Below are positions 1 through 64,000 of a stretch of 64,000 bases of DNA, in pieces. Every line of letters starts with the position of its first letter. Within the stretch, counting starts at the first letter, position 1. The DNA comes from Candidatus Omnitrophota bacterium (lineage in GTDB: Bacteria; Omnitrophota; Gorgyraeia; JABMRN01; RBG-13-46-9). The notes under the pieces are model-generated. The model did not search any database, was not told the origin of the DNA, and saw only the letters and a list, made by a program, of their open reading frames with translations. The DNA lies in contig JADHYM010000001.1 in NCBI GenBank assembly GCA_016782445.1, positions 10,212 to 74,211 on the forward strand. Reading direction: 5' to 3'. Position numbers and translations under genes: made by a program.

Positions 1-59
1 TTATTGATTTGATATTATGTCTTATGGCACCTAAATTAATTTCCGCCCAGGTAGGACGA

Positions 60-130
60 TAAGTCATATTTTTGTCATTTGGCTTTTGGATTTTATTTGT
101 CATTTGGATTTTGTCATTTGTCATTTTCCT
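60..130. repeat. GTCATTTG-rich repeat element, copy A
   Basis: TTTTGTCATTTGGCTTTTGGATTTTATTTGTCATTTGGATTTTGTCATTTGTCATTTT; related copies at 12742-12795 (inverted) and 12838-12890. Confidence 0.7.
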
Positions 131-867
131 CGTACCTGGCAATACTGCGAATGCATGTACGTGGGAACAAGTTTGTCCGGATTTTCGAATTTTTTTCTGT
201 GAGCTTTACGAAGCCCAAGCTCCGCTACAACTTCCACTTTCGGATGCCAGTCTTTTTTTGAAATACGCGCAAAAGGGTTTTTCAGAATTTCACGCTCATA
301 GACAGCTATTCCATCGCCAAAAAGAAGGGTCGGCTCGCTAACGTGTTCAAGCAGGCTCTCTATACCGCACAGCATATACTCGCCCGTCCTGGCAAGATAA
401 CCGCCTTCCGAATGCCCTTGATTTCGTTGGGCATTCGTCCCGAGCTTGTCGAGGGACGAACCACCAATGCTTATAAGGCGGTTTACATAAAAAGCAGAAT
501 AGACTTTTTGTTTTTTCGCGTCTATTACCGGGCATAGGACATGCTCCTTTGAGTCGGTAAAGTTATGCGCTATTGCGTCAAGCGTAGAAATAGCCACTAT
601 TTTTGTGCCTAAAGCCATGCTGATGGCCTTCACAGAGGCAACGCCTATGCGCAGGCCCGTAAAAGAACCGGGCCCTATGCTTAACGCTATTGCATCTATA
701 TCTTTAAGCCTGATACGCGCTTTCTTCAAAACCTCATCAATGACCGGTATAAGCTGCTCCGAGTGGTTAGCTTTTCCGTCGTCTGTGTGTGACGCCAAAA
801 TCTTATGTTCTTTTGCCGCGGCAACCCTTAAAAACCGGGTTGATGTGTCTATCGCCAATATGTACAT
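121..867 (-). CDS. tsaB: tRNA threonylcarbamoyladenosine biosynthesis protein TsaB (YeaZ family)
   Basis: N-terminus MYILAIDTSTRFLRVAA...SIGPGSFTGLRIGV is typical of TsaB/YeaZ and the gene follows tsaE. The C-terminal about 30 aa are encoded by the GTCATTTG repeat element, so the native stop may have been altered. Confidence 0.8.
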   Translation of the reverse strand: MYILAIDTSTRFLRVAAAKEHKILASHTDDGKANHSEQLIPVIDEVLKKARIRLKDIDAIALSIGPGSFTGLRIGVASVKAISMALGTKIVAISTLDAIAHNFTDSKEHVLCPVIDAKKQKVYSAFYVNRLISIGGSSLDKLGTNAQRNQGHSEGGYLARTGEYMLCGIESLLEHVSEPTLLFGDGIAVYEREILKNPFARISKKDWHPKVEVVAELGLRKAHRKKFENPDKLVPTYMHSQYCQVRGK

Positions 868-876
868 GAATAAGTT

Positions 877-1332
877 TTAAGTTTTACGTTTTGGTTTTGC
901 ATTTTGACTTTTGCGTTTTGCATTAACGATTATTTCTCGTTTATTATCGCCTTTGTGTTTAAATTCTACGGCGATATGCTCCTCAGGTAAAATCTCCGCG
1001 GCGCGGTCGGCCCATTCCACAACGCTTATCCCTTTGGAATAAAAATATTCCTCGCAGCCGACTGTTTCAACATCTCTTGGTTTTTTCATGCGATAGAGAT
1101 CAAAATGATAAAGAGGAATTTTCCCCTTGTATTCCTGCAATATGACAAAAGAAGCGCTGTTAACATGGATATAATCTTTTATCCCCAGGGCTTTCGCTAT
1201 GCCTTTCGTAAAAACGGTTTTTCCCGTTCCGAGCTCGCCCGTAAGCGCCACGACAGAGCCCTTTTCGAGCGTCTTGCCGAATTCAAATCCGAGTTCAAAT
1301 GTCTCAGAGGCCTTCTTCGTTATGTATCGCAT
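877..1332 (-). CDS. tsaE: tRNA threonylcarbamoyladenosine biosynthesis ATPase TsaE (YjeE)
   Basis: P-loop LTGELGTGKTVFTKG and the YjeE-like motif PLYHFDLYR; about 150 aa; adjacent to tsaB. Confidence 0.85.
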   Translation of the reverse strand: MRYITKKASETFELGFEFGKTLEKGSVVALTGELGTGKTVFTKGIAKALGIKDYIHVNSASFVILQEYKGKIPLYHFDLYRMKKPRDVETVGCEEYFYSKGISVVEWADRAAEILPEEHIAVEFKHKGDNKREIIVNAKRKSQNAKPKRKT

Positions 1333-1399
1333 TTCGTTCCTCTGCAGGCTTACGCTTGCAGTATCCCTCGATCATTCCCCACGCGTAAGCGTGGGGTAT

Positions 1400-2269
1400 C
1401 TAAAAGTGCCGAAATCCCTCGGACTTAAGTGTTTTTTCTTTGCCGCTTTCTTCGATTATCTTCACCCCGTATTTTTTCGCGACGATCTCTCCTATAAGCG
1501 TAATCGGAAGATCCTCACCCATGCGCTTTATTATTTTACGGGATTCCTTTATAGAAGCTGTAAAAAGAAGTTCAAAATCCTCGCCTGCCTCAATAGCTTT
1601 ATCAAGGGGATCGGAATGCTCTGATAACGGAATAAGGCTTTCACAAACACGCGCGCCCGTGCCGCTCGAATCCGCGATCCTGTTTAAATCCATGGCGAGG
1701 CCGTCCGATAGATCTATCATGGAATTTACCTTGAAACGCTTCGTTAAAAATCTCGCCTCATGAAGCCGGGGAATGAACGTAAGATGCTTTCTTTTTCCCT
1801 CACCGAGGGCGCCTGTCACAAATATAAGATCACCCGTTCTCGCTCCGGAACGCCGAAGAAGGAGTCTCTTCTCGACCTCTCCCATAAGGGCCACGTTTAC
1901 TACTGTCTTAGCCGAGGCATTCGTATCTCCGCCTATTATTGTTATGCGAAACTTCCGAGCCGCGGCCTCTACGCCTTTTGCGATATCCAGTAAATACCGC
2001 ATGGGCTTTTTTCTCGGGATCCCCACCGAGATAAGCGCGTGTTTCGGAACGCCTCCCATAGACGCTATGTCGCTTATATTTACGGCCATCGCTTTCCATC
2101 CTATTTGGTAAGGCAAAGCGTTCTTCATAAAATGCACGCCCTCTACGATCATGTCAGTCGTCGCGAGAAGATATTTGTCTTTTTTATAATTCAACACAGC
2201 GCAGTCATCACCGATACCTTTAAACAGTGGACGTTTCGAAATATATTTAATAAATTTAAGTTCTTTCAT
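1400..2269 (-). CDS. thiL: thiamine-monophosphate kinase
   Basis: AIR synthase-related fold with GDDCAVL...ATTDMIVEGVHF...GGDTN motifs. The stop codon is TAG. Confidence 0.85.
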   Translation of the reverse strand: MKELKFIKYISKRPLFKGIGDDCAVLNYKKDKYLLATTDMIVEGVHFMKNALPYQIGWKAMAVNISDIASMGGVPKHALISVGIPRKKPMRYLLDIAKGVEAAARKFRITIIGGDTNASAKTVVNVALMGEVEKRLLLRRSGARTGDLIFVTGALGEGKRKHLTFIPRLHEARFLTKRFKVNSMIDLSDGLAMDLNRIADSSGTGARVCESLIPLSEHSDPLDKAIEAGEDFELLFTASIKESRKIIKRMGEDLPITLIGEIVAKKYGVKIIEESGKEKTLKSEGFRHF

Positions 2270-3294
2270 CGGGCATGTGCTCTTTTTATGCTCTTCCCAT
2301 ACGGCTTCCTTAATATCCCCTTTTCCGTAATGATCGCCGTTATGAATTTTGCCGGCGTCACGTCGAATGCCGGGTTGAAAACTTTTACATTTTTTGGCGC
2401 TATGAACTCTTTTCCTATTTTGCGCACCTCGTCCGGGTGGCGCTCTTCTATCGGTATGAAAGAGCCGTCTTTTATCTTCACGTCGATGGTAGAAAGGGGA
2501 GCTGCCACGTAAAAAGGTATCTTGTGATAATGCGCTGAAAGAGCTACCGAGTATGTTCCGATTTTGTTTGCCGTGTCACCGTTTCTGGCGATCCTGTCGG
2601 CTCCTACTATGATTTTATCTATTTTTCCGCGCGCCATCAAGCTTGCCGCCATGTTATCCGATATGAGTGTCGTGTCAATATCCTCATTTCTTAGCTCCCA
2701 GGCAGTGAGCCGCGCGCCCTGTAAGAGGGGACGCGTTTCATCCGCATATACTTTTATTTTTTTGCCCGAAGAGTGAGCCATGAAAATAACGCCGAGCGCC
2801 GTGCCGTAATCAGCTGTGGCAAGCCCACCGGCATTACAGTGCGTAAGTATCGTATCGCCCTTTTTAATAAGGGCATTTCCGAACCTCGCCATTTTTCGGC
2901 AGATATGCTTGTCTTCTTCTAATATTTTTTTGGCTTCCTCGAGCAAAATATGCTTTATGCGGGATACAGGCTCATACCTCTCTCGATATGCCGTTTCCCT
3001 CATCCTCTCAAGCGCCCAGAAAAGATTTCTCGCGGTAGGACGGGAGGTAGCAATGTATTTGATGGTTTTATCAAGGTCTTTAAAAAATGCCCTTTGGGAA
3101 TTCTTGACACCCAAATATACCCCGAATGCCGCCGCAATTCCAAGAGCAGGCGCGCCCCTTATCTTCATGGTACGAATAGCCTTCCACATCTCCCGCGGCG
3201 TAGTACAACTCACAAACTTTACTTTGTGCGGGAGAAGCGTTTGGTCTATTATCCGGACCTTATTTTTCTGCCATTTTATCGTTTCTACAGGCAT
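2266..3294 (-). CDS. mtnA: methylthioribose-1-phosphate isomerase (eIF-2B alpha/beta/delta family)
   Basis: MtnA/e2b2 signatures RGAPALGIAAAFG and VGADRIARNGDTANKIGTY. Confidence 0.75.
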   Translation of the reverse strand: MPVETIKWQKNKVRIIDQTLLPHKVKFVSCTTPREMWKAIRTMKIRGAPALGIAAAFGVYLGVKNSQRAFFKDLDKTIKYIATSRPTARNLFWALERMRETAYRERYEPVSRIKHILLEEAKKILEEDKHICRKMARFGNALIKKGDTILTHCNAGGLATADYGTALGVIFMAHSSGKKIKVYADETRPLLQGARLTAWELRNEDIDTTLISDNMAASLMARGKIDKIIVGADRIARNGDTANKIGTYSVALSAHYHKIPFYVAAPLSTIDVKIKDGSFIPIEERHPDEVRKIGKEFIAPKNVKVFNPAFDVTPAKFITAIITEKGILRKPYGKSIKRAHAR

Positions 3295-3325
3295 ATTTGC
3301 TTTTTGATATTTGATTTTTGATATT

Positions 3326-4429
3326 TCATACTGCCAAACTGTTAAAATATTTAAACAAAAACACCATTATAACGCCGCCCAGGTTATTCAGAACGTGAAG
3401 CGTGATCGATGGAACAAGGCTTCCGGTTCTTTCATAAAGGTACGCGAGCACCACGCCAAGTATTGTAATAGGTATAAATCCTACCAAAAAATAGGTCATC
3501 GCGTGAGTATGCAGAAATGAAAAAAGAACGCTCGTTATCATTATGCCCCCAAAAATCCCTACTTTACGCTTCAGGGCATTATATAGAACCCCGCGGAAGA
3601 ATATCTCCTCTATTACCGGACCGAATATGGATGCGATGAGGCTCGCTACAAAAATAAAAGCGATGTTTTTCTCTACGAGGAAAAGCTCCACGATAGGCTG
3701 GGGAGGCGGCTTTAGTTTTAACATGTTAAGCACGATATAGGCGATGACACCCACCAGAAGTATGACGGGCAAAATTGCCAAGTACCCGCATGCGCCATAA
3801 AAGACATTTTTTAGCGCGTTTTTCGCGCCGAGGCCCAGGGAAACGATTTTTTTCCGGTGAACCCGCCATAAAAATGCGAGAACCGCTGTCAGCACGAAAA
3901 AGTCAAGAACGATCGTGTCAAAAATCATCCTGAAATTGTCGTTCTTCATCAGGGTAAATTTGACTTTAAAGAAAAAGCTCATCGCGCTGCCTGCGAGCGC
4001 AAGCAGGATAAAAAAGAAATAGGCGAGTGAAAACCCGAGTATAACTATTTTCGCGCTATCGGCAAGGGTCCACGGCGGCGGGTCCGGTTTCACAAAACGC
4101 GCAAAAATATCTATTTTTTTAAATCTCCGGGAAATAAAAAATCCGTCTATCAAAAGCCCGAGAAGGAAGATAGCAATTATAAAAAGATTTGCGGAAATGT
4201 AGAAAAGGTAAAGGGGGGCGTTTCCCTTCAGGGCTTCTTCTATTTTTCTCGAGCGCTCCTGGGCCTCCTCGAACTCTACGAATAAAGTCGGCTTTTCGGC
4301 CGCAGCAACTTCTTTCGTGCTGGTCGGTAGAACTTCTTCTTTCGGAGCGCGGCCGGCGACATTAACTAAAATTATACCCGATACGAGTACTATGTATACC
4401 CAGTTGCGTTTTACAAAATTCCTTATCAT
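3326..4429 (-). CDS. CPBP family intramembrane glutamic endopeptidase (CAAX protease / Abi family), polytopic membrane protein
   Basis: C-terminal motifs EEIFFRG, FSFLHTHAM and SITLHVLNN, plus many TM helices. Start moved to the internal Met (MIRNF) located just after the metG stop; the ORF-track start at 4507 overlaps metG. Confidence 0.7.
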   Translation of the reverse strand: MIRNFVKRNWVYIVLVSGIILVNVAGRAPKEEVLPTSTKEVAAAEKPTLFVEFEEAQERSRKIEEALKGNAPLYLFYISANLFIIAIFLLGLLIDGFFISRRFKKIDIFARFVKPDPPPWTLADSAKIVILGFSLAYFFFILLALAGSAMSFFFKVKFTLMKNDNFRMIFDTIVLDFFVLTAVLAFLWRVHRKKIVSLGLGAKNALKNVFYGACGYLAILPVILLVGVIAYIVLNMLKLKPPPQPIVELFLVEKNIAFIFVASLIASIFGPVIEEIFFRGVLYNALKRKVGIFGGIMITSVLFSFLHTHAMTYFLVGFIPITILGVVLAYLYERTGSLVPSITLHVLNNLGGVIMVFLFKYFNSLAV

Positions 4430-5994
4430 TCGTCTTTTCCGGATACGATTCTTGGAAACAGAGGTTGCCCTTTTGAAATCTGCGTCCCACTTGTTACGAT
4501 CCCCCATAAAGAGGGGCGGGACCTTTGGTTGCTCTTAAACTTGATATTTGCGATTTTCTCTTTCATACCGAGTTGCGCCCAAATCTTGCCTGCCGTATCG
4601 GGTATAAACGGATACAGGCATATTGCGAGCGCTGCCAGGGTTTGCACCAGATTATATATCACTATTTTGAGCTTTCGCTCATCTTCTTTTGCCAGTTTCC
4701 AGGGGGCCTTTTCCTCTATATATTTATTCGCCCAGCCTATTCTTTCTAGCACAACCTTCAGAGCTGATAAAGAATTCATATTCGCATAAGCATCAGCCAG
4801 TTTTCCCGGTAGATCTTCCGTATTGCTTTTTATTTCATTATCAATATCCTTTTCCTCAACATCCGGGACAACGCCTGCAAAGTATTTCTCAACCATGGTA
4901 AGGGTTCTGTTAACAAGGTTTCCGAGGTCGTTCGCAAGATCATTGTTGTATTTATCTATGAAAAGCTTTTCGTAAAAAGTGCCGTCATACCCAAAGCCAA
5001 CCGCGCTAAGCAGAAAATACCTGAGCGCGTCTACGCCGTATTTATCCGTAAAATACGCGGGATCAACAACATTTCCCTTCGATTTAGACATCTTTTCGCC
5101 GCCGATTACCCACCAGCCGTGCACAAATATGCTTTTAGGCGGCTTCTCCCCCAGCGCAAGCAGTATAATGGGCCAATATATCGCATGGTGCCTTAAAATA
5201 TCCTTACCTATTACATGCCCAACATGAGGCCAAAGAGAATCAAACTTTTTTCTGTCATTAAGATAACCTATTCCTGATATGTAGTTTATAAGAGCGTCGA
5301 ACCAGACATAAGTCACGAAATTTTTATCAAACGGGATCTCTATGCCCCAGCGAAGCCTTTTCTTGGGCCTTGAGATACAAAGGTCCTGCAGCTCGTTTTT
5401 TTCAAGAAAACTTAACACCTCATTTTTTCTTATATCAGGAGTTATGAAAATCCTGTCGTCTTTTATGTGATCTATAAGCTCTTTTTGATACTCGGAGATT
5501 TTGAAAAAATAGTTTTCTTCGTTCAATCTTTCGAGTTTTCTTTTACAGTCGGGGCAAACCCCCTCGTTTACCTCGGCATTGCTGAAAAAGTTTTCGCAGG
5601 GCGTGCAGAACCAGCCCTTATAAACCTTTTTGTATATCTTTCCTTTTTCATTTAGAATTTGCAATACTTTCTCGACTGTCTTTTTATGAATGGTGTCCGT
5701 TGTTCTTATGAAATAATCATAATTTACTTTTAGCGTTTTCCACAGTTCTTTAAAACGCGGCACGATCCCGTCAACGAATTTCTTTTCTTCGCCGGCTTTG
5801 TATCCGGCCTTTAAGGCGGCCTGTTCGATTTTTTCTCCGTGCTCATCAGTGCCTGTCATAAAAAAAGTGTCCCCGCCTTCAAGCTGTTTTTCAAACCTCG
5901 CGGCGGCATCGCAAACAATCTGAGTATAGGCGTGGCCGATGTGGGGAGAGGCATTTACATAATAAAGAGGGGATGTGATATAAAATTTATTCAT
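4426..5994 (-). CDS. metG: methionyl-tRNA synthetase (short form)
   Basis: HIGH motif (SPHIGHAYT), KMSKS motif (KMSKSKGNVVDP) and a zinc-knuckle CPDC...C. Confidence 0.95.
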   Translation of the reverse strand: MNKFYITSPLYYVNASPHIGHAYTQIVCDAAARFEKQLEGGDTFFMTGTDEHGEKIEQAALKAGYKAGEEKKFVDGIVPRFKELWKTLKVNYDYFIRTTDTIHKKTVEKVLQILNEKGKIYKKVYKGWFCTPCENFFSNAEVNEGVCPDCKRKLERLNEENYFFKISEYQKELIDHIKDDRIFITPDIRKNEVLSFLEKNELQDLCISRPKKRLRWGIEIPFDKNFVTYVWFDALINYISGIGYLNDRKKFDSLWPHVGHVIGKDILRHHAIYWPIILLALGEKPPKSIFVHGWWVIGGEKMSKSKGNVVDPAYFTDKYGVDALRYFLLSAVGFGYDGTFYEKLFIDKYNNDLANDLGNLVNRTLTMVEKYFAGVVPDVEEKDIDNEIKSNTEDLPGKLADAYANMNSLSALKVVLERIGWANKYIEEKAPWKLAKEDERKLKIVIYNLVQTLAALAICLYPFIPDTAGKIWAQLGMKEKIANIKFKSNQRSRPSLWGIVTSGTQISKGQPLFPRIVSGKDE

Positions 5995-5995
5995 T

Positions 5996-6775
5996 TTAGA
6001 ATTTTACTTCTATCTGCTTCCCTTCTCCTATCGCGACCATGACGCTTTTCTTTAGCGGACAGAGCGAGATGACCTTACCCTTGCCTTTTTCCGTTTTTAT
6101 CTCCTGGCCGAGTTTTGGCAATCCCTTTATGAGCTCGCGGTAGTTCTTGTGCTCGTATCCCAGGCAGCACATGAGTCGTCCGCAGAGCCCGGAAATTTTT
6201 GTCGGGTTTAAGGGCAGATTCTGATCCTTGGCCATCCGTATCGTAACAGCCTCGAAATCTTTCAGGAATTTTACGCAGCAAAGCTCCTTACCACACGGCC
6301 CGTACCCGCCTATGAGTTTTGCCTCGTCACGCACGCCTATCTGCTTGAGCTCTATGCGCGCCTTGAATATGTTGGCAAGCTCCCTGACGAGTTCCCTGAA
6401 ATCGATCCTGCCCTCTGCGGTAAAGTAAAAGGTTATTTTTGACCTATCGAACGAGTATTCCGCCTCGACTATTTTCATGGGAAGCCGCCGCTCGGACACC
6501 TTCCGCTCGCAAACAGCCATAAGCTCCCGCGCCTTCTTTTTGTTTTTATCTATCTGGCGGTGGTCCCAGGGGTTGGTTTTGCGTATTATCTTCCGCAGGG
6601 GCTTTTCTATCGCCGTATCGAGCACTGTCTCGGTTTCGGAAATCACCTGGCCGTAATCGATTCCCCTGTCCTGCTCCACTATAACGTACTCGCCTGCATT
6701 AAACTTAAGCCGACCGGTCGAAAAATAACATATCTTGCCGGCCTCGCGTAATCTTATCTGTATAACTTCGTGCAT
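5996..6775 (-). CDS. PSP1 domain protein (YaaT/RicT-like)
   Basis: PSP1 C-terminal-domain architecture. Conserved position immediately downstream of holB, as in Firmicutes. Confidence 0.75.
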   Translation of the reverse strand: MHEVIQIRLREAGKICYFSTGRLKFNAGEYVIVEQDRGIDYGQVISETETVLDTAIEKPLRKIIRKTNPWDHRQIDKNKKKARELMAVCERKVSERRLPMKIVEAEYSFDRSKITFYFTAEGRIDFRELVRELANIFKARIELKQIGVRDEAKLIGGYGPCGKELCCVKFLKDFEAVTIRMAKDQNLPLNPTKISGLCGRLMCCLGYEHKNYRELIKGLPKLGQEIKTEKGKGKVISLCPLKKSVMVAIGEGKQIEVKF

Positions 6776-6815
6776 TATATTTTCCCCTTTACCCCGTTCA
6801 ATCCCGAAAAAATCC

Positions 6816-7784
6816 TCACCCTTTAGGGCCGGGATTGAACGGGGTTAACTCCGCCAGGGAGTTCTTTATAACGTCAAATACAATCTTCGGATTTACGTTA
6901 TGATCCATGTACGACTCAAGCGTAACCACTTTCTGAATAAGCTCGTCTATACGGTCGAAGGAATACCTGTCCTTAAGGACCGCGATCTCACCGGTTCTGT
7001 CGGCGTTAAAAATAAGATCCTTTCTTCCGGTCGCTTTATATACGAAAAGATCCCTAAGGTATGATAGCAAGAACTCTATGTCCTCCTTCGGCGAACCACT
7101 GTAAGGCTTATTTTTCCCGAAAAGCGCGTCTAAAGCCGCGTTTTTTTTCCGGATGAGGTCCTTTTCCCGCATCTCGAGGGCCCTGCCTATTCTGCCACTG
7201 GAAAAAACGCTTAGCATCCTGGCTTCTTTTCGGTCAATATTGAATTTTTCGGAAAGCACTTTTTCGCACGCGGCCAGAGGCGCGCTTCTAAATCTTATGA
7301 TAACGGCGCGCGAGACAACCGTTGAAAGAAGAAGTTCCTTTGAGGTCGCGATTAATATGAATATCGTATCACGCGGCGGCTCTTCCAGGGTCTTCAAAAA
7401 CGCGTTGGCCGCCTCAGGCGTCATGATGTGTGCGCCGTCGATGATAAAAACCTTCTTCCCGGCCTCATAGGCCTTAAGACCGGCTTTCTGTAAAATCTTG
7501 CGTATTTCGCTTATGCCGATGGTGTTTGAGCGGTTTTTCGGTTCCGTGAGAACTACGTCGGGGTGGTTTCCTGAATCTATTTTTCTGCACGAGGGGCACA
7601 CTGTGCACGGCTTCTCGCCGGAAGAAACGCAATTTATCGCCTTCGCGAAAGTTATCGCCGCGAGCTTCTTTCCCACGCCATCCGGCCCTAAAAATAAATA
7701 GGTCGAATAAAAGCTTTTTTCTTTTAAGTTGCGCGAAAGTAGCTCTACGGCCTTATCCTGACCGTGTATATTTCTGAACGGCAC
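6816..7784 (-). CDS. holB: DNA polymerase III subunit delta prime
   Basis: AAA+ P-loop GPDGVGK, a zinc module C..C..C..C (CVSSGEKPCTVCPSCRK), and tmk-holB synteny. Confidence 0.85.
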   Translation of the reverse strand: MPFRNIHGQDKAVELLSRNLKEKSFYSTYLFLGPDGVGKKLAAITFAKAINCVSSGEKPCTVCPSCRKIDSGNHPDVVLTEPKNRSNTIGISEIRKILQKAGLKAYEAGKKVFIIDGAHIMTPEAANAFLKTLEEPPRDTIFILIATSKELLLSTVVSRAVIIRFRSAPLAACEKVLSEKFNIDRKEARMLSVFSSGRIGRALEMREKDLIRKKNAALDALFGKNKPYSGSPKEDIEFLLSYLRDLFVYKATGRKDLIFNADRTGEIAVLKDRYSFDRIDELIQKVVTLESYMDHNVNPKIVFDVIKNSLAELTPFNPGPKG

Positions 7785-8406
7785 GCAAAACTCCTTCCTT
7801 TACCGCAAGGAACGTGTCCTCTATCCTCTTCTCCGTTTTAACGACTATTATTCTTTTTTTATCCTTCGCAGCAAGCCAAAGATACCCGCGCCTCACCTTC
7901 CGGTGAAATGATATTTTTTTCGATTCCATCCTGTCCTTTAAGCGCGTTTTTATTTTTCGGAGGCCCCGGCTTATATCTATGTCCAGCACTACGGTCAGAT
8001 CGGGCCGCACCCCGCCCAAAGACACTGATTCCACTTTTCTTATGTCTTTTATCGGCACGCCGCCGGCGTAACCCTGGTAAACCATGGTCGCGTCATTGAA
8101 CCTATCGGTTATTACTATTTTTCCGGCGCGAAGCGCCGGGCGTATGACGCTTTTTACGAGTTCCGCGCGGCTTGCCTCGAATAAAAGCATTTCAGCGAGC
8201 GGCGATATGAAAATCTTCCGCTTCTTTAAAAGCACCTCTCGTATGGCGTCCCCCACGGCAGTCCCGCCGGGCTCCCTTGTATGCACTACGGAATAGCCCT
8301 TTTTCCTTAAAAACAAAACTATTTTTTTTGAATGCGTGCTCTTGCCGCAGCGCTCCGGCCCCTCAAAGGTTATTAGTAGCCCTTTTTTTAAAGTTTTTTT
8401 CGCCAC
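7753..8406 (-). CDS. tmk: thymidylate kinase
   Basis: ITFEGPERCGKST P-loop and the EPGGT motif. Confidence 0.9.
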   Translation of the reverse strand: MAKKTLKKGLLITFEGPERCGKSTHSKKIVLFLRKKGYSVVHTREPGGTAVGDAIREVLLKKRKIFISPLAEMLLFEASRAELVKSVIRPALRAGKIVITDRFNDATMVYQGYAGGVPIKDIRKVESVSLGGVRPDLTVVLDIDISRGLRKIKTRLKDRMESKKISFHRKVRRGYLWLAAKDKKRIIVVKTEKRIEDTFLAVKEGVLRAVQKYTRSG

Positions 8407-9782
8407 ACAGAGCCTTTTTTTGTATCCTCTACTACAATACCTTGTGCTAATAATTCATTTCGTATAATATCAGCCTTTTTGAAATCTTTGGCTTTACGAG
8501 CTTTCTCGCGTTCGTTTACCATAGTTTCTATATCTGTGTTTTGTGCGCTATAGTCAAGGTTAAGCCCAAAAATATTTTTCGAGACATCCTTGATAAAATG
8601 TCTTGTCCCGGCCAGCTTCGCCTTGTCTTGCTTTTCTAAACTCTCTTTTTCTAATAGTTTATTCCCATCGGCAACACATCTAAAAATAACGCTAAGCGCC
8701 ACCGGCGTATTGAAATCATCGTCCATTGCTGCAATGAAAGAATTTTCATATTCTTTATCTGCAATTATTGTTTTCTTATATTCTTTTAAGGCATTATCGA
8801 CTTTCTGTAAAAACGCTAAAATTCTATCTCTGGAATCGCGCATGCTTTCTATCTTGTCTTCTGTATAATCAACCGGATGCCTGTAGTGGCTCGATAGAAA
8901 AAGCAATTTCAGTAAGTTTAGGCTTTTCGGGAATTCCCTAATCGATATAAAATTTCCGAGCGACTTAGCCATTTTTTCACCGTTTATTGTCAAAAGGCCG
9001 TTATGCATCCAGTAGCGAGCAAACTTATTGCCTGCTCCTTCTGATTGCGCTATTTCGTTCTCATGATGAGGAAATATTAAATCTATTCCTCCGGCATGTA
9101 TATCAAATTCGCTGCCTAAAAGATCAGAGCTCATGACTGAACACTCTATATGCCACCCGGGCCTGCCGTTTCCCCATGGGCTTTTCCAGGATGGCTCTCC
9201 TTCCTTTGCCTTTTTCCATAATGCAAAGTCCAGAGGATCTCTTTTTTTCTCCCCTGGGACAATTCTTACAGAGCTTTCCATTTTCTCTAAATTTTGTCCG
9301 GATAATTTTCCGTAGTTTTTTGAGCTTTTTATATCAAAATAAACGTCGCCATCTTTCGTATACGCAACATTTTTTTTAATTAGTAGCGCAATAAACTTTT
9401 TCATCTTGCTGATATATTTAACTGCGCTCGGTTCTTTATCCGGATTAGAAATTCCCAATTTCTCCATACATTCATGATAGGAATCAAGGTACTTTTGTGA
9501 AATTTGTTTTACCGCTTTTTTATCAACTTTTTCTATCTTAAACTCTTGTTTCGCTTTTTTGATTATTTTGTCATCAACATCAGTTATATTTCTTATAAAT
9601 TTTACTTTGTAATTTTTATATTCAAAATATTTACGTATCACATCAAAGACATAAGCGCTTCTTGCGTGCCCTATGTGAGGTTCATCATAAACTGTGGGGC
9701 CGCATACATAGAGGCCCACTTTGCCTTTTTTTATCGGCTTAAATTCTTCTTTTTTTCTCGTAAGCGTATTGTATATTTTCAT
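8388..9782 (-). CDS. cysS: cysteinyl-tRNA synthetase
   Basis: HIGH (EPHIGHARS) and KMSKS-type (KMAKSLGN) motifs; zinc-binding Cys residues. Confidence 0.95.
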   Translation of the reverse strand: MKIYNTLTRKKEEFKPIKKGKVGLYVCGPTVYDEPHIGHARSAYVFDVIRKYFEYKNYKVKFIRNITDVDDKIIKKAKQEFKIEKVDKKAVKQISQKYLDSYHECMEKLGISNPDKEPSAVKYISKMKKFIALLIKKNVAYTKDGDVYFDIKSSKNYGKLSGQNLEKMESSVRIVPGEKKRDPLDFALWKKAKEGEPSWKSPWGNGRPGWHIECSVMSSDLLGSEFDIHAGGIDLIFPHHENEIAQSEGAGNKFARYWMHNGLLTINGEKMAKSLGNFISIREFPKSLNLLKLLFLSSHYRHPVDYTEDKIESMRDSRDRILAFLQKVDNALKEYKKTIIADKEYENSFIAAMDDDFNTPVALSVIFRCVADGNKLLEKESLEKQDKAKLAGTRHFIKDVSKNIFGLNLDYSAQNTDIETMVNEREKARKAKDFKKADIIRNELLAQGIVVEDTKKGSVWRKKL

Positions 9783-9847
9783 GCTTTTACGCCTGCCTGC
9801 CGGCTCGCCTCGTGGCGAAGCCGCGGGCAGGCAGGTCGGGCGGGTCC

Positions 9848-10522
9848 TTATTTTTCGAGCCTTTCCAGCCGCTTCTTAAGCTCTTCTATATCCTGGAATA
9901 TCGGGTCAAGCGTATGGATGTGGTCCATCTTTACGTCCATTTTTTTGCCTTCCTGTTTCGTGATCCTTCCCGGTACGCCGACCACGGTCGAATTCGGAGG
10001 GACGTCTTTAATAACAACGGCATTTGCGCCGATATAAGAATTGTCGCCTACTGTGATGTTGCCGAGTACCTTGCCTCCGGTGCCGATAACCACGTTATTG
10101 CCGATGTTCGGGTGCCTCTTTCCGCGATCCTTGCCCGTTCCTCCGAGCGTAACGCCCTGAAAAAGCGTCACGTTATTGCCTACTACGCTCGTCTCGCCTA
10201 TAACCACCCCCGTGCCGTGGTCAATAAAAAGGCCTTTTCCTATGGTTGCGCCGGGGTGTATTTCTATGCCCGTCATGAGCCTGGCCAGCTGCGAAAGAAG
10301 CCTCGGCAGGAAAGGCACTTTCATCTTTTTAAGTGCGTGCGCTACGCGGTAAAAAATTATAGCCTGGAGCCCCGCATACAGTAAAAGGACCTCGAGAAAA
10401 TTCGTCGCTGCGGGGTCTCTGTCAAAGGTGGCCTTTATTTCGTCGCGAAAGATAAAGCTCGCAAATATAAAATAAAGGAGGGCTACAATAAGGATAAAAA
10501 GTATAATTGTAAGAATCAGCAT
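9848..10522 (-). CDS. cysE: serine O-acetyltransferase
   Basis: SAT N-terminal helical motif (DPA...YRVAHAL) followed by left-handed beta-helix hexapeptide repeats ([23 protein letters not shown]). The ORF has an unusual hydrophobic N-terminal stretch, so the true start may be downstream. Confidence 0.85.
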
Positions 10523-10528
10523 TTTAGC

Positions 10529-11002
10529 TTACCTCTCTTTCAGGGTGACAACGGAGAAGGCCTCGATCGCCTCGCCTTTTCCCGCGGGGCCTATGCCTTG
10601 CGCTGTCTTTGCTTTTATACTTAAGGCAGACTCCGATATTTCCAAAATACCGGCTACGTTTTTCCGTATGAGCGGGACAAAAGCAAGAAGCCTTGGTTCT
10701 CCCGCGATTATTATGGTATCAATGTTGTTTACAGCGAGGCGCTTTCCGGTTACGAGCTCGCTTACTTTTTTTAAGAGTTTGACGCTCTCTATATCCTTAT
10801 AACGCGTATCCGTGTCCGGAAAATATGTTCCTATATCGTTAAGACCTGCCGCCCCAAGCATCGCATCGCATATCGCGTGCAAAAGCACGTCAGCGTCCGA
10901 ATGGCCCTCGAGCCCTTTTTTAAAAGGTATCTCGACCCCTCCGAGCACAAGTTTTCGGCCCGTTACTAATTTGTGTATGTCGTAGCCTATTCCCGTACGC
11001 AT
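10529..11002 (-). CDS. ispF: 2-C-methyl-D-erythritol 2,4-cyclodiphosphate synthase
   Basis: IGYDIHKL...GHSDADVLLHAI signature. Confidence 0.9.
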   Translation of the reverse strand: MRTGIGYDIHKLVTGRKLVLGGVEIPFKKGLEGHSDADVLLHAICDAMLGAAGLNDIGTYFPDTDTRYKDIESVKLLKKVSELVTGKRLAVNNIDTIIIAGEPRLLAFVPLIRKNVAGILEISESALSIKAKTAQGIGPAGKGEAIEAFSVVTLKER

Positions 11003-11676
11003 CGTTTATTTTTTATAAGCGCCTTCGCCAGTTCCAGGTCCTCCGGCGTCGTTATTTTAATATTGCGCGGCGAACCTCTTACGATCTTTACTTTATACCC
11101 CAGCGCCTCAACCAGGCTTGCGTCATCAGTGGCATCGCTCGCGCGGCGAGAGCAATAAGCCTTCGATATGATGTCTCTTCTGAAAATCTGCGGCGTCTGC
11201 GCCTGGCAGAAATGTTTTCTGTTTTCGGTCATTGCGATGATGTTATCTCTTCCTACCTTCTTAAGCGTATCCGTCACAGGGATAGCGCAAATCGCTGCGC
11301 CGTTTTCTTTAGCGGCCTTAAACGTTCTTTTTATAATGTCTTCCGATAAAAACGGCCTCGCGCCGTCGTGCACCATGACAAAATCTGGTTTCCCTGCCGC
11401 GGAAAGAGCGTTTTTTACTGAATCAAAGCGCTTCCTGCCTCCTTTTACAATGAATCGCACTTTCTTGAGCCTGTATTTTTTGGCGAGAGAGGCAGCCTTC
11501 TTTACATTCTTGGCCCTCACGCTCAATATAATGCTCGTGACAGATTCGCTTTTATTCAAGGTCAAAAGCGTGTGGGCAAGAATCGGTTTTCCGAAAAGTT
11601 TTACAAAAGGTTTATCGCTTCTCGATCCGAGACGGATCCCGGTGCCGGCTGCGGGAACAATGCATGTAAGGCTCAT
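10987..11676 (-). CDS. ispD: 2-C-methyl-D-erythritol 4-phosphate cytidylyltransferase
   Basis: IVPAAGTGIRLG nucleotidyltransferase motif. Overlaps ispF by 16 nt, in the same operon. Confidence 0.85.
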   Translation of the reverse strand: MSLTCIVPAAGTGIRLGSRSDKPFVKLFGKPILAHTLLTLNKSESVTSIILSVRAKNVKKAASLAKKYRLKKVRFIVKGGRKRFDSVKNALSAAGKPDFVMVHDGARPFLSEDIIKRTFKAAKENGAAICAIPVTDTLKKVGRDNIIAMTENRKHFCQAQTPQIFRRDIISKAYCSRRASDATDDASLVEALGYKVKIVRGSPRNIKITTPEDLELAKALIKNKRCVRE

Positions 11677-11688
11677 CTTAAATACGAA

Positions 11689-12714
11689 CTACCTGTTTTT
11701 CCTGCGAAAGTTTCTCTCGCCTTCCCTTTTTTCGGCAAAGATCATTCTTCCTGCTGATGTCTGAAGGACGCTCGTCACTGCCACGCTTATGGTCTGGCCT
11801 ATCAGGCTTCTTGCGTTATCTACGACGATCATTGTCCCGTCGGGAAGATAAGCTACTCCCTGGTTATGCTCCTTGCCTTCTTTCGCGATCCTGACCGCCA
11901 TTTCCTCGCCCGGCAGGACCACGGGCTTAAGAGCGTTCGTAAGGTCGTTAATATTAAGAACGCTCACACCCTCAAGCTCTGCGATCTTGTTAAGATTAAA
12001 ATCGTTCGTAAACACTTTGGCGCTAAGAAATTTTGCCAGCTTCACTATTTTCGCGTCGACGTCCTTTATGTCCGGAAAATCCTCGTCGTGGATCTTTACA
12101 ACGGCGTGGGTATTTTTCTGGAGCCTGTTCAGTATGTCAAGGCCCCGGCGGCCGCGATTGCGCTTCAGGGAATCGGTCGAGTCGGCGACCTGTTGTAGCT
12201 CCTTGAGGACGAAGCGCGGCACAATGAGCCGCCCCTCCATAAAACGCGTATCCACTATATCGGCGATCCTCCCGTCTATAATGACGCTCGTATCGAGTAT
12301 TATAAGCTGGTCCGACTGATCCTGCCTGGCAAAGCGTACGTAGGGTATGATAAGATTGAATTCATCTTTCCCTCTCATTGCTATTATCATCCCGAGATAA
12401 CAGAAAACCAGGATAAAAATAATGTTGAGAGCCGGGTAGATCTTCGGATCCATAGGTATGAGTTTCACGATAAGCGTGACCATCCATGCCATAAAAAACC
12501 CGAAGACGAGGCCGAAAACGGCCGCTGAAAGGTTCCTCACGGAAAAACGCTGCATTTTAAGTTCCAGAAAGATGATAAGAAGCGCCCCGAAAAAACCTAC
12601 GAGCGCGCCGGAAAGGCCCCATAGCGTTTCAAAATTACCGATGGTAGCCCCGGCGTAATAACCGACGATGGTTCCGAGAAATGTAAAAAATAATCTAATA
12701 AAAATAAAAGACAT
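11689..12714 (-). CDS. PIN and TRAM domain membrane protein (YacL family)
   Basis: N-terminal TM helices, a PIN domain (ILDTSVIIDGRI) and a C-terminal TRAM-like domain. yacL lies beside ispDF in Firmicutes. Start moved to the internal Met, because the first 25 codons of the ORF-track model lie in a repeat element. Confidence 0.7.
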   Translation of the reverse strand: MSFIFIRLFFTFLGTIVGYYAGATIGNFETLWGLSGALVGFFGALLIIFLELKMQRFSVRNLSAAVFGLVFGFFMAWMVTLIVKLIPMDPKIYPALNIIFILVFCYLGMIIAMRGKDEFNLIIPYVRFARQDQSDQLIILDTSVIIDGRIADIVDTRFMEGRLIVPRFVLKELQQVADSTDSLKRNRGRRGLDILNRLQKNTHAVVKIHDEDFPDIKDVDAKIVKLAKFLSAKVFTNDFNLNKIAELEGVSVLNINDLTNALKPVVLPGEEMAVRIAKEGKEHNQGVAYLPDGTMIVVDNARSLIGQTISVAVTSVLQTSAGRMIFAEKREGERNFRRKNR

Positions 12715-12741
12715 ATTAAAGCTCCTCTTTTTAAATCGTTT

Positions 12742-12890
12742 AAAAACCAAAATCCAAATGACAAATGACAAATAAAACCCAAATTCCAAATGTCAAATTT
12801 GCCTGCCTGCCGGCAAGGCAGGGATTTTGGAATTTGAAATTTATTTGGATTTTGTCATTTGACATTTGTCATTATTCCTCTATTCGCCCC
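12742..12890. repeat. composite roughly 150-bp imperfect palindrome: inverted and direct GTCATTTG-rich arms flanking a GCCTGCCTGCCGGCAAGGCAGGG hairpin
   Basis: Arms CAAAATCCAAATGACAAATGACAAATAAAA and TTTATTTGGATTTTGTCATTTGACATTTGTCATT; located between yacL and mlaD copy 1. Confidence 0.7.
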
Positions 12891-13497
12891 GCGGCTTGTG
12901 TAAAAGCTTCCACGGGTGCGCTTTGATATCCGCCACAAAGTCCTCCAGGTCGTCGTAAATCTGCTCATCGACTAGAAGCTTTCCTACCGTGCCCTTTCCT
13001 TCTTTCAGGCCATCCATGATAACGCACATTGAATCCACAAGCTTCTGTACTTTTTCGGTCACAAGCTCCATAGGAACAGGGTCATGCCCAATGAGCGTCC
13101 CCTCGCTGGTGAGAATGTCGTCTGAAAGCTCTCCGGGAAAGATCTCCAGATACTTCTCACCCAAAAGCCCCAGCGTGTTTATAACTGCATCCGAGTCCGT
13201 CGGGATCTTTATGTCGTCGGAATCAACCCACGCCATAACCCTAACCTTGGTCTTTTTCTCGTTTTCGTCGAAGAAAAGGTCTATTTTATCTATCTGTCCG
13301 ACATTAACGCCCGCGAACCTCACAGGCGCGCTTTCCGCCAGGCCGTTCGCAAAATTAAATACGACATTTACGTGATAGCCTTTTTTTATTAAATACACAT
13401 CACCTATAGAAAAAACTATTATGGAAAAGAGAAGTATTCCGAGCGCTATAAAAATACCTACTTTAAGCTCAAACGTCTTGTCTTCGAAATTTAACAT
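12880..13497 (-). CDS. mlaD: MCE-domain protein MlaD (phospholipid ABC transporter periplasmic component), copy 1
   Basis: N-terminal TM anchor followed by an Mce domain; located downstream of mlaE and mlaF. Confidence 0.75.
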   Translation of the reverse strand: MLNFEDKTFELKVGIFIALGILLFSIIVFSIGDVYLIKKGYHVNVVFNFANGLAESAPVRFAGVNVGQIDKIDLFFDENEKKTKVRVMAWVDSDDIKIPTDSDAVINTLGLLGEKYLEIFPGELSDDILTSEGTLIGHDPVPMELVTEKVQKLVDSMCVIMDGLKEGKGTVGKLLVDEQIYDDLEDFVADIKAHPWKLLHKPRGE

Positions 13498-13549
13498 TGT
13501 TTACCTCCATTTATATATGATTACGCAGATTTCTTGCTTCTAAAAAGAT

Positions 13550-13571
13550 GCCTGCCTGCCGGCAGGCAGGC
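13550..13571. repeat. GCCTGCCTGCCGGCAGGCAGGC perfect 22-bp palindrome (family member)
   Basis: Other members lie at 9791-9836 (expanded variant), 12801-12823 and 27543-27564 (inside the anti-sigma ORF). A degenerate version lies at 52143-52167 in the homologous mlaD/mlaF gap of the second operon. Confidence 0.7.
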
Positions 13572-13619
13572 ATTCTTGATTACACAGATACTAACTACAA
13601 TCTGTGTAATTATTTTCAA

Positions 13620-14369
13620 TCAATGATCCTTAGCGATCGGCCCTTCGGCCTCGCCGTGTATAAACTGTTTTACTACCGGGTTTTTTGTACTTTTTATCTC
13701 CTGGGGAGTCCCGATCTCGATGATCTTCCCCTCGTAAAGCATGGCGATCCTGTTCGCTATTTTATACGCGCTTTTCATGTCGTGCGTAACGGCAATAGAG
13801 GTAACCTTGAGTTTGTCGTGCAACTCTTTTATAAGGTCATTTATTGCGTCTCCCATTATCGGGTCAACGCCTGTAGTAGGCTCGTCATAAAGTACTATTT
13901 CGGGCTTCATGGAGATCGCCCTTGCTAAGCCCACTCTTTTTTTCATGCCGCCTGAGAGCTCTGCGGGCTTCAGGTTTTCTATGCCGCCCAGTCCCACCAG
14001 GCCCAAACACTCCCGCACCCTGGCAAGCATCGCGTCCTTCTGTGTAGCAGTATGTTCTATCATGCCGAACGCCACGTTTTCCCAGACCGTAAGCGAATCA
14101 AAAAGAGCAGCTCCCTGAAAAAGCATCCCAAATTTCATCCTGATATCGTTGAGCTCCTTCCCGTACATCTTGGAAATATCCTTGCCGTCTATCAGCACCT
14201 GGCCCGAATCCGGCTTCAATATGCCTATAATATGTTTTAGAAGCACGCTTTTTCCGCAGCCCGAGCGGCCTATTATGACGGTCGTTTCGCCGGACTTGAT
14301 GGTAAGGTTAAGGTTTTTTAAAACCTCTTTCTTCCCGAAATTCTTGCACAGATTTATTATTTCTATCAT
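13620..14369 (-). CDS. mlaF: ABC transporter ATP-binding protein MlaF, copy 1
   Basis: Walker A GRSGCGKS, ABC signature LSGGMKKRVGLARA, Walker B LYDEPT. Confidence 0.8.
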   Translation of the reverse strand: MIEIINLCKNFGKKEVLKNLNLTIKSGETTVIIGRSGCGKSVLLKHIIGILKPDSGQVLIDGKDISKMYGKELNDIRMKFGMLFQGAALFDSLTVWENVAFGMIEHTATQKDAMLARVRECLGLVGLGGIENLKPAELSGGMKKRVGLARAISMKPEIVLYDEPTTGVDPIMGDAINDLIKELHDKLKVTSIAVTHDMKSAYKIANRIAMLYEGKIIEIGTPQEIKSTKNPVVKQFIHGEAEGPIAKDH

Positions 14370-14380
14370 ATTCTTTTTTT

Positions 14381-14411
14381 TACAGCTTAAAGCTTACAGC
14401 TTATAGCTTAA
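14381..14411. repeat. AGCTTA(N)AGCTT tandem palindromic repeat (family; other copies 23449-23466 and 56437-56466)
   Basis: TACAGCTTAAAGCTTACAGCTTATAGCTTA; all copies intergenic. Confidence 0.55.
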
Positions 14412-15218
14412 TTACCTTCCTATAAAATACATCAGCGCAGTCAAGAGACAGTCGGCCGCTATTATAAGAATAAAGCTCCTCACCACGCTCGAGGTAGTGG
14501 CTTTTCCTACGCCCTCAGCGCCTTCTTCCGCCCGCATTCCCTCAAAGCACGATATTACACATATGATTATAGCGAATACTACGCTTTTGTAGAGGCCGTT
14601 CCGAAGATCGCTTTGCGCCAAGGGATCAAACGTCATCTTAACGTACATATGATGGGAAATGTGTAGCTTATGAACCCCTACTATGTATCCGCCAACCATG
14701 CTTATAAAGTCGGCGTATACGGTTAATACCACCACTGACACCAGAAGCGCCCAGAACCGCGGAACAACAAGGTAATTAATGGGGTTTGTCGCCAGCGTCT
14801 CCAGCGCGTCTATCTGTTCGGTAACTTTCATGGTGCCGATTTCCGCTGTTATCGCCGCCCCGGAACGGCCGGCTACGACGAGGGCAGTTAAAACCGGCCC
14901 AAGCTCTCTTATCATCGAAAGCGCGACAAGGGAAGCTATGTACATCTCTGCCGACATCTTCTGCATCTGGTACGCGCTCTGAAGAGCGATTACGATACCT
15001 ACAAAAAGGCTTATGAGCGAAACTATGGGAATTGAGTTTGCGCCTATTTGAGCTGTTTGCCGTATCGTTTCGCGAATTCTAAAAGGTGGGTGAACGAGTG
15101 CGTAGGCTATATCGCCCATAAAGATCGCTATTGAACCCATGTAACACACGAACTCGACGCCCTTCGCCCCTAAGGCTGCCAGTTTTCTTTGTATATTCGA
15201 AAGTAATCTCTGTATCAC
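14412..15218 (-). CDS. mlaE: ABC transporter permease MlaE, copy 1
   Basis: MlaE/YrbE permease family, about 260 aa with 5-6 TM helices; heads the mlaE-F-D operon. Confidence 0.8.
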   Translation of the reverse strand: MIQRLLSNIQRKLAALGAKGVEFVCYMGSIAIFMGDIAYALVHPPFRIRETIRQTAQIGANSIPIVSLISLFVGIVIALQSAYQMQKMSAEMYIASLVALSMIRELGPVLTALVVAGRSGAAITAEIGTMKVTEQIDALETLATNPINYLVVPRFWALLVSVVVLTVYADFISMVGGYIVGVHKLHISHHMYVKMTFDPLAQSDLRNGLYKSVVFAIIICVISCFEGMRAEEGAEGVGKATTSSVVRSFILIIAADCLLTALMYFIGR

Positions 15219-15219
15219 T

Positions 15220-17700
15220 TTACTTTACCTTTTCCTTTTTATCGCTTTTCGCAGGCACCTTGAACGGCTCTTGTATAAACTCGAGCGAGTCGGCTTTCGC
15301 TTTTATGGTAATTTTCGCGCCGTTTTTAAACTTACCGGATATTATATTCTCGGCCAGGGGATCCTCCACAAAGCGCTGAATCGTTCTTTTTACAGGTCTT
15401 GCGCCGAAGGTCTTGTCGAAGCCGCGTTCTATCAGGAAATCTTTCGCCTCCTTCGAGAGGTCAAGCTTTATGTTCTTATCCTTAAGACGATCCTGGACCT
15501 CCTTTATTTCTATGTCCACTATTTTGTAAAGATCATCTTTGGTGAGGGACCTAAAAACGATGACGTCGTCTACCCTATTCAAAAATTCCGGCTTGAATAC
15601 TTTTTTTACCTCCTCAAGAAGCCGTGATTTCATGTCCTTATAATTCTCTTCCTCTTTATCCTGGGACCGGAACCCTATCGAGCCCTGTTTTTTGAGCAGC
15701 TCCGCGCCTATGTTCGAGGTCATAATGAGAATGGTGTTCTTAAAATCCACTTTCCTACCGAATGAATCCGTGAGGCGCCCCTCCTCAAGAACCTGCAAAA
15801 GCAGATTGAATACGTCGGGATGGGCTTTTTCTATTTCATCAAGAAGGACGACTGAATAAGGGCGCCGCCTTATCTTTTCGGTAAGCTGCCCGCCTTCCTC
15901 GTAGCCCACATATCCGGGAGGCGCGCCGACAAGCCGCGATACGTTAAATTTTTCCATATATTCCGACATGTCGATCTGCACTATCGCGTCTTCGTCCCCG
16001 AACATAAATTCCGCAAGCTTCCTGCCGAGAAGCGTTTTCCCGACGCCTGTCGGCCCCATAAAAACGAACGATCCTATGGGCCGGCGCGGATCCTTTATGC
16101 CTGCGCGGGAGCGCCTTAGCGCGTGAGCAATCGCGCTTATCGCCTCTTTCTGCCCGATTACACGGGAATTGATCTCGTCTTCTACTTTGAGGAACTTTAT
16201 CGATTCCTTCTCCTCGAGTTTTAAAAGCGGTATCCCTGTCCACTTGGCTACGATGTATGCTATATCCTCTTCCGTAATAACCGGAATTTTTTTGGACTGG
16301 GTCTCTTTCCATTTTTTCTTTGTCCTGGTAAGAAGTTCCTTCGCTTTTCTCTCTTCGTCTCTCGAACGCGCCGCTTTTTCAAAATCCTGATTCTTAACGG
16401 CGTCTTCCTTCTCTCCGCTTAAGTTTTCTATTCTGGCTTCTATATCTTTTATGTCGGGTGGCGCCGTCATGGTAGAGAGATGCGCGCGGGAGCCGGACTC
16501 ATCTATCAAGTCTATCGCCTTGTCCGGAAGAAAACGTCCGCTTATGTAACGGTCAGAGAGCTTGGCAGCAGCTTCCAGGGCTTCGTCCATAAATTTTATT
16601 TTGTGGTGCGCCTCGTATCTATCCCGAAGTCCTTTTAGTATCGCTATTGTCTCATCCACTGAAGGGGGCTCGACCATTATCGTCTGGAAGCGTCTTTCAA
16701 GCGCCGCGTCCTTTTCTATATGTTTCCTGTATTCGTTAATAGTTGTCGCGCCTATGCACTGTATTTCCCCCCGGGAAAGAGCGGGCTTCAGTATGTTGGA
16801 GGCATCGATCGCCCCCTCGGCGCCGCCGGCCCCGACAAGTGTGTGCAGCTCGTCTATGAAGACGATAACGTCGGGTGAGTTTTTTATCTCCTCCATCACG
16901 GCCTTTATCCTTTCCTCGAACTGGCCCCTGTATTTTGTTCCGGCAACCATGAGCGCGAGGTCCAGGATAATAATGCGCTTATTTTTTAAAATCTCCGGCA
17001 CGTCGTTTGCCACTATCTGCTGCGCGAGGCCCTCCACGATCGCTGTTTTGCCGACTCCGGCCTCACCTAAAAGAACAGGGTTATTTTTTGTGCGGCGCGC
17101 GAGGATCTGCATTACGCGTTCTACCTCGTTTTTCCTCCCTATGACAGGGTCAAGCTTCCCATCTTTTGCGAGCTTTGTAAGGTCCCTTCCGAACGAGTCA
17201 AGGGCAGGCGTTTTGTTCTTTTTTCCTTTTTGCGTGGGCGATCCGTAGCCCGGAATAGAAGAGCCCAAAAGCCCCATAACCTCGTTCCTTACCTTATCCA
17301 TGTCAAGCCCCAGGTTCATAAGGACCTGCGAAGCAACCCCTTCACCTTCCTTGACAAGCCCGAGAAGCAAATGCTCTGTTCCTATATAATTGTGCCCGAG
17401 CTGCCTGGCTTCCTCCATCGCAAGTTCAATAACTTTTTTCGCCTTTGGCGTGAATGGGATATCGCCGGATACGATAGTCGCGGGACCCGGTTTAACCAGT
17501 TTCTCCACCTCAAAGCGTATCTGGTCCGAGCTCAAGCCAAGGCTGGCTAAAACAGCGGCCGCCACGCCCTCGCCCTCGCGTATCAAGCCAAGAAGCAGGT
17601 GCTCAGTGCCTATATAATCGTGGTTAAAACGCTTCGCCTCCTCTTTCGCGAGAAGTATCACCTTTCTCGCGCGCTCGGTAAACCTGTTAAACATTGCCAT
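15220..17700 (-). CDS. clpC: ATP-dependent Clp protease ATP-binding subunit ClpC
   Basis: Duplicated Clp-N repeats, two AAA+ modules (GEAGVGKT and GPTGVGKT), and a UVR-like linker. Confidence 0.9.
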
Positions 17701-17701
17701 G

Positions 17702-18754
17702 TTATTTTCCTCCGATTTTTTTCCGTACTATATCGGCCCGTTTGTAATCGCGCTGGGTTGCGGTAAGAACCTTCCCTTCAAGCTTCTGAAGGTGAGCCGG
17801 TTGAGTTAAAATAAAAAGTTCGTTTATAAGCGGCCTTGTGATATTCTTGACTATTCCTAAATCTATCCCGAGCCTTATTGCGGACAGAAGCTTTATTGTT
17901 TCGTCGCTTGTTATGATGCGCGCGCTTTTAAGCGTTCCGTACGAGCGCCATATTTTATCCGTGACCTCTTCCTTGTTTTTTGCCAGGAGTATGCCGCGCG
18001 TTGACTCTTCCCGCATTATTATTTTATTCACTATGCTCGTTATCTGGTTTACTATGTCGAGCTCTGAGCGGCCGAGGCTTACCTGGTTCGACACCTGGAA
18101 AAAATTACCGATAGCCTCTGTCCCCTCGCCGTAGAAACCGCGCATAGTAAGCCCGAGTTTCGATATTGCCGAAAAGACGTTGCCTATCTGGTTTGTCATC
18201 ACGAGCGCCGGGAGGTGAAGCATCACTGACGCCCGGAGAGCTGTTCCCGTGTTAGTCGGACATGCCGTGAGATATCCCCATTTAGGCGAAAATGCGAATG
18301 CGAGCTTCGTGCCCAAATCTGAATCGATCTCATCTGCTACGCGCCAGGCCTCCATTATGTTAAAGCCGGACTGAAGCACCTGTATCCTGAGGTGGTCCTC
18401 TTCGTTGATCATGATGCTCACGATCTCTTTTTCGTCGAATATAAGCGCCTTGTAAGCAGCATCCGCTGTGTGCTCGGGGCTTATGAGATGCCTTTCAACG
18501 AGAAACTGCTTATCTATTTCGCTGGTGTCCTTCATCTTCAAAAATATAGTATCTTTCATGAACTTGCTTTTTAAAAGCGCTTCCTCGGCAAGCTTCAGGA
18601 GTTTCTCCTTGTCGGCTTTTTTTGCCCAGTTGAAAAATGGGAACCCGCTTATATTCCTGGCGATCCTCGCCCTCGAGGATATTACGATATTGGATCTGGG
18701 GCCTATGCCCTTGAGCCATTCACTTTCTCTCATCAGCAAATCTTCTAATTTCAT
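17702..18754 (-). CDS. mcsB: protein arginine kinase McsB
   Basis: ATP:guanido phosphotransferase domain; lies between mcsA and clpC. Confidence 0.85.
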   Translation of the reverse strand: MKLEDLLMRESEWLKGIGPRSNIVISSRARIARNISGFPFFNWAKKADKEKLLKLAEEALLKSKFMKDTIFLKMKDTSEIDKQFLVERHLISPEHTADAAYKALIFDEKEIVSIMINEEDHLRIQVLQSGFNIMEAWRVADEIDSDLGTKLAFAFSPKWGYLTACPTNTGTALRASVMLHLPALVMTNQIGNVFSAISKLGLTMRGFYGEGTEAIGNFFQVSNQVSLGRSELDIVNQITSIVNKIIMREESTRGILLAKNKEEVTDKIWRSYGTLKSARIITSDETIKLLSAIRLGIDLGIVKNITRPLINELFILTQPAHLQKLEGKVLTATQRDYKRADIVRKKIGGK

Positions 18755-18757
18755 CTC

Positions 18758-19261
18758 TTACTTTCCCCTCTCAACTTCCCCTATCTGGTCACGAAGCCGC
18801 GCGGCCTCTTCGAACTCCTCGAGCTTTATAGCCTCTATAAGGCGCTCCTTCAAGTTGGCAAGGATCGTTTTGGTGTCCCGCTTTACCTCTTCTTTTGAAG
18901 GAATTTTTCCCACGTGACGCTCCGAGCCGTGTATCTTTTTTAAAAGCGGGCTTAAATTTTCTTTAAAAGTATCGTAGCAGGCCGGGCAACCAAGGCGCCC
19001 TATCTTACGAAAATCCCTGAAGGTAAACCCGCATTTGGGACACTTTACCGATATCTTTTCCGTTTCTTCGGTTTCCTTGACAGAAGTGGGAGCGAGGTCT
19101 GCCAGGCCCGATAAAAGGTCCGCAAGCCCGAAATGCGCTTCCATTTCTTCTGATTTCTCTCTAGCGCAATTCTCACAAAGATGGAGCTTCTTCACCTTAT
19201 CGTCCACTATCTCCGTAAGATGGACCGTTGCGTCTTGTTTCTTACATACGTCGCACTGCAT
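18758..19261 (-). CDS. mcsA: McsA-like activator of protein arginine kinase
   Basis: N-terminal Cys-rich zinc-binding repeats (CDVC...CENC, CPKC...CPAC) and a C-terminal UVR domain. Confidence 0.75.
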   Translation of the reverse strand: MQCDVCKKQDATVHLTEIVDDKVKKLHLCENCAREKSEEMEAHFGLADLLSGLADLAPTSVKETEETEKISVKCPKCGFTFRDFRKIGRLGCPACYDTFKENLSPLLKKIHGSERHVGKIPSKEEVKRDTKTILANLKERLIEAIKLEEFEEAARLRDQIGEVERGK

Positions 19262-19275
19262 CTATGTCCCCTTAT

Positions 19276-20175
<900 letters not shown>

Positions 20176-20822
20176 CTATCCTGAATGCTCTGTCAAAATC
20201 CCCTTCCATGCGTTCGTCGTGGGTTACGATAATGATGTTCATTTTTTCTTTTTCCTTAATTCGCCACAGGGTGCTCATTACCTCGCCCGCCTTCGCGGAA
20301 TCGAGATTCCCTGTGGGCTCGTCGCATAAAAGAATGCGGGGGTTATTTATAAGGCCCCTCGCGATCGCAACGCGCTGGCATTCCCCTCCGGAAAGTTCGG
20401 ACGGCCTGTGCTGCAAGCGTCGGCTAAGGCCCGCCATTTCAAGAAGTAGTTCCGCGCGATGCTTTATTGTTTTTGCCTTGCGGGCCCGGCCGATGATGCC
20501 GGGAAGCATTACATTTTCCAATACGTTAAACTCCGGCAGGAGGTGATAAAACTGAAAAATAAAACCTATTTTCTCGTTGCGTATCGCCGAACGCGCGCCG
20601 TCTCCCAGTTTGTAGAGATCGAACCCGTCAAAGAATATTTTTCCTTCCGTTGGCTTGTCGAGCCCACCGAGAATATGAAGAAGCGTGGACTTGCCGGCGC
20701 CGGAAGGGCCGGTAATAAGCATTGCTTCGCCTTCAGCTATTTCAAATGACGCTTTCCGCACCGCGTTTATGCGCGTTCTACCCTGATAGTATGCCTTGCT
20801 TATATTTACAGCTTTAATCATT

Positions 20823-22025
20823 TTATTCATACCGTATCGCTTCCACCGGATCGAGCCTCGAGGCCTTCCATGCAGGATAAAGACTCGCCAGAACCGTCAG
20901 AAGAAGAGAAAATCCTATTATCGCGATCACGTCGGCCCGCACTATTCTTACCGGGATATCGTTCAAATAATATATGTCGCTCGGAAAAAGCTCAAAGCCG
21001 GTTATGCCTTCCACGAATGAGGCTATCGTGTTTATGTTCTTCGCTATGAGCACACCTATAGCGCTCCCGAATAATGCGCCAAGGGCGCCTATCGTAAATC
21101 CGAGAAAGATAAATATTGCCATCACGTCACCCGCCTTCGCGCCTATCGCGCGGAGTATGCCGATATCCTTCGTTTTTTCAAGAACCTGCATTATGAGAGA
21201 ACTGGCGATATTGAAGCACGCCACCATTATGATGAGCGCGAGGATTATGAACATGATCTTTTTCTCAAGCGCCAGCGCCTTCACCAGGTTCTTGTCGAGG
21301 TCCATCCAGCTCCTTACCATGAACGGGTAGCGGAATTCCTTCTGAAGCTCGCGTTTTATGCTACGCGTATTGAATTCGTTGTCGAGTTTCATGCCTATCC
21401 CGGATACAGAGTCCGTATTAAAAAGCTCCTGCGCCTTATCGAGGCTTATAAAAAGAAGGTTCGCGTCGTAATCATACCTGCCCGAAGTGAATGTATCGAC
21501 TATGGTAAACTTTTTTTGCTTTCTCGTCTGCGGGGAAACGAGCGTTATGGAGTCGCCCTTCCTTGCGCCCAGCTCCTTTAAAAGCTCTCCCCCGAGTATG
21601 GCGCCTTCATCTCCGAATTCTAAAACGCCTTTATTCACGTATGCCCCGACGTTACTCACGGCCGGCTCTTTTTTTTCATCCAGGCCGCGGACCATAACGC
21701 CTGTTATCGCGTCCTCATATTTTAAGAATACCTGCTCATCCATGAAGGGGGCGCTGGCAACGACGTGAGGGTTGCGGGAAAGCCTCTCTTCTGCGGCGCG
21801 TTCATCAGCTATGCCTCCTTCGCGTAACAGAATCATATGAGAGTACGTACCTATTATTTTATCCTTTATCTCGATGTCAAATCCTGTCATTATGGATATC
21901 ACTACTATGAGGGCAGCCACACCGACTATGACGCCGAGTATTGATATAAGGCTTACTATCGAGATGAATCTCTCTTGGCTGCGCCTCGTTAAGTATCTGA
22001 ACGCGACGAATATTCTCCAGTTCAT
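20823..22025 (-). CDS. lipoprotein-releasing system permease (LolC/LolE, FtsX-like)
   Basis: N-terminal TM helix, a large periplasmic domain and a C-terminal FtsX 3-TM module; 400 aa. Confidence 0.75.
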   Translation of the reverse strand: MNWRIFVAFRYLTRRSQERFISIVSLISILGVIVGVAALIVVISIMTGFDIEIKDKIIGTYSHMILLREGGIADERAAEERLSRNPHVVASAPFMDEQVFLKYEDAITGVMVRGLDEKKEPAVSNVGAYVNKGVLEFGDEGAILGGELLKELGARKGDSITLVSPQTRKQKKFTIVDTFTSGRYDYDANLLFISLDKAQELFNTDSVSGIGMKLDNEFNTRSIKRELQKEFRYPFMVRSWMDLDKNLVKALALEKKIMFIILALIIMVACFNIASSLIMQVLEKTKDIGILRAIGAKAGDVMAIFIFLGFTIGALGALFGSAIGVLIAKNINTIASFVEGITGFELFPSDIYYLNDIPVRIVRADVIAIIGFSLLLTVLASLYPAWKASRLDPVEAIRYE

Positions 22026-23440
22026 TTCTCCTCTTTAAGTTGCGGAAACAATATGACTTCGCGTATATTTGCCGAATTCGTCAATATCATGATGAGCCTA
22101 TCGATTCCGATTCCGAGGCCACCTGCCGGCGGCATGCCGTATTCGAGGGCGCGCAGGAAATCCTCGTCTATATCGCCGCCCGCTTCCTCGAATCTCTTTC
22201 TCTGGTCTATCGGGTCATTGAGCTCCGAATAGGCGTTCGCAATCTCCATGCCGCCCATGTAAAGCTCAAACCTGTCTGTAAGATTTGGGTTATCATATTT
22301 CCGCTTCGCCAGGGGGCAAAGCTCCTTGAACATGTCCACCACGAATACGGGGTGATTGCCGGCTTTCGGCTCTATAAGCTCACCTACGATATTAATAAGC
22401 TGCGTCCTCGAAAGTTCTTCCTTCTCGAGTTTTATACCCTTGGCCTTTATCTTTTTTACCCACACGCTTTCTTTTTCATCCGGCCTTATATCGAAATTGT
22501 CCTTCATGAGTTCGGCGAATGATACCTTCTCCCATTTCGTAAGATCAATAGTTTTTCCCTGGTATTCAAACTTCTCGCTTCCCAGAACCTCTTTTGCCAA
22601 GCCCCTTATAAGTTCCTCTACGAGCTTCATCATGCCCTTACAGTCAGAATAAGCCTCGTAAGCCTCTAGCATGGTAAACTCCGGGTTGTGACGCGTAGAA
22701 ATCCCCTCGTTCCTGAAAGAGCGATTTATTTCATACACCTTTTCAAAGCCTCCGACCAGCAGCTTTTTAAGGTAAAGCTCCGGAGCGATCCGGAGGTACA
22801 GGTCCCTGTGTAAAACCTCGTGGTGAGTTTTAAAAGGCTTGCCTGCGGCTCCGCCCGGTATGGGATGCATCATCGGGGTCTCGACCTCCAGGAATCCTTT
22901 TCGGTCCAGCGTATTTCGTATCGTGCGTATCAGAAGGCTCCGGGTTTTGAATATTTTTTTCGCCTCTTCGTTTACAATAAGGTCGACGTAACGCTGCCTG
23001 TAGCGGGTTTCCACGTCCTTCAGGCCGTGCCATTTTTCAGGTAAGGGACGGAGCGACTTTGAAAGGAGCGTAATATCCGAAAGCTTCAATGTAAGCTCGC
23101 CTGTCCGGGTTTTCATGAGTTCGCCTTTTACGCCCACGATGTCGCCTATATCCAGCATTTTCAGGAACTCGAACTTTTCGTCGTTTAAGACGCCCTTACC
23201 GCCATAAAGCTGTATCTTACCCGTTGAATCGCAGAGATCAAAGAAATTCGATTTTCCGTGAGCGCGGACAGCCATTAAGCGGCCCGCAAGGGAGGCGATT
23301 TTGCCTTCTTCAAAGCTTTCACGCAAGGCCGCTATAGTATCGCTCGCTTCGTATTTTGCGCCGAATGGGTATATACCGAGGGCCTCTATTTTCTTTAGTT
23401 TCTCGCGTTTTTGTTTTTCTATATCGTTTAAATGGCTCAT
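22022..23440 (-). CDS. lysS: lysyl-tRNA synthetase, class II
   Basis: Anticodon-binding OB fold followed by the class II motifs 1-3. Confidence 0.95.
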   Translation of the reverse strand: MSHLNDIEKQKREKLKKIEALGIYPFGAKYEASDTIAALRESFEEGKIASLAGRLMAVRAHGKSNFFDLCDSTGKIQLYGGKGVLNDEKFEFLKMLDIGDIVGVKGELMKTRTGELTLKLSDITLLSKSLRPLPEKWHGLKDVETRYRQRYVDLIVNEEAKKIFKTRSLLIRTIRNTLDRKGFLEVETPMMHPIPGGAAGKPFKTHHEVLHRDLYLRIAPELYLKKLLVGGFEKVYEINRSFRNEGISTRHNPEFTMLEAYEAYSDCKGMMKLVEELIRGLAKEVLGSEKFEYQGKTIDLTKWEKVSFAELMKDNFDIRPDEKESVWVKKIKAKGIKLEKEELSRTQLINIVGELIEPKAGNHPVFVVDMFKELCPLAKRKYDNPNLTDRFELYMGGMEIANAYSELNDPIDQRKRFEEAGGDIDEDFLRALEYGMPPAGGLGIGIDRLIMILTNSANIREVILFPQLKEEK

Positions 23441-23564
23441 TTTCCCTTCTTACAGCTTATAGCTAGTTATACAATTATATATAACGTTTACTATTATGTC
23501 AAATATAATGAGTATATATTATTATTATATTGACACAACATATTATTTCTACTACACTTACAAT

Positions 23565-24290
23565 ATGCTAAAAAAACGCAAAAAAGGCATTGTAACTATA
23601 GCCTTCGATGACGCCTATCTCGCTACCTATAAAAACGCTGTGCGACACCTGACAAAATTGAAGCTCGGCTCCACCATTGCAGTAGCGGCTGATTTAATAG
23701 GTAAAACCTGTGAGAAGCGCCCTGTCATGTCGAAAATAAACCTGAAGGCCGCCATGCACGCTGGGCACGAAATAGCCTCGCACGGCCTGGCGCATGCAAA
23801 CCTAAGAAAGCTGGCTACAAAAAACAAAAAGGCATCTTTAATGGAAATATCCGGATCAAAAAAGAAGCTCGCACGCATCATCGGCTCTCCGGTTACGTCT
23901 TTTGTTTTTCCGTATATAGAAAAAAATAGGACCCGAGCTCTCCGCCTTGAGGCAAGAAAATACTATAAATATATTCGTATCACCTCAAAAAAGCCTTACT
24001 TCGAAAGTGCTACCTTTATGGATCCACGCGAACTTATAGGTTTCGCGGTAAGAAAGAGGCATTCGGTCAAATTTCTGAACAGGTTGGTCGATTACGCGGC
24101 AAAGGAAGGTTTTTGGATTATTGAGGTATTCCACCTTGTCGGAAAACGCAATACGCTAAGCGCCCACCGGAAAAAGTCCTATAGGTTCTTTATGCACATA
24201 AAAGACTTTAAAAAACATCTCGCGCACATACGCTCCAAAAACATCCGCGTTCTCACCATGCGCGCCGCCGTCAAAAAACTAAAAATTTAA
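23565..24290 (+). CDS. polysaccharide deacetylase family protein (NodB homology domain)
   Basis: TIAFDDAY (NodB motif 1) and SHGLAH (motif 2). Lys-rich and embedded in AT-rich sequence. Start set at the internal Met (MLKKRKK) rather than the ORF-track start at 23496. Confidence 0.7.
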   Translation: MLKKRKKGIVTIAFDDAYLATYKNAVRHLTKLKLGSTIAVAADLIGKTCEKRPVMSKINLKAAMHAGHEIASHGLAHANLRKLATKNKKASLMEISGSKKKLARIIGSPVTSFVFPYIEKNRTRALRLEARKYYKYIRITSKKPYFESATFMDPRELIGFAVRKRHSVKFLNRLVDYAAKEGFWIIEVFHLVGKRNTLSAHRKKSYRFFMHIKDFKKHLAHIRSKNIRVLTMRAAVKKLKI

Positions 24291-24310
24291 CCCCGTACCC
24301 TGTTATATCC

Positions 24311-24348
24311 ACAATAGTAGGGGAGGCTTAAGCCTCCCCTACTATTGT
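24311..24348. terminator. perfect 38-bp palindrome between convergent genes (deacetylase and ORF6N)
   Basis: ACAATAGTAGGGGAGGCTTAAGCCTCCCCTACTATTGT is a perfect inverted repeat with no U-tract. Confidence 0.5.
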
Positions 24349-24851
24349 TACTTATCCTGCCGAAAGCCGATGCGGCGCTTCGGCTTTTCAGGAGACGCTA
24401 TAAGCTCCCGTATCGCGTCGAAAACAACTTTGAATTGGCGGTTATATTTTTTCTCCATAGTTTCAATTTTTTTCCTTAGGCTCCTATGAGCAAGCAACAT
24501 CTTTCTCAGCTTAGTAAACGTTCTCATAATTTGGATATTAACCAGAATCGCTCTCCTGCTATTTAGCACAGAAGAAAGCATGGCTACTCCTTGCTACGTA
24601 AAAGCGTAAGGCAATTTTCTTGTGCCACCCCATCTTGATGTCACATTCTGTGATATCAAAATATCGAATTCTCCTTTATTTAGCTGAATCATGAAATCTG
24701 CAGGGAATCTCTCTATATTTCTCTTTACTGCCTGAATCAAGGCTCTTGTTTCAACATGGTAGAGCCCTGCCAGATCTCGATCCATTATCACCTTCTCGCC
24801 CCTTATGAGAAGTATCTTATTTTCTATTCTTTCAGCTGGCACTAAATTCAT
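24348..24851 (-). pseudogene. ORF6N-domain protein interrupted by an in-frame TAG (amber) codon at 24594-24596
   Basis: The two adjacent ORFs (24594..24851 and 24348..24581) are in the same frame and read ...[38 protein letters not shown].... The TAG occupies the position that, from my recollection of ORF6N-family homologues, is normally a Glu in ...LPYAFTEQGVAMLSSVL... Confidence 0.7.
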
Positions 24852-24872
24852 TTTGTCCCTCCTTATCTTTTA

Positions 24873-26411
24873 TTACATCATCCAAAAATCCCGATCCAAA
24901 CTCCTGTATGAAATCGCCTCGCTGATATGCGAGGCCTCAATGGTTTCTTTTTCTTCAAGGTCCGCTATCGTCCTGGATACTTTTAATATCTTGTCATACG
25001 CGCGCGCCGAGATGCCGAGCTCGAGAATTGCCATCTTGAGAAGCTCTTCAGCGTCTTTTTCGAGGTTACAGTGATTTTCCAGTTCTTTTGATTCGAGATA
25101 CGCGTTGAAAAGCAGGGCACCTCCCTTATATCGCGCTTTTTGTCTTTTTCTCGCTTTGTTTACGCGTTCTCGTATCTTCTCGGACGGATCGCCTTTTCTC
25201 CTGCCGGATAGCTCTCCGTAATTAAGTCGCGGGACATTCAGGTGTATGTCGATCCTATCGAGAAGCGGGCCTGATATTTTCGAAAGGTACCTCTGTATCT
25301 GATAAGCCGTGCAGTGGCATTCTTTTTTTGGGTCTGTAAAATATCCACAGGGACAGGGGTTCATCGCAGTTATCAGCATGAACCTCGACGGGTAAACATT
25401 GTTTCCCTGAATTCTTGAAATCCTTATCTCGCCGTCCTCGATCGGCTGCCTTAAAAGTTCCAGGACGTTCCGCTTAAATTCCGGCAGCTCGTCCAGGAAC
25501 AAAATGCCGTTATGCGCCAGGCTTATCTCGCCGGGCATAGGCATAGTGCCACCGCCCACAAGCGCCGCATCGGAAATAGTGTGGTGCGGATCCCTGAACG
25601 GCCTTGTTCTTACGAGCCCTTTATTCGGCGAGAGAAGCCCCGCAACGCTATGTATTTTGGAAGCCTCCAGTATTTCTTCCGTTGTCATTTCCGAAAGAAT
25701 CGTTGGCATTCTTTTTGCAAGCATACTTTTTCCCGACCCGGGCGGACCTATGAGGAGCGCGTTGTGGGACCCTGCCGCAGCAACCTCGAGGCCGCGCTTG
25801 ACATGCTCCTGCCCCTTGACATCGCTAAAATCAGTTCTGTGTTTTTCTTTATGCGTTACTTTCGAAGACATATTTCTGTTAAGGGATTTTGATTTTAGGA
25901 CCCCATTCGAAAAATCCACAACATCTCTTAGGCACTCAAATGCATAGATTTTTACGCCGGTTACGTGCATAACCTCCGCGAGATTCCTTTTAGGAAGCAT
26001 TATTTTCCCGACGCCCTTTTCTTTTAACCCCACGCACATGGGAAGGGCTCCTCTTACCTCTTTAAGTTTGCCGTCAAGCGAAAGTTCCCCGACCGCAGCG
26101 AACTCAAAAAGCCTATCCTGCGATATCGAGCCCTTCGCGCACAACAAGGAAAGCGCGATAGGAAGGTCAAAGCCCGAGCCCTCTTTTTTTACATTTGCCG
26201 GAGCGAGGTTTACGGTAATCTTCCCCTTGGGGAACTCGTATTTTGAATTTTTGATAGCGAACTTTATTCTGTCCCTGGATTCTCTTATGGCCGTATCCGG
26301 AAGCCCGATTATATTAAAAGCCGGCAACGCCCCTCCTGTTATGTCCACCTCTACCTCAATCTTGTACGCGTCTATGCCAATTACGCTTGCCGATAACGAT
26401 TTCGCAATCAT
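24873..26411 (-). CDS. comM: YifB/ComM family Mg-chelatase-like AAA+ ATPase
   Basis: N-terminal Lon-like/ChlI domain, AAA+ P-loop GPPGSGKSM, C-terminal ComM/YifB domain. Confidence 0.9.
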   Translation of the reverse strand: MIAKSLSASVIGIDAYKIEVEVDITGGALPAFNIIGLPDTAIRESRDRIKFAIKNSKYEFPKGKITVNLAPANVKKEGSGFDLPIALSLLCAKGSISQDRLFEFAAVGELSLDGKLKEVRGALPMCVGLKEKGVGKIMLPKRNLAEVMHVTGVKIYAFECLRDVVDFSNGVLKSKSLNRNMSSKVTHKEKHRTDFSDVKGQEHVKRGLEVAAAGSHNALLIGPPGSGKSMLAKRMPTILSEMTTEEILEASKIHSVAGLLSPNKGLVRTRPFRDPHHTISDAALVGGGTMPMPGEISLAHNGILFLDELPEFKRNVLELLRQPIEDGEIRISRIQGNNVYPSRFMLITAMNPCPCGYFTDPKKECHCTAYQIQRYLSKISGPLLDRIDIHLNVPRLNYGELSGRRKGDPSEKIRERVNKARKRQKARYKGGALLFNAYLESKELENHCNLEKDAEELLKMAILELGISARAYDKILKVSRTIADLEEKETIEASHISEAISYRSLDRDFWMM

Positions 26412-26426
26412 GTTTGCCTCTCTTTT

Positions 26427-26810
26427 CTATTCCTCGATAACGTTTTCGAAATGTTCTATTTTTTTTACGCTTCCCGACGCTCTGTAAAGCTCGACAGATA
26501 TAACGTCGATCTGCCACAGCGCTCCATCTATCCCTTGCATATCGCAATACACGAACGCGCACTGCACAAGTTTACGCTTTTTTTTCCGTGTTATTAAATT
26601 ATGGGGCGGCCCAAAATTCCCCTCGCGCCTGGTTTTTACCTCGGCAAAAATAAGTATTTTTTGCTTTCGGGCAACAATATCTATTTCTCCTAAATATGTC
26701 TTCACGTTCCGCCCGATAATTTCGTAGCCTCTGGCGCGGAGGAACCGCGCCGCGTGGCCCTCCCCGAGGTTCCCTACGGCGCGGTTTCCGGAAGCACTTC
26801 GCCTATTCGG
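26427..26810 (-). CDS. YraN family (UPF0102) endonuclease
   Basis: GEGHAARFLRARGYEIIGRNVK...EIDIVA...FAEVKTR motif; the common comM-yraN neighbourhood. Confidence 0.8.
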   Translation of the reverse strand, partial: PNRRSASGNRAVGNLGEGHAARFLRARGYEIIGRNVKTYLGEIDIVARKQKILIFAEVKTRREGNFGPPHNLITRKKKRKLVQCAFVYCDMQGIDGALWQIDVISVELYRASGSVKKIEHFENVIEE

Positions 26811-27093
26811 CATTATGCTTATAAGCATCGAGCATAACCTCTTTCAGGTATTCTGCCAGCTCTTTCGTGGCAGGGGTAAAAATATTGTACCACTTGCCGT
26901 TAGAGCCCTTTTGTTGCGGCATGCCGATAAAAAGGCCCTTCTCGCCCTCGACAACTCTGAACCCCTTGACGAAGAAAAGATCTCCGAACACAAGGTCGCA
27001 GAAAGCCTTGAGCTTGCTTCCATTTTCGAGCCTCGACATCCTGTCTACCTTTACGTTAAGCACCTCGTTCATTTCATACCTCCTCTTTTTCAC
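26803..27093 (-). CDS. spoVG: septation protein SpoVG
   Basis: 96 aa with GLFIGMPQQKGSNGKWYNIFTPATKE, a typical SpoVG core. Confidence 0.85.
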   Translation of the reverse strand: MKKRRYEMNEVLNVKVDRMSRLENGSKLKAFCDLVFGDLFFVKGFRVVEGEKGLFIGMPQQKGSNGKWYNIFTPATKELAEYLKEVMLDAYKHNAE

Positions 27094-27137
27094 GAGTTAC
27101 CCTTGCTTTACGCGGCTCAACTCAAGCCGCGCCCCTC

Positions 27138-27180
27138 ATATATAAGACACGCGAGGTAGCGTTTTGCTGCATTATTTTTT
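27138..27180 (-). promoter_or_regulatory. 43-bp conserved motif upstream of spoVG (copy 1)
   Basis: ATATATAAGACACGCGAGGTAGCGTTTTGCTGCATTATTTTTT on the plus strand; matches 38 of 43 positions with the copy at 27823-27865. Confidence 0.6.
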
Positions 27181-27227
27181 TAAATTTTTCCGGAATTCGG
27201 GCAAAATAAGAAGGGTTCTCGTCGGTA

Positions 27228-27266
27228 AAGCAAAAAAGAGCCGGTTTTCAAAAAACCGGCTCTTTT
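27228..27266. terminator. rho-independent terminator hairpin with flanking T/A runs (bidirectional)
   Basis: AAAAAAGAGCCGGTTTTCAAAAAACCGGCTCTTTTTTT; lies downstream of the anti-sigma gene. Confidence 0.75.
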
Positions 27267-27300
27267 TTTAAAAATGAAAGGCTAAAAAGCTCTTAGCGGC

Positions 27301-27795
27301 CTAGCGGGTCTTGAAGTTCCGAAGAATTCTGGAGGCCTCTTTTTCTCCGCCTTTTTGCCAGGCGTCATATATCATGATAAGCATGCGGGCATTCGTGGTA
27401 TCAAAAATCCACTTGGCGCCCATGAGAATTGCGGCAACTAAAAACTGCGCAAAGTAACCCGTCTTGAAAAACGATAGCGCAAACGCTATAATCGTTCCTA
27501 TAAGCCATATATGTTTTTTCCAGTTAGCTTTCATTTTTTTCTCCCTGCCTGCCGGCAGGCAGGCTTTTATCTTCTTGTATTCATCTACTGTCTGGTATGC
27601 GAATACAAGCGCGTCCATGCACTCGCCGCACCCTGCTAAATGCTGCTCGATTCGTTCCCTGCTTTCCCGGGAAACTTTTCCATTTAAGTAATCGTTTAAA
27701 ACTACTTCATTTATACACGTATTTGTTTTTACCATATTTTTCCCTTCGATATTTTTCTCACGCAATCGATCAACGCCTGACGTTTCGCCCGACAC
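27301..27795 (-). CDS. putative membrane-bound anti-sigma factor (zf-HC2 type)
   Basis: H..GCGEC zinc-finger anti-sigma motif, then one TM helix; immediately downstream of the ECF sigma gene. The ORF includes an in-frame copy of the GCCTGCCTGCCGGCAGGCAGGC palindrome, so it may be two fused ORFs. Confidence 0.55.
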   Translation of the reverse strand: MSGETSGVDRLREKNIEGKNMVKTNTCINEVVLNDYLNGKVSRESRERIEQHLAGCGECMDALVFAYQTVDEYKKIKACLPAGREKKMKANWKKHIWLIGTIIAFALSFFKTGYFAQFLVAAILMGAKWIFDTTNARMLIMIYDAWQKGGEKEASRILRNFKTR

Positions 27796-27822
27796 AACCG
27801 CAACCGATCAACGCCCCCCCCT

Positions 27823-27865
27823 ATATATAAGACACGCGAAATGCTGTTTTGCTGCATTATTTTTT
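27823..27865 (-). promoter_or_regulatory. 43-bp conserved motif between the ECF sigma gene and the anti-sigma gene (copy 2)
   Basis: ATATATAAGACACGCGAAATGCTGTTTTGCTGCATTATTTTTT on the plus strand; overlaps the last codons and stop of the sigma gene, and lies 27 nt upstream of the anti-sigma ORF. Confidence 0.6.
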
Positions 27866-28432
27866 CATTTTCTTCCGCATCCGGGCAATGATCGAGGACG
27901 CTGTCCCGACGGGAACGCGGATAATTTTCGCTATCTCTTTGAGTGAAAGATTTTTTTTAAAATATAATTTGAATAAGAGCTTTTCTCTTGAAGATAGCCC
28001 CCTGTATAAGTCTTTTATCTCGGCTTTTAAATCTCCTTCCGGCGCCACGCTGGCTCGCGCTGTATCTTCCTTTTTCAAATTATCAAAGTAAGATTCTTCT
28101 CCGATAAGTATTTCATTTTTTTTCGACCGCATATGATTCACGGAAGCGTTTCTTGCCATAACAGTGAGCCAGTAATCAATGCTATCTCTTTCTCTTATCT
28201 CTTCGAGCTTATTGTCGATCCAAAGCCCGGCAACGATCTCCTGTTTTATGTCCTTAATATCTTCTTCGCGAATATGGGGCCTCAACGAATACTGCGTGAG
28301 CGCCTTTTGTATCGCAAAAACTATGAGCCCTGAATATCTGGCAATGAACTCCGCCCACGCGACTGCGTCACGCGAAATACATTTATCGATCAACTCCGCC
28401 GTGCAGAGACCCCCGTACTTCATTACCTCCAC
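27857..28432 (-). CDS. RNA polymerase sigma-70 factor, ECF subfamily
   Basis: Region 2 followed by a region 4 helix-turn-helix (LSLKEIAKIIRVPVGTASSIIARMRKKM); about 190 aa. Confidence 0.8.
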   Translation of the reverse strand: MEVMKYGGLCTAELIDKCISRDAVAWAEFIARYSGLIVFAIQKALTQYSLRPHIREEDIKDIKQEIVAGLWIDNKLEEIRERDSIDYWLTVMARNASVNHMRSKKNEILIGEESYFDNLKKEDTARASVAPEGDLKAEIKDLYRGLSSREKLLFKLYFKKNLSLKEIAKIIRVPVGTASSIIARMRKKMKK

Positions 28433-28959
28433 AAGCCTTTGTTGTTTTCCCGAGCTTCACGCTGGAGCCGCAGGAATTTATCTATGTATTTCACGTTCGG
28501 CGGAAACGTGTAAACTTGAGCGTACCCCTCTCGCAGGAGCTCGGCGTTCAGCATTCTGCCGTCCGGAAGATAGACGTATGCGAGGAGCCTGCCGTAGCGG
28601 TCGCGGCGCTCAACGTCAAATTCAAGCCGCACCCTTTTACCCTCGACAAGCATCTTCGTGAAATCAGAGGCTTTTTTGCCCATTGCAATAATAGTAGCGG
28701 CATCTCGTCCGGAGCTCTTCATGTCGCGGGCGAGCTTAGCGTTATATCGTGACTCGGGCGTGTCTATGCCTACAAGGCGCACTCTTTCCCTATCAGCAAG
28801 CTCGATTGTATCGCCGTCTATCGCTCTTGTTACCAGGATATCGTTGTAATCATGTAGGCCCGCCGAGCAGGCTGAAAGAAACATGGGTAGCAAAAGGACA
28901 AGCGCGCCGAGGAGTCTTGCGACACGCTTCTTTCGTCTTGTAGTTTTTTTCCCTCTCAT
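28423..28959 (-). CDS. thermonuclease family (SNase-like) lipoprotein
   Basis: Signal peptide with a lipobox (LLPMFLSAC) and SNase motifs (RLVGIDTPE, YGRLLAYVY). Start set at MRGKK immediately after the lnt stop. Confidence 0.75.
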   Translation of the reverse strand: MRGKKTTRRKKRVARLLGALVLLLPMFLSACSAGLHDYNDILVTRAIDGDTIELADRERVRLVGIDTPESRYNAKLARDMKSSGRDAATIIAMGKKASDFTKMLVEGKRVRLEFDVERRDRYGRLLAYVYLPDGRMLNAELLREGYAQVYTFPPNVKYIDKFLRLQREARENNKGLWR

Positions 28960-30545
28960 TTTTGTTTCCTTTCCCTTATAACGCTTACCGTGTACAGAAT
29001 CATAACAAGCGCGATCGAGGCCCAGCTGAATACGTCTCCAAATCTTGTATAAAAAGTGCGGTAAAATGAAGGGCGTATCCCGCCGATGCAAAAGCCCTCC
29101 ACAAAAATCTTGTCTTTGTCTACCTCTACGTATTTCACAACTCTCCCCGTACGGTCTATAATACAGGAGACGCCGGTATTCGCGGCGCGCACAAGCGGCA
29201 CCTTGTTTTCAGCCGCACGAAAAATAGAGCCTTCGAGATGCTGGTACGGCGCGCTCGTCTTCCCGAACCAGGCATCATTTGTGATGTTCACGAGGAACCT
29301 CGCGCCCTCCTTCACGAACCTCCGCACATGGTCAGGAAAAATATCCTCAAAGCACACAAGCACGCTGAATCTATAGAAATCCGTTGTCCGTAAAACATGC
29401 CCATTATTCGCACTTGTCGCATTTACAACTCTGAAATTAAAAACCGTGAACTCACTGCCCCGATTGAACTCAGCTATAGGCTTATCGATGTAATCTTTGA
29501 CCCACGCGAGCCTGTCGCCGAAGGGCATGTACTCGCCGAAAAGAACAAGGTGGGACTTGTCGTAATGTTTTTCGATTCCCTTCGCCGGAGACAGGAACAT
29601 GGCGCTATTGAAAACAGCCCCTGCCTCGTCTCTTACGGAACCTACAAGTAAGTGCACGTTGTTCTTATCGACAAAAGATGTGAGGGCTTTTTTGAGGTCC
29701 TTTTCCTCCGCGAGATACCCAGGCACTGCAGTCTCCGGCCACACGAGTAGCCCGGGCTTTTTCGAAAGCGCTTTCTCTGAAAGCCTTACGTATTGCCGCA
29801 TTATGGAATTTCTGAAGGCAGGGTCCCATTTTTCGCCTTGCGGAATATTTCCCTGCACCGATGCCACGCGTAACTCGCTCGCCGGATAGTGCCTCTTTAT
29901 TACATATTCCCCGTATAAAATATTAAATGCGTAGATCATCAATGCGAAAAATAGCACGTAGAAACGGCCTTCGCGTTTTCGGATCGCTTTATAAACTGAA
30001 AAATTTATAAGCACTATGAGAAATGAAACGCCGTATGGCCCCGTTATATCGGAGATCTGTATTGTTGGAATATTATAAGACTGGGAGTAGCCCAGGAGTG
30101 CCCACGGAAAACCGGTCAGAAAATGTGAGCGCATGTATTCGGTAAAAATCCAGGCAGCCGGCACAAAAACGAAGGATGAAAGACGAGAAACGAGGGACGA
30201 GCTGCATAGCGCTGAAAATATCGCCGGCGCAAGCGCAAGAAGAATTACAAGAATCAGCGCGCCCGGTACGCTTATCTTAAAAAGCCAATATAAAATTGCG
30301 CCGAAGAACAGGAACCCGTAAAAATATCCCAGCGTAAATCTTTTTTTGGTATCTTGATTTTCTATGGCGAAAAAAAACGGTATGAAAGAAAACCACGCCA
30401 GAAATCCTATATTAAAAGGTGGGTAACATAATATAAGGCAAGCTGCTGATACGGCAATCAATATCGACCTGTAACCTGAAACCTGCAACCTGAAACCTGA
30501 ACTTACTTCCCGCAGCACTTCTTGTACTTCTTCCCGCTCCCGCAC
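28956..30545 (-). CDS. lnt: apolipoprotein N-acyltransferase
   Basis: N-terminal polytopic membrane domain and a C-terminal CN-hydrolase domain (E/K/C triad region VLVCFEDIF). The 5' end is uncertain because the first codons lie in a heptamer repeat that overlaps the secA stop. Confidence 0.8.
   Translation of the reverse strand: MREREEVQEVLREVSSGFRLQVSGYRSILIAVSAACLILCYPPFNIGFLAWFSFIPFFFAIENQDTKKRFTLGYFYGFLFFGAILYWLFKISVPGALILVILLALAPAIFSALCSSSLVSRLSSFVFVPAAWIFTEYMRSHFLTGFPWALLGYSQSYNIPTIQISDITGPYGVSFLIVLINFSVYKAIRKREGRFYVLFFALMIYAFNILYGEYVIKRHYPASELRVASVQGNIPQGEKWDPAFRNSIMRQYVRLSEKALSKKPGLLVWPETAVPGYLAEEKDLKKALTSFVDKNNVHLLVGSVRDEAGAVFNSAMFLSPAKGIEKHYDKSHLVLFGEYMPFGDRLAWVKDYIDKPIAEFNRGSEFTVFNFRVVNATSANNGHVLRTTDFYRFSVLVCFEDIFPDHVRRFVKEGARFLVNITNDAWFGKTSAPYQHLEGSIFRAAENKVPLVRAANTGVSCIIDRTGRVVKYVEVDKDKIFVEGFCIGGIRPSFYRTFYTRFGDVFSWASIALVMILYTVSVIRERKQK
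30467..30503. repeat. heptanucleotide tandem repeat (CCTGNAA x5) at the secA stop / lnt 5' end
   Basis: ACCTGTAACCTGAAACCTGCAACCTGAAACCTGAACTT. Confidence 0.8.
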
Positions 30546-33500
30546 GGACAGGGGTCGTTCCGCCCGACTTTAGGGTCCTGACGCTGGTATGTCTCGTCAC
30601 GGCCCGGGCCGGTTGCAGCCATGGGTTTTGGTCCATGCTCCGCGTCTTGAGGCAGGATTCCGTCGAGCCCCGGAGCTTCCTCGTGTATAAACGTTTCCTT
30701 GTCGCGCTTAAAAACGCCGGATTTAAGGCGCTCCTCAACAGCAAACGTTTTAAAAAGTCTTTCCGTAATATCTTCGTCGATCGTTTTTATGAGCTCCGAG
30801 AACATCGCAAACGCCTCGCGCTGGTATTCGACTAAAGGATCACGCTGGCCGTACGAGCGCCACGATATGCCCTCTCTCAAGCTGTCAATACTTTCTAAGT
30901 AGTCCTTCCAGTTTGAATCAATGATGCCAAGCATTATCATTTTTTCCAGGGCGCGGGTTTTTTCCTCACCCAGTATTTGCTCCTTCGTGGCGTAGAGGTG
31001 CTTGGCGTGTGACATAACTTTCGCTATTATTTGCTCCTTCGCAAGGCCGGAAATCTCATCCGCGTGAAGATTGATCAGAAACTTAAAGCGAATCTTTTTT
31101 AAAAAAGCCTCTGACTCTTCTTCCTCGTTATTAAGCTGCTGGAGCCACTCGGAAAGCACTTCCTCTAGTATCAGGAACGCCTCTTCTTTAAGATTGTCCT
31201 CGAATATTACGTTACGGCGGCGCGCATAAATAAGCTCTCTCTGCTGATTCATCACGTCGTCGTATTTCAAGAGGTGCTTTCTCATTTCAAAGTTCTGGGT
31301 TTCCACTCTTTTCTGGGCAGTGCTTATGGCACGCGTTATTAAGGGGTGCGCTATGTCCTGACCCTCTTCCATGCCGAGCCGCTCCATGATAAGTTTTATC
31401 CTGTCGGATCCGAAAATACGCATGAGGTCATCCTCGAGAGAAAGGTAAAACCTGGACGAGCCCGGGTCGCCCTGGCGGCCCGAACGGCCCCTTAGCTGAT
31501 TATCAACGCGTCTCGATTCGTGGCGCTCGGTCCCGATTACATGCAGGCCCCCGAGCCCTACCACTTTATTGTGCTCTTCTTCTGTCTTTTTTCTGTATTC
31601 TGCCAGATACTTCTCTTTAACCGCGAGCCGTTCAGTTTGCGATTCTATTTCCAGTTTGCCGAGGGAGTCCTCCGCGAGATAATCCGCGTTGCCCCCCAAA
31701 AGTATGTCGGTTCCGCGGCCGGCCATGTTAGTGGCAATCGTGACGCCCTTGAAACGGCCCGCCTGGGCGACTATATGAGCTTCCATCTCGTGGTATTTCG
31801 CGTTCAGCACGTAGTGCGGGACACCGCGTTTTTTCAAAAGCTCACCCAGGTTCTCTGATCTCTCTATCGAGATCGTTCCCACAAGAACGGGCGTTCCTGC
31901 CTCGTTTAGCTTCGCTATCTCATCGCAGATAGCGTTAAATTTCTCTCTTTCCGTTTTATAGATCACATCCGCGTAGTTGGTTCTCTTTAAGGGCTTATTC
32001 GTAGGCACGATGACTACCTCAAGCCCGTAAATATTCTCAAACTCCGAGGCCTCGGTAGCGGCCGTGCCGGTCATGCCGGAGAGTTTGTCATACATCCTGA
32101 AAAAATTCTGAAGAGTAATAGTCGCAAGGGTCTGCGATTCGCGCTGGACCTCGAGTGACTCCTTTGCCTCTATCGCCTCGTGTATCCCGTCGGAATAGCG
32201 CCTACCGGGCATCATGCGGCCGGTAAACTCATCCACGATGACTATTTTATTTTCATTGATAACGTAATCCACGTCCTTCCGGAAAAGGACGTATGCCTTC
32301 AAAAGCTGCTTTATGCTGTCGACGCGCATGGTCTTCTGGGAATAATCAGTGGTTACCTCGCTTTCCTTCACGAGTTTTTCTTCCGGCGAAAGGCCCGCAT
32401 CCCCTGAAATTTGCGAAAGCCGCACCTCCATGTCTTCTATTATGAACTCAACCCCGAATTTCTGCTGCATTACGTCTTCGCCTTTGGAGGTAAAGGTAAC
32501 CTCGCGCGTTTTCTCGTCAAAAACAAAATAGAGCTTTTCGAGAAGTTCAAGGCGCTCCTTTTCCATGAGCTTGGAGTCGTAGGTCGTAACGGCCTTGTCA
32601 AAAAGGCTTTTTATCTTGGTATCCTTTAAAACGAGCTCAAGAAAATCCCTTTCTTTCGGCGAGCCCTTATGTATTATATATAGGAGATGCTTTGCTTTTT
32701 CTTGATCCTTCTCAAGCTCCGCTTTAAGCTCTGAAAGAAGATCCCGGATGAGATTCTTCTGAAGCCTCGAAATATGATCAACTACGGGCTTCATCTCGAC
32801 ATAAGAGGTGTTGAGATTTTCAGTCGGGCCGGATATTATAAGCGGGGTGCGCGATTCATCCACGAGGATGCTGTCGACCTCGTCAACTATCGCGAAATGA
32901 AAACCCCTCTGAACTACGTCGGCTTTCTCGATGACCATGTTATCCCTTAAATAATCAAACCCGAATTCGTTGTTTGTCCCGTAAGTTATGTCCGAGGCGT
33001 ATTCTTTTTTTCGCGCCATAGGCGACATGTCGTGCTGTATGACGCCGACAGAGAGCCCTAGAAATTCAAAAAGCGGCCCCATCCAGTTCCTGTCGCGACG
33101 CGCCAGGTAATCGTTTACAGTAACTATGTGAATGCCCTTTCCGGTCAGGGCATTAAGGTACGCCGGAAGCGTCGCAACAAGCGTTTTTCCTTCGCCGGTC
33201 GCCATCTCCGCGATCTTCCCCTCATGTATTACGAGCCCGCCTGCAAGCTGGACGTCGAAATGCCGCATTTTTAATACCCGTTTTGAGACCTCCCTGACGA
33301 CAGCAAATGCCTCGGGTAAAACCTCCTCAAAAACTTTCCCTCTTAAAATTTTAAGTTTTTTCTTTAGCTTGTCTTTTTCCTGCCGGAACGAGGACTCCTC
33401 AAACCTCGACTGGAGTGCGCCTATCTCGCTTTTGAGCGACTCGGATTTTTCGTATATCTTCTTTTTGAATTCGTCGGTTTTCTTGCCGAGCGCATCATCC

Positions 33501-33610
33501 GAAAGGGCGGATACCGCTTTCTCGAACGAATTTATCTTCGCCACCACCGGCTTAAGCCGCGCGAGCTCTTTTGTATTATGCGACCCTATTATTTTGTTAA
33601 GGATATTCAC
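30503..33610 (-). CDS. secA: preprotein translocase ATPase SecA
   Basis: DEAD-like motor domains, and a C-terminal zinc-binding tail CPCGSGKKYKKCCG. Confidence 0.95.
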   Translation of the reverse strand: MNILNKIIGSHNTKELARLKPVVAKINSFEKAVSALSDDALGKKTDEFKKKIYEKSESLKSEIGALQSRFEESSFRQEKDKLKKKLKILRGKVFEEVLPEAFAVVREVSKRVLKMRHFDVQLAGGLVIHEGKIAEMATGEGKTLVATLPAYLNALTGKGIHIVTVNDYLARRDRNWMGPLFEFLGLSVGVIQHDMSPMARKKEYASDITYGTNNEFGFDYLRDNMVIEKADVVQRGFHFAIVDEVDSILVDESRTPLIISGPTENLNTSYVEMKPVVDHISRLQKNLIRDLLSELKAELEKDQEKAKHLLYIIHKGSPKERDFLELVLKDTKIKSLFDKAVTTYDSKLMEKERLELLEKLYFVFDEKTREVTFTSKGEDVMQQKFGVEFIIEDMEVRLSQISGDAGLSPEEKLVKESEVTTDYSQKTMRVDSIKQLLKAYVLFRKDVDYVINENKIVIVDEFTGRMMPGRRYSDGIHEAIEAKESLEVQRESQTLATITLQNFFRMYDKLSGMTGTAATEASEFENIYGLEVVIVPTNKPLKRTNYADVIYKTEREKFNAICDEIAKLNEAGTPVLVGTISIERSENLGELLKKRGVPHYVLNAKYHEMEAHIVAQAGRFKGVTIATNMAGRGTDILLGGNADYLAEDSLGKLEIESQTERLAVKEKYLAEYRKKTEEEHNKVVGLGGLHVIGTERHESRRVDNQLRGRSGRQGDPGSSRFYLSLEDDLMRIFGSDRIKLIMERLGMEEGQDIAHPLITRAISTAQKRVETQNFEMRKHLLKYDDVMNQQRELIYARRRNVIFEDNLKEEAFLILEEVLSEWLQQLNNEEEESEAFLKKIRFKFLINLHADEISGLAKEQIIAKVMSHAKHLYATKEQILGEEKTRALEKMIMLGIIDSNWKDYLESIDSLREGISWRSYGQRDPLVEYQREAFAMFSELIKTIDEDITERLFKTFAVEERLKSGVFKRDKETFIHEEAPGLDGILPQDAEHGPKPMAATGPGRDETYQRQDPKVGRNDPCPCGSGKKYKKCCGK

Positions 33611-34705
33611 TTTTTCTTGTCGTATCTTAAATACGCCTCTATAAAACCTTCCAGATCCCCGTCAAGAACACTGCCTGAGTTTGAGGTCTCGCAACCGGTC
33701 CTATGGTCCTTCACCATGGAATATGGGTGAAGGACATATGAGCGGATCTGACTTCCCCATTCGATGCGTTTTTTTTCGGACTGTTTTTTTTCAAGCTCTG
33801 ACTTTTTCTTTTTGAGTTCCATTTCGTATATGCGCGATTTCAGCACTTTCATGGCGGTGGACTTATTTTTATATTGCGAGCGCTCGTTCTGGCACTGGGC
33901 AATGATGCCGGTCGGAAGGTGCGTTATCCTGACCGCTGAATCGGTTACGTTTACATGCTGGCCGCCCCGGCCCCCGGCGCGATAGGTGTCGATCTTCAGC
34001 TCATCCGGCTTTATGTCCACTTTTATCTCCTCGTTTATCTCGGGCACGACGTCGACTGAGGCGAAGGATGTATGGCGGCGCTTGTTCGCGTCAAAAGGCG
34101 AGATCCTCACCAGCCTGTGCACGCCCCGCTCGCCCTTCAGGTACCCGTAAGCGAATTCTCCTTTTATTACGAAAGTCACGCTTTTAATGCCGGCCTCTTC
34201 TCCGGCGAGATAATCCACACGCTCGATTGCATAGCCTTTCGAATCGGACCACTTGGTATACATTCTGAAAAGCATGCCGGCCCAGTCGCAGGATTCAGTG
34301 CCTCCGGCGCCCGCGTTTATGCTTAAAATGGCGTTAAGCGAGTCTCCCTCCTCGCCCAGAAGGCAGTTGAATTCGAATTTATCCAGCTTTTTTTGAACAG
34401 CGCTTAATTCTTCGCCGAGGTGCCGAAGGGAAGGCTCGTCGTTCGCATCGGTTATTTCAAGAAACTCTTCCGTTTCCTTTAATTTGGATAAAAGCGAAAG
34501 AAAAGGATCTACTGATTGTTTTAACGATTTGAGCTCTTTTAGCGTGGCGTTGGCCCTCGTGCGGTCGTTCCAGAAACCCTGTTCGGCTATGCGGCCTTCA
34601 AGCTCTTTGATCTTACTCTTTTTTTTATCCGGGTCAAAGATAGCCTCCTAAGGTGTTTAACCTCGTTCGAAGATCTTTAAGCCGATCCTTTATATTTTCA
34701 GACAT
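33607..34705 (-). CDS. prfB: peptide chain release factor 2 with programmed +1 ribosomal frameshift
   Basis: Frame 0 reads MSENIKDRLKDLRTRLNTLGGYL then UGA. The site is AGGAGGCUAUCUUUGAC (TGA at 34634-34636 on the complementary strand), with an SD-like AGGAGG three nt upstream of CUU UGA C. The +1 frame continues ...DPDKKKSKIKELEGRIAEQGFWNDR... through to the SPF and GGQ motifs. Confidence 0.9.
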
Positions 34706-34785
34706 GTTTGTCGCTCCATTATTAATATTACCATGTGATTATACTAAATACTTATACGGAGGTCAAGGGGTTATGATTGTGTTGT

Positions 34786-34901
34786 GCGGTTGCGGTGGCG
34801 TCGCGGGAAACGACTGCGTCAATCGGTTGCGTGCATAAAAAACCGCAGCCGTCCAACGACCGACGTTTCGCGCGACGCAACCGATCAGCGCAACCGCAAC
34901 C
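34786..34901. repeat. GC-rich roughly 120-bp dyad-symmetric element (family copy A)
   Basis: GCGGTTGCGGTGGCGTCGCGGGAAACGAC...GTCGTTTCGCGCGACGCAACCGATCAGCGCAACCGCAACC; the two halves are mutually complementary. Copies at 56993-57118 and a partial one at 27766-27818. All lie between minus-strand genes. Confidence 0.65.
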
Positions 34902-34923
34902 AAAACTTAGCGATATCTTTCTG

Positions 34924-36174
34924 CTAAAATTTCTTGCTCCCGAACATCTTCTTCTTCCTCAAGAGCTTATGATATGAAATAGCAAAGCGGTGGGCCTCGT
35001 CCCTTATCCTCATTATGAGCATAAGGGCGCGGGAATTCTTTTCTATTTTTAGCGGCTTTCCGCAAGCCTCGGCGTAAAGAAGCTCATGCTCCTTGGCAAT
35101 GCCTATAAGAGGCACGGCCGGCATACCTATTTTTTTAAGCTCATCCTGCGCTACCCCTACGTGGCCCCTGCCCCCGTCGATTATAATAAGGTCGGGAAAT
35201 GGCAGCTTCTCTTTTAGTACGCGCGAATACCTCCTTCTTACGACTTCCCGGATCATGCCATAATCATCTATCCCGCGCGAGGCTTTTATCCTGAAGCGCT
35301 TATATTCGCCATTTCTGGGCCTGCCGCCAAGAAAAGTCACCATAGAACCGACAGCCTCTTTCCCGTGTATATTTGATATGTCGAACGCCTCTATGCGGGA
35401 AGGAAGCCCTTTAAGGCCAAGCGCGTTCTTTAGTTCCCAGAGGTCCTTGTCCAGAGGGGGCGCGCCTTTTCTGCCGCTCCACATGTGGCCGAGGGCCTCT
35501 ATTTTATCCCTTAGAAAAATCGCCTTCTCGTAATCAAGCCTCCCGGAAGCTCGCTTCATACGGGCCGAAAGCCGCTTTACCAAACCTTCTTTTCTTCCGT
35601 TGAGAAAAAATCGCAGGTCCCCGGCAAGTTTCCTGTAATCTTTTTCCGAGATTCTTCCGATACAGGGCGCGGCGCACCGCCCGAGGTGGGCCTTAAGGCA
35701 CGCTTTTCCGGGCAAAGATTCACATGTCCTTATGCCAAAAACGCCGGATACGAGGGATACGGCTTTCCGCAAAAGGTGCGCGCTCGTATACGGGCCGAAA
35801 TAGCGGGAGGTATCTTTTTTCTTCCTCCTCGTAACATAAATACCGGGAAACCTCTCACCTATCGTAAGTTTTAAAAACGGGTAGGACTTATCATCTCTCA
35901 ACTCTATGTTGTATTTCGGCTTTTTTTCTTTTATGAGGATGGCTTCGTAGATCAGCGCTTCCGCGCTTGAGGGCGTTTTTAAATAATTCACGCCTTTTAT
36001 GTTTTCCACAAGCGCTTTTATGCGCGGGGGGTGGTATTTTTTTTGAAAATAACTCGACACGCGCTTTTTGAGGTTTGACGCCTTGCCTACGTAGAGAACC
36101 TCTTTGTTTTTACCAAAAAAGACGTAAACGCCGGGCGTGACAGGCAGGCTTAAAAGCGTTTTTTTGATATCCAT
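34924..36174 (-). CDS. uvrC: excinuclease ABC subunit C-like protein (short form lacking the C-terminal HhH)
   Basis: GIY-YIG domain (GVYVFFGKNKEVLYVGKA), UvrC Cys motif, UVR domain and an RNase H-like endonuclease domain; 416 aa. Confidence 0.75.
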   Translation of the reverse strand: MDIKKTLLSLPVTPGVYVFFGKNKEVLYVGKASNLKKRVSSYFQKKYHPPRIKALVENIKGVNYLKTPSSAEALIYEAILIKEKKPKYNIELRDDKSYPFLKLTIGERFPGIYVTRRKKKDTSRYFGPYTSAHLLRKAVSLVSGVFGIRTCESLPGKACLKAHLGRCAAPCIGRISEKDYRKLAGDLRFFLNGRKEGLVKRLSARMKRASGRLDYEKAIFLRDKIEALGHMWSGRKGAPPLDKDLWELKNALGLKGLPSRIEAFDISNIHGKEAVGSMVTFLGGRPRNGEYKRFRIKASRGIDDYGMIREVVRRRYSRVLKEKLPFPDLIIIDGGRGHVGVAQDELKKIGMPAVPLIGIAKEHELLYAEACGKPLKIEKNSRALMLIMRIRDEAHRFAISYHKLLRKKKMFGSKKF

Positions 36175-37715
36175 GAGAGGGCGTTCTTGATTTCCCCGGC
36201 GCCTATAAAAATAGACATGACCAGATACAGCGCAATGCTTGCGCCTATCGTGCCGACAAGCCCCACAGCGCGCGCGGCCTCACCTCCGCCCAAGCCGGCA
36301 AAGGCCTTAAGCATGAAATGTGCAAAAATGCCCATGGCCAGGCTCGATACGAGTATACTAAGGAACGATTTTATTATTGCACGAGTTCCCACGTCGCCTA
36401 TTTTTTTTCTCAAGCAAATATAAAGCGCGCTAAAGTTAAACAACGCCGCCAGAGACGTAGCTAATGCCAGGCCGCCTATTTTAAGCGGCCACATCAATAT
36501 AAAATTAAACAAAAGGTTTAAAAGAAGCGCTCCCGTCGCGATCTTGACAGGCGTTTTCGTATCGCCCAGCGAGTAAAACGCGTTTACCAGTATCTTTATT
36601 CCGCCGCAGACAAAGAGGCCGAACGAATAGAAAAAAAGTGCTTTCTCCGTTATGAAGGTCGAATAAGAGGTAAATTCGCCCCTCTGAAAAAGAATTTCTA
36701 TAATGGGCCCTCCGAGAACGGCGAGCCCCACGCCGGCCGGCACGAGTATGAAAAATACGGCGCGCAGGGAAAAATTAACCGTGTTCTTAAGCGCGGCTAT
36801 ATCGTTCCTCGCGGCCTCCTCGCTCATCTTGGGAAGCGTCACCGTCGCGAGCGCGATGCCGAATATCGCCAGCGGCAGGTGAAAAAGCCTATAGGAATAC
36901 CAGAGCGCGGCCGGCGCGCCTACGCCTACGATCCACTCGAAGCTCGAAAATATGCTGTCGACTATAACGCTTAGCTGGTGCACTGCCGATCCAAAAAGTC
37001 GCGGCACGAGAAGCCTTCCGATTTTCTTCGCGCCCGGATGCGTAAGTGTAAAATCAAATTTTAGCCGGAACCCTTTTTTATAAAGCGCCCACCCTATAAA
37101 AGCGAGCTGAAGCGTGCCTCCTGCCAGAACCGAAAACGCGAGCCCCTCTATGCCGATTCTCGGGCATAGCCATAAAAGCCCTGAAATCATGGCAATATTA
37201 AGGAGCACCGGCCCCAAAGATGGAGCGGTAAATTCACGTAAGGAATTCAAAACGCTCATGCCATAGGCGAAAAGCCCTATGAGCAATACAAACGGAAAGA
37301 TCATCCGGGTAAGCTTGATCGTGAGCTCGAGCTTGGCAGGCTCTTCGATAAAGCCCGGCGCGATCGCGCGCACGATTATTGGCGCCAAGATCATCCCGGC
37401 GAAGGAAAGCAAGATGAGCACTACGAAAGATATGTTCAGAAGAACCCTCGAAAGCTTCCAGAATTCCTCTTTTGATTTTAAAGAGTTGTATTCGGTCAGG
37501 ACCGGGACTAAAGCGGCGTTGGCCGCGCCTTCGCCCACGAGGTCGCGGAGAAGGTTGGGGATCCTGAAAGCAACCACAAAGGCCTGGGCAAAAGCCGTGG
37601 TGCCAAAAAATGAGGCTATCAATATGTCGCGGATAAAGCCAAAAACACGACTTATAGCCGTGTTTAATCCCACGATTGTCGTCGGTTTTAATAATCTTTT
37701 ATTTGACAAAGACAA
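36150..37715 (-). CDS. murJ: lipid II flippase MurJ
   Basis: MviN/MurJ family with 14 predicted TM helices and an N-terminal consensus (SRVFGFIRD). Confidence 0.85.
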   Translation of the reverse strand: MSLSNKRLLKPTTIVGLNTAISRVFGFIRDILIASFFGTTAFAQAFVVAFRIPNLLRDLVGEGAANAALVPVLTEYNSLKSKEEFWKLSRVLLNISFVVLILLSFAGMILAPIIVRAIAPGFIEEPAKLELTIKLTRMIFPFVLLIGLFAYGMSVLNSLREFTAPSLGPVLLNIAMISGLLWLCPRIGIEGLAFSVLAGGTLQLAFIGWALYKKGFRLKFDFTLTHPGAKKIGRLLVPRLFGSAVHQLSVIVDSIFSSFEWIVGVGAPAALWYSYRLFHLPLAIFGIALATVTLPKMSEEAARNDIAALKNTVNFSLRAVFFILVPAGVGLAVLGGPIIEILFQRGEFTSYSTFITEKALFFYSFGLFVCGGIKILVNAFYSLGDTKTPVKIATGALLLNLLFNFILMWPLKIGGLALATSLAALFNFSALYICLRKKIGDVGTRAIIKSFLSILVSSLAMGIFAHFMLKAFAGLGGGEAARAVGLVGTIGASIALYLVMSIFIGAGEIKNALSWISKKRF

Positions 37716-37740
37716 GCTCCTGTGTTAAAGTATCCCCACT

Positions 37741-37998
37741 ATGCCACAGAAAAAATCCGCAGCAAAAGAGATACGAAAATCGAAGAAGCGCCACCTTAGA
37801 AACACGGGCATAAGATCCGAGCTCCATACCCTTATAAGGAAATTGGAGTCTTTTATCGCCCAGAATAAAAAAGCCGAAGCCACGGAATATTTAAAAATGG
37901 TTTCCGCCAGGCTTCAGCGCGCCGCCCAAAAGGGTGTCATTCATCCGAACAGGGCGTCACGTAAGATTTCGCGCCTTTCAAAAAGACTAGCCACATAA
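37741..37998 (+). CDS. rpsT: 30S ribosomal protein S20
   Basis: 85 aa basic protein; bS20 pattern KSAAK...RHLRN...; divergent from murJ and convergent with holA. Confidence 0.9.
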   Translation: MPQKKSAAKEIRKSKKRHLRNTGIRSELHTLIRKLESFIAQNKKAEATEYLKMVSARLQRAAQKGVIHPNRASRKISRLSKRLAT

Positions 37999-38928
37999 TT
38001 TAATCAGAAGCGTCTCCAAAGACTCCCGAACGGAAAATCTTCCTGATTTTATCGAAAAATCTGCCTCGAGTATCCATTCCGTGCTTTCGGTGATCCTTTT
38101 CATCGTGAAACGGCTTGCCTGCTCCATGGTTTTCCGGGCATATCTCTCGGGCACACCAATGATCCTGGATATTTTATCGGACGCGAAACCCTTACCAAGG
38201 GAACGCGCCTTTGCCAGCACCCTGAACTGCCACGCGAGGCCGTTCAATATGCCATACGGCTTTCCCTCTGTCAAAAGCAGCGAATTCAGGTATTCCAGAG
38301 CCTTTCCGGACTTTTTGGCGATTACAGTATCTACGAGGTCAAACACCGAATGCAGGGGCACGCCGCATGAAACGCTTTCTACTGTCTCAGCTTCTATTAT
38401 CTCTTTCCCGCCCGCGTAGGAAGCTATTTTTCCAATCTCATTTTTAAGCGCCTCGAGCCCGCCGGCGCCCGCGCATTCTTCGAGCATTTCTCGCGCGTCT
38501 TCGGATATTTTCTTTTTATGCCCGGCGCACTCGTTTCTGATCCAGTTGCCAAGCTCTTTTCCCGAGGGTTTTTCAAAGCGTATGGAGCGCGTTTTTTTTG
38601 CAACAGCCGTTAAAAAATCGTCGCGCTTACCCGCATCACTTGTCATGACAACGGTCGTGGACTTAAGAGGAGTGTTCAGGTATTTCAGAATAACTTCTTT
38701 CGATCTTTGCGGAAGTTCGTTCGCATTTTTTATTACTACAAGACGATTTTTTGAGGAAAAAGGCAGTGTTTTAAGTGTGTTGGCAAGCGATTTTGAGTCG
38801 CGGGATTCGCGGTCAAATATTTCGAAATCAATGGAGTTTTGGGCCTCGTCGCCGAGTAACGATTTTCTTAATTTATTGATGAATTCCTGTTTTGAATATT
38901 CTTCGGCCCCTGTCACAAGGTAGTTCAT
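37987..38928 (-). CDS. holA: DNA polymerase III subunit delta
   Basis: Delta-subunit fold; conserved lptE-holA synteny; 313 aa. Confidence 0.7.
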   Translation of the reverse strand: MNYLVTGAEEYSKQEFINKLRKSLLGDEAQNSIDFEIFDRESRDSKSLANTLKTLPFSSKNRLVVIKNANELPQRSKEVILKYLNTPLKSTTVVMTSDAGKRDDFLTAVAKKTRSIRFEKPSGKELGNWIRNECAGHKKKISEDAREMLEECAGAGGLEALKNEIGKIASYAGGKEIIEAETVESVSCGVPLHSVFDLVDTVIAKKSGKALEYLNSLLLTEGKPYGILNGLAWQFRVLAKARSLGKGFASDKISRIIGVPERYARKTMEQASRFTMKRITESTEWILEADFSIKSGRFSVRESLETLLIKLCG

Positions 38929-39470
38929 TACCAGTCTTCAATGGTGCGGTCAACGACGCGCCTGGCAAGGTCCTGTATGGCCTCATCCACGGTTTGCGAA
39001 TCAGTCTGCTCGTATTTGCCGCTTGTGCGGTAGAGCGCCTGCCCTGCCCACCCCTGTTCCTTCCAGAGAAGCTTTCCTGTTTCCCGGTCATAAAGCTCGA
39101 GATTTGTCACGACGCGCAGGCGGTACTGGGTAACGTTTTCTTCGCTATTGTATTCAAGCGGCTGCCTCTGGAAATCCACAAGCTCGCCTTTTAAGATGTA
39201 ATGCGCCGTATTCTCGTTTGCTATTTTTAAGTTCCCGTCGAAAACAAACTCGTTTATGACAGCGGTTGTTATTGTCGATTCCATCCCCGGCTTGTAGCCG
39301 TAATAAACGCGCCTGTTTGAAAGCTCGCTCGCGACAGCTATCTTGTTCTTGAAATTTTCCACGTGTATCGTGTCCTTGCCCGGAGGAAGCATGGAACCGG
39401 TCGTATAACCGCATCCGGAAAAGTAAAGGAGCGCGAGGAGCGCAAGGAGCGCCAAAAATTTCTTTCTCAT
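38928..39470 (-). CDS. lptE: LPS-assembly lipoprotein LptE-like
   Basis: Lipobox LLYFSGC; about 180 aa; positioned immediately upstream of holA as in Proteobacteria. Confidence 0.55.
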   Translation of the reverse strand: MRKKFLALLALLALLYFSGCGYTTGSMLPPGKDTIHVENFKNKIAVASELSNRRVYYGYKPGMESTITTAVINEFVFDGNLKIANENTAHYILKGELVDFQRQPLEYNSEENVTQYRLRVVTNLELYDRETGKLLWKEQGWAGQALYRTSGKYEQTDSQTVDEAIQDLARRVVDRTIEDW

Positions 39471-40429
39471 ATGCCCTTATTGAGGAATTTTTGTATGCTC
39501 TGGAGGTAAAGGAAGGCTTCTTTAGAGGAATCTGTTTCGGGAAATTCGTTTATTACTTCATTAAAATATATGGCGGCGCTCTTGTAGCGCTTTTGTCTCT
39601 GGTAAAAAAAGGCTGTCTTTAGAATGCTCTGAGCCTTCTTCTCTTTAAGCATTAAAAGCGTGTCTTCGGCGACTTCGGTTATGTCTCTATCCGTTCCGCT
39701 TGCAGCAAATTTGGAAAACTCGCGTATGGCCTCGTCCGTAAGATTTTGATCATATTCAGGCGAGCGGCTGGCAAGGTAAGTGCACTGCGCGAGTTCGTAC
39801 TGGGCGTAATCATACAGGTAACTCGAGGGGTATTCGTCCATGAGGCGCTGAAAAGCCTGTATCGCTTCCTGATACTGTTGAGCCTTCTTATAGCATTCGC
39901 CTATCATGTATTGCGCCTTATCAGCGTACGGCCCAAATGGCGCGTTTTCGCGCACTTTGGTAAATATCTCCACTGCCCAGTCGAGGTCCATCATGAGGTC
40001 CATGCCCATAAGGTTTCCTCGACTTTTTTTGAAGAAAAAGTCCCCCAGGTTGTATTCCCGCTCTATGATCTCGTCCACCCTCTGGGTGAACGGGTAAAGC
40101 TCCACTGTTTTCTGATAGTTTTTAAACGCCTGGTAATGGCGCTTGCCCATCTCGTATGAGAGCCCGGCGTAATACTGGGCTTCCGGTGCGAGGTCCGAAT
40201 TTTTAAAAGCAGCTGCCAGGCGCACAAATTCACCCGCCGCGCCCTTGTAGTCTTTTTCCTGAAAGAATTTCATGGCCCAGGCAAATTGCTCTTCAGGCGT
40301 ATCCTTTACGGCGTATTTCGGGTTTTCAATATTTTTCTCTCCGGGTGTCCATATCCAGAAGGCACTCGCGGCCGGGTGGAGGGATAGCACGAATATTACT
40401 GATATAAGGAGTAAAAAAAACTTTTTCAT
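39467..40429 (-). CDS. TPR-repeat outer-membrane lipoprotein (BamD/YfiO-like)
   Basis: Signal peptide and several TPR-like helical repeats. Confidence 0.55.
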   Translation of the reverse strand: MKKFFLLLISVIFVLSLHPAASAFWIWTPGEKNIENPKYAVKDTPEEQFAWAMKFFQEKDYKGAAGEFVRLAAAFKNSDLAPEAQYYAGLSYEMGKRHYQAFKNYQKTVELYPFTQRVDEIIEREYNLGDFFFKKSRGNLMGMDLMMDLDWAVEIFTKVRENAPFGPYADKAQYMIGECYKKAQQYQEAIQAFQRLMDEYPSSYLYDYAQYELAQCTYLASRSPEYDQNLTDEAIREFSKFAASGTDRDITEVAEDTLLMLKEKKAQSILKTAFFYQRQKRYKSAAIYFNEVINEFPETDSSKEAFLYLQSIQKFLNKGI

Positions 40430-40536
40430 TTGTGGTATTTTGTGTTCAGGAGAGTCAATATAACATACGGGAAGTGCTTTGTCAAGAGTGACACCGGTCC
40501 TTCGAGGAAGTCAGATATGGCTGCGCTCGGGCGTTT

Positions 40537-40896
40537 TTACGCCTGGGATTTTTCCGCATTAAGATCCACGAAATCCCTGAGGTGCCCTTTGTCCTCCCTG
40601 CTGATTTCCAGGAACTTATTTCCCACTTCGTAGTCGTCGCCTACAGGCAGTTTTTTTATCCACGCTATTTTTGAAACCGCGCGGATAGGCTTTGCCAAAG
40701 CCGGCAGATTAAGCTCGACTATCAAGCGACATGCCAGCGATATAAATCTGTCGCTTCTGAACCTAACGCCACCTTCCGATATGTTCTTCGAAACTGTCCC
40801 TCTGAAGTCATCGCCAAGGCCCTGTAATTCTTTATACTTCAAGGGGAAGTCTGTAGATACACGGGGTGCGCGTCTTTGTTCTTCGAATGTACCCAT
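40537..40896 (-). CDS. PilZ domain protein (putative c-di-GMP receptor)
   Basis: RxxxR (QRRAPR) and DxSxGG-like (NISEGGVRF) motifs; 119 aa. Confidence 0.7.
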   Translation of the reverse strand: MGTFEEQRRAPRVSTDFPLKYKELQGLGDDFRGTVSKNISEGGVRFRSDRFISLACRLIVELNLPALAKPIRAVSKIAWIKKLPVGDDYEVGNKFLEISREDKGHLRDFVDLNAEKSQA

Positions 40897-40945
40897 TTTT
40901 ACCTTCCTCTTTTAGGGTGCCCTAATACCCTTTTGAATTGAGTTA

Positions 40946-40974
40946 ATTGTAACACGTAATATTTCATTTGTCAA
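40946..40974 (-). promoter_or_regulatory. near-consensus sigma-70 promoter for the PilZ gene (TTGACA-N17-TACAAT)
   Basis: Minus strand reads TTGACA AATGAAATATTACGTGT TACAAT. A TTAGGG-tg-CCCTAA inverted repeat at 40912-40925 sits between the -10 element and the RBS. Confidence 0.5.
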
Positions 40975-40990
40975 GTTAAAAATAAAAAAG

Positions 40991-42502
40991 TTAGTTTTTC
41001 TTTCTTTTTCTTCCCGCTCCCCCGAAGATTAGTATTATACCCAATAGCATTATATAATAAGTTATTGCGTTTTTAGCATCCCATCCGTAAACATTAAAAT
41101 AGGCACAAGGAAGGTTACGCAAAAATTCTACTATTTTTACAAGTAAAAAAATGAAAAAAGTTGTGCTTCCCGCGAAAATAACTGCCATGTATTTGCAAAA
41201 AATACCCGGGATGAAAAATAAAATACCCGCTCCCATTATTACAAAAAGAAGAGGTATGATTAAGATGTTTGCTATTACTGTGACCGGGGCTATTATCCCG
41301 AAATAATAAGCAACAACCCCCAGGAGCCCGACCCACGCGGCAAAGGAAACGGAAATCGCGCCCTTCAGGTAAGCGGCTACTGTGCCGCTCTTCGCACCTC
41401 CGAGCAGCCGGTAAATTTTCGGCGATATATATACGATCGAAAGGACCGCCCCGTACGAAAGCACAAATCCTATTTCGAAAAGCTGGTTCGGATTGAAAAG
41501 AAGAATTAAGAGAGCGGAAATTCCGACAAGATTATATACGCTCGTTTTCCTTCCGAAAAGCCCGGAGAGAGATAAGATCGAGAACATCACTGTCGCCCGC
41601 AGTATTGACGGACGCGCGCCCGTCAGGACAGCGTAACAGGCAAGAAATAAAACCGATAAAATAATCGCTGCTTTCGGATTCACCTTCATCACTTTAAGCG
41701 CAAGCCGCAGAATAAAATATATTATTCCCACATGGAGGCCGCTTATCGCGAGAATATGAAAGGTGCCTGTTTTGGAAAGGGACTCTTTGAGGGGCTTCGG
41801 AAGATCGCCTCTTTTTCCGAGAAAAAGCGCCTCTACTACGCCGCTATATGGCCGGTTGAAAAATACACGTACGCGCGCGCCAAGCTTTTCGCGAACAATG
41901 TAAATAAACCTCACGAATTTGGCCGGGGAGCTTCTCACTTCGCCTATTTTCTTGACGGATTCCTTTTTTAAAGAAAGTATCGCGTATATTTTTTTATTGG
42001 CGAGAAACTTGCGGTAGTCAGACTTTCCCAAAGGGTACCTTGGTATTTCGCGCAATGTACCTTCAACGCGCAGAATGTCCCCGTAGCGATACGCGTTTTT
42101 TTCGCTACCGCGTATCCGCACGAGCATTTTTCCGCAAACTTGTTTTTCCCCCTGCCCCGGCAGGATTAACGTTTTCCCTTCCGCTTTAAGCCCGCTTCCG
42201 TCCAGCGGGTCACTCGCTATTTCAACCTCAAGAATCACTTTTCGTCCCACAAGATTTTTTATATGGTTTTTCGGAGTTGCGTTGAACGCGTCATACCGCA
42301 TCGTTCCGAGAACCGCGAAAAGCGCGAAAAGCGAGATTATAAAAAGAGGTTCTTTTCTGACGGAGGCAAGAAGCATGATAAAGAAAATAAACCCCAGAAA
42401 CAAAAGGATTAAAGGCCTGTCTTTAAGAAATTCCGCGCTTTTCCCTATTATTTCTCCCAGGGCAAAAAATACGGCTACATATAAAAGATAGACTTTTTTC
42501 AT
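40991..42502 (-). CDS. comEC: ComEC/Rec2 family DNA internalization channel protein (no metallo-beta-lactamase domain)
   Basis: DUF4131 N-terminal region plus a polytopic competence domain; 503 aa. Confidence 0.8.
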   Translation of the reverse strand: MKKVYLLYVAVFFALGEIIGKSAEFLKDRPLILLFLGFIFFIMLLASVRKEPLFIISLFALFAVLGTMRYDAFNATPKNHIKNLVGRKVILEVEIASDPLDGSGLKAEGKTLILPGQGEKQVCGKMLVRIRGSEKNAYRYGDILRVEGTLREIPRYPLGKSDYRKFLANKKIYAILSLKKESVKKIGEVRSSPAKFVRFIYIVREKLGARVRVFFNRPYSGVVEALFLGKRGDLPKPLKESLSKTGTFHILAISGLHVGIIYFILRLALKVMKVNPKAAIILSVLFLACYAVLTGARPSILRATVMFSILSLSGLFGRKTSVYNLVGISALLILLFNPNQLFEIGFVLSYGAVLSIVYISPKIYRLLGGAKSGTVAAYLKGAISVSFAAWVGLLGVVAYYFGIIAPVTVIANILIIPLLFVIMGAGILFFIPGIFCKYMAVIFAGSTTFFIFLLVKIVEFLRNLPCAYFNVYGWDAKNAITYYIMLLGIILIFGGAGRKRKKN

Positions 42503-42834
42503 TCTAGGGTTATGCGTTTTTTTATGAGGCGGTAGGTATGTTCGCCGATGCCTTTTACGCGCTTTACGTCTTCCGCGCTTTGGAACGGACCGTTTTCTTC
42601 TCTGTAGAGAACTATGCGCTCGGCAAGTACCGGCCCTATTCGCTTAAGCGATATGAGCTCTCTTATCGAGGCGGCATTTATGTTCACTTGTTTTTGCTCT
42701 TCGGGGATGTTTTTTATGGCAAAGATTTCGAACGCGGAGCTTTGAGCGCGCTTATAATAAAAAAATCCCGCTCCTACGAGCGAGCAGGCTATGATAAAAA
42801 TTATAGCGAGTTTTTCTTCCTTTGTAAAAAGCAT
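42499..42834 (-). CDS. comEA: ComEA-like helix-hairpin-helix DNA-binding protein
   Basis: N-terminal TM helix and a C-terminal (HhH)2 region INAASIRELISLKRIGPVLAERIV. Confidence 0.8.
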   Translation of the reverse strand: MLFTKEEKLAIIFIIACSLVGAGFFYYKRAQSSAFEIFAIKNIPEEQKQVNINAASIRELISLKRIGPVLAERIVLYREENGPFQSAEDVKRVKGIGEHTYRLIKKRITLE

Positions 42835-42838
42835 CTTT

Positions 42839-45340
42839 TTAGGAGAGTACTATATTGACGAGTTTATCCGGAACGACGATCCACTTCTTTATGTCCCGGC
42901 CGGCCAGGTGGCTTTTGATTTTTTCGTCTGCTAGGATTTTTTCTTTCAGTTCTTCGGCGACGAGGCCCCTGGGTATCTCCATCTTCGAGCGGAGCTTGCC
43001 GTTTATCTGGACGGGAAGCGTTATGTTTTCCGCGAGAACGAGCTTCGCGTCGTATGAGGGCCATTCTTTTTTTAGTATACTTTCTTTCCCGCCAAGCTTT
43101 TCCCACAACTCCTCGCATATGTGCGGCACAAGAGGAGAAAGCAATACGATGACAGTTTTAACCGCCTGTTCGATGGTTTCGCGCGAAGAGGATTTTTTAT
43201 CCTCTGCAAGGTATACCTCGTTCACAAGCTCCATTATCGCGCTTATCGATGTATTGAAATGAAATCCTTTTTCGATATCGTCTGTCACTTTCTTTATAGT
43301 CTGGTGGGTCTTCCGTTTAAGCTTTTCGTCGTTCACCGTTCCTCGTTCCTCGTCTGTCGTCTGTCGTCTGTCGTCTGTCGTCTGTTTCGCCATCCTCCAA
43401 ACCCTCCCGAGAAACCTGTACGCTCCCTCGACCCCCCTGTCAGACCATTCAGCGTCCTTCTCCGGAGGCCCTATGAAAAGCGTATAGAGCCTTATGGTAT
43501 CTGCCCCGAACTTTTTTATAAGCTCATCCGGGCTCACTGTATTTCCTTTTGATTTTGACATCTTGGCGCCATTTTTTATTATCATTCCCTGGGTAAAAAG
43601 ATTTTTGAACGGCTCGTCAAAACCTATAAGTCCCATCTCATTTAAGACCTTCACTATGAACCGCGAATATAATAGATGCAGTATCGCGTGCTCAACGCCT
43701 CCTATATACTGGTCAACCGGAAGCCACCTGTCAACATCCTCTTTTTCGAACGGCTTATTTTCAAGCTTTGCGGATATGTAACGCAAAAAATACCAGCTAG
43801 AATCAACGAACGTGTCCATGGTGTCGATTTCGCGGCGTGCCTCTGCCTTGCACTTTGGACACTTAGTATCTACAAATTTCTTCGAGGTTTTTAAAGGGCT
43901 CTCGCCTTTTCCGCCCAAGGCGGACCTGCCTAGGGCAGGAGCGCCAAATTTCACGTCTTCCGGCAGAATTACAGGCAAATCTTTTTCCGGCACGGCTACT
44001 ATGCCGCATTTCTCGCAATATACCACCGGTATGGGCGCACCCCAGTATCTCTGCCGGGATATGAGCCAGTCCCTAAGTTTGTACTCGGTGGCCTTTTTGC
44101 CGATTTTTTTCTCCTCCATCCAGTCTGTTATTTTTCCAATCGCCTCTCTGTTTTCAAGCCCGTCAAACTGCGCCGAGTTCACCATTATCCCGTCATCTTC
44201 GTACGCTTTCCCCGGTTCTTCTGACCTCTGACCTCTGACTTCTGACTTCTGAATCACTGTCTCTATAGGTAGCTTGTACTTAGCCGCGAATTCGTAGTCT
44301 CTCTGATCGTGAGCCGGAACAGCCATGACAGCGCCTGTCCCGTACTCCATGAGAACGTAATTCGCCACCCAGAGGGGAATTTTTCTTTTCGTTACCGGGT
44401 TAATAGCGTACCGGCCGGTGAATATTCCAACCTTTTCTGCGTCGGCCTGTACACGCATTATTTTGGATTCCGTGCGCATTTTTTCGACGGCTACCATGAT
44501 TTTTGATTTTTCTTTTACGCCATCCAGGAGCTCTTCGAGATGCGGGTGCTCCGGCGCTATGACCATGTACGTGGCGCCGAAAATAGTGTCCACTCGAGTC
44601 GTAAAACAGGCTAATGTTTCCTCAGAACCCACAACCGGAAAATAAATTCTCACGCCCTCAGAGCGGCCTATCCAGTTAGCCTGCATTATCTTGACCCTTT
44701 CGGGCCAGTTCTCGAGCGACTTCAAGTCGCCTAAGAGGCGCTCTGCGTAATCAGTTATTCTAAAAAACCACTGTTCGAGGTCTTTTTGCGAAACAGCTGT
44801 CTCGCACCGTTCGCATTTTCCCTCTATTACCTGCTCGTTGGCGAGCACAGTATTGCAGGAAGAACACCAGTTGACAAACGCCTTTTTCCGGTAAGCAAGG
44901 CCCTTTTCAAGGAGTTTAAGAAATATCCACTGCGTCCATTTGTAATAATCAGCCAGGCATGAGGCAACCTCGCACGACCAGTCATAGCACACGCCCCAGC
45001 TCTTAAGCTGTTCTTTCATCCGTTTTATGTTAGCCAGAGTATATTTTTTAGGGTGGGTTTTATTTTTTATGGCAGCGTTCTCAGCCGGGAGCCCGAAAGC
45101 GTCCCAGCCCATGGGCGTAAGGACATTAAACCCGCGCATTTTCTTGTAGCGCGCGACGACATCACCTATTATGTAATTGCGGCCGTGCCCGACGTGAAGC
45201 GCTGCCGACGGGTAAGGGAACATGACCAGGCAGTAGAACTTTTTCTCAAAGTCCTTTATATCGGCCTTAAAAAGCTTTTTTTTAGACCAATATTCCTGCC
45301 ACTTCGGCTCAATCTTATCGAACGGGTATGATTTTTCCAT
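42839..45340 (-). CDS. leuS: leucyl-tRNA synthetase
   Basis: HIGH (HVGHGRNY) and KMSKS (KMSKSKGN) motifs plus a CP1 editing domain; 833 aa. Carries two heptamer-repeat-encoded low-complexity insertions. Confidence 0.95.
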   Translation of the reverse strand: MEKSYPFDKIEPKWQEYWSKKKLFKADIKDFEKKFYCLVMFPYPSAALHVGHGRNYIIGDVVARYKKMRGFNVLTPMGWDAFGLPAENAAIKNKTHPKKYTLANIKRMKEQLKSWGVCYDWSCEVASCLADYYKWTQWIFLKLLEKGLAYRKKAFVNWCSSCNTVLANEQVIEGKCERCETAVSQKDLEQWFFRITDYAERLLGDLKSLENWPERVKIMQANWIGRSEGVRIYFPVVGSEETLACFTTRVDTIFGATYMVIAPEHPHLEELLDGVKEKSKIMVAVEKMRTESKIMRVQADAEKVGIFTGRYAINPVTKRKIPLWVANYVLMEYGTGAVMAVPAHDQRDYEFAAKYKLPIETVIQKSEVRGQRSEEPGKAYEDDGIMVNSAQFDGLENREAIGKITDWMEEKKIGKKATEYKLRDWLISRQRYWGAPIPVVYCEKCGIVAVPEKDLPVILPEDVKFGAPALGRSALGGKGESPLKTSKKFVDTKCPKCKAEARREIDTMDTFVDSSWYFLRYISAKLENKPFEKEDVDRWLPVDQYIGGVEHAILHLLYSRFIVKVLNEMGLIGFDEPFKNLFTQGMIIKNGAKMSKSKGNTVSPDELIKKFGADTIRLYTLFIGPPEKDAEWSDRGVEGAYRFLGRVWRMAKQTTDDRRQTTDEERGTVNDEKLKRKTHQTIKKVTDDIEKGFHFNTSISAIMELVNEVYLAEDKKSSSRETIEQAVKTVIVLLSPLVPHICEELWEKLGGKESILKKEWPSYDAKLVLAENITLPVQINGKLRSKMEIPRGLVAEELKEKILADEKIKSHLAGRDIKKWIVVPDKLVNIVLS
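43338..43386. repeat. heptanucleotide tandem repeat (CGTTCCT x2, CGTCTGT x5) inside leuS
   Basis: Encodes ...QTTDDRRQTTDEERGT... in LeuS. A second heptamer array (CTGACYT x5) at 44220-44252 encodes ...SEVRGQRSEE.... Confidence 0.85.
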
Positions 45341-45613
45341 AAATGAGTCGTAAGGTCCTTCGTAATACGAATCGTTTCGTAAGGTCCTTCCGCAATGGCA
45401 AACGCTCCCTTGGGTCGCGTTTTTTTCATTGCTTCAGGATCACTTTTGCTTCGCAAAAGTGAAGCCGGCGGGAATCGACTACTACGCCCCGCAGATGCGG
45501 GCCTGCGTAGTCTCCCCTCGCTCGCTTTCGGCCGGTCTTCGGCTTACGGCCTTTTCCTCCCTATGGTCGGCGCTCGCTCGCTTCGATTCCCGCCAAGGAG
45601 AACCTGTATCAAG

Positions 45614-45684
45614 TGGAGCCGGCGGGAATCGAACCCGCGATACCAGACTGCCAGTCTGGTGTGATCCCGCTTCACCACGGCCCC
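45614..45684 (-). tRNA. tRNA-Ala (anticodon GGC)
   Basis: The minus-strand sequence GGGGCCGTGGTGAAGCGGGATCACACCAGACTGGCAGTCTGGTATCGCGGGTTCGATTCCCGCCGGCTCCA folds as a cloverleaf with the G3:U70 Ala identity pair and a CUGGCAG anticodon loop. CCA is not encoded. Confidence 0.85.
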
Positions 45685-45773
45685 TTTTTCTATGTATAGA
45701 TTATATATTAATTTTAATCTGCATACAACCAATTTTGTAAAATTAGGAATTATAACATTCTGGCCTCAAAAAC

Positions 45774-45801
45774 TTGCACATTTAGCTTGAGATGATATAA
45801 T
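45774..45801 (+). promoter_or_regulatory. sigma-70-type promoter upstream of tRNA-Leu (TTGCAC-N16-TATAAT)
   Basis: TTGCAC at 45774-45779 and TATAAT at 45796-45801, about 27 nt upstream of the tRNA 5' end. Confidence 0.5.
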
Positions 45802-45828
45802 ATATTTATGTATATTTTGCCAGAGTGA

Positions 45829-45905
45829 TGGAATTGGCATACATGATGGTCTCAAAAACCATTGGTCGCAAGACCTTGTGGGTTCGAATCCCACCTCTGG
45901 CACCA
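45829..45905 (+). tRNA. tRNA-Leu (anticodon CAA), type II with long variable arm
   Basis: GCCAGAG acceptor stem, anticodon stem-loop ATGGT-CTCAAAA-ACCAT, variable arm GGTCGCAAGACC, T-arm GTGGGTTCGAATCCCAC, 3' CTCTGGC-A-CCA (CCA encoded). Confidence 0.85.
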
Positions 45906-45930
45906 TAACGAATTAATCAAATATGACAAA

Positions 45931-46599
45931 ATGGGGTTTTGGAATACAAATATAGCATATGCCGTTGGGCTCCTAACCACTGATGGTAATATCTCAAATG
46001 ATAAGAGGCACATCTGGTTAACCTCTACTGATAAACAGTTATTATATACCTTTCGGGATTGCCTTAAAATAAAAAACCGTATATGCATAAATCCGCCGGG
46101 AAGTTACTCTCGAAAAATATGTTATAGAATTTCCTTTTGTAACATAAAATTTTACAATTGGCTATTAAAAATAGGACTAAAACCAAATAAAACTTTTTCT
46201 TTGGCATCTTTGAAAATACCTAAGAAATATTTTTTTGACTTTTTGAGAGGGCATATCGATGGAGATGGTTCAGTAATATATTACGTTGATAAGCATAATA
46301 AATACAAAGGAAAAACTTACGTTTATGATAGGTTATGGATTACATTGCGTTCCGGCAGTCTAAAACACATAAAATGGATACGAAAATGTATAAGAAAAAA
46401 GCTGCATATGAAAGGCAGTTTAAGCGGGTGGAAAGATAAAAAAAATAAAGCAAAGAAAATGTTATGGTCTTTAAAATTCTATAGAAACGACTCATTGGTG
46501 CTTATTGATCATCTATACTATAGATCTAATTTACCATGCCTTTACCGAAAAAGAAAAATCGCAGAAAACTACATTAAGAAAATAGGCAAAATAAATTAG
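45931..46599 (+). CDS. free-standing LAGLIDADG family homing endonuclease (double-motif)
   Basis: Two LAGLIDADG-type motifs, GLLTTDGNIS and FLRGHIDGDGSV, spaced about 100 aa apart. Lys-rich, AT-rich coding sequence. Begins 26 nt after tRNA-Leu; the ORF-track start at 45862 overlaps the tRNA. Confidence 0.8.
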   Translation: MGFWNTNIAYAVGLLTTDGNISNDKRHIWLTSTDKQLLYTFRDCLKIKNRICINPPGSYSRKICYRISFCNIKFYNWLLKIGLKPNKTFSLASLKIPKKYFFDFLRGHIDGDGSVIYYVDKHNKYKGKTYVYDRLWITLRSGSLKHIKWIRKCIRKKLHMKGSLSGWKDKKNKAKKMLWSLKFYRNDSLVLIDHLYYRSNLPCLYRKRKIAENYIKKIGKIN

Positions 46600-46600
46600 C

Positions 46601-47695
46601 TTACTCGAAATGCCAGAAACCGGGATTGTCTGAAAAGGACCTCTGAAAAGCCCTGATAACACGCGGATCGAACTGCGTTCCGGAACTTCGTACTATCTCA
46701 AGGGCAGCCTCTTTGGCAGTATACGCTTTCTGGTACGGGCGGTTCGTGGTTAGCGTATCGAACGCGTCTACCACTGCTATTATCCTTCCTTCGAGGGAAA
46801 TCTTATTTCCGCTCATCTTTTTTGGATATCCGGTGCCATCGAAACGCTCGTGGTGCTCCAGCATGCCGTTTAATATATTTTTCGATTCCACTACCGCCTT
46901 TACTATGTTGTACCCTATGGCCGGGTGTTTACGCATTTTTTGAAGTTCGTCAGCATCGAGGGCGGACTTTTTTGAAAGAATGCTGTCGCTTATGCCTATC
47001 TTTCCTATATCATGGAGTATGGAAGCAAAGTTCAGATCCTCCAGGAATTGTTCAGGCTCCCGCATCTCGCGCGCTATCTCGAGGGCATATTTTGACACGC
47101 GCTCTGAATGGCCGTGCGTGTAGGGATCCTTGGCGTCTACGGCGGCGGCAAGGCTTAAAATCGTATTTAAAAAAAGTGCTTTAGTGTTACCGTAAAGCCT
47201 GGCATTTAAAAGCGCGATTGCCACGTGATTTGCAAGCGCATAAAGAAGTTTTTTATCCGCCTCCGTAAAACGGGTTTTTCTGCTTTTATGGTCGCTTACG
47301 AGAAGTACCCCTATAATTTTTGAGCCGGTTTTAAGCGGGACGGCTATAAAAGAGCCTATGGGAATTTTTTCTTTTGAAAATGGTATTTTTTTTCGCTTGA
47401 AGCGCGCATCTTTTGCTATGTCATTTACAAGAAGCGCCTTGCCCTTCCTGGCAAGCTCCACATTAATCCTCTCCCATCCGGCAAGCACCTTCAGGTTCGC
47501 CAGCTGATTATTCGTAAACCCCTTGGCACCTATGAGGATAAGGTGGTGCGCTTCTTTATCCAGCAAGAAAAGCGCGCTGAAATCAGTATCGAGGAACTTT
47601 TTTGCTTCTTTTAAAATAATATTGCTTACTGTTACAAGCTCGAGGCTTGAGCTTACCTTACGGCTTACCTTTAAAAGCGTTTCAAGAACAGTCAT
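46601..47695 (-). CDS. GAF domain / HD-GYP domain phosphodiesterase
   Basis: N-terminal GAF domain; C-terminal HD domain with HDIGK and a GYP motif (FDGTGYP). Confidence 0.8.
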   Translation of the reverse strand: MTVLETLLKVSRKVSSSLELVTVSNIILKEAKKFLDTDFSALFLLDKEAHHLILIGAKGFTNNQLANLKVLAGWERINVELARKGKALLVNDIAKDARFKRKKIPFSKEKIPIGSFIAVPLKTGSKIIGVLLVSDHKSRKTRFTEADKKLLYALANHVAIALLNARLYGNTKALFLNTILSLAAAVDAKDPYTHGHSERVSKYALEIAREMREPEQFLEDLNFASILHDIGKIGISDSILSKKSALDADELQKMRKHPAIGYNIVKAVVESKNILNGMLEHHERFDGTGYPKKMSGNKISLEGRIIAVVDAFDTLTTNRPYQKAYTAKEAALEIVRSSGTQFDPRVIRAFQRSFSDNPGFWHFE

Positions 47696-47696
47696 G

Positions 47697-49631
47697 TCAT
47701 CCTATCCGCACCGCGATGACTGTTATGTCATCGTGCTGTGCTTTTTTTTCAAATTTTTTAACCGTATCTTGCACAAGATCTACCATCTTCTGCGGCGTGA
47801 GGCTCCTGTTCTTTGCCACAAGGTCCGCCAGGCGGGATGAACCGAACATCTCGGCCTTCGGGTTCATTGCCTCCGTAACGCCGTCAGTGTACATGACAAA
47901 CATGTCGCCTTTTCCGAACCGCGCCTCTTCGGCGCTGAACTCACCGTCAAAAAGTCCGAGCGGCGTTCCTTCTTTCGCGTCCAAGAGAATTGGCTCGGAT
48001 TTGTCTTTTTTCAGCATTATGATGGGCAAATGCCCGCCGCTTGCGTATAAGAGAAGGCTGTTTTTTTCGTCGAAAATAGCGTAGGTAAGCGTCACGAAGA
48101 GCCCTGCCGAGCCCTCTTTGACAAGGCGCGAATTCAGCTTTGTAACTATCTCTTTCGGGTTCGAAAGACCCATGTACGTCCTGAACTCGCTTACTACCTT
48201 TGCCATGTATAGAGCGGCCGGCACGCCTTTTCCTGAAACATCCCCTATCATCACTCCGAGCTTTTCAGGGCTTATTTTAACGAGGTCATAAAGATCCCCG
48301 CCTACCTGCTTGGCCGTTTGCATGCTGGCCGCGACCTGTATGCTGTGGGTAGCGGGTATTTCCTGGGGCAGGAAGCTTTCCTGGATACGCTTTGCTATCG
48401 CCAGCTCCTTCTCGAGAAGTTCCCTCCCCCGCATTTCTCCCATATAGCGCGTGAACGTAATGCCAAGGTAAAGAAATACCATTACGACGAAGGGACAGAA
48501 TACATCTATCCATAACCCGAAGAAAATGAATAAGAGAACCGCCAGAAGAACATAAGCCGCTGTTAGCAAAAATACAAAAAGGAAACCGACAAGGGTCTTC
48601 GCTCTTTTTGATACAAAAAAGAGAAGGAGCGAAAGAAATACAAGTATTGCCGCGTTTGTAGAGCGGGTCGCCCGGGCTATGAACTTTCCTATAAGAAAAC
48701 TGTTAAAGAGGCTTGCGTTAACCCCTACCCCCGGATACATGGAATCAAAAGGCGAGGGATGCACGTCCGGAGCCGCGGTTGCCGTTACGCCGATAAAGCA
48801 GACGCTATCTTGCAAAGATGTAAGATCCAGGATCGCTTCTTTACCGGTAACCTCCGGAAATTTGTCCGACATATAAGACTCTATAATATCTATGTAGGAG
48901 TAATGCCTGAAAGTATCCTGCCATCTTCCGGGAAAGTTAACGATAATGTTTGAATCTGAATCCAGCGGAATCTTTTGATCCTCGCCCATCTTGACATAAC
49001 GGCCGGGCGTGATCTTGATATCGTCTTGCTTTTTGCCCATGTAATTAGCCGCCACAAGAAAGCATACGTGGGGATAACCAATATTTTGATACCTGATAAT
49101 GGGAGGAACCCTTCTGAATTTTCCGTCAACGTCAGGAATTATATTTATGAATCCCGCACCCTTTGCAAAGCTTTCGAACCTGTCAAGAATTGCCTCCTGT
49201 AACTTATCAGCTACGGGAACGTCTTTTCGGCCTTCTTCTTTTATGTTGAAAATATAAGGAAGATATACTATCCCTGATTTTTTGATCGCCTCCTCGAAAA
49301 GCCTGTCCGCGGTCGGGTCGCTATCCTCGCTGAAAAAAATATCAAAAACGATTGCCTGCGCGCCGGCTTCCGTGAGCGCCTCAACGAGGGTTGCGTGGTA
49401 GCGGCGGGAAAAAGGCCACTTGCCGATTTTGTCTATGGTGTCATCGGCTATCTCTATTATGACTATGTTCTTTTTAACCTGGAGCGTGGGGCGCAGCCTG
49501 AACCTTATGTCGAGGGTTTCGAGTTCATAGCTGTCCAGAAAGCGCGAGTATGAAAGGGCTATTATCGCGATAAAAACGGCCAGGAGCCCGGCGTATAAGG
49601 CTATCTTCTTTTTAACCCTGGTAACATTCAT
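47697..49631 (-). CDS. CHASE2 sensor domain / PP2C (SpoIIE-like) serine phosphatase
   Basis: N-terminal TM helix and CHASE2 domain, further TM helices, and a C-terminal PP2C/SpoIIE domain with metal-binding aspartates (GGDLYD, GDVSGKG, DGVTEA). Confidence 0.75.
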   Translation of the reverse strand: MNVTRVKKKIALYAGLLAVFIAIIALSYSRFLDSYELETLDIRFRLRPTLQVKKNIVIIEIADDTIDKIGKWPFSRRYHATLVEALTEAGAQAIVFDIFFSEDSDPTADRLFEEAIKKSGIVYLPYIFNIKEEGRKDVPVADKLQEAILDRFESFAKGAGFINIIPDVDGKFRRVPPIIRYQNIGYPHVCFLVAANYMGKKQDDIKITPGRYVKMGEDQKIPLDSDSNIIVNFPGRWQDTFRHYSYIDIIESYMSDKFPEVTGKEAILDLTSLQDSVCFIGVTATAAPDVHPSPFDSMYPGVGVNASLFNSFLIGKFIARATRSTNAAILVFLSLLLFFVSKRAKTLVGFLFVFLLTAAYVLLAVLLFIFFGLWIDVFCPFVVMVFLYLGITFTRYMGEMRGRELLEKELAIAKRIQESFLPQEIPATHSIQVAASMQTAKQVGGDLYDLVKISPEKLGVMIGDVSGKGVPAALYMAKVVSEFRTYMGLSNPKEIVTKLNSRLVKEGSAGLFVTLTYAIFDEKNSLLLYASGGHLPIIMLKKDKSEPILLDAKEGTPLGLFDGEFSAEEARFGKGDMFVMYTDGVTEAMNPKAEMFGSSRLADLVAKNRSLTPQKMVDLVQDTVKKFEKKAQHDDITVIAVRIG

Positions 49632-49637
49632 ATGGAA

Positions 49638-50675
49638 TTAAAAGGAGTAATAAAGGCCCCATGTCATGATAGTGCCCGAGTATTTTTGCAGGGGTTCGTT
49701 CGAGGTGTTTTCTCTGTACGAGCAGTTGAACGCGAACGTAAATGATTTTGTCACGTCATACAGGACCGACGCGTTAAAGCTACAGGTAGAGTCAGCAACG
49801 TGCTCGTCATTCTTAGTTGAGAGTCTTCCCTTGTAACGCCTATTTTGGTAGGTAAAGCTTCCGCTTGCGTAGAGCTTCTTCGTAAACATATATATCATTG
49901 AAGGCGTGACCTTAAAGGACCAGTAGTCGTAATAATCAAAGTATTGGTAGTTGGACTCGTTATAGAAGAACTCTAGATTCGTCTTAAATATGGCCTTATC
50001 CATGTAAAAGCCGGCTTCGTATTCGCCCGCGTTGCGATAGTCGCGTCGCAAAGTCGACGAGTCCATGCCGCCGGAAGCGCGAACCGTGCCCTGAGTATAG
50101 CTTTTGTGCAGAAAATGCCAGCCTGCTTTCTGGTAAAGGTCCTGGGTTATGTTATGCTTCAAAAAAAGCATTACGTGATTTCCGAGGTAACTTCCGTTTC
50201 GATCCTCGGGAAACAAAGACACGTCAAAAGCATAATCCGTCTCTACCGTAAAAAGATCATCGAATACATCCACCTCAAACCCACCTACCGTATATATGTC
50301 AAGCAGGTTGGCATTGTGAACCGTGAAGTAAGTTATGGCGGTAAGGTCATTTTCTATTCTAAGCCGTACGTCCGGGGTGTAATTATAGGCAACGTCTGTG
50401 TTCAGCGAGCCTTCAAAGAACCCGTCTTTTAGCCTTTCCGGATCGAGGTTTACGTTGTTGTCAAAGCCAAAAAGCGTGCCGGCAAAGAACTCGAGGTCTA
50501 TTTTCTGGTCTTTAAGATGCTGTTTTACAGGATCCGTAAACCTGTCCAGATTAATAAGGTTCTCCAGATAATCGTATTTCTCTTCTGTCTTCACAGCGCC
50601 GGGGTGCTGTGCAAGAGCATTGAGAGCGGTTAAACTGAAAAATATAAAAAATAATGTTATGACAATTTTTTTCAT
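49638..50675 (-). CDS. putative outer membrane beta-barrel protein
   Basis: Signal peptide (MKKIVITLFFIFFSLTALNALA); alternating amphipathic beta-strand pattern rich in Y/F; terminal residue F (…WGLYYSF), as in many OMPs. Confidence 0.5.
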   Translation of the reverse strand: MKKIVITLFFIFFSLTALNALAQHPGAVKTEEKYDYLENLINLDRFTDPVKQHLKDQKIDLEFFAGTLFGFDNNVNLDPERLKDGFFEGSLNTDVAYNYTPDVRLRIENDLTAITYFTVHNANLLDIYTVGGFEVDVFDDLFTVETDYAFDVSLFPEDRNGSYLGNHVMLFLKHNITQDLYQKAGWHFLHKSYTQGTVRASGGMDSSTLRRDYRNAGEYEAGFYMDKAIFKTNLEFFYNESNYQYFDYYDYWSFKVTPSMIYMFTKKLYASGSFTYQNRRYKGRLSTKNDEHVADSTCSFNASVLYDVTKSFTFAFNCSYRENTSNEPLQKYSGTIMTWGLYYSF

Positions 50676-50701
50676 GGCCTTAATCGTCAATCTCCTTTCG
50701 C

Positions 50702-51508
50702 TTACTCTTGTGTGGACATGCATTCCGGGCCGCGCGTGCTTGTTCCTGCTCCGGTCTCCTGTTCTCTTTTTCTTATCCTGTCCTCGTCTTTACGCTCGAT
50801 TATCTTTTCTTTCTGCTGTTGTATCTTGGTAAGATCCCGCGATAGCCTTTCCATTCTAGCCTTTTTAGACAAACCTCTTTCAAAAAGGCTCTCTTTCCAT
50901 TTATTCCATTTCCCGAAATCTTTACCGGCAAGCTTCATGAGCTTGGAGGGCTTCTGGAAAAGCTTGACAATGGTCCTGGACCCCTTGGGTACGGTGAGAT
51001 TGTCCTCCATTATGTTGCCTTTTTTATCTATTCCCTTGGCGTACGCTTTATTTTCGTAGCAATCAACTACAGTTTCGTCTTTCTTGGCGTTCGCTCCCCA
51101 TCCGGTGCCTCTTGCTCCGCATACAGCGGTCGGGGTGCGTATTTCAAACCGGGATCCTTTTGGAATACTTTTTACGAGAGCAAGGATTTCTCCGTCTATG
51201 AGCTCGAGCTTTTCTATTCCGTCGAGCTTGATAACGACGTGCGTATTTTCCTCTATGTTCACAAGATTCGTATCGCCGTCGAATGAAATCTCCATGGAAG
51301 ATTCCTTATGCGTCTTTATGCTGTCTCCGGAACCAAGAAGCATTCCCTTCTTAGCGTTCTGCCAGCCGGGCTGGCCAGAGAGAAGTACTTCCGCTGTTCC
51401 TTCGATATACGATATAATAACCGCTTCTTCGCCTTTAGCAGTAATAAAAGTGGCCGTTAAAAATAAAAAGTTCGCGAAGAGAAATGTGAGAATTTTAAAA
51501 TACTTCAT
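50702..51508 (-). CDS. FecR-like periplasmic domain protein
   Basis: Signal peptide, a FecR-type beta-sandwich-like region, and a C-terminal charged coiled-coil tail. Confidence 0.5.
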   Translation of the reverse strand: MKYFKILTFLFANFLFLTATFITAKGEEAVIISYIEGTAEVLLSGQPGWQNAKKGMLLGSGDSIKTHKESSMEISFDGDTNLVNIEENTHVVIKLDGIEKLELIDGEILALVKSIPKGSRFEIRTPTAVCGARGTGWGANAKKDETVVDCYENKAYAKGIDKKGNIMEDNLTVPKGSRTIVKLFQKPSKLMKLAGKDFGKWNKWKESLFERGLSKKARMERLSRDLTKIQQQKEKIIERKDEDRIRKREQETGAGTSTRGPECMSTQE

Positions 51509-51531
51509 TTGTGCGCTCCTTCTTTTAAAAA

Positions 51532-52137
51532 TTACTTGCCCTTCATAAGAAGCTTCCAGGGATTCTTCTTGATATCCTCGGAAAATTCCTTAAAGTTGGC
51601 TGACGTGTCTTCGAGATTAGCGGCAATCGCGTTCACTTTTTCCTTGTTGTCGGAAACGATCCCCTTTACATCAGTGAGAGTGGCGTCAAGCTTGGATGCT
51701 ATCTGGTCGGCTTTCTTCATGAGCTCCCGCATCTGGAGAGGATCCTCGCTCGCTACTGTTTCGTTTCTTTTCAAGAATACGGATGATGTCCCGGGCGTTA
51801 TCCCTATGTAAGCATCTCCTATGAATCCCGTCGAGCCTATGAAAGCGATGGAATTTCCTCTCACCTTGGCGCCCTTATCAAGCTCGAGGACTAGCTCTAC
51901 GCTTGTCTTGTCCTCAGTGTAAGCAAGGTGTACTGTTTTTACCCTGCCAACCTCGATACCGGCCAGCTTGACTACTGAATTTTCCTTTATGCCGTCAGCG
52001 TGGCTGAAAAGGGTTTTAAGGTTATACGTCGCTGTATAGAGGTTTGTTGTGCGCAACCAGAAAAAAATGCCGACAAGTATTGCCGCAAATACCACGAGTC
52101 CCGTTTTTATTTCATTTGTCATTATAAGTTTTTTCAT
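51532..52137 (-). CDS. mlaD: MCE-domain protein MlaD, copy 2
   Basis: TM anchor and Mce domain; paralogous to the gene at 12880..13497 (both end ...PWKLL.K...). Confidence 0.7.
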   Translation of the reverse strand: MKKLIMTNEIKTGLVVFAAILVGIFFWLRTTNLYTATYNLKTLFSHADGIKENSVVKLAGIEVGRVKTVHLAYTEDKTSVELVLELDKGAKVRGNSIAFIGSTGFIGDAYIGITPGTSSVFLKRNETVASEDPLQMRELMKKADQIASKLDATLTDVKGIVSDNKEKVNAIAANLEDTSANFKEFSEDIKKNPWKLLMKGK

Positions 52138-52169
52138 CGCACCCTCCCTGTCCGCCGGTAGGCGGGCGT

Positions 52170-52970
52170 TTATTTCGTTAATTGTTCCAAATAATCGTCA
52201 CTTTTCTGAAAGAACTTTATCGGGCCGTCCGGGTCGCCTGCCAGGAATTGTTTTACAAGAGGGTTTTTCGAATGTTTTATTTCGTCCTTAGTGCCGACTT
52301 CGACAACTTTCCCTTCATAAAGCATCGCGATCCTGTCCGCGATGCGAAACACGCTTCCCATGTCGTGGGTCACCACTATGCTCGTGATAGAAAGTTTTTT
52401 TGAAAGGTCCAATATCAATTTGTCAATTACGCCCGCCACTATCGGGTCAAGGCCGGCCGTGGGTTCGTCGTAAAAAATGATTTCCGGGTCCATGGCAATG
52501 GCGCGCGCTAGGCCCACTCTTTTTTTCATGCCGCCTGAAAGCTGGCTTGGCATGAGATCCTCAAAGCCGCTCAAGCCCACGAGCTCGAGCTTCATCTTTA
52601 TCATTATATTTATTACATTTTCCTCGAGCTTCGTGTGCTCCCTTAGGGCCAGGCTCACGTTTTCGCCCACTGTCATCGAATCAAAAAGAGCCGAGCCCTG
52701 GAACGACATGCCTACTTTCTTTTTTATCGCGTCCATCTCGTCCTCTGTAAGATTCGTTATATCGGTCCCGAGAAGCGACACCCTGCCGGAATCCGGCTTA
52801 AGCGAGCCTATCATGTGCCTCAAGAGCGTCGACTTTCCGCAGCCCGAGCCTCCCATGATAACAAACGTCTCGCCCTTCTTTATCTCGAGGTCAATGCCGT
52901 TTAAAATGGTGCGTTCGCCGAAACGCCGCACCAGATTTTCTACTTTTACGGCTGTTTCTTTATGTTCCAT
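52170..52970 (-). CDS. mlaF: ABC transporter ATP-binding protein MlaF, copy 2
   Basis: Walker A GGSGCGKST and signature LSGGMKKRVGLARA; estimated about 50-55 percent identity to copy 1 from by-eye alignment of the two listed proteins (no alignment computed). Confidence 0.8.
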   Translation of the reverse strand: MEHKETAVKVENLVRRFGERTILNGIDLEIKKGETFVIMGGSGCGKSTLLRHMIGSLKPDSGRVSLLGTDITNLTEDEMDAIKKKVGMSFQGSALFDSMTVGENVSLALREHTKLEENVINIMIKMKLELVGLSGFEDLMPSQLSGGMKKRVGLARAIAMDPEIIFYDEPTAGLDPIVAGVIDKLILDLSKKLSITSIVVTHDMGSVFRIADRIAMLYEGKVVEVGTKDEIKHSKNPLVKQFLAGDPDGPIKFFQKSDDYLEQLTK

Positions 52971-53088
52971 CCGGTCAATCCTTTGTAAGATCCTCCTTCG
53001 CTGAATTGCTTTCGCGTTCAGCTTCGGCGGATAAAATTCGCACTTATGATTTACGCTTCCTTTCGGTCGCGTAAATCATGTGCTCATT

Positions 53089-53892
53089 TCACATATTCGA
53101 AAAATAAAAGAGGCCTGTCAGAATACAGTCAAAAAGTATTATCAAAACAAAGCTCGTCACTACGCTGACAGTAGTCGCTTTTCCCACGCCCTCGGCCCCG
53201 CCGCGCGTGTTAAGTCCCATATAGCAGCCTATCATCGAGATTATCGTAGCGAAGGTTACGCTTTTTATAAGCCCGGTCCATATATCCTTCCACGCCATAA
53301 AATCAAATGAAACATCGATGTAGCGGTGCGAGTTCAGGCCCAGGTTGTACACGCCCACAAGGTAACCGCCGAAAATGCCCATTATATCGCTGAAAAGAAC
53401 AAGGCACGGAAGCATGAGAAGAAGTGCTAGAAAACGCGGTACGACAAGAAACCGTATCGGGTTTAGGGCGAGAGTATCAAGTGCTTCTATCTGTTCTGAA
53501 ACCTTCATTGTGCCGAGTTCCGCCGTAATTGCGGCGCCGACTCGCCCTGCGACTACCAAAGATGTGAGGACCGGCCCCAGCTCCCTTACCATGCTGACGC
53601 TTACCATTGCCGCGACATATATAGCTCCGCCGAGCTTCGCGAGCTGGTACGCGCTTTGCATGGCTATTACTATGCCGGTAAAAAGCCCCACGAAGAACAC
53701 GATGAGTATGGACTTGACGCCCACGAATACCATCTGCTCGAATATGCTTTTTGGCTTCGGAAACTTCTTTTTGAAGGGCCCTATAACCGACCAGTAAACA
53801 GTCTCCCTAAACAAAGAAAACACTCTTTTTGAATGCTCTACCGTTCCCAGTACTACGCGGCCTATTCCTGAAATAAATTCTATGAAAAACAT
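53089..53892 (-). CDS. mlaE: ABC transporter permease MlaE, copy 2
   Basis: MlaE family permease, paralogous to copy 1 (shared ...RELGPVLT.LVVAGR.GAAITAE.GTMKV.EQI.AL.TLA.NPI..LVVPRF.ALL...). Confidence 0.8.
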   Translation of the reverse strand: MFFIEFISGIGRVVLGTVEHSKRVFSLFRETVYWSVIGPFKKKFPKPKSIFEQMVFVGVKSILIVFFVGLFTGIVIAMQSAYQLAKLGGAIYVAAMVSVSMVRELGPVLTSLVVAGRVGAAITAELGTMKVSEQIEALDTLALNPIRFLVVPRFLALLLMLPCLVLFSDIMGIFGGYLVGVYNLGLNSHRYIDVSFDFMAWKDIWTGLIKSVTFATIISMIGCYMGLNTRGGAEGVGKATTVSVVTSFVLIILFDCILTGLFYFSNM

Positions 53893-53893
53893 T

Positions 53894-54232
53894 TTAAGCG
53901 CTCAGTGCTTTTATGGCTTCCTCTTCTTCCTGCGTTATATCGAAAAGTTTTTCGAGCTTTGTGATTTCAAAAAGATTTTTTATCTTCGTGGAGAGGTTCG
54001 CCAGCTTCAGCTTACCGCCGTATGAACGCAAGTTTTTAAGCATCTCGACAAGCGTAGCCAGGCCAGAAGAATCTATGTAGCTCACGTCCTTGAAGCTCAT
54101 CACGATCTTCCCGTTCTTGGCGGCGATTATCTTATCAAAATCTTTTTTAAGCTGGGGAGATGTGTTGATATCTATTTCCCCTTTTACGTATAATAGGAGT
54201 ATGTCGTTCTTATTTTCCTTTATGATCTGCAT
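53894..54232 (-). CDS. STAS domain anti-sigma factor antagonist (SpoIIAA/RsbV-like), in MlaB position
   Basis: 112 aa with the conserved phosphorylatable serine context SYIDSSGLATLV; 2 nt upstream of mlaE copy 2. Confidence 0.85.
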   Translation of the reverse strand: MQIIKENKNDILLLYVKGEIDINTSPQLKKDFDKIIAAKNGKIVMSFKDVSYIDSSGLATLVEMLKNLRSYGGKLKLANLSTKIKNLFEITKLEKLFDITQEEEEAIKALSA

Positions 54233-54668
54233 TTTTACCCCCTCTTTGGCTTTTTAGCAATTTTATCATAGAAACCCTGTTTTTGTCATACAAAACTTTA
54301 TCCATGAGCTTATGCATAAGAAAGACGCCCCTTCCGCCCTCCATCAAAACATTGTCCCCTTTTGTAGGATCTGCGATTTTTTCGAGGGCAAAGCCGGAGC
54401 CCGCATCCTCTATTTCAACACTGAATGCGCCTTCGCGAAAGCTGTACCTGACAGATACGGAAAGGTTTTCTTTTCTTTTATTGCCGTGTATGATGGCGTT
54501 TTTTACCGCCTCCTCAACGCTTAAGCGTATATCAAAGAGAACGGAGGAATTTTGCGTTTTTGTTTTGAGAAAATCCTCAATTTTTCGACTTACCTGCCGG
54601 ATATAGGCGGTATCGCTCGGTATTTTTATCTCGTGCGAATGCGTTTTATTTAGGCTCTCTGAAAACAC
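54210..54668 (-). CDS. anti-sigma regulatory factor, serine protein kinase (RsbW/SpoIIAB-like, GHKL ATPase)
   Basis: HATPase_c motifs ([11 protein letters not shown]; DAGSGF; GRGVFLM); 152 aa; overlaps the STAS gene by 23 nt. Confidence 0.75.
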
Positions 54669-55605
54669 CTATTCTCCTGAATTTGTCGTACCTTTTGTTC
54701 ACGAGCTCATGTTTGCCTAACCCTGTAAGCTCGGCAATATCCCTTTTAATAATCGCCTTTATGTCCCCGGCTATCTTTGCCGGGTCCCTATGAACGCCTC
54801 CGAGCGGTTCCTTGACAACGCCGTCTATGACGCCTAAGCGAGAGAGATCCTCTCCCGTAAGTTTGAGTGCTTCGGCAGCCTCCGGCGCTTTCGAGCGTTC
54901 CTTCCAGAGAATTGCCGCACATCCCTCGGGAGAGATCACAGAGTAATAAGCGTATTCCAGTACGTAAATCCTGTCGCCTACCCCGACACCGAGCGCGCCG
55001 CCGGAGCCGCCCTCGCCTATTACAAAAACAACAATAGGAACCTTGAGCATGCTCATCTCGCAGAGATTCCGCGCTATGGCCTCAGCCTGTCCTCTTTCCT
55101 CTGCGCCTATTCCCGGATATGCGCCCGGCGTATCTATCAAAACTACTATCGGAAGAGAGAACTTTTCCGCCAGCTTCATGATGCGCATGGCTTTTCTGTA
55201 CCCTTCCGGGTTAGCGCATCCGAAATTCCTACGAAGATTGTCTTTCGTGTCGCGCCCCTTTTGGTGACCTATGATAGCGACTTTTTTTCCGTCAATTTTT
55301 GCGAATCCGCAAACAATGGCCTTGTCGTCGGAATATAGCCTGTCGCCGTGAATCTCGACGAAATCCGTCGTCATAAGGTCTATGTAGTCGAGCGTGTAAA
55401 GCCTCTCCGGGTGCCGCGCCAGCTGCACGCGCTGCCAGGGACTCAAATTCTTAAAGACGTCATGCTTTACCTTTTCAAGGCGCTCCTCGAGGCGTTTTAT
55501 TTCTTTGGAAAGATCTATGTCCTCGCGGGAGGTAAAGCCCTTAAGCTCCTCGATCTTCTGCTCAAGCTCATGTATGGGTTTTTCGAAATCTAATCCGCTT
55601 GCCAT
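54646..55605 (-). CDS. accA: acetyl-CoA carboxylase carboxyltransferase subunit alpha
   Basis: Crotonase-like carboxyltransferase fold with the N-terminal coiled-coil typical of AccA. Confidence 0.9.
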
Positions 55606-56429
55606 TACTCAACAATCACGACTTCTGTGCCGCTCGGCACGATCGCGTAGAGCTCCTCTACGTCAGAGTTTTTCATTCTCACGCACCCTTTTGTTATGTG
55701 CTTGCCTATAGTAGATTCGTCGTTCGTCCCATGTATCCCGTAATTTTCCTTAGATATGCCCATCCAGCGCGACCCCAGCTCATATTCGGGGCTATCAGGG
55801 CTTACCGTGGCGCCTATTTTGTACCAGACAGGCTTTATCATTTTTTCCTCTATATAAAATTCTCCTACCGGAGTGCTCAAGTTTTCGCCGGTTGAGACAG
55901 TGTAGCTTTTAAAAAGCTTTCCGTTTGAAAGAAGAAGAAGCCTGTTCCCCGAGCGGTCCACATGTATGCTGAATTTTGCCTGCGGCACCTTAAGAAACTT
56001 CCCGGGAAATATCATGTCAGAGATAAGGCCGTTTGATTTCTTTATAAGCTCAACGGTCGTGTGGAATTTGGTGGCGATTTTTATGAGCGTATCCCCGGGT
56101 TTTATCTCGTAAAGAAAGCTGTCCTTCGTTACGGAATCTGAAAAAAGGATTTTTACGTTAAGTTTTTCGATTTTTTTACGGGTGGCTTCTTTTTTCTTAT
56201 CGTTCGGGTGCGTCTCCAGAAAGTGCTCGAACGCTCTTTTCGCCTTTTCGGATTCGCCGGCTGCTTCGAGCGAGACAGCTTTTTTGTAAAGGCTGTTTTT
56301 TGTATCGTTATGTACGGAATTTAATTTTTTTCGCGCTTTTTGTACGGCAATATTTTTATACAAAAAAGATACCGCGATCAAAAACGCGACTGCTGCCAGG
56401 GCTATTGCCAGAACAAATCTCTTATTCAT
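55605..56429 (-). CDS. L,D-transpeptidase (YkuD) with LysM domain
   Basis: LysM ([29 protein letters not shown]) and a YkuD catalytic motif (HGT...GCVRM). Confidence 0.8.
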
Positions 56430-56470
56430 ATTTTTTATAGCTTACAGCTTAAAGCTTACAGCTGTAAAAA

Positions 56471-56929
56471 TTACCACAATAAAAGCGTGACCCCAATGCC
56501 GCAGGCTATTCCCACCAGCACCTCGATAGGCGTGTGCCCGAGAAGTTCCTTGAGGCGGTCTTCTTGTGTGTGCTTCTTCCAGTATATGTCATCCAGCATC
56601 TTGTTTAGGATTTCTGCCTGCTTGCCTGTGGCCCTCCTTACGCCTTGCGCGTCCATTATCACTATGACTGCGAACGCGACGCATAAAGCAAAGAGCGCGG
56701 AATCAAAACCGACATAAAGCCCCATGGCCGTGGAAAGGGCGCTTACGGTAGCGGAATGAGAACTCGGCATCCCACCGGTTCCGACAAACCACCTGAAGTC
56801 AAACCGCTTCTCGCGAATGACGCCCAGAATAACCTTGATGGTCTGGGTTATCGCCCACGCGTAGATAGTGATAAGAAGCACCTTATTTTGGACGAGTTCT
56901 ACAAATATTTGGCGCGATGATGGGTCCAT
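56471..56929 (-). CDS. divergent PAP2 family membrane protein (DUF212/YuiD-like)
   Basis: GMPSSHSA motif and 4 TM helices. Confidence 0.7.
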   Translation of the reverse strand: MDPSSRQIFVELVQNKVLLITIYAWAITQTIKVILGVIREKRFDFRWFVGTGGMPSSHSATVSALSTAMGLYVGFDSALFALCVAFAVIVIMDAQGVRRATGKQAEILNKMLDDIYWKKHTQEDRLKELLGHTPIEVLVGIACGIGVTLLLW

Positions 56930-56992
56930 ATTAGGGTATTATTATAATATATACCTACTAGTTATGCAAGGTTGAGTTCGAAATATTGATAC

Positions 56993-57118
56993 GTTTACGT
57001 CGGTTGGCTGTGGTTGCGTCGCGCGAAACGTCGGTTGTCAATCGGTTGCGTTAATATTGACGCAACCCACCCACGCGACCGATTCTCGCGACGCCACCGA
57101 TTGACTTAAACCGCAACC
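56993..57118. repeat. GC-rich roughly 120-bp dyad-symmetric element (family copy B)
   Basis: GGTTGCGTCGCGCGAAACGTCGGTTGTCAATCGGTTGCGTTAATATTGACGCAACC...CGCGACGCCACCGATTGAC...AACCGCAACC. Confidence 0.65.
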
Positions 57119-57119
57119 T

Positions 57120-58658
<1,539 letters not shown>

Positions 58659-58662
58659 CTTC

Positions 58663-59979
58663 CTAACCCATTCCGTCCCTGGGACGGAATGGGTTTTTCT
58701 TGGCTTCGCCGGCGACAAAAAAGGATCCCGCAACAAGTATCAAATCCTCTTTTCCGGCCAGGGAAAGCGCCAAACTCATGGCATCTTTTACTGAATATGT
58801 TACTTCGATATTTTTTTTCCTTATGAACCTTTTAATTTTCGCCGGGTCCTCAGCGCGTTCCCGGCCTGCCCTTGTTGTTATTACAAAACTCGCCCGGGGC
58901 GCGAGTTCTTCGCAAATGCCCTTTATATCCTTATCCTTCGAGACGCCCAGAACAAGGATCATTCGACGGAATTTAAAATTTCTTTTCACGGTTTCCACGA
59001 TCGCCCGCGCGCTGCTTCTGTTCTGAGCGCCGTCTAGTATTATTGTCGGGTTTTTCCTTATCGCCTCGCACCGGCAAGAATGACGCGCCTTCTTAAGGCC
59101 TTCTTTTATATGAGGCGGCTTGATCTTCGCGCCTCTTTCCGCAAGCGCCTCGCATGAGGCCAGGCCAGAACACGCGTTTTCTATCTGGTGCCGGCCCACC
59201 ATAGAGATCTTGCAGCTTTTATACTTTCCCAGCCTTCCCGTGACATCAAATATTTCATTTCTCGAATCGTGATAGCGTTCTTTAAATTTTATGTCCCTTC
59301 CCACCAAAATAAATTTGTTCCTAAAACGCTCGACGCGGCGCTCGATTACTGAGAGGGGCCCTTTTTGCTGCGGAGAGCTCACTGTCACGCATCTTTCCTT
59401 TATTATGCCCGCTTTCTCGGCCGCGATCTCACGAAGCGTCGGCCCGAGAATACGGGTGTGGTCGCAACTTATAGGCGCCACAACCGAGACAACCGGACGC
59501 ACTATATTTGTCGCGTCAAGCGTGCCGCCTAAGCCAACCTCTATCACGCCGTAATCCGTTTTTTTCTTCTTAAAATAATTGAACGCGAGGATTGTCAGCA
59601 CTTCAAAATAGGTGGGTTTAAAATTCAATTTTTTCCGGGCCAGAGCTTTTTTTATTCTCTTCACCCCAGAGGCTAAGTCGCTTTTCCGTATCATTTCGCC
59701 GTTTATCGAGATCCTCTCCCGAAGATCGGCTATGTGGGGCGAGGTATAGAGGGCTGTCCTGTATCCGGCTTCTTCGAGTATCTTAGCAATAAAAACCGCG
59801 ATAGAGCCCTTGCCCTTTGTCCCCGCTACGTGAACGGCGCGGAAACTTTCCTGGGGATTTTGAAAAATTTGCGCAAGACGCCGGGCCCTCTCGAGAGCAA
59901 AGATCTTTTTATCGCGATATCCTATTTTCTCGTAGTCGATAAACGTCTCAAGGTATCTTATCGCTTCGTCATGCCTCAT
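58663..59979 (-). CDS. folC: bifunctional folylpolyglutamate synthase / dihydrofolate synthase
   Basis: Mur ligase family P-loop VAGTKGKGS; FolC-type domain order. The stop codon is TAG. Confidence 0.85.
   Translation of the reverse strand: MRHDEAIRYLETFIDYEKIGYRDKKIFALERARRLAQIFQNPQESFRAVHVAGTKGKGSIAVFIAKILEEAGYRTALYTSPHIADLRERISINGEMIRKSDLASGVKRIKKALARKKLNFKPTYFEVLTILAFNYFKKKKTDYGVIEVGLGGTLDATNIVRPVVSVVAPISCDHTRILGPTLREIAAEKAGIIKERCVTVSSPQQKGPLSVIERRVERFRNKFILVGRDIKFKERYHDSRNEIFDVTGRLGKYKSCKISMVGRHQIENACSGLASCEALAERGAKIKPPHIKEGLKKARHSCRCEAIRKNPTIILDGAQNRSSARAIVETVKRNFKFRRMILVLGVSKDKDIKGICEELAPRASFVITTRAGRERAEDPAKIKRFIRKKNIEVTYSVKDAMSLALSLAGKEDLILVAGSFFVAGEAKKNPFRPRDGMG
58665..58698 (+). 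terminator. strong hairpin plus T-run between folC and mnmE (terminator-like for plus-strand transcripts)
   Basis: AACCCATTCCGTCCC-TGG-GACGGAATGGGTT followed by TTTTC. Confidence 0.45.
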
Positions 59980-59992
59980 ATTCAGAAAAGGG

Positions 59993-60544
59993 CTATTCCC
60001 TAAGGATCTTTATTTCGGTTTTGAGGAGATTGATTTTTGCTTTTAAGCCGTCAAGGTCGTTTTTGAGGGAGTTGATTTCCCGGTCGAGATCTTCCGTCCT
60101 TCGGTTCCAGAGCGCTATTTCATCGCCGGAGAGGGTAAGTTTGTCTTTTTTTAGAAGGAGCGAGCGTATACTTTTAAGCTTCTCCAGGCGCTCGCTTAAA
60201 GTGTCTTTGACAATGTCGTACTCTATCTGCGTTTGCCGGAGCTTGGCGGAAAGCCCGTCTATCAAAGGGGTGATCTTGGTTTGCTGTATTCTTATTTTTT
60301 CTTTAATCTCCGCTTTTTTTACCGTAAGGCCTTTGCGCAAAAGCCCTATTTCGGAATTCGTCTTTTCCCGCGCCTCTTTCATGGAGAATTTCAGGGCCTC
60401 AATTTTCCTTGCAGTGCTGTCCTTTTCTTTTAAAACCCGAGCGAAAGAGGGGTCCTTCTCGAGCACATCGGCTACTGTCTTTTCGTCCACCCCTGTGCAA
60501 CCAGCTAAAAGTAATACTAAAAATAATATTGGGATTTTGTTCAT
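59993..60544 (-). CDS. hypothetical coiled-coil lipoprotein
   Basis: Lipobox LLLAGC followed by predicted coiled coil; no recognisable enzymatic motif. Confidence 0.45.
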   Translation of the reverse strand: MNKIPILFLVLLLAGCTGVDEKTVADVLEKDPSFARVLKEKDSTARKIEALKFSMKEAREKTNSEIGLLRKGLTVKKAEIKEKIRIQQTKITPLIDGLSAKLRQTQIEYDIVKDTLSERLEKLKSIRSLLLKKDKLTLSGDEIALWNRRTEDLDREINSLKNDLDGLKAKINLLKTEIKILRE

Positions 60545-60569
60545 TTTAAAATTGTTTCGGATTTCGAAT

Positions 60570-61586
60570 TTAAACATTAAACTTGAAATCAACTACATCT
60601 CCATCCTGTATTATATATTCCTTCGCCTCGAGTTTCAAGAGTCCCTTTTTACGGGCCTCCGGAATCGAGCCGCAAGAGACGAGGTCATCAAAGTTAATTA
60701 TCTCCGCCTTTATAAAGCCTCTCTCTATGTCCGTGTGGATCTTTCCGGCTGCCTCTTGAGCCCATATCCCGCGCTTTACGAGCCAGGCTTTCGTCTCGTC
60801 GCCCTTCGCCGTAAAAAAGGTTATATACCCGAGCCCCCCGCAGGCGGCTTCTATCACGCGCTCGGCGGCTCTTTTATTCGCTCCGAGTTCTTTTAAAAAT
60901 TTCTTTTTTTCCTCTTCTTCGAGCTCCGTAATCTCTGCCTCAAACTTCGCCGGAAATTCAACGAGCTTAAGCTTTTTTTCTTTGCAGAAACGCTCGAGAG
61001 CCGGCAGGAATTCCGCGCTCTCCTTTGTCTCTCCGGTATTTCCTACGATAAAAAGGGGTTTTTTGCTTAAAAACTGAAAGCCGCGTATGGATTTTTCCTC
61101 TTCGCAAGTAAATTCGACGTACCTAAGCGGCGTGTTTTTCTCGAGTGCCTCCTTGCATTTAAGAAGGGCCTCTTTTTCCAAAACCTTTTCCCTTGATTTT
61201 TCCTGCCTGATCTCCTTTTCCACGCTATGAAGGCGCTTGTCTATAATACTTGCGTCGGCCAGCATGAATTCAAGATCAATGTCCTCTATGTCCCGTACCG
61301 GATTGCGGCCCGAGAAAACGCCTACAACCTCCATGATCGAATCAACGTCTTTTATCTGGGGTATGTGAAATCCCGGAAGGTCCTCAAAAATAATTTCAGC
61401 CTGGGTGAGGCGTTTCGGGTTAAAGATGGATTTGAGTTTTTCGAGGCGCCCGTCAAAGACTTTTTGCGTACCAAGGTGGGGCTTCGTAGGATCGAGTTTC
61501 TCTGCCTTTTCCTCGGTTTCCTGTGTTATAACCCTGAAGCATGTCGATTTGCCCGAGCCCGCAAAACCGACTATCGCTACCTTCAT
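60570..61586 (-). CDS. ychF: YchF-like GTPase/ATPase with C-terminal TGS domain
   Basis: P-loop GFAGSGKST, an inserted coiled-coil domain, and a C-terminal TGS beta-grasp (…IIQDGDVVDFKFNV). Confidence 0.75.
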   Translation of the reverse strand: MKVAIVGFAGSGKSTCFRVITQETEEKAEKLDPTKPHLGTQKVFDGRLEKLKSIFNPKRLTQAEIIFEDLPGFHIPQIKDVDSIMEVVGVFSGRNPVRDIEDIDLEFMLADASIIDKRLHSVEKEIRQEKSREKVLEKEALLKCKEALEKNTPLRYVEFTCEEEKSIRGFQFLSKKPLFIVGNTGETKESAEFLPALERFCKEKKLKLVEFPAKFEAEITELEEEEKKKFLKELGANKRAAERVIEAACGGLGYITFFTAKGDETKAWLVKRGIWAQEAAGKIHTDIERGFIKAEIINFDDLVSCGSIPEARKKGLLKLEAKEYIIQDGDVVDFKFNV

Positions 61587-61652
61587 ATTCAGTTCTCAGT
61601 TCTCAGTTCATAGCTATCAGTAGAACAAAAACTGATAACTGATTACTGAAAA

Positions 61653-64000
61653 TTAGCCGCACTTGGAATATCCGCAGGAGCGACACACCATGCATCCTTC
61701 TACATGCCAGAGCGCCCCTCCGCAATCAGGGCATACGCCTACTATGTTGCCTGTTTTCTTTTTAGTGGCTACGGCAGTCGAGCCCGTGGACACAGGGGGG
61801 CTTGAGGTGTTCTCTTTTTCAGGAAGAGGCTTTTCTTCTTTACGGGTTTTACCGAGGAGCCTTTGCTCCACGACACGCGCTATCGCGTCGGAACATGAAA
61901 AAATCCTCCCGCCTTTTTCCCAGCTCGGAGACGGGCAACGTATTCCCCTTAGCTGCTCTATGACGGATTTTATCTCGATGCCACTTCGCAGGGCGAGCGA
62001 AAGTAACCTACCAATCGCCTCAAGCTGCGACATTGCGCAGCCGCCTGCTTTTCCCATCTGCATGAAAACCTCAAAAGGATGCTGTTCCTCATCCTCGTTT
62101 ATCGTGACGTAAAGGTTCCCGCATCCGGTGGCTATTTTTGTCGTAGTGCCGGATATGACAGAAGGCCGGGGCCGCGGAATTATTTTTTGCGAGTCTTTTC
62201 TCGGCTCTCCGTCTTTCGTCTTTTCTTTTTTCTCTATGTTCAGTACCTGCTCGGCCCTGGAGCCGTCCCTGTAGACGGTTACGCCCTTACATCCAAGTTC
62301 GTGCGCCAGCATATAAGTATTTTCGATATCCTCTTTTTTTGTGGAATTGGCGAAATTTATTGTCTTGGAAACAGCATTATCCGTATACTTTTGAAACGCT
62401 GCCTGTATTCTTATGTGCCACTCGGGAGTAATGTCATGCGAGGTAACAAAAAGTTTCCTTACGTCTTCCGGAACTTCCTTTAGCTCCTGGATGTTGCCTT
62501 TTTTAGCTATTTTTTTAAGAAGCTCTTCGCTCCAGAAGCCCCTGTCTTTCGCTATTTTCTCAAACTGTTCGTTGACCTCCGGCAGCTTATCCTTATCCAT
62601 TACTTCTTTATAATACATTATGGCAAAAAGCGGCTCGATGCCGCTTGAGCACCCGGCGATTATGCTTAAAGTTCCCGTGGGCGCTATGGTAGTCACTGTG
62701 GCGTTTCTGAACCTGGATCCGTTTCTCTCACTGTATATGCTCTTTTCAAAATTGGGAAAAACGCCGCGTGTCTCGGCGAGCTCAGATGAAACTTTTCTCG
62801 CCTCTTTCAGTATGAACGCCATCAGCTTATCCGCAGTTCTTACAGCCTCTTCCGAATTATAGGCTATGCCGAGGTCTATCAGCATATCCGCGAATCCCAT
62901 TACTCCCAGTCCGATCTTGCGGTTGGCCCTGGTAATTTTTTCGATCTCTGGGAGCGGAAACCGGTTCATGTCGATGACGTTATCCAGAAAATGGACCGCG
63001 CCCCTTGTCGCCCGTGCAAGCTTTTCCCAGTCGATTTTCCCGCCGGTAATCATTCTGGAAAGATTTATGCTGCCCAGATTACAACTTTCATATGGTAACA
63101 AAACTTGTTCACCGCATTGGTGAGTAACCATCCCGTTAACAACCATGGAATGCGTAAAGGGTTCGGTAAGATCAAAAACCGGCTTCACGCCGTTATATTT
63201 TATTGAGCGTATTTCGTCAAAAAACTTCTCTTCGTAGAATCGAGTAAATTTAATGTTATCTAATTTGCTTTTTTTGTCATTATTGATAAAATTGATTTTC
63301 TTTCTGAATCTCTCGCGGCTGGCTCCGAATATACACAGCTCATACAGTACGCCATCGCTCATATAACTTTTTAGCTTACCCGACTTATCAAGATATTTAA
63401 AAAGCCTCTTTCTTGCCTTGCGGCTTCTGTCATAGATACTGCTTTTAATACCCATGTTCAGCAATAAGAGCTGAACCCCTTGAAGCAATTTTTTACTTTT
63501 GGAGGTTAGCGCTACCCATTCGCTATTGGGTTTTGGATTGCTTCTAACAGTTCCGTCTGCCGAAAAAAGCGCCTGGAGAAATCCTGTAACCGCTTCTTCC
63601 GGAGCCGTAAACAAGGTTTCTGGCACTTCTTTGTCATTCGCACCTTTTATTTTAACGCCCAGTTTTTTGAAGAAATCCACAACCTGCCTACTGCCATACG
63701 CCAGATGAAAGACCTCTCTCTCCCGCATGATTCCTTCTACCTCGTATCCGCACATTCTGTTGAGAATCGGTTTTAAATAATCCAGTATTTCCCTGTCGTC
63801 TCTTCCGAAAGAAAAAGCCACGCACGCATGATTGTCATCCCTTATCCACCCGTCTCCGATAAGCCATCCTAAAATATGTCCCAGTTCTTTTGACCATTCG
63901 CATGGGAAATTAAATTTATAAACCCTTCCGTTTCTGCCTTTAATTTCATTGGAAACGCTAAAGGGTAATTCTTTATTTTTGTTAAATCTTCCACTCGCGC
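61653..64000 (-). CDS. nrdJ: class II (adenosylcobalamin-dependent) ribonucleotide reductase NrdJ, intein-containing; 5' end beyond window
   Basis: C-extein begins CGEQVLLPYESCNLGSINL (thiyl-radical active-site region) and ends with a Cys4 zinc ribbon. Upstream of the CGEQ lies an intein. Confidence 0.85.
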   Translation of the reverse strand, partial: ASGRFNKNKELPFSVSNEIKGRNGRVYKFNFPCEWSKELGHILGWLIGDGWIRDDNHACVAFSFGRDDREILDYLKPILNRMCGYEVEGIMREREVFHLAYGSRQVVDFFKKLGVKIKGANDKEVPETLFTAPEEAVTGFLQALFSADGTVRSNPKPNSEWVALTSKSKKLLQGVQLLLLNMGIKSSIYDRSRKARKRLFKYLDKSGKLKSYMSDGVLYELCIFGASRERFRKKINFINNDKKSKLDNIKFTRFYEEKFFDEIRSIKYNGVKPVFDLTEPFTHSMVVNGMVTHQCGEQVLLPYESCNLGSINLSRMITGGKIDWEKLARATRGAVHFLDNVIDMNRFPLPEIEKITRANRKIGLGVMGFADMLIDLGIAYNSEEAVRTADKLMAFILKEARKVSSELAETRGVFPNFEKSIYSERNGSRFRNATVTTIAPTGTLSIIAGCSSGIEPLFAIMYYKEVMDKDKLPEVNEQFEKIAKDRGFWSEELLKKIAKKGNIQELKEVPEDVRKLFVTSHDITPEWHIRIQAAFQKYTDNAVSKTINFANSTKKEDIENTYMLAHELGCKGVTVYRDGSRAEQVLNIEKKEKTKDGEPRKDSQKIIPRPRPSVISGTTTKIATGCGNLYVTINEDEEQHPFEVFMQMGKAGGCAMSQLEAIGRLLSLALRSGIEIKSVIEQLRGIRCPSPSWEKGGRIFSCSDAIARVVEQRLLGKTRKEEKPLPEKENTSSPPVSTGSTAVATKKKTGNIVGVCPDCGGALWHVEGCMVCRSCGYSKCG
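63117..64000 (-). mobile_element. intein with LAGLIDADG homing-endonuclease domain inserted in nrdJ (N-terminal junction outside window)
   Basis: Intein C-terminal blocks F/G read VFDLTEPFTHSMVVNGMVTHQ, followed directly by the extein +1 Cys. LAGLIDADG motifs are LGWLIGDGWI (translated from 63840-63870) and FLQALFSADGTV. Confidence 0.75.

Follow-up and report, generated by a model that had tools for sequence, protein, structure and literature searches.

What links spoVG to the anti-sigma gene beside an ECF-type sigma gene in this Omnitrophota genome, and which sigma factor would read the sequence found upstream of both? To our knowledge, no experimental work addresses how transcription is controlled in this widespread uncultured phylum, and a literature search on Omnitrophota sigma factors found nothing relevant. 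In the window (the whole stretch of DNA analysed, 64 kb), a 43-base motif occurs twice on the minus strand, at 27138-27180 and 27823-27865, with 38/43 positions identical. The pattern search and the repeat search bore out both the coordinates and the identity given in the sequence-only reading of this DNA. All five mismatches fall in the central 7 nt. The minus-strand pattern TAATGCAGCAAAAC-N7-CGCGTGTCTTATATAT matched at 27138-27174 and 27823-27859 with 0 mismatches; no third match appeared in the 64 kb window with ≤3 mismatches allowed, and 100 shuffles gave 0. The repeat search stretched the match to 61 nt, with 82% identity (repeat family D7). Half-motif and looser searches of the window returned no additional convincing copy. 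The contig is also contained in the samples ERZ24794679 and ERZ24794672.

Because all genes here lie on the minus strand, the motif has to be read as its reverse complement. The C-run once described as preceding each copy is, on the coding strand, a G-rich box 3' of the motif (GAGGGG / GGGGGGGG) and is a relic of a ribosome-binding region or such a region itself. The distances from motif to start, put earlier at 45 nt (spoVG) and 27 nt (anti-sigma), become 66 and 88 nt when counted from the real ATGs. In coding-strand order, each copy consists of phased A-tracts, TGCAGC, 16 nt, TGTCT, TATATAT and the G-rich box. The parts, with the promoter elements as predicted, are given below; the two whole copies rest on the sequence, the pattern and repeat searches and the comparison with relatives.

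27132-27187, minus strand: putative promoter copy 1, 5' of spoVG
27172-27187, minus strand: copy 1 A-tract, UP-like, AAATTTAAAAAAATAA
27166-27171, minus strand: copy 1 predicted -35, TGCAGC
27150-27165, minus strand: copy 1 spacer, 16 nt
27145-27149, minus strand: copy 1 predicted -10, TGTCT
27138-27144, minus strand: copy 1 AT-rich TATATAT, with the predicted transcription start within it
27132-27137, minus strand: copy 1 G-rich box, GAGGGG
27814-27872, minus strand: putative promoter copy 2, at the sigma/anti-sigma junction
27857-27872, minus strand: copy 2 A-tract, formed by the final sigma codons (KMKK) and the TAA stop
27851-27856, minus strand: copy 2 predicted -35, TGCAGC
27835-27850, minus strand: copy 2 spacer
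27830-27834, minus strand: copy 2 predicted -10, TGTCT
27822-27829, minus strand: copy 2 TATATATA
27814-27821, minus strand: copy 2 G-run

The surrounding genes and features are the following.

28423-34275, minus strand: prfB-secA-lnt-SNase, upstream genes with overlapping reading frames (Pfam, reading frames)
27857-28423, minus strand: ECF-type sigma gene, 188 aa (Pfam Sigma70_r4, r2; TIGR02937)
27745-27813, minus strand: ~70-nt insert in the anti-sigma 5' leader with two GGCGTTGATCG(G/A)TTGCG units, absent in orthologues L010-L015
27301-27735, minus strand: gene for a membrane-anchored zf-HC2 (ZAS-type) anti-sigma factor, 144 aa, ATG 27735 (Pfam zf-HC2)
27231-27268, minus strand: intrinsic terminator 3' of the anti-sigma gene, a 17-bp hairpin and then a U-run (-23.1 kcal/mol, z = -5.85)
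27110-27132, minus strand: 5'-terminal 9-bp hairpin of the predicted spoVG leader (z = -2.66)
24873-27072, minus strand: predicted target operon spoVG-yraN-comM (Pfam and gene order)
26803-27072, minus strand: spoVG, 89 aa, ATG 27072, AGGAGG ribosome-binding site, start as called on public contigs (Pfam)
26427-26828, minus strand: yraN/UPF0102 (Pfam)
24873-26411, minus strand: comM/Mg-chelatase-like (Pfam)

Pfam and NCBIfam profiles confirmed the annotations already proposed for SpoVG, the zf-HC2 anti-sigma factor, the ECF-type sigma factor, SNase and Lnt. The sigma protein scored 74.7 bits against TIGR02937 (sigma70-ECF; cut-off 42.9). Its Sigma70_r4 domain passed the Pfam cut-off, and r2 fell slightly under it (22.5 vs. 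24). With regions 2 and 4 alone, a length of 188 aa (about 170-220 expected) and the match to the superfamily model, the protein belongs with the ECF (group 4) sigma factors. It reached no subfamily or equivalog cut-off in NCBIfam (best 50.5 bits vs. 130), and its nearest solved structure was B. subtilis SigW, a weak match (E 5e-4). The sigma ATG overlaps the nuclease stop codon (TAATG junction, 28421-28425), which, together with the overlapping reading frames, supports the proposal that the sigma, lnt and nuclease genes share a transcript. At its other end, the sigma stop codon TAA (27857-27859) immediately adjoins the TGCAGC block of copy 2.

A zf-HC2 protein is encoded directly 3' of the sigma gene in 12/12 genomes. 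In its H-x3-C-x2-C motif, H32, C36 and C39 are invariant across 9 orthologues, whose conserved N-terminus M-VKT also backs the start at ATG 27735. The insert at 27745-27813 parts promoter copy 2 from the anti-sigma ribosome-binding site. Hairpins equivalent to the terminator were found in L006, L010, L013-L015 and L018; with this strong terminator placed after the anti-sigma gene and ahead of copy 1, spoVG needs a promoter of its own. The sequence of the leader hairpin at 27110-27132 is retained in L006 and L010, and the order spoVG-yraN-comM in L001, L061, L063, L064 and L066.

Both copies are kept at orthologous sites, the sigma/anti-sigma junction and 5' of spoVG-yraN-comM, in 11 related Omnitrophota genomes, a comparison that spans anti-sigma identity down to 42%. 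The junction copy was present in 11/11 of the related genomes examined, and the copy 5' of spoVG was kept in L006, L015, L018, L037, L039, L047, L061, L063, L064 and L066. With the window counted in, all 12 genomes have one copy that adjoins the sigma gene's 3' end or extends into it, regardless of the genes upstream. Every motif copy that we found faces a gene start 19-173 nt downstream. The facing gene starts and the clade-wide retention at orthologous places support the shared promoter first proposed for this pair; the dispersed copies unrelated to gene starts that were named as evidence against it are not what the searches returned.

Unlinked sites carry the promoter as well, in L028, in L036 and as a third copy in the complete chromosome CP070780.1 (L025), a clade genome of 1.43 Mb. 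In relatives, the same promoter precedes RayT/IS200-like and IS110 transposase genes, ORF6N genes and a Gp49/HTH toxin-antitoxin pair. Of the small regulon suggested earlier, the two members, anti-sigma and spoVG, are thus kept clade-wide, but the regulon is not confined to them, since relatives add mobile and toxin-antitoxin genes. When a genome collection was scanned with an 18-base pattern, 9/12 matches lay in unrelated taxa and lacked the flanking A-tract and G-box, equal to the about 9 chance matches estimated by hand for such a pattern. A metagenome scan gave mostly chance or unrelated matches and 9 true loci. Small dispersed repeats are abundant in these genomes, and in L022 two motif copies are alike over about 95 nt.

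The relatives also help in assigning the promoter elements. The -35/-10 pairs read TGCAAC-N17-CGTCTT in L066, TGCAAG-N17-CGTCTT in L064, TGCAGC-N16-CGTCT in L063 and TGCAGC-N16-TGTCT in the window; a CGT-type -10 also occurs in L011, L061, L063 and L064. The AAC...CGT submotif that had been suggested as an ECF signature is literal in L066 and degenerate in the window, where the spacing and GTCT are kept without AAC and without the C of CGT. Mapped sigma-E promoters of S. coelicolor share this form and include TGCAAC-N17-CGTCTG and CGCAAC-N17-CGTCTT (PMC6767563). The anti-sigma ATG lies 19-22 nt past the -10 in L010-L015, L018, L047, L061 and L064, and the spoVG start 24-28 nt past it in L064 and L066. 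A GGAGG box is all that stands between the -10 region and these starts, and in most relatives the G-rich stretch is the Shine-Dalgarno sequence of the gene directly following. Because, in many relatives, a ribosome-binding site and an ATG follow TATATAT within ~20 nt, we infer that transcription starts within TATATAT and that YGTCT is the -10.

The motif hexamers are non-canonical. A sigma-70 consensus scan reported no site at either copy, and no hexamer of the TATATAT run combines A at position 2 with T at position 6. In the same genomes the tRNA-Leu promoter is canonical (TTGCAC-N16-TGaTATAAT), and the sigma gene has its own promoter with TTGACA-N17 in L061, L063 and L064 and TTGACT-N17 in L066. 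Most ECF sigma factors autoregulate; no motif copy was found 5' of the sigma gene in L018, L061, L063, L064 or L066. Taken together, the motif has the features of a conserved ECF-type promoter, which it would be if the predicted promoter activity is real.

We compared the two copies within and between genomes. The -35 match was 0.97 within genomes vs. 0.80 with genomes permuted (p = 1e-4), that of the first 5 spacer nt 0.91 vs. 0.60, and that of the -10 1.00 vs. 0.91. Neither the spacer centre (0.52 vs. 0.44) nor the downstream 12 nt (not significant) stood out. The two copies thus co-vary within each genome specifically in the contact blocks (-35 and -10). The co-variation persists where 2.9 to 7 kb separate the copies (L066, L063), and it extends to the unlinked copy of L025; in L047 the copies differ at the sixth -35 base. 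The -35 also co-varies with the region-4 helix of the sigma factor (IIARMR / IISRMR / IKR.K; IIARMR in the window, YIKRAK in L066), which is only suggestive, as the comparison is confounded by phylogeny and also by physical linkage, copy 2 running into the sigma gene's 3' end.

From adjacency, architecture and co-variation, we consider it reasonably probable that the motif is the promoter cognate to the neighbouring ECF sigma factor, providing negative feedback via the anti-sigma factor and driving spoVG. The phased A-tracts would be UP-like, TGCAGC the -35 and TGTCT the -10, transcription would start in TATATAT, and the sigma factor encoded immediately upstream would be the most likely reader. 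In the window lineage, sigma would be made as the last gene product of a prfB-secA-lnt-nuclease transcript; in relatives, a canonical sigma-70 promoter belonging to the sigma gene would supply it. Sigma would be held by the anti-sigma factor, a membrane-anchored zinc-finger protein. Upon release, sigma would fire the promoter that abuts its own stop codon, yielding more anti-sigma, and also the spoVG-yraN-comM promoter sited past the strong terminator. Such a circuit would be pure negative feedback, without positive autoregulation. What counts against it is that the window hexamers TGCAGC and TGTCT lack the textbook AAC and CGT, that no ECF-type promoter lies 5' of the sigma gene itself, and that a portable promoter of general strength would also account for the transposase and toxin-antitoxin copies of the relatives.

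An ECF-type or other alternative-sigma promoter might instead be read by a different sigma factor encoded elsewhere, its place beside this sigma gene being incidental or a matter of cross-regulation. The lack of a motif copy 5' of the sigma gene and the unlinked promoter sites (L025, L028, L036) agree with that idea. It is nevertheless unlikely, given the copy held at the sigma 3' end in 12/12 genomes, the -35 variants that follow the lineages of the adjacent sigma, and the few alternative sigma factors that a complete genome of 1.43 Mb is expected to hold. The motif could also be an RpoD promoter without a -35, in which TATATA(T) is the -10, the G-box serves as discriminator, the A-tracts act as an UP element and TGCAGC/YGTCT is bound by an activator or repressor, with strong constitutive expression that would, for example, keep the anti-sigma in excess over sigma. 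Phased A-tracts do resemble UP elements, a G-rich stretch does follow TATATAT in every copy, and unrelated mobile genes of the relatives are preceded by the element, as they would be by a generic strong promoter. We find this quite unlikely: beyond the silent consensus scan and the missing A2 + T6 hexamer, in at least 8 genomes TATATA as -10 would put the start inside or after the sole Shine-Dalgarno sequence. The genomes' other promoters have the canonical TTGACA/TATAAT form, even the -10 block of the motif is absent from all other intergenic regions of the 64 kb, and the conserved blocks lack the symmetry of typical dimeric operators.

Asymmetry also bears on the suggestion that the 43-mer is a SpoVG binding site superimposed on two promoters, giving autoregulation. 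One copy does control spoVG under the promoter assignment, and SpoVG of S. aureus has been described as a global regulator that binds DNA site-specifically (PMC7376557). The motif has neither dyad nor direct-repeat symmetry, however, and its conservation pattern is that of a -35 plus a -10, two blocks at promoter spacing (16-17 nt) with ECF-like sequences, which makes a SpoVG site very improbable. A non-functional dispersed repeat, or a recent duplication or gene conversion between neighbouring intergenic regions, would be in keeping with the wealth of small repeats and the about 95 nt shared by the L022 copies. That explanation is barely credible in view of orthologous conservation across a deep clade, constant orientation relative to the downstream gene, and within-genome similarity limited to the -35/-10 blocks with no contiguous tract.

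Several other assignments were discarded. Compared by eye, the motif departs in both spacing and bases from the sigma-54, sigma-28 and Bacteroidetes-type consensus sequences. The AAC of 'GCAAAAC' taken as -35 would leave a spacer of 7-9 nt to CGCGT; paired with TATATA (16 nt) it conflicts with the Shine-Dalgarno constraint, and GGATTTT replaces GCAAAAC in close relatives. On neither strand did we accept a structured RNA, riboswitch or small RNA: Rfam gave no family at gathering score, the weak matches all lying on the terminator, the folds of the two copies were not significant (z = -1.26 and +0.39), and no compensatory changes were seen in the variable centre. A terminator-like plus-strand hairpin at 27156-27170 is not conserved in copy 2.

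The favored circuit, an ECF sigma factor inducing its own anti-sigma factor and spoVG, resembles the ECF sigma/ZAS modules of S. coelicolor (sigma-E) and B. subtilis (SigW/SigM/SigX), where a two-domain sigma factor of ~190 aa adjoins a zf-HC2 anti-sigma factor and the regulon is likewise small and highly stereotyped. The relatives' promoter, whose -35 ends in AAC and whose -10 is CGTCT(T) after a spacer of 16-17 nt, has the same form as that of S. coelicolor sigma-E (PMC6767563). The circuit differs from those modules in that the elements of the window lineage have drifted, the sigma factor resembles characterised ECF factors only weakly and reaches the cut-off of no subfamily model, and the promoter is not 5' of the sigma gene. 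In E. coli, rseA P3, a promoter that depends on sigma-E, lies inside rpoE, drives rseABC and adds negative feedback (PMC8595263). The predicted promoter here similarly lies within or at the sigma gene's 3' part and would transcribe the anti-sigma gene and not sigma. However, E. coli rpoE has its own sigma-E-dependent promoter and thus positive autoregulation, whereas sigma here would depend on sigma-70-type or read-through transcription only; the P3 leader is 228 nt, compared with about 15-20 nt for the ancestral leader here.

B. subtilis spoVG is sigma-H-dependent with an A+T box upstream, and the characterisation of SpoVG homologues reportedly extends to the diderm Borrelia burgdorferi. Control of spoVG by an ECF factor in a diderm had been called unusual; alternative-sigma control of spoVG is not unusual in itself, since the S. 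aureus yabJ-spoVG operon depends on sigma-B and characterised SpoVG homologues come from across the eubacteria, according to works cited in PMC7376557. The locus shares with S. aureus and B. subtilis a predicted dedicated alternative-sigma promoter with A/T-rich DNA upstream. It is unlike them in involving a group 4 ECF and not a group 3 sigma factor, a diderm candidate phylum, and the partners yraN and comM.

The circuit itself is an ordinary, well-known kind in an unstudied phylum, so the gain is incremental. The locus does offer a concrete, testable set of promoter, sigma and anti-sigma, of which 12 genomes supply natural sequence variants, and its divergent -35/-10 pairs could serve as orthogonal parts. 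The proposed regulon is small and defined (anti-sigma, spoVG-yraN-comM), with a feedback design in which sigma would induce its inhibitor and not itself, and it would tie spoVG to an alternative sigma factor well outside Firmicutes.

Putative mobile promoters are near-identical promoter segments 5' of non-homologous genes. The ~50-95 nt element 5' of RayT, IS110 transposase, ORF6N and Gp49/HTH genes in relatives is like them, and the two copies of the window are unlike them in being ancient and orthologously fixed, not recent insertions. It is conceivable, if doubtful, that the element is a portable ECF-dependent promoter, repeatedly acquired by mobile genes (RayT/IS200-like, IS110, ORF6N, Gp49/HTH) or a landing site for them, through which one envelope-stress sigma factor would switch on its own inhibitor together with SpoVG and with functions in transposition or defence, with no positive autoregulation. 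As for repeats in the window itself, the 14-nt GGCGTTGATCG(G/A)TTGCG unit of the anti-sigma leader was found again at 34818-34889 and 57037-57105.

We searched the 64-kb window for TAATGCAGCAAAAC-N7-CGCGTGTCTTATATAT and found two minus-strand matches with 0 mismatches, at 27138-27174 (copy 1, upstream of spoVG) and 27823-27859 (copy 2, at the sigma/anti-sigma junction), with no others at ≤3 mismatches across the 64 kb (shuffles expected none). A repeat search extended the pair to 61 nt at 82% identity, and the five mismatches of the 43-mer were all confined to the central 7 nt. Searching the window with half-sites or relaxed patterns gave no convincing third copy. The genes of the region are all on the minus strand and are arranged as follows.

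Minus strand: prfB-secA-lnt-SNase-sigma, whose reading frames overlap; the nuclease stop codon and the sigma ATG share the sequence TAATG
Minus strand: motif copy 2, with TGCAGC directly after the sigma stop codon TAA (27857-27859)
ATG at 27735, minus strand: zf-HC2 anti-sigma gene
27231-27268: strong intrinsic terminator between the anti-sigma gene and copy 1 (-23.1 kcal/mol, z = -5.85)
ATG of spoVG at 27072, minus strand: spoVG, yraN and comM, downstream of copy 1

The sigma factor scored above the threshold for the ECF superfamily model TIGR02937, and an H-x3-C-x2-C motif is invariant in the anti-sigma factor. The sequence-only reading had described two near-identical 43-bp copies, which the searches bore out, and co-transcription of sigma with lnt and the nuclease gene, which the frame overlaps support. 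Its distances from motif to gene starts were wrong because the longest ORFs had been used (conserved starts give 66 nt for spoVG and 88 nt for the anti-sigma gene), and what it called a "C-run" ahead of the motif is a G-rich box that follows it.

The window's proteins match those of a Candidatus Omnitrophica MAG. Contigs with sigma orthologues (64-88% identity), contigs with anti-sigma orthologues (42-61% identity) and two DNA-pattern scans (public genomes; metagenomes) together provided 11 genomes besides the window's; their loci carry L numbers below. Gene order is conserved as sigma, anti-sigma, occasional inserts and spoVG-yraN-comM. In all of the genomes a motif copy lies at the sigma/anti-sigma junction, with a second upstream of spoVG wherever the contig extends that far, and no further copies were found in loci of 12-20 kb or in the window. 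On the complete chromosome CP070780.1 (1.43 Mb), the strict pattern has two matches, one ahead of spoVG and the other ahead of a RayT-like gene; at the junction the copy is a slight variant, which this pattern missed.

Alignment on the coding strand gave the order phased A-tracts (AAAAAATCTTAAAAAATAA), hexamer, spacer, YGTCT, (T)TATATAT and G-rich box. The hexamer is TGCAGC in the window, TGCAGG in L006 and L012-L015, TGCAAG in L064, TGCAAC in L066 and AG(A/C)CGC in L061; the spacer is 16 nt (17 nt in L064 and L066) and the -10 block is TGTCT or CGTCT. The L066 promoter, TGCAAC-N17-CGTCTT, agrees in form with sigma-E promoters mapped by S1 in Streptomyces coelicolor, e.g., TGCAAC-N17-CGTCTG and CGCAAC-N17-CGTCTT (PMC6767563). 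The putative window promoter is a drifted derivative.

The anti-sigma ATG follows YGTCT by 19-22 nt in L010-L015, L018, L047, L061 and L064, and the spoVG ATG by 24-28 nt in L064 and L066; none of these starts has a Shine-Dalgarno sequence other than the G-rich box. A promoter for RpoD plus an activator site is an improbable alternative, because a -10 at TATATA would place the start within or past this box, whereas with YGTCT as the -10 transcription would begin in TATATAT and the box would stay part of the mRNA. In addition, TATATAT offers no hexamer with both A2 and T6, and a sigma-70 consensus scan found no site at either copy. The predicted transcription start must lie inside TATATAT, with YGTCT as the -10. 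Since the box is then retained in the mRNA, the G-runs would be ancestral ribosome-binding sites. The actual sites have shifted further downstream in the window lineage; what separates them from the G-run is, for the anti-sigma gene, a 70-nt insert built from a dispersed 14-nt repeat and, for spoVG, a leader with a 9-bp hairpin.

Housekeeping promoters in these genomes are also unlike the motif, which again argues against RpoD. In the window, tRNA-Leu has the promoter TTGCAC-N16-TGaTATAAT. In L061, L063, L064 and L066 the sigma gene heads its own transcription unit (a deacetylase gene precedes it in L063) behind a sigma-70-type promoter (TTGACA-N17 in L061, L063 and L064; TTGACT-N17 in L066), and would thus be read by the housekeeping enzyme. 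No ECF-type promoter precedes the sigma gene in these four loci; the ECF-type element starts only at the sigma stop codon.

The -35, spacer length and -10 vary from genome to genome, and within a genome the two copies agree in all three (two single-base exceptions in the -35). We re-paired junction and spoVG copies between the 11 genomes having both.

Agreement between junction and spoVG copies (within genome; permuted; p)
-35 hexamer: 0.97; 0.80; 1e-4
First 5 spacer nt: 0.91; 0.60; 1e-4
Last 3 spacer nt: 0.76; 0.40; 1e-4
-10: 1.00; 0.91; 0.003
Spacer centre: 0.52; 0.44; 0.018
12 nt downstream: 0.59; 0.53; 0.28

Pairs from one genome exceed the permuted pairs by a wide margin in the contact blocks, by a small one at the spacer centre and not at all downstream. 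Homogenisation restricted to protein-contact blocks favours a shared, co-evolving reader over gene conversion. Co-variation persists at 2.9 kb (L066) and at 7 kb, beyond divergently oriented genes (L063), and extends to an unlinked copy in L025 (part of CP070780.1). The sigma region-4 recognition helix reads IIARMR or I(T)RMR with TGCAGC, IISRMR with TGCAGG, IKRAK or IKRSK with TGCAA(C/G) and VAKIR with AGMCGC; as a sign of functional pairing this is only suggestive, because phylogeny and linkage confound it.

We consider it probable that the adjacent ECF sigma factor reads both promoters. It would be synthesized constitutively and sequestered by the membrane anti-sigma factor; once released, it would act at two promoters, the one next to the sigma stop codon, where expression of the anti-sigma gene gives negative feedback only, and that of the spoVG-yraN-comM operon. 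A different alternative sigma factor is an unlikely reader, slightly less so than RpoD. An operator for a regulator such as SpoVG is very doubtful, and inert repeat DNA still more so. The shared ECF-type promoter proposed earlier is supported at its core by the same two sites in relatives and the ECF-form hexamers of L066; the suggested AAC...CGT match to ECF promoters holds in L066, and the window form is degenerate. The proposed small regulon retains its anti-sigma and spoVG targets, but relatives also carry the promoter before mobile and HTH genes. This kind of circuit is already well known and the phylum is unstudied; the modest peculiarity is feedback via the anti-sigma factor only.

In relatives, the promoter is always oriented toward the gene after it, including the following.

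L025, L036: RayT/IS200-like transposases flanked by REP-like hairpins
L028: IS110-family transposase
L013, L022, L010: ORF6N genes (in L010, a cassette between promoter and spoVG leader)
L022, L050: Gp49/HTH pair
L029: HTH gene

ORF6N or Y1-transposase genes also lie at the end of spoVG-yraN-comM in the window, L061, L064 and L066. Mobile genes may have captured the promoter, or may insert beside it. ORF6N-domain or IS200-like (Y1) genes recur just after comM or between promoter and spoVG (window 24348-24851, apparently split into 85-aa and 77-aa ORFs; L010 3699-4402; L013 1250-1534; L061 12998-13474; L064 4901-5521; L066 15231-15437), suggesting that small mobile genes have a hotspot around the operon. 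In L025 (1-720) and L036 (500-800), the ECF-type promoter lies between the REP-like inverted hairpins that flank the RayT-like genes; a link to REP/RAYT systems in Omnitrophota is possible. L022 (1840-2950) and L050 have two promoter copies 924 nt apart, sharing ~95 nt, some of it upstream sequence (GGGGAGGGG..CTGTTCCATTCCAGATCTTCTAAAAATCTT), and heading successive small cassettes (Gp49+HTH, then ORF6N). This contig is labelled "Planctomycetia", yet its promoter is of Omnitrophota type.

The spoVG-leader hairpin (GCGCGGCUU-GAGUU-GAGCCGCGU, 27110-27132, minus strand, z = -2.66) occupies the extreme 5' end of the predicted leader and is retained in L006 and L010, in the latter despite two genes inserted between hairpin and promoter. 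It may stabilise the 5' end as a stem-loop or act in regulation. The 14-nt unit GTYRATCGRTTGCG has 6 matches (0.23 expected), paired in intergenic regions at 27745-27813, 34818-34889 and 57037-57105. The first pair is the insert in the anti-sigma 5' leader, present in L006 and absent from L010-L015; relatives carry other lineage-specific short repeats at this site (L063). A 22-nt palindrome, GCCTGCCTGCCGGCAGGCAGGC, occurs at 27543-27564 and 13550-13571. One copy is intergenic, and a one-mismatch copy lies in frame within the anti-sigma ORF, encoding ACLPAGR in the cytoplasmic linker. Only 3/9 orthologues (window, L006, L061) have this 6-7 residue insert, which suggests that a small palindromic element inserted itself into the coding region. 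Tandem arrays of 7-nt period, with (TCTGTCT)n, ACAGCTT/AAAGCTT and TTTGTCA/TTTGGAT units, were found at 58290-58478, 14372-14410, 56420-56472, 70-127 and 12748-12881; some are inverted copies 12.6 kb apart.

Follow-up and report, generated by a model that had tools for sequence, protein, structure and literature searches.

Paired inverted arms between genes of Candidatus Omnitrophota, a probable family of small palindromic insertion elements

The window analyzed here, a whole stretch of 64,000 nt from a Candidatus Omnitrophota bacterium (GCA_016782445.1, JADHYM010000001.1:10212-74211), carries two full dyad elements, A (34772-34904) and B (56970-57119), and a half element consisting of a solo arm (27758-27813, minus strand). 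Element A is located between uvrC and prfB, element B between mnmE and a DUF212 gene, and the solo arm between genes for an ECF-type sigma factor and a zf-HC2 anti-sigma factor; the initial annotation had named these three gene pairs, and Pfam searches bore them out. The close protein relatives with a source name were all annotated as Candidatus Omnitrophota or Omnitrophica. A 19-nt core, GGTKGYGTCGSGNGAAWCG, matches exactly at five sites, one per arm: 27781-27799 (-), 34794-34812 (+), 34864-34882 (-), 57012-57030 (+), and 57080-57098 (-). Up to three mismatches could be allowed without obtaining another site in the window, 0.43 matches being expected by chance. The dyads of about 120 nt and the half copy described initially are real and far above chance.

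The arms were delimited with a covariance model (R1) built from ten full elements and with a hidden Markov model (HMM) of 22 arms, within a sample of 11 full copies and two solo arms; neither model found an additional copy in the window. Element A scored 118 bits on the plus strand and 81 bits on the minus strand with R1 and was also recognized by the arm HMM. It consists of a β-type arm read on the plus strand (~34773-34834), an A-rich loop (~34835-34842), and an inverted α-type arm (~34843-34898). Element B (R1, 114 bits on the minus strand) is an exact 150-nt insert defined by alignment to empty sites, with an α-type arm read on the plus strand (56993-57053), a loop, an inverted β-type arm (57058-57113), and a 22-nt tail on the promoter side (56970-56991). 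The initial annotation had thus placed the elements correctly but drawn them too narrowly, as judged from the model for A and from the empty-site comparison for B. The solo arm is of the α type and was identified by its core match and by the arm HMM (E = 2e-14). Upstream of it in the direction of transcription lie a G8 run and a repeated motif of 43-61 nt. The anti-sigma gene and the solo arm are enclosed by a 61-nt direct repeat (27132-27192 and 27817-27877, 82% identical), which includes the 43-bp motif noticed earlier and a C8/G8 run and might represent either a second copy of a promoter or a further repeat family.

Compared with shuffled sequences, the RNA folding z scores were -5.0 (plus strand) and -4.3 (minus strand) for element A and -5.0 and -3.1 for element B, and the DNA folding z scores of the full elements ranged from -6.1 to -2.5. 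In the GC-corrected ranking of ~6,400 sliding 140-nt windows the two elements took the third and fourth places, and element A had the lowest raw energy among the windows listed. The stems comprise 41 to 47 imperfect pairs, which falls short of the hairpin of 50 bp or more assumed at first; because indels distinguish the arms, an ungapped inverted-repeat finder missed the dyads. The solo arm folded at the level of its shuffles (z = +0.53 and +0.33), a single arm not being palindromic itself. The GC content of the elements (0.54-0.60; window, 0.467) is far above that of the AT-rich intergenic flanks, as had been stated, but not far above that of coding DNA (~0.5).

Other palindromes occur in the window. 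Its most structured 140-nt stretch is 24311-24450 (z = -4.9), where a perfect 19-bp palindrome between convergent genes (24311-24348) is probably a bidirectional terminator. The second most structured one, 12748-12868 (z = -4.7), is an AT-rich counterpart of the dyads, in which a run of ~45 nt made up of heptamers of the AAATGAC type stands on one side of the GC palindrome CTGCCTTGCCGGCAGGCAGGC and its inverted complement on the other. A short GC-rich palindrome, (G)CCTGCCTGCCGGCAGGCAGG(C), has four intergenic copies (13550-13574, 27544-27567, 52147-52170, and ~12795-12820), some of them directly before a ribosome-binding site, and represents a second, REP-like repeat family.

In each full element, two arms of ~60 nt stand in inverted order around an A/T-rich loop of 8-18 nt, and the arms are convergent in all 11 full elements. 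An arm is a degenerate series of about nine units of 6-7 nt, most of which end in CpG, and it is G/T-rich on one strand. The units follow the order TCAATCG, GTTGCG, core GTCGCGNGAAWCG, and then TCAATCG and GTTGCG once more, the arm consensus being CGTCAATCG GTTGCG GTTGCG TCGCGCG AAACG TCGGTCG TCAATCG GTTGCG T. In the aligned arms, CpG is found at positions ~1, 8, 15, 21, 27, 34, 39, 46, 53, and 59; the autocorrelation has maxima at lag 7 (z = 3.9) and lag 13 (z = 6.3), and the unit period is 6.5 nt. Units have been permuted, lost, or gained among the copies, with four tandem GGTTGC units in L012 (comparison sequences are denoted by L and a number). The outer units in particular are permuted, and the element termini are neither sharply defined nor conserved. 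Two ideas based on composition were rejected. The genome is not depleted of CpG (observed/expected, 1.31), which speaks against CpG islands, and with 21 and 20 CpG per 120 nt the elements are only modest outliers, as other windows reach 19; a DNA uptake sequence is contradicted by the lack of GGTTGCG enrichment outside the elements.

The two arms of an element are not mirrored halves as supposed initially, but differ in type. After the core, α arms continue with ...GAAACG TCGGNCG TC..., whereas β arms continue with ...GA GAAWCG GTTGCG TC... and are one base shorter. One α and one β arm are clear in 9 of the 11 full elements (L015 and L020 are ambiguous), and this asymmetry is conserved across genomes. 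No conserved GTAG/CTAC column is present in the alignment of the 22 arms. Arms of the same type share an identity of 0.628 within a genome (18 pairs) and 0.620 between genomes (63 pairs), values that rest on few copies. This near equality speaks against a recent burst from a single master copy and suggests that old lineages coexist and turn over slowly or that the conserved positions are constrained.

Arrays of 7-nt units are also found as simple tandem repeats in the window. Associated with minus-strand genes, they are located at 70-126, 871-921, 3293-3330, 14380-14411, 56435-56474, 61589-61609, and 61630-61649, and their units are AAATGAC, GCAAAAC, AAATATC, TAAGCTG, and GAACTGA. They finish 2-13 nt before the next ATG, in place of a Shine-Dalgarno sequence. 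As several units contain TGA or TAA, three copies put stop codons in all reading frames. Among the tandem repeats of the window a period of 7 prevails, with 2.5 arrays per 10 kb versus 0-0.9 in relatives. In L020, an AATGACA array adjoins the GC-rich element. Within mnmE, 20 copies of TCTGTCT (58318-58458; 141 nt, 47 codons) form an in-frame array in the TrmE_N domain, and L011 contains a related TCTGTCC array. In other assemblies, runs of N cover or adjoin the mnmE array (L001 and L003) or a short contig begins inside it (L004 and L005). Given these contig ends and the N runs, which are probably masked or unassembled sequence, we make no claim of variation in the length of this array.

In the ~77 kb of the source genome that were analyzed, there are three full elements and one solo arm; the third full element (L002:27-167) lies just past the window end, and a 10-kb extension of the source contig contained no extra copy. 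Two genes are found at the same end of the window: a ribonucleotide reductase gene (61653-64000 and beyond; L001:451-5226) has two intein-type insertions with a LAGLIDADG domain, and a small gene for a MamI-like protein of a magnetosome protein family (L001:118-312) is located just past the end. When one genome per GTDB species was scanned with a pattern fitting all five arms of the window, six arms were found in three Omnitrophota metagenome-assembled genomes (MAGs). JADHYN01 from the Black Sea has three full elements and one solo arm, and JBARPB01 and JABMQJ01 have one full element each; solo arms are known from two genomes. A scan of JGI metagenomes added two full elements on low-GC contigs, and a scan of viral contigs with the arm pattern gave no match. 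Seven isolated pattern matches in GC-rich genomes (Phycisphaerae, Opitutae, and others) had no partner arm and were judged to be chance matches. In every real case, a short A/T-rich loop separates two convergent arms, and the genes on both sides have the same direction.

The genes beside the elements in the other genomes are diverse: rubrerythrin/desulfoferrodoxin, epimerases, a glycosyltransferase, a GGDEF response regulator, M48 peptidase-ribBA, and smpB. Such unrelated neighbors rule out a gene-specific leader or riboswitch. No orthologues common to the window and the element-bearing MAG loci were found, and in several genomes the elements occupy nonorthologous sites. In every copy, the element starts 0-22 nt past the upstream stop codon, and the distance from the element to the next start codon ranges from ~9 to 250 nt. 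Read from the β to the α arm, the element strand is the transcribed strand in eight of the nine classifiable copies, element A being the exception. With these small numbers, the two-sided binomial P value is ~0.04, or 0.07 when one less certain copy is omitted. As almost all of the genes point one way, an equivalent bias with respect to replication would give the same pattern.

The most direct evidence on the origin of the elements comes from site B. In the window, exactly 150 nt (56970-57119) separate the mnmE stop codon TGA (57120-57122, minus strand) from the DUF212 promoter TTGCAT-17-TATAAT (56941-56969, minus strand), which a consensus scan had not called because its -35 hexamer matches at only three of six positions. 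Relatives of this site were found via the DUF212 protein, and the gene order mnmE, DUF212, LysM/YkuD, AccA is kept. In three of them (L038, L039, and L042) the element is absent, and the mnmE stop codon, which is TAA in L038 and L042, stands directly before the conserved promoter. The DUF212 proteins are 95% identical to that of the window in L038 and L039 and 84% identical in L042; the flanking DNA is 93.6% identical in L038 and ~89% identical in L039. The empty junction reads AAGTAA|TTGCAT and the filled one AAGTGA|A...ACC|TTGCAT, without a target site duplication at this one site with a known empty allele.

A corresponding situation was observed at site A. The 157-nt spacer between the uvrC stop codon (34924-34926, minus strand) and the -35 hexamer of prfB (34767-34923) contains element A, and nothing corresponds to it in the relatives. 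The prfB promoter TTGACC-17-TATAAT (34738-34766, minus strand; 11 of 12 matches in the scan) follows the element immediately in the direction of transcription. Six relatives (L026, L027, L029, L031, L032, and L033) keep the order MurJ, UvrC, PrfB, SecA, Lnt and possess the promoter as TTGAC-N17-TATAAT, abutting or overlapping the upstream gene, which is uvrC or its MGMT/DNA_binding_1 extension or gene. The conservation of this promoter shows that it is older than the insertion of element A. None of the six has an element between uvrC and prfB or elsewhere in the ~20-kb loci (12 kb for L031), and in L033 the sigma and anti-sigma genes are element-free and only 6 nt apart.

According to these sequence comparisons, the dyads are insertions, and their simplest history is gain in the lineage of the window. 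Precise deletion in the relatives is formally conceivable, but is less simple, because it would have to have occurred several times independently. The insertions enter the few bases that separate a stop codon from the promoter or ribosome-binding site downstream of it, and both remain intact. We consider it probable that the dyads are a family of small nonautonomous palindromic insertion elements of 130-150 bp in Candidatus Omnitrophota, of the same kind as ERIC and BIME/REPIN sequences and comparable palindromes dispersed between genes. The family is previously undescribed; in the full-text literature on Omnitrophota and repeats or palindromes, we found no description of it.

The initial annotation had alternatively suggested an undescribed cis-regulatory or structured RNA. 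Selection on an RNA, be it a structured cis-regulatory RNA, a small RNA, a terminator or insulator, or an RNase III site, could account for the strong folding of both strands, for the start of the copies within 22 nt of a stop codon, and for the orientation bias. In at least four cases (A, B, L014, and L015), a sigma-70-type promoter follows the element, which places the element at the end of a transcription unit. The tests for coevolution of the arms, however, gave results that were negative or marginal at best. In a partner-swap test, each left arm was joined to every right arm and the chimeras were folded: true partners had a mean of -59.2 kcal/mol and swapped ones of -62.8 kcal/mol (permutation P = 0.89), and when arm type was controlled for, P was 0.99 and 0.81. 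Chimeras of arms of the same type were 12-15 kcal/mol more stable than the real elements. The covariation term of RNAalifold was 0.03 kcal/mol. In the pair counts, 13 of the 24 stem pairs were invariant and 3 showed double changes, mostly inside one subfamily; the main one, a switch from C-G to G-C that might be taken as compensatory, distinguishes a subfamily of three elements. Only 1 of 500 shuffles reached the covariation score, but a control slid by three columns equalled it. Coevolution of the arms is absent or marginal, and the criterion set in the initial annotation itself gives the structured-RNA suggestion no support.

Further observations also speak against an RNA function. Sense and antisense strands of the elements have equal folding energies, one copy has the opposite orientation, no gene association is conserved, and close relatives manage without the element at the same junction. 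No copy has a U-tract after the main stem, and in element A only an internal subhairpin and the T-run of the loop resemble a terminator, although ordinary intrinsic terminators are used in Omnitrophota, as is evident from a canonical example in L015. There (4400-4600, minus strand), the element and a TTGACA-17-TACAAT promoter are followed by a structured leader with the terminator CCCCGGAGAAATCCGGGG and T8 before ribBA; the leader is presumably an FMN riboswitch. At gathering thresholds, Rfam recognized only two tRNAs in the window and no match to the elements, and permissive searches returned generic long-hairpin miRNA models with 20 bits versus thresholds of 100-150. With no convincing covariation, equal strands, no U-tract, and no Rfam family, the structured-RNA reading is unsupported: the hairpin itself is not selected, or at most weakly, and we regard a selected RNA element as unlikely.

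Conservation of sequence rather than of pairing would fit a platform in double-stranded DNA, in which the arms are arrays of 6- to 7-bp sites contacted by a predicted protein that acts on the adjacent promoter or on chromosome organization. Heptad arrays bound by the omega repressor and plasmid centromeres are models for such a structure. The 6.5-nt periodicity of the arms, the permutation, loss, and gain of units, the position of several copies just 5′ of a -35 box, and the equal arm identity within and between genomes all agree with this reading. However, the units differ strongly from each other and hence are not one repeated binding site; no candidate protein was identified; the copies in L009, L011, and L012 lie directly before ribosome-binding sites and lack a promoter; and the same promoters occur without an element in close relatives. 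The insertion polymorphism is also not explained by protein binding alone, and we judge it improbable that the elements are primarily a binding platform.

A broader functional reading, which appears quite doubtful to us, would unite the GC-rich dyads and the AT-rich 7-nt arrays in one unit-based system for marking operon boundaries. Runs of 6- to 7-nt units would then be read by a predicted Omnitrophota protein or by the ribosome or RNA polymerase machinery, the 7-nt arrays would grow and shrink through unit slippage, and the dyads would be kept by their function, which would account for the equal likeness within and between genomes and for the constant presence of one α and one β arm.

Least probable, and very unlikely in our opinion, is a classical MITE (bacterial MITEs are reviewed in PMC3184786), i.e., a deletion derivative of a DDE-type insertion sequence moved by cut-and-paste via terminal inverted repeats with target duplications, since, for all the agreement in small size, long inverted arms, and intergenic insertion, the junctions of insert B lack a duplication, the termini are ill-defined with permuted outer units, the copies are only ~63% identical, far below typical MITE families, and the available sequence yielded no parent insertion sequence. 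The term "MITE-like" used initially holds in the broad sense, as close relatives lack the insertion at the corresponding site and the copies are dispersed among unrelated genes, but not in the strict sense, given the missing duplication at the one site with a known empty allele, the low identity of the copies, and the fact that no related transposase was seen.

Palindromic insertion elements thus being the preferred reading, the family can be compared with known repeats. ERIC or IRU sequences are reportedly imperfect palindromes of ~127 bp in Enterobacteriaceae and Vibrio (Hulton 1991; Sharples & Lloyd 1990; Wilson & Sharp 2006). The Omnitrophota elements resemble them in size and in being imperfect palindromes over their whole length. 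Further likenesses are the location in transcribed intergenic spacers in either orientation, transcription of the elements being predicted from their position, the consensus shared across distant genomes at differing chromosomal positions, and the lack of a known transposase. They differ in that their sequence is unrelated, as judged by eye against ERIC primer sequences, and in belonging to another phylum; arms composed of CpG-terminated 6- to 7-nt units, two arm types, and a clean pair of filled and empty sites are further differences. ERIC has been named among the unexplained classes of repeats (PMC3116915).

A REP unit is an imperfect palindrome of 20-50 nt, usually with GTAG 5′ of the palindrome, and the BIMEs of E. 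coli combine y and z REP types (PMC8266576); compensatory changes across REPIN hairpins are described as "common" (PMC3116915). Like these systems, the Omnitrophota elements are extragenic inverted doublets, able to fold into a hairpin as mRNA or when their DNA is single-stranded; each element combines two unit types (as y with z1 or z2), solo units are likely remnants, the target is not duplicated, and related genomes possess RAYT genes. In contrast to REP units, their arms of ~60 nt are not palindromic and have no conserved GTAG-like guide tetranucleotide; no RAYT gene was seen in the window or in the flanks of the six GTDB copies, and the copies are much more diverged. Since the arm is not palindromic, a GTAG-like motif is missing, and compensatory change is lacking, the family is not a REP/REPIN family. 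In behavior it is ERIC/BIME/REPIN-like, but it is a member of none of these.

Other comparisons are more distant. Correia/NEMIS, RUP, and Nezha elements have defined terminal inverted repeats, target duplications (e.g., TA), and a recognizable parent insertion sequence family. They resemble the Omnitrophota elements as hairpin-forming intergenic insertions of ~100-150 bp that lie near promoters and can be cotranscribed, but their defined termini, target duplication, and parent family were not seen here. Palindrome-associated elements derived from IS200/IS605 possess a pair of separate subterminal hairpins, and their insertion point lies 3′ to a constant tetra- or pentanucleotide. Recognition of a single-strand hairpin, which is predicted for the Omnitrophota elements, the absence of DDE-type terminal inverted repeats and of target duplication, and strand bias are common to both, whereas the elements described here form one long hairpin and show no evident common target motif at nine sites. 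Integron attC sites are imperfect palindromes of 57-141 bp between genes of the same direction, with strand-marking conserved mismatches and the boxes RYYYAAC/GTTRRRY. Despite the likeness in palindrome and gene arrangement, we rejected identity with attC: the flanks are housekeeping genes in conserved order rather than cassettes, there is no integrase, and on inspection ACGCAAC/GTTGCGT deviate from the attC boxes at one position each. Cyanobacterial STRR heptamers are another type of 7-nt direct-repeat array. Heptamer arrays share with the elements the intergenic location and the unit size, but are direct repeats of a single unit near start codons, whereas the elements are composite dyads behaving as insertions. 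The 7-nt arrays of the window resemble the TAACTGA repeats (PMC4679880), which have been described in Beggiatoaceae, cyanobacteria, and Bacteroidetes (PMC4679880).

Mobilization by HUH enzymes has been proposed for REPINs and shown in vitro for IS200/IS605 and TnpA-REP (PMC3116915, PMC8266576). For the Omnitrophota elements, we infer that copying may occur in trans, the most likely substrate being a hairpin of single-stranded DNA that an HUH/tyrosine enzyme of the RAYT or IS200-like type would handle. Such a route would agree with several observations: the elements are hairpin-shaped with a conserved asymmetry of the arms, they leave no duplicated target, they show a strand bias, and RAYT genes occur in related genomes. 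In work on IS608, a strand bias relative to replication is reported for single-strand transposition. A gene for a REP-associated tyrosine transposase (NF047646) is present in L027 (17474-18055; 91 bits versus a cutoff of 80), and a homologue in L029 (17974-18534) scored slightly below the cutoff (78.4 bits). On either side, each gene has a palindrome of its own that differs from the elements (TAACCCCCCTATTTCTAACCTGGTTAGAAATAGGGGGGTTA in L027), and the palindromes flanking the RAYT genes are absent from the window. Both genes are situated where the gene order has been rearranged: the SpoVG-UPF0102-ComM block there has the opposite orientation to that in the window. A tblastn search with the RAYT of the relatives found nothing in the window or in the loci compared, among them all six GTDB element loci (the two JGI loci, L020 and L022, and the contig extension L035 were not included), and in the available sequence no transposase or parent insertion sequence was seen beside the copies.

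After insertion, the 3′ end of the upstream transcript would include the element, folded into a long imperfect hairpin. To judge from REP and ERIC, such a hairpin may damp read-through or stabilize the upstream mRNA, an effect that would be a side effect or later co-option and not the reason for the conservation of the sequence. The elements add a family of dispersed repeats to an uncultured phylum that is known only from metagenomes and for which our literature searches found no description of such elements. Repeats of this kind disrupt or mislead metagenome assembly, are usable as strain markers, and can change the read-through from one gene to its neighbor, and the results caution against annotating such hairpins as riboswitch-like RNAs. 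The pair of filled and empty sites, rare in being clean and free of target duplication, is a useful case for studying how ERIC-like palindromes spread.

Follow-up and report, generated by a model that had tools for sequence, protein, structure and literature searches.

LAGLIDADG enzymes carry out Mg2+-dependent cleavage of long (~20 bp) specific DNA sites, and free-standing phage homing endonucleases such as SegB act by intronless homing. The fold is also present in WhiA (DUF199), in which the catalytic residues are missing and the HTH module is C-terminal. WhiA combines LAGLIDADG and HTH modules, as does a long subfamily of the proteins described below, whereas in the present family both catalytic Asp residues are invariant and HTH, where present, is N-terminal. 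T4 SegB, which is named in PMC13096335, belongs to the phage tRNA gene cluster. It resembles the system studied here in being a free-standing endonuclease gene near tRNA genes that is inherited with flanking markers, but it is a GIY-YIG enzyme of a phage, has no tie to a single tRNA and brings no duplication of a 3′ part. The best matches in both sequence and fold are the archaeal enzymes I-Tsp061I (2DCH) and I-DmoI, likewise two-domain monomers of ~200–220 aa with an acidic residue ending each LAGLIDADG helix, yet they are only ~19% identical and reside inside rRNA introns, whereas the gene described here comes from a bacterium, stands alone and is linked to a tRNA gene.

Among bacterial insertions, those in CPR 16S rRNA genes include a few LAGLIDADG_3 proteins and thus share the host radiation and the superfamily, but they occur within the rRNA genes themselves, most of them being single-domain LAGLIDADG_1 enzymes; the term ‘tRNA’ does not occur in the main text of that report (PMC11270868). 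Endonucleases of bacterial tRNA introns share the association with tRNA genes, with the anticodon loop and, in part, with Patescibacteria; insertion sites are named at 33/34 to 36/37, and the reported families are HNH, PD-(D/E)XK and LAGLIDADG PF03161, with HNH-type rather than LAGLIDADG enzymes in Patescibacteria (PMC13011429). The family studied here is not among them (PMC13011429), and those introns splice, whereas in our case there is no ribozyme and the tRNA appears to be restored by duplication.

A further counterpart is found in the mobile ORF elements (mORFs) of fungal mitochondria, which create hybrid genes and are exemplified by atp6 of Allomyces macrogynus and atp6, atp9, cox2 and nad3 of Glomus (PMC3630166). 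Like the tRNA-Leu elements, mORFs consist of a gene core, a replacement 3′ copy, a free-standing endonuclease ORF and the displaced 3′ part native to the gene. Their ORF can share the reading phase of the surrounding gene pieces, and horizontal transfer is indicated by the different lineages of the inserted and the native copies (PMC3630166). However, mORFs invade protein genes, while the elements described here sit on bacterial chromosomes at a tRNA gene, and because the invaded gene is a tRNA there is no synonymous-site freedom through which the restored gene could become immune. The tRNA-Leu elements also differ from mORFs in their proposed expression via tRNA processing, in the usual loss of the remnant and in strong purifying selection across phyla.

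The tRNA-Leu(CAA) locus and its LAGLIDADG gene

The window is the whole 64,000-nt stretch of Candidatus Omnitrophota DNA that was analysed. Its relevant features are:

45613..45684, minus strand: tRNA-Ala(GGC), divergent from tRNA-Leu (ARAGORN)
45774..45816, plus strand: promoter-like region 5′ of tRNA-Leu (consensus match only)
45819..45905, plus strand: tRNA-Leu(CAA), 87 nt, type II, long variable arm, CCA encoded, uninterrupted (ARAGORN, Rfam)
45906..45930, plus strand: spacer from the tRNA CCA end to the ATG, 25 nt, A/T-rich
45931..46599, plus strand: free-standing gene for a monomeric LAGLIDADG endonuclease with two motifs (222 aa and stop codon)
45955..45996, plus strand: LAGLIDADG motif 1, AYAVGLLTTDGNIS, with the Asp18 codon at 45982-45984
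46240..46275, plus strand: LAGLIDADG motif 2, DFLRGHIDGDGSV, with the Asp112 codon at 46264-46266
46601-47695, minus strand: convergent GAF/HD-GYP-type gene
61656-63998, minus strand: ribonucleotide-reductase gene with intein (Ribonuc_red_lgC and LAGLIDADG_3, E=1e-21)

An earlier note, made from the letters of this sequence, had described an AT-rich islet holding an intact type II tRNA-Leu(CAA) and a free-standing LAGLIDADG gene, and these elements of its description hold. GC content is 0.265–0.385 in 200-nt windows across 45700–46699 (27–39%, against ~47% elsewhere), compared with 0.59–0.605 in the upstream flank (45400–45699) and 0.49–0.51 immediately downstream, and the LAGLIDADG ORF itself has a GC of 0.31 and a GC3 of 0.30, where the remaining window has 0.47. 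Both ARAGORN and the Rfam tRNA model (55.7 bits, E=1e-10) recover an intact tRNA-Leu(CAA), which can be aligned with the tRNA-Leu(CAA) genes that precede homologous ORFs in other genomes. The ORF stop at 46599 does lie 1 nt from the convergent HD-GYP stop (46601), as had been stated. The ORF also follows the tRNA closely, although the true gap past the CCA is 25 nt and not 26 nt, and this spacer contains no plus-strand terminator and no evident Shine-Dalgarno sequence.

The suggestion that the tRNA has its own sigma-70-like promoter is the weakest of the note’s claims. A consensus match is present, read by eye as a –35 TTGCAC (45774–45779), a 16-nt spacer and an extended –10 TGaTATAAT (45793–45801), and a scan tool gave an overlapping alternative, TTGAGA-18-TATATT (45787–45816), but such sites are not enriched over shuffled sequence (3 found, 3.7 expected). 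Transcription would probably start about 10 nt before the 5′ end of tRNA-Leu.

The neighbouring tRNA-Ala, which had been proposed together with tRNA-Leu as a possible target, lies outside the element, and a role as target is not supported: it is only often found beside the tRNA-Leu(CAA) unit in Omnitrophota and Methylomirabilota, with varying side and orientation (minus strand in the window, plus strand in locus L005, downstream of the ORF in L012). A 16–17-nt copy of the tRNA-Ala 3′ end is found 150 nt downstream of tRNA-Ala in the window, and Rfam gives sub-threshold tmRNA-like matches on tRNA-Ala (E<=1).

The first half of the ORF product matches Pfam LAGLIDADG_3 (residues 9–68, E=4.5e-8), while in its second half LAGLIDADG_1 and Endonuc_subdom match at sub-threshold level only. 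The AF2 model of the 222-aa protein (pLDDT 92.9, pTM 0.88) has the secondary-structure order of a two-domain LAGLIDADG protein (alpha-beta-beta-alpha-beta-beta-alpha, twice), and 119 PDB matches were obtained at E<=0.001 with LAGLIDADG enzymes leading. The top match is the intron-encoded I-Tsp061I (2DCH, E=3.7e-12), followed by E-DreI (an I-DmoI/I-CreI chimera) and I-OnuI; WhiA (3HYI) is also among the fold matches. In an alignment of 42 homologues that are 43–79% identical to the window protein, D18 (GLLTTDG) and D112 (HIDGDG) are invariant, as are D103, R106, G107, D110, G111 and G113. On this profile, model and conservation evidence, the gene is shown to encode a LAGLIDADG enzyme of two domains that keeps both catalytic Asp residues, in line with the double-motif endonuclease the earlier note had read from the letters.

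The PHROG endonuclease family phrog_4645 matches the protein (E=9e-27), a search of NCBIfam returned no matching family, and PADLOC matches a generic homing-endonuclease model only; membership of a defence system was rejected, the PADLOC match naming no specific system. The second LAGLIDADG domain of the window, noted earlier as an intein in nrdJ, is indeed found in the ribonucleotide-reductase gene. Derivation of the free-standing ORF from that intein endonuclease was considered and rejected (23% identity, E=0.38).

A LAGLIDADG family tied to tRNA-Leu(CAA)

The earlier note had treated a free-standing LAGLIDADG gene in a bacterium as unusual, and this needs qualifying: relatives are encoded in at least 557 species genomes (Omnitrophota, Patescibacteria and Methylomirabilota), and the family comprises 356 clusters at 50% identity (E<=1e-30). 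Searches with the window ORF retrieved 215 homologues, and the identical protein occurs on 5 metagenome contigs. Full-text literature searches returned no description of a tRNA-Leu(CAA)-linked LAGLIDADG family, and within the scope of those searches the family is previously undescribed.

In 76 of the 80 best loci, a set biased towards intact copies, the ORF is immediately preceded by a tRNA-Leu(CAA) gene of the same strand; 2 of these 76 have the tRNA cut by the contig end. The start codon follows the discriminator base after a median of 9 nt; 41 of 65 loci have a gap of at most 12 nt, and in 7 loci it is exactly 3 nt. Flanking genes vary by lineage (leuS/AP endonuclease/CHASE2; topA; POR/TPP enzyme genes), and the gene is shown to be almost always tied to tRNA-Leu(CAA) despite these lineage-specific surroundings. 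In a few lineages, L024 being one, the ORF forms its own terminator-separated unit with an SD-like sequence. A longer, HTH-fused subfamily has the opposite gene order, with the ORF 6–21 nt upstream of tRNA-Leu(CAA) in 6 of 6 loci; its N-terminal extension resembles the N-terminal region of phage HNH endonuclease families (PHROG), and no tRNA remnant was found upstream of the ORF in these 6 loci.

A phage vector was considered and rejected. No family member was found in 2.9 million viral contigs (IMG/VR), and GenBank phages contain only LAGLIDADG proteins at 26–32% identity.

Filled sites, empty sites and partial tRNA copies

The comparison of the same locus across relatives that the earlier note had proposed returned both filled and empty alleles. 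We fetched 14 loci by tRNA sequence alone, of which 12 could be scored (L108 was left unscored as too short). The ORF is present in 4 of the 14 (L100, L101, L105 and L110), while 8 are clean empty sites (L097, L098, L099, L102, L103, L104, L107 and L109) in which even profile search found no ORF remnant. Two syntenic filled/empty pairs are available (L007/L107 and L017/L098), and empty sites are interspersed among filled relatives. L106 was rejected as an empty allele: an IS481 transposase gene begins 3 nt after its tRNA, and its contig ends before the ORF region. Frameshifted or degenerate ORFs were absent both from the empty loci, on profile search, and from the 80 best loci, where the bias towards intact copies applies.

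Filled and empty alleles gave no sign of an immune target. In the window’s clade the tRNA sequences of the two states are interchangeable: those of L110 (filled) and L106 are identical, and the pairs L097/L101 and L099/L017 differ by 2 nt each at no consistent position. An immune tRNA variant in filled alleles was sought in the D-arm, anticodon stem, variable arm, T-stem and post-CCA nucleotides and rejected, no position being discriminating; the same filled/empty comparison revealed no conserved half-site downstream of the tRNA. With neither the tRNA nor the sequence behind it setting filled sites apart, cleavage of an intact tRNA gene would be expected to hit the host’s own copy as well.

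A second, partial copy of tRNA-Leu is present at the 3′ end of the ORF in 9 of 59 loci (local-alignment score >=30), while control windows gave none (0/60, 0/63 and 0/56; 0/179 in all). The remnant begins at ‘(T)CTCAAAA’, around tRNA position 32, and overlaps the last ORF codons; the junction is sharp at this position in L100, L032, L028 and L035. In some genomes the ORF is thus flanked by a direct repeat that spans the anticodon loop to the tRNA 3′ end. One of these remnants, of 56 nt, is in L100, from the window’s own tRNA clade. Remnants are often closer to the tRNAs of other lineages than to that of their own locus (92% versus 72% in L048, 94% versus 70% in L013). They are detected in only ~15–20% of loci, and the window locus itself carries none (z=0.3). 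We infer that the remnant was deleted in the window’s lineage, because the stop of the neighbouring gene lies 1 nt past the ORF stop. The mORF-type layout (restored gene, ORF, displaced part) is therefore found at the level of the family but not in the window itself.

The clearest case of transfer is L070, whose LeuRS is 0.70 identical to that of L068 while the ORFs are just 0.43 identical. The L070 unit instead matches CPR loci (ORF 0.58–0.60, tRNA 0.81–0.86). On these comparisons L070 is shown to be a host from outside the CPR whose tRNA and ORF are of CPR type, and at least one unit has evidently crossed phyla. More broadly, ORF and LeuRS identities disagree in several clades, with differences (ORF minus LeuRS) between +0.12 and –0.27. 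Partial copies, filled and empty alleles and one cross-phylum transfer together support, from sequence comparison, the earlier suggestion of a putative mobile cassette tied to tRNA-Leu(CAA).

Explanations for the tRNA-Leu(CAA) unit

Under the best reading, the unit at 45819–46599 belongs to a widespread family that lives inside the tRNA-Leu(CAA) transcription unit. We favour, with moderate confidence, the view that this is a free-standing homing-type LAGLIDADG element whose target is probably tRNA-Leu(CAA) and which relies on the tRNA transcript for its expression. In most genomes the ORF would have no dedicated promoter or ribosome-binding site, transcription would be driven by the tRNA promoter, and tRNA 3′-end processing would free an ORF mRNA with little or no leader. 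For the HTH-fused subfamily, it would be tRNA 5′ processing that sets the mRNA 3′ end. The enzyme would cut ORF-less tRNA-Leu(CAA) genes, most likely at the anticodon arm, as the repeat begins there and the only Leu(CAA)-specific conserved sequence is found there. Repair of the break from a filled allele would copy in the ORF together with a new 3′ part for the tRNA, or even an entire tRNA, and the old tRNA 3′ part would stay behind. The tRNA repeats may thus serve as portable homology arms, and recombination between them would excise the ORF cleanly. In the window’s lineage the element looks long-resident and for the most part inherited vertically. Counted against the homing reading are the lack of visible self-immunity, host-like selection and residence, a window locus without remnant, and the lack of a viral vector.

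A distinctly less probable explanation is that of a domesticated former homing endonuclease whose host function concerns the tRNA-Leu(CAA) locus or the expression of that locus, vertically inherited and lost where it is not needed; it might act as a site-specific nuclease, or as a DNA-binding factor, in maintenance of the locus, in regulation or in defence. The low dN/dS of the ORF (0.05–0.19) and the absence of pseudogenised copies among the sampled loci speak for it, as do ORF GC, which follows that of the host (r=0.87) as expected of an ameliorated gene, the retention of the tRNA linkage in two gene orders, and the separate SD-like unit of a few lineages. Within the window’s clade, ORF identity to the window ORF tracks LeuRS about 1:1 while neighbouring signalling genes diverge more; the Mantel correlation of ORF with LeuRS in this star-like clade is r=0.33 (p=0.06). 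The comparison with L002 is uninformative on ORF selection, because all 33 differences from the window lie at the contig end, in the CHASE2 gene. Against domestication stand the low occupancy of the tRNA-sampled loci with interspersed empties, the ORF/LeuRS incongruence that is clear in L070, the foreign-type tRNA remnants behind the ORF, the strict retention of both catalytic Asp residues (unlike in domesticated WhiA) and the lack of a specific defence-system match in PADLOC. Autoregulation by tRNA-Leu(CAA) through TTG codons was rejected, TTG making up 12% of Leu codons in the ORFs versus 19% in the flanks, and the lack of enrichment argues against a tRNA-Leu(CAA)-dependent autoregulatory loop as the domesticated function. 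Of the pattern the earlier note had named for an ordinary host gene, conserved in all relatives under purifying selection, the selection, which is strong, is seen but the general presence is not: the gene is absent from 8 of 12 scorable loci of the window’s tRNA-defined clade and is not an ordinary conserved host gene.

Two further origins were considered, and we regard both as very improbable. One class of integrative elements yields direct repeats that run from the tRNA anticodon loop to the 3′ end, so the repeats could be the attL/attR of a tyrosine-integrase element of which the LAGLIDADG gene is the last cargo; repeats of this extent are indeed seen, and the short copy of the tRNA-Ala 3′ end in the window is comparable. 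However, in ~100 loci the repeats enclose neither an integrase nor any other cargo, the same minimal unit recurs across the species counted above, and viral contigs hold no relatives. The ORF starts 3–30 nt past the tRNA and ends inside the remnant, and therefore constitutes the entire insert. The other origin, a group I intron of the anticodon loop that degenerated, lost its ribozyme and left an intact tRNA restored upstream, had been offered by the earlier note, and the evidence does not bear it out. It would fit a junction at the anticodon loop, the canonical region of bacterial tRNA introns (PMC13011429), and solved structures whose closest members are intron-encoded, but the junction, at ~31/32, coincides with the first position of the loop or slightly precedes it, whereas the named intron sites run from 33/34 to 36/37, and the HNH type of the Patescibacteria tRNA-intron enzymes also speaks against this origin (PMC13011429). 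Rfam searches for group I/II intron remnants gave no intron match in 44800–47200 (E<=1) or in 17 related loci (gathering score), returning only tRNAs and sub-threshold tmRNA-like matches, and the window tRNA is uninterrupted. There is also no room for a ribozyme, the ORF being bordered directly by the tRNA and, at its other end, by the tRNA remnant.

A more speculative combination of these ideas, to which we attach only tentative weight, is that the homing-type element is a self-propagating tRNA-gene replacement cassette that would take a tRNA-Leu(CAA) gene, whole or in part, from phylum to phylum, that its leaderless mRNA would arise by tRNA processing, and that its hosts may then have kept it as a functional nuclease. 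If true, this would explain both the LeuRS-like slow evolution of the ORF and the lack of pseudogenes in our sample. The tRNA-processed mRNA, if real, would be a bacterial counterpart of the ‘tRNA punctuation’ of mitochondria, and tRNA-abutting start codons may flag leaderless tRNA-processed mRNAs in CPR and Omnitrophota.

Should the homing model hold, it would describe a new bacterial route into an essential RNA gene that needs neither a self-splicing intron nor an intein, with the element supplying a spare copy of the gene part that it displaces, a layout for which the examples documented to date are protein genes of fungal mitochondria. The compact monomeric enzymes of ~220 aa, which probably have a defined and conserved target, may be of use as meganuclease scaffolds. 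The family also offers a tractable case for the persistence of a homing endonuclease over phylum-scale time under purifying selection, and it suggests that tRNA genes may be moved between phyla by endonuclease drive.

The tRNA-Leu(CAA) locus and its endonuclease gene

In 200-nt windows, GC content is 27–39% over 45700-46600 and 49–60% in the flanks, so the AT-rich islet described in an earlier note on this DNA is present. The annotated features are:

45613-45684, minus strand: tRNA-Ala(GGC)
45774-45801: sigma-70-like site upstream of tRNA-Leu, found by eye (TTGCAC, 16 nt, TGaTATAAT)
45787-45816: sigma-70-like site upstream of tRNA-Leu, found by the scan tool
45819-45905, plus strand: tRNA-Leu(CAA), Rfam 55.7 bits
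45931-46599: LAGLIDADG ORF, 222 codons, starting 25 nt past the tRNA-Leu CCA
61656-63998, minus strand: ribonucleotide reductase gene (Ribonuc_red_lgC, TSCPD) with a LAGLIDADG_3 domain, running off the window end

The tRNA-Leu is intact, as had been noted; Rfam recovers it as a single gene without interruption, its variable arm is long and its CCA is encoded. The proposed sigma-70-like promoter does have a matching site upstream, but such matches near the tRNA are no more frequent than in shuffled sequence. The ORF, which faces a convergent GAF/HD-GYP-type gene with 1 nt between the two stops, was correctly read as a double-motif LAGLIDADG protein. Pfam LAGLIDADG_3 matches its first half (E=4.5e-8), with weak matches only in the second, and a confident AlphaFold model (pLDDT 92.9, pTM 0.88), based on 42 homologues, predicts a two-domain alpha-beta-beta-alpha-beta-beta-alpha fold. 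The best PDB match to the model is the archaeal intron-encoded I-Tsp061I (2DCH, E=3.7e-12), followed by E-DreI (an I-DmoI/I-CreI chimera), I-OnuI, the bI3 maturase and WhiA. The acidic residues ending each LAGLIDADG helix, D18 and D112, are invariant in the 42 homologues, as are R26, K87, R106, D110 and D120. A second LAGLIDADG domain, which the earlier note placed in a ribonucleotide reductase intein, is indeed found at 61656-63998 and is most likely the intein endonuclease; its 23% identity to the ORF indicates relatedness at the superfamily level only.

Downstream of tRNA-Ala on the minus strand, 45380-45612 (GC ~0.6) is strongly structured (RNA MFE -101.6 kcal/mol, z=-4.97). The 3′ end of tRNA-Ala, tcgattcccgccggct, recurs in it as a direct repeat of 16-17 nt (45464-45480 versus 45617-45633), and it further contains a 12-bp inverted repeat followed by two hairpins. 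Rfam gave only a sub-threshold permuted-tmRNA match in this stretch, which may represent a non-coding RNA, or else a small element or an att remnant inserted at the 3′ end of a tRNA. Comparable GC-rich sequence lies behind tRNA-Leu in L102 and L108, loci in which no ORF was seen.

Linkage to tRNA-Leu(CAA) and proposed expression of the ORF

Protein search returned 215 relatives, free-standing and of ~220 aa, whose hosts are Omnitrophota or Patescibacteria wherever the source gives an organism. Searched by profile, 1.84 billion cluster representatives yielded 356 clusters at E<=1e-30. With each species represented by a single genome, at least 557 genomes encode a relative. The surroundings of the ORF are as follows.

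Position of the ORF relative to tRNA in the best 80 loci
tRNA-Leu(CAA) directly upstream, same strand: 74
tRNA-Leu(CAA) upstream but cut by contig end: 2
tRNA directly downstream (Methylomirabilota): 2
481-codon ORF between tRNA and LAGLIDADG ORF: 1
No tRNA at the locus: 1

The two tRNA-downstream cases led to a second subfamily of ~290 aa, which carries a helix-turn-helix module at the N-terminus similar to the N-terminal part of phage HNH endonuclease families. At each of the six loci examined, its ORF stops 6-21 nt short of tRNA-Leu(CAA), and tRNA-Ala(GGC) comes after that tRNA. Neighboring genes vary by lineage (leuS, AP endonuclease and CHASE2/SpoIIE in Omnitrophota, topA in Nealsonbacteria, POR/TPP enzyme genes in Methylomirabilota), leaving tRNA-Leu(CAA) as the sole constant partner. 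Since one and the same tRNA is involved in either gene order, the link appears specific to tRNA-Leu(CAA) and goes beyond mere use of any tRNA promoter.

In Omnitrophota, leuS is found within 0.5-2 kb of tRNA-Leu(CAA), both with and without the ORF (window 42839-45905; L005, L007, L011, L012, L017, L109). The tRNA-Ala(GGC) accompanies tRNA-Leu(CAA) in Omnitrophota and Methylomirabilota in varying orientation (minus in the window, plus in L005). The intervening 481-codon ORF (L069, 1502-2944) is of unknown function, and its upstream part reads in frame from the tRNA region. Several 'TPA_asm uncultured ...' records (among L055, L044, L061, L067, L069, L022, L038, L039, L068 and L070) are titled Methanosarcinales, Gammaproteobacteria or Planctomycetia, while their tRNA, ORF and LeuRS group with CPR or Omnitrophota; these names seem unreliable and were used for no taxonomic claim.

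From tRNA discriminator base to ORF start codon the median distance is 9 nt, with 41 of 65 loci at 12 nt or less and seven at exactly 3 nt (e.g. GGCA|CAA|ATG). These starts appear real, since the N-terminal 'MP...' is conserved. So short a gap has no space for a promoter or Shine-Dalgarno sequence, and on the simplest reading the ORF would be co-transcribed with the tRNA, whose 3′ processing would then free a leaderless or near-leaderless mRNA. The window spacer is longer, yet no terminator or evident ribosome-binding site was found in it. In a few lineages tRNA and ORF are separated, as in L024, where the tRNA is followed by a terminator hairpin and the ATG is preceded by GGGAGG.

Partial tRNA copies, empty sites and signs of long residence

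In 9 of 59 loci, the last ORF codons and the next 20-40 nt form a second, partial tRNA-Leu(CAA); none of 179 same-sized control windows from elsewhere in those loci scored as high. In the best-kept remnants (L100, L032, L028, L035), similarity starts sharply at the anticodon loop, '(T)CTCAAAA', at about position 32, and in L100 and L032 it extends to ...GGCACCA. The ORF reads through the remnant (CTC AAA = Leu-Lys), and in several loci its stop is the TGA within 'GTGAGGGTTC'. L100, a member of the window's own tRNA clade, carries tRNA-Leu at 827-913, the ORF at 931-1611 and the remnant at 1582-1637, giving the order full tRNA, short spacer, ORF, tRNA 3′ part. Behind the window ORF, no remnant was detected (z=0.3); the neighboring gene's stop lies 1 nt past its own. 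Remnants are often closer to tRNA-Leu(CAA) of other lineages than to the complete tRNA at the same locus; the two copies thus differ in their histories.

Identity of remnants to tRNA-Leu(CAA) (best other lineage; own tRNA)
L048: 92%; 72%
L035: 89%; 69%
L041: 94%; 74%
L013: 94%; 70%

Among 14 metagenome loci fetched by tRNA sequence alone (L097-L110), whose pattern fits the window's tRNA clade, four are filled with the ORF (one cut by a contig end) and eight are clean, empty sites in which not even a profile search revealed a trace of the ORF; of the other two, one was too short to score and one (L106) carries an IS481 transposase gene that begins 3 nt past the tRNA. Comparison of the same locus in relatives, as the earlier note had suggested, yielded both alleles: L007 (tRNA, ORF, AP endonuclease gene) pairs with L107 (tRNA, 40 nt, AP endonuclease gene), the AP endonuclease genes being 79% identical at the nucleotide level, and L017 (tRNA, ORF, CHASE2 gene) with L098 (tRNA 1 nt from the CHASE2 stop). 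L070 and L068 share LeuRS identity of 0.70 and ORF identity of only 0.43, whereas the L070 ORF (0.58-0.60) and tRNA (0.81-0.86, versus 0.63 to L068) match CPR loci; all three L070 genes lie on one 66-kb contig. We take this incongruence as evidence for horizontal transfer, as we do LeuRS identities of 0.74-0.81 with ORF identities of only 0.57-0.63 in another clade.

Other observations point to long residence. Within the clade of the window, ORF and LeuRS identities run closely together (70/67, 63/65, 65/66, 62/65), dN/dS of the ORF is 0.05-0.19 in the closest pairs, and ORF GC follows host GC (r=0.87) at ~8 points below, which makes the islet a family-wide trait and not evidence that it reached this genome recently. 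No degenerate ORF copies were seen among the loci sampled. An ordinary host gene, the earlier note reasoned, would be conserved in all relatives under purifying selection; selection is strong, but the ORF is missing from the eight empty loci.

The L106 transposase gene (2080-3231 with tRNA-Leu on plus; 104-1255 minus as stored) shows that the tRNA 3′ flank attracts other mobile DNA too; leuS there is 96.6% identical to that of ORF-bearing L110, and the tRNA is identical. Between the window and L002, a second contig of the same population, all 33 differences fall in the last 250 nt of L002 (window 47823-48075, CHASE2/SpoIIE gene) after 4.9 kb of identity, marking strain-level recombination or an assembly boundary.

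A probable homing-type element and its alternatives

T4 SegB is a free-standing phage endonuclease situated among tRNA genes, and the tRNA-linked element may act similarly to the intronless homing of such enzymes. It may also resemble fungal mitochondrial mobile ORF elements, in which an endonuclease ORF enters a gene with a replacement 3′ copy while the native 3′ part stays downstream, the same layout as in L100 (PMC3630166). From these systems, and from I-Tsp061I and I-DmoI, the closest LAGLIDADG superfamily members, it differs by its host, the type of gene it invades, its persistence and its putative tRNA-processing-dependent expression. Our full-text literature search found no description of the family, which is likewise absent from a recent study of Patescibacteria tRNA group I introns (PMC13011429) and another of CPR rRNA-insertion endonucleases (PMC11270868), and NCBIfam has no model for it.

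The earlier note suggested a degenerated group I intron or a mobile homing cassette. The former is very unlikely, given an uninterrupted tRNA, no Rfam ribozyme match at E<=1 in 44800-47200 or at gathering score in 17 related loci, and no space for one; an integrase-islet remnant is just as improbable, with an integrase in none of the loci and no space for it. Patchiness, repeat and incongruence favor the homing cassette; the signs of long residence and the interchangeable tRNA sequences of filled and empty loci do not. Because of this interchangeability, a homing model gives no reason for the enzyme to spare its own host's intact tRNA gene. This self-immunity gap, the chief one in the model, together with the strong purifying selection, leaves some weight for domestication of the ORF by the host, a possible but rather doubtful alternative.

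We consider the window unit most likely to be a homing-type element specific for tRNA-Leu(CAA). The analysis shows the modelled fold, catalytic residues, linkage, repeat, patchiness and incongruence; cleavage, its site and the routes of repair and expression are inferred. The enzyme would cut ORF-less tRNA-Leu(CAA) genes, probably in the anticodon arm, because the repeat starts there and the arm holds the sole Leu(CAA)-specific conserved sequence and is an inverted repeat; LAGLIDADG enzymes favor inverted-repeat sites. Repair from a filled allele would copy in the ORF with a replacement 3′ part or, as may have happened in L070, with the whole tRNA instead. The tRNA repeats would provide homology independent of flanking genes, and recombination between them would restore clean empty sites.

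Follow-up and report, generated by a model that had tools for sequence, protein, structure and literature searches.

A kinase, STAS and phosphatase module around an Mla-type transporter operon in Omnitrophota: a candidate phospho-switch

Can Mla transport be switched by phosphorylation? Such regulation has long been hypothesised and, to our knowledge, never demonstrated, nor do we know of a dedicated kinase or phosphatase for MlaB. The question is raised by a 64 kb stretch of DNA from Candidatus Omnitrophota bacterium (the window), in which the gene string at 46601-54668 sets a kinase, a STAS protein and a sensor phosphatase around an Mla operon, and so holds the hardware for phospho-regulation of Mla transport. 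No published description of this kinase-STAS-Mla-PP2C arrangement was found. The reading favoured here, to which we assign a probability of roughly 0.5, is that a kinase/phosphatase switch on Ser55 of the STAS protein gates the Mla-type transporter MlaF2E2D2. The features of the string, in gene order, are the following.

54210-54668, minus strand: RsbW/SpoIIAB-like GHKL serine kinase (HATPase_c_2, 1.3e-25)
53894-54232, minus strand: single-domain STAS protein, 112 aa (PF01740, 4.5e-22)
53089-53892, minus strand: MlaE-family permease MlaE2 (PF02405, 1.4e-80)
52971-53088, minus strand: structured 118-nt spacer between mlaE2 and mlaF2 (RNA fold)
52170-52970, minus strand: MlaF-type ABC ATPase MlaF2 (ABC_tran; best NCBIfam match MlaF)
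51532-52137, minus strand: short MCE-domain protein MlaD2, 201 aa (PF02470, 2.9e-18)
50702-51508, minus strand: secreted FecR-domain protein, accessory (PF04773, 3.3e-12)
49638-50675 (alternative start 50723), minus strand: outer-membrane 14-stranded beta-barrel (OMP), accessory (BBP2_2, AF2)
47697-49631, minus strand: CHASE2-PP2C membrane sensor phosphatase (CHASE2, 6.9e-52; SpoIIE, 1.7e-48)
46601-47695, minus strand: GAF/HD-GYP protein, accessory (HD_5, 8.3e-39; GAF, 3.8e-16)

Gene string and conservation of its order

An ORF check places the nine minus-strand genes at the coordinates, in the order and with the spacing originally predicted, namely -23, 1, 118, 32, 23, -22, 6 and 1 nt in gene order, the FecR-like/OMP value becoming +26 instead of -22 nt if the internal OMP start is used. 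All domain calls hold in profile searches, including those that set the STAS gene beside a kinase gene, with CHASE2-PP2C further along the same string. No minus-strand terminator-like sites were found in the cluster beyond weak intragenic matches. The tight packing of the original prediction stands; its end at the kinase does not, because the packing continues upstream (the 152-aa kinase has a GTG start and shares 23 nt with the end of accA, which in turn has a 1-nt overlap with the LysM/YkuD gene), which makes the upstream limit of the string arbitrary.

Conservation of gene order in relatives, proposed as a test of the prediction, was assessed in 83 non-identical related loci, and the recurrence of the arrangement among them places it beyond chance. 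All of this evidence comes from one phylum, Omnitrophota. The core order kinase-STAS-MlaE-MlaF-MlaD is invariant: the kinase gene lies directly upstream of the STAS gene in 82/82 loci, and the positions of MlaE (76/76), MlaF (74/74) and MlaD (68/68) are equally constant. In 42/46 loci the CHASE2-PP2C gene comes next, after MlaD or after FecR and OMP; in four genomes the locus has no PP2C gene. The Mla genes have the kinase/STAS pair on one side and the phosphatase on the other. Downstream neighbours vary widely across loci. As accA is found upstream in 66/70 loci, and the flanking housekeeping genes (DUF212, LysM/YkuD, accA ... leuS) keep their synteny about as well as the cluster itself, conservation alone is weak evidence.

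The locus might accordingly hold nothing more than inherited gene order in one phylum, with a generic regulatory pair beside a duplicated mla operon and no functional relation between them. The almost equal conservation of accA, LysM/YkuD and DUF212 upstream and of leuS downstream speaks for this, as does the origin of all the evidence in a single phylum; most of the conservation could be inertia, and the whole relocated block is seen in one lineage only. The block nevertheless survives a change of context. In three loci (L053, L034 and L068), BacA, LpxD and a beta-lactamase-like gene lie upstream instead of accA; kinase-STAS-MlaEFD-PP2C is intact in L053 and L034, and kinase-STAS alone is visible in L068. 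Since this lineage keeps the block in an LpxD/BacA context, the block moves as a unit. Genes that overlap or lie 1-32 nt apart, and a phosphatase that keeps its place after mlaD while accessory genes come and go, likewise argue against a neighbourhood without functional relation, which we regard as very improbable.

The STAS protein, its kinase and the comparison with MlaB

The STAS protein is of the canonical SpoIIAA/RsbV type and lies outside the MlaB family. It scores 87.8 bits against TIGR00377 (cut-off 53.45) and 30 bits against mlaB_1, below the cut-off of 90. Its AF2 model (pLDDT 89) has the complete SpoIIAA topology, with a fifth strand and an alpha4 helix that are both missing in MlaB, and in a structure search the best PDB matches were RsbV, TM1442 and SpoIIAA, with E. 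coli MlaB only 48th. The DSSG motif is present in 84/84 orthologues and helices alpha1-alpha3 are nearly invariant among them; identity to the window copy is higher for the STAS protein (60%) than for the PP2C protein (47%) and the kinase (41%). In some relatives, additional STAS paralogues occur near the locus.

The predicted phospho-site, Ser55 in YIDSSGLATLV, aligns with Thr52 of E. coli MlaB and Ser58 of SpoIIAA. It had been proposed that, unlike MlaB, this protein keeps a phosphorylatable serine; however, E. coli MlaB has Thr52 at the same position (PMC7367683, PMC5016091). A small, cytoplasmic, operon-encoded STAS protein with Ser/Thr at this site is a feature shared with the MlaFEDB systems of E. 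coli and A. baumannii, and the real contrast with MlaB is the presence of a dedicated kinase and phosphatase in the operon, not the residue. In E. coli, the MlaF-MlaB interface has Thr52 at its centre; binding to MlaF is weaker with the phosphomimetic T52E (PMC7367683), and ATPase activity is lost with T52A (PMC5016091). Phosphoregulation of MlaB has been called an open question (PMC7367683). Nor does the STAS gene sit where MlaB normally sits, as had been claimed: mlaB comes last in E. coli mlaFEDCB, whereas here the STAS protein is encoded first, directly before mlaE. This position departs from the E. coli order and fits the STAS-MlaE fusion proteins reported elsewhere (PMC1810536, PMC5016091).

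The kinase finds its best NCBIfam matches in RsbW and SpoIIAB, with 58 bits against the RsbW equivalog model (cut-off 145). It has an N box, a G1 box (EDAGSGF) and a G2 box (GGRGVFL), all of them visibly conserved among 83 orthologues. A DSSG STAS antagonist, a GHKL serine kinase and a PPM/SpoIIE phosphatase are also the components of the B. subtilis modules SpoIIAA-SpoIIAB-SpoIIE and RsbV-RsbW-RsbU/P, to which the match in sequence and structure is closest. This likeness, with a STAS protein that passes TIGR00377 and best matches RsbV (in the RsbV/RsbW complex), TM1442 and SpoIIAA, favours conventional partner-switching, in which the kinase would sequester a distant sigma factor or other protein until it is freed by dephosphorylated STAS; the Mla genes would merely be co-located or co-expressed for envelope homeostasis, and STAS would never touch MlaF2. 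Other bacteria also have partner-switching genes located away from their targets (reviewed in PMC8256260), and the region around the module is a backbone that stays syntenic across the phylum. On the other hand, no sigma factor was found within the gene string, as predicted, and no group-3 sigma factor within the 64 kb, where the only sigma factor belongs to the ECF type and comes with a zf-HC2 anti-sigma of its own. Moreover, the kinase/STAS pair and the phosphatase do not lie side by side but have the Mla genes between them, also after relocation. Compared with the B. subtilis modules, the one described here is split around an ABC transporter operon, has no accompanying sigma factor gene and includes a phosphatase with a periplasmic CHASE2 sensor. 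We consider the conventional reading possible, if doubtful.

Non-sigma outputs of partner-switching-like systems have been reported for V. fischeri SypA/SypE (PMC10120452), P. aeruginosa SiaABCD (PMC8457831) and Anabaena HenR/STAS-glycosyltransferase (PMC13555669). In each, a phosphorylatable STAS or STAS-like protein steers an envelope or biofilm function by protein-protein contact; the outputs are polysaccharide or c-di-GMP enzymes, and none has been reported on an ABC/MCE transporter.

The transporter and a candidate switch at MlaF2

The mlaE2 gene starts 1 nt after the STAS gene, and its product passes TIGR00056 (254.7 bits; cut-off 212.2). MlaF2 scores 248 bits against the NCBIfam MlaF model, below the equivalog cut-off of 441; its alignment to A. 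baumannii and E. coli MlaF runs end to end and includes the LSGGM signature. MlaD2 scores 77.6 bits against TIGR04430 (cut-off 135). The MlaE permease, an MlaF with LSGGM and the handshake tail, and a short MlaD are shared with E. coli/A. baumannii MlaFEDB, from which the locus differs in that no MlaC or MlaA gene was found in the 64-kb window. A core without MlaA, MlaB and MlaC is also found in Veillonella MlaEFD, as in most non-proteobacterial diderms (PMC10665443). Veillonella MlaD, however, is a long protein with a terminal beta-barrel of its own (PMC10665443), whereas MlaD2 has 201 aa, any barrel here is a separate optional gene and a STAS protein is present.

The MlaF2 tail, DGPIKFFQKSDDYLEQLTK, aligns gaplessly to the C-terminal 'handshake' extension of E. 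coli MlaF, which docks at the MlaF-MlaB interface and inserts a Tyr and a Leu there. Among the 45 of 75 aligned rows listed, the position of E. coli Tyr261 is an invariant Tyr and that of Leu265 is Leu or Ile, and the extension is kept in all 72 orthologues. The separate mlaEFD set predicted at 12880-15218 is real, and its gene neighbours include no STAS, kinase or phosphatase gene; its MlaF1 is truncated before the C-terminal tail. In the helical subdomain, MlaF2 also resembles E. coli MlaF more (53%) than MlaF1 does (43%), which is weak evidence. A shorter MlaF C-terminal extension also occurs in Veillonella, which has no MlaB (PMC10665443). Conventional partner-switching leaves this MlaF2-specific, STAS-correlated docking tail unexplained, and the correlation also tells against an absence of functional relation.

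Once the phylogenetic signal is removed, the divergence of STAS correlates with that of MlaF, MlaE and MlaD (partial Mantel r 0.23-0.31, p <= 0.005). It does not track the kinase (r 0.02), in a protein with little variation; this would be odd if the two interact. That the residual divergence follows the Mla proteins and not the kinase is again contrary to the conventional reading. For the PP2C protein the corresponding values are 0.56 with MlaD, 0.52 with the kinase and 0.40 with MlaF, which counts against inherited gene order alone.

From these features we infer a cycle, including its contacts, its direction of regulation, its signal and its substrate. The cluster would encode an Mla-type lipid ABC transporter, MlaF2-E2-D2, with the STAS protein as a cytoplasmic accessory subunit in the role of E. 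coli MlaB, albeit of the phosphorylatable anti-sigma-antagonist type. Unphosphorylated STAS would dock via its alpha1-alpha3 face on the MlaF2 helical subdomain, be clamped in place by the swapped MlaF2 C-terminal tail, and stabilise or activate the ATPase on MlaE2. The RsbW-like kinase would bind the same face and phosphorylate Ser55, upon which STAS would leave MlaF2 and transport would be turned down. CHASE2-PP2C, sensing a periplasmic or envelope cue, would dephosphorylate STAS and turn transport back on. The partner switch would therefore be between the kinase and an ABC ATPase, the alternative STAS partner proposed here, rather than between a kinase and a sigma factor.

The mlaE2/mlaF2 spacer folds into two hairpins (-42.3 kcal/mol; z = -6.4 versus shuffles), in the second of which the GGAGG that precedes the mlaF2 start is base-paired. 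It has no T-run and no Rfam match, and is unique within the window; in relatives its sequence is not conserved and its length ranges from 3 to 487 nt.

The sensor phosphatase and its optional neighbours

The phosphatase consists of a TM segment, a periplasmic CHASE2 domain, three TM helices and a cytoplasmic PPM/SpoIIE domain, whose motifs for metal binding, GGDLYD and DVSGKG, occur in 52/52 orthologues. By their motifs, the STAS protein, the kinase and the phosphatase all look competent. The neighbouring GAF/HD-GYP protein is probably a c-di-GMP phosphodiesterase, as its HHERFDGTGYP motif, read from sequence, suggests. A c-di-GMP input through HD-GYP and PilZ had been proposed as a possibility, but is not supported: the HD-GYP gene adjoins the PP2C gene in 12/42 loci only, and the PilZ gene (~40537-40896) is unlinked, with comEC, comEA, leuS and two tRNAs between it and the cluster.

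The same linkage evidence that supports the proposed switch would also fit a reverse flow, in which STAS is a stable MlaB-like subunit, transporter state (lipid load, ATP turnover) sets the amount of free STAS for the kinase, and Mla acts as a sensor reporting envelope lipid status to the kinase target or to c-di-GMP signalling. Downstream c-di-GMP genes do recur (HD-GYP in 12/42 loci, GGDEF in L008, two PilZ-like genes and a receiver in L025), yet they are optional and heterogeneous, no downstream target has been identified, and the CHASE2 phosphatase already gives an obvious input domain. We judge this direction improbable.

The FecR-like protein and the barrel, originally suggested as Mla parts, are not supported in that role: they are missing in about half of the relatives (together in 22/42 loci, hence optional), and in one lineage they lie beyond the PP2C gene; in L053 a 1220-aa FecR protein follows the PP2C gene instead. 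Because they are optional and mobile, and FecR-domain proteins are known neighbours of CHASE2 sensors (PMC5192318), a role as phosphatase input fits better; more likely, they feed the CHASE2 sensor/phosphatase rather than Mla and, in about half of the lineages, would probably assist CHASE2-PP2C. The FecR-like protein has an N-terminal signal peptide, as judged from its residues, a charged C-terminal helix and weak similarity to Leptospira LipL45/Lsa33. The OMP scores 23.5 bits against BBP2_2, just below the cut-off of 23.7, and its AF2 model is a 14-stranded barrel (pLDDT 86); its true start is probably 50675, with the ORF readable from 50723. The Burkholderia 'BiofilmReg' operon and its P. 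aeruginosa relative likewise encode a secreted, periplasmic FecR-domain protein directly beside a CHASE2 membrane sensor (PMC5192318). There the CHASE2 domain belongs to a histidine kinase that has a response regulator (PMC5192318), whereas here it belongs to a PP2C phosphatase, and the FecR protein is accompanied by a 14-stranded outer-membrane barrel.

Cluster Layout and Partner-Switching Components

The nine minus-strand open reading frames between 46601 and 54668 lie exactly where the original prediction placed them, and searches of Pfam, proposed there as a check of the STAS, kinase, and PP2C calls, and of NCBIfam confirmed all nine assignments.

Genes of the cluster at 46601-54668, in gene order
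Kinase, minus strand: RsbW/SpoIIAB-like GHKL kinase; HATPase_c_2 1.3e-25, 90.3 bits (cut-off 27.4)
STAS, minus strand: single domain; PF01740 4.5e-22; TIGR00377 'anti-sigma factor antagonist' 87.8 bits (cut-off 53.45)
MlaE2, minus strand: PF02405 1.4e-80, 270 bits; TIGR00056 254.7 bits (cut-off 212.2)
MlaF2, minus strand: ABC ATPase; top NCBIfam match MlaF
MlaD2, minus strand: MCE domain; PF02470 2.9e-18, 66.3 bits (cut-off 25.1)
FecR-like, minus strand: PF04773 3.3e-12, 47.1 bits (cut-off 24)
OMP, minus strand: outer-membrane protein, weak BBP2_2 match
CHASE2-PP2C, minus strand: CHASE2 6.9e-52 and SpoIIE/PPM 1.7e-48; PF07228 165.6 bits
GAF/HD-GYP, 46601-47695, minus strand: HD_5 PF13487 8.3e-39, 133.5 bits

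The intergenic distances along the cluster are -23, 1, 118, 32, 23, -22, 6, and 1 nt. This close packing extends 5' of the kinase gene, where accA overlaps by 23 nt and is itself overlapped by LysM/YkuD by 1 nt; therefore, the transcription unit may begin further upstream. The downstream limit is set by a convergent LAGLIDADG-like ORF and a tRNA-Leu gene. A promoter and terminator scan gave counts no higher than those of shuffled sequence and so bears neither way on co-transcription; it revealed no convincing minus-strand terminator inside the cluster. An Rfam search returned two tRNAs only and no riboswitch.

The three parts of a partner-switching module of the SpoIIAA/AB/E or RsbV/W/U type, namely a STAS antagonist, a GHKL kinase, and a PPM phosphatase, are all recognized by their sequence features. 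The DSSG phospho-site motif occurs in 84 of 84 STAS proteins, and helices α1-α3 are nearly invariant among the orthologues. The AF2 model of the window protein (pLDDT 89) shows the complete SpoIIAA topology, including β5 (residues 98-100) and α4 (103-111), and places Ser55, the predicted phospho-site, at the start of helix α2. The top structural matches of the model are RsbV in the RsbV/RsbW complex, TM1442, and SpoIIAB-bound SpoIIAA, while E. coli MlaB (6xgy_B) ranks 48th with a TM score of 0.61. The protein fails the MlaB family model NF033618 (mlaB_1; 30 bits, cut-off 90) and passes Pfam STAS_2 (44.4 bits vs 29.2), and no MlaB is found among its PDB sequence matches. Fold matches and family-model scores thus identify it as a canonical kinase-partnered antagonist and not as a member of the MlaB family. 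MlaB has a minimal STAS fold without the fifth strand and the terminal helix (PMC7367683), whereas the model of the window protein has both.

In the kinase, the N box EEAxxNAxxHGN, the G1 motif EDxGxGF, and the G2 motif GGRGVYL are conserved by eye in 83 orthologues, and the RsbW equivalog model gives 58 bits, under its cut-off of 145. The metal-binding Asp motifs GGDxxD and DxSGKG are present in all 52 PP2C orthologues.

In the SpoIIAA/AB/E and RsbV/W/U modules, the kinase holds a cognate sigma factor. In contrast, none is encoded in the cluster, as originally claimed, nor in any of the 83 related loci when these were searched with the protein families of the window. The window itself encodes a single sigma factor, of the ECF type, which lies at a distance of about 18 kb and is accompanied by its own zf-HC2 anti-sigma. 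A conventional module, with the kinase holding a distal sigma factor, would suit the canonical character of the STAS protein; judged on the window and the related loci, we consider it rather unlikely.

Conservation of the Cluster among Omnitrophota

The exact STAS sequence is present on ENA metagenome contigs, and its homologues are labelled Candidatus Omnitrophota; the best 120 matches of a STAS protein search all belong to this phylum. A STAS-alignment scan of species-level genomes revealed at least 542 relatives. The best 80 of these, all Omnitrophota (some under a generic 'uncultured Planctomycetia' label), were analyzed together with three metagenome loci by searching their ORFs with the window proteins. 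The kinase-STAS-MlaEFD order is kept across the 83 loci, so that the gene-order survey suggested with the original prediction came out in its favor.

Gene neighborhood in related loci (each count covers only loci long enough to judge)
Kinase immediately 5' of STAS: 82/82 loci
MlaE 3' of STAS: 76/76 loci
MlaF in locus: 74/74 loci
MlaD in locus: 68/68 loci
CHASE2-PP2C after MlaD: 42/46 loci
FecR-like and OMP between MlaD and PP2C: 22/42 loci
HD-GYP after PP2C: 12/42 loci
accA upstream: 66/70 loci

From these counts, kinase-STAS-MlaEFD and the phosphatase form the core, and the FecR-like, OMP, and HD-GYP genes are therefore accessory. The flanks are nearly as conserved as the cluster itself, with DUF212, LysM/YkuD, and accA upstream and leuS, comEA, and comEC downstream. 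For this reason, a good part of the synteny could reflect inertia inside a single phylum, and the adjacency of switch and transporter genes could in the extreme be coincidental inheritance. Three observations argue against mere inertia, namely a relocated block, accessory turnover, and co-divergence, and we regard coincidence as highly improbable.

As for relocation, loci L053 and L034 carry a complete kinase-STAS-MlaE-MlaF-MlaD-PP2C block behind BacA, a divergent LpxD, and a beta-lactamase-like gene, with accA replaced; a TPR/BBP2 barrel and then a 1220-aa FecR protein follow 3' of PP2C. Locus L068 shares this upstream context, and L079 has kinase-STAS in a third one on a contig that stops after STAS. 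As for turnover, the accessory genes come and go while the phosphatase stays with the Mla genes (42 of 46). Co-divergence was assessed by a partial Mantel test on the pairwise divergence of 43 loci, with the divergence of three flanking housekeeping proteins regressed out. The correlations were 0.49 for MlaE-MlaF, 0.56 for PP2C-MlaD, 0.52 for PP2C-kinase, and 0.40 for PP2C-MlaF (all p = 0.0005). The STAS protein gave 0.27 with MlaF, 0.31 with MlaD, and 0.23 with MlaE (p <= 0.005), and only 0.02 with the kinase. These correlations are rough and are taken as supporting evidence only.

The PP2C gene is absent from the locus in one clade (L038, L051, L056, and L069), in which kinase-STAS-MlaEFD is kept with its motifs intact; there, the phosphatase must be encoded elsewhere or be absent. 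In L051, MlaD is followed by one protein with a PDZ domain and one with a HAMP domain, and the PP2C-less locus L069 has an HTH protein followed by leuS. An apparent MlaF-MlaD fusion or disruption in L002 (~11990-12100) was rejected as an artefact, since the run of N there is a scaffold gap.

Proposed Coupling of the STAS Protein to the Transporter

The MlaFED core is recognizable in its MlaE-family permease, its MCE protein, and MlaF2, in which the signature QLSGGMKKR and a C-terminal tail can be read. It differs from the six-component Mla system of E. coli in two respects. MlaF2, MlaE2, and MlaD2 stay below the E. coli-type NCBIfam equivalog cut-offs (MlaF 248 vs 441, perm_MlaE_1 203 vs 315, and MlaD 77.6 vs 135 bits), and neither the MlaC carrier (PF05494) nor the MlaA lipoprotein (PF04333) is found among the annotated genes at ~0-22 kb and 20.5-64 kb of the window. 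A separate, plain set, mlaE1F1D1 at 12880-15218, is real and, as predicted, has no adjoining STAS, kinase, or phosphatase gene. This set comes directly after mcsA (UVR), mcsB (arginine kinase), and clpC on the same strand (12880-19261), with a gap of 1 nt between clpC and mlaE1, and a PIN-TRAM gene comes after it.

Ser55 aligns with Ser58 of SpoIIAA and also with Thr52 of E. coli MlaB, so that the Thr52 position holds a Ser/Thr residue. In E. coli, Thr52 is the centre of the MlaF-MlaB interface, the phosphomimetic T52E reduces MlaF binding, and the association of MlaF with MlaED requires MlaB (PMC7367683); T52A eliminates ATPase activity (PMC5016091). Two E. coli studies proposed that MlaB is regulated by Thr52 phosphorylation, for which no kinase or phosphatase is known (PMC5016091, PMC7367683), and the authors of one call this phosphoregulation attractive but unproven, an open question (PMC7367683).

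A second link is found in the ATPase. E. coli MlaF has a unique C-terminal extension of ~25 residues, which reaches with Tyr261, Leu265, and Leu266 into the MlaF-MlaB interface of the adjacent subunit (PMC7367683). The MlaF2 tail, DGPIKFFQKSDDYLEQLTK, aligns without gaps to the E. coli extension, DGPVPFRYPAGDYHADLLPGS (E. coli residues 247-269); its Tyr is invariant and its Leu conserved across 72 orthologues (45 of the 75 aligned rows displayed). The paralogue MlaF1, with no STAS neighbour, ends before the extension. The tail is suggestive of STAS docking rather than proof of it, because Veillonella has a shorter MlaF extension despite having no MlaB (PMC10665443). Identity to E. coli MlaF in the helical subdomain is 53% for MlaF2 and 43% for MlaF1, a difference too slight to count as evidence. 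A single nucleotide separates the STAS gene from mlaE2, and fusions of STAS to MlaE are reported from elsewhere (PMC1810536, PMC5016091); both observations fit STAS as a transporter subunit.

In the proposed mechanism, unphosphorylated STAS would dock on MlaF2 and support assembly and ATPase activity. The kinase would take the same STAS face and phosphorylate Ser55, releasing STAS from MlaF2, and CHASE2-PP2C would reverse the phosphorylation in answer to a signal from the periplasm or envelope. Each contact, like the direction of this switch, is drawn by analogy from E. coli MlaFB and SpoIIAA/SpoIIAB, and we give the scheme even odds. Signalling in reverse, from the transporter to the kinase, would call on the same neighbouring genes and appears quite improbable.

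The broader reading is that of a phospho-regulated Mla system throughout the phylum, in which the kinase and CHASE2-PP2C toggle Ser55 of an MlaB-equivalent STAS that alternates between the kinase and MlaF2, while the FecR-like protein, the 14-stranded barrel, and CHASE2 act as a trans-envelope sensor of the outer-membrane state. We assign it a tentative probability of roughly 40%. The observation itself is well founded and relevant to an open question; the mechanism is predicted, and the evidence so far comes from one uncultivated phylum.

Searches of the open-access literature found no description of an Mla/MCE system with its own STAS kinase and phosphatase, in line with the original remark that no such architecture was known to its author. 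Partner switching with non-sigma outputs has been described for SypA/SypE, SiaABCD, and Anabaena HenR, and a bacteria-wide phylogenomic survey of Mla scored merely the presence or absence of MlaB (PMC10665443). In the Omnitrophota operon, the Mla genes are accompanied by a STAS protein whose phospho-serine motif is invariant and by candidates for the kinase and the phosphatase, an arrangement conserved across no fewer than 83 distinct loci. It would turn the MlaB phosphorylation hypothesis into a directly testable reconstitution with four soluble or membrane proteins expressible in E. coli. If the phospho-switch reading is true, this would be the first partner-switching circuit with a transporter as output and the first kinase/phosphatase pair identified for that hypothesis. 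Partner switching would then reach beyond transcription to an ABC lipid transporter that is controlled directly and post-translationally, which would suggest a way for diderms to link signals from the periplasm or the outer membrane to lipid trafficking. Should the phospho-switch reading fail, the locus would still be a clean sigma-less partner-switching module from an uncultivated phylum.

Accessory Genes and Other Features of the Window

The FecR-like protein, which carries a signal peptide and lacks an anti-sigma domain, is predicted from its sequence to be secreted. The OMP model is a 14-stranded, plug-less barrel with CymA as top match, and no ECF sigma gene adjoins the two genes. The FecR domain is shared with FecA-FecR-FecI, whereas the TonB-dependent transducer, the membrane-spanning anti-sigma part, and the ECF sigma of that system are missing from the cluster. 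In Burkholderiales and P. aeruginosa, genes for periplasmic FecR-domain proteins lie beside those for CHASE2 sensor kinases (PMC5192318). The original prediction had considered the FecR-like protein and the barrel as possible Mla parts. As obligatory components they were rejected as the default, being missing in about half of the loci and shifting position in one lineage. Because they are optional and lie beyond the PP2C gene in that lineage, we assign them to the input of the phosphatase instead of the transporter, and by analogy the pair may form its sensory input.

The HD-GYP protein carries the HDIGK and HHERFDGTGYP motifs together with its HD_5 match. The c-di-GMP genes 3' of PP2C vary by lineage, with HD-GYP in 12 of 42 loci (46601-47695 in the window) and a GGDEF gene in L008 (18431-19210). 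Locus L025 has two PilZ-like ORFs at 15981-16648 and 17338-17730 (by eye, RxxxR and DxSxxG) and a receiver. This recurrence hints at a loose connection with c-di-GMP, nothing more. A c-di-GMP input through the PilZ gene of the window, also suggested originally, was dropped, the gene (~40.5-40.9 kb) being unlinked and lying beyond comEC, comEA, leuS, and two tRNAs.

Extra STAS paralogues occur a few kb 3' of the cluster in loci L086 (12297-12662, minus strand, adjoining a TonB-dependent receptor-like protein), L025 (18418-18801, plus), L055 (18261-18626, minus), and L074 (8071-8472, minus); these genomes therefore have more than one STAS-based circuit.

The 118-nt mlaE2-mlaF2 spacer (52971-53088, minus strand) is predicted to form a pair of strong hairpins (-42.3 kcal/mol, z = -6.4), of which the second base-pairs with the GGAGG that precedes the start codon of mlaF2. 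The spacer lacks a T-run, matches no Rfam family, and occurs once in the window. In relatives, the spacer measures 3-487 nt and its sequence is not conserved; hairpins are visible in L010.

The essential genes trmE and leuS (in the latter at 43350-43385 and 44220-44252) contain tandem repeats of 7-nt period, as does the stretch at 30467-30501. In trmE (57120-58736, minus strand), 20 copies of TCTGTCT at 58318-58458 encode in-frame QKTEDRR/QKTEDGR peptide repeats, and called TrmE lengths of 398, 482, and 377 aa across samples suggest copy-number variation. A 199-aa ORF at 59993-60592 has no Pfam match. A 14-nt tandem motif, TTACAGCTTAAAGC (second site TTAAAGCTTACAGC), occupies the mlaE1/mlaF1 (14380-14410) and DUF212/LysM-YkuD (56435-56468) gaps, and a second repeat type, TTTGTCATTTGTCA..., is found at 70-126 and 12749-12798.

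The free-standing LAGLIDADG-like ORF (45931-46599, plus strand; faint Pfam match) starts 26 nt past tRNA-Leu CAA (45819-45905, plus) and reaches to within 1 nt of where the convergent HD-GYP gene stops. The ribonucleotide reductase gene, which runs from ~61.7 kb off the right end of the window (1-2529 in L001), contains inteins that include a LAGLIDADG domain.
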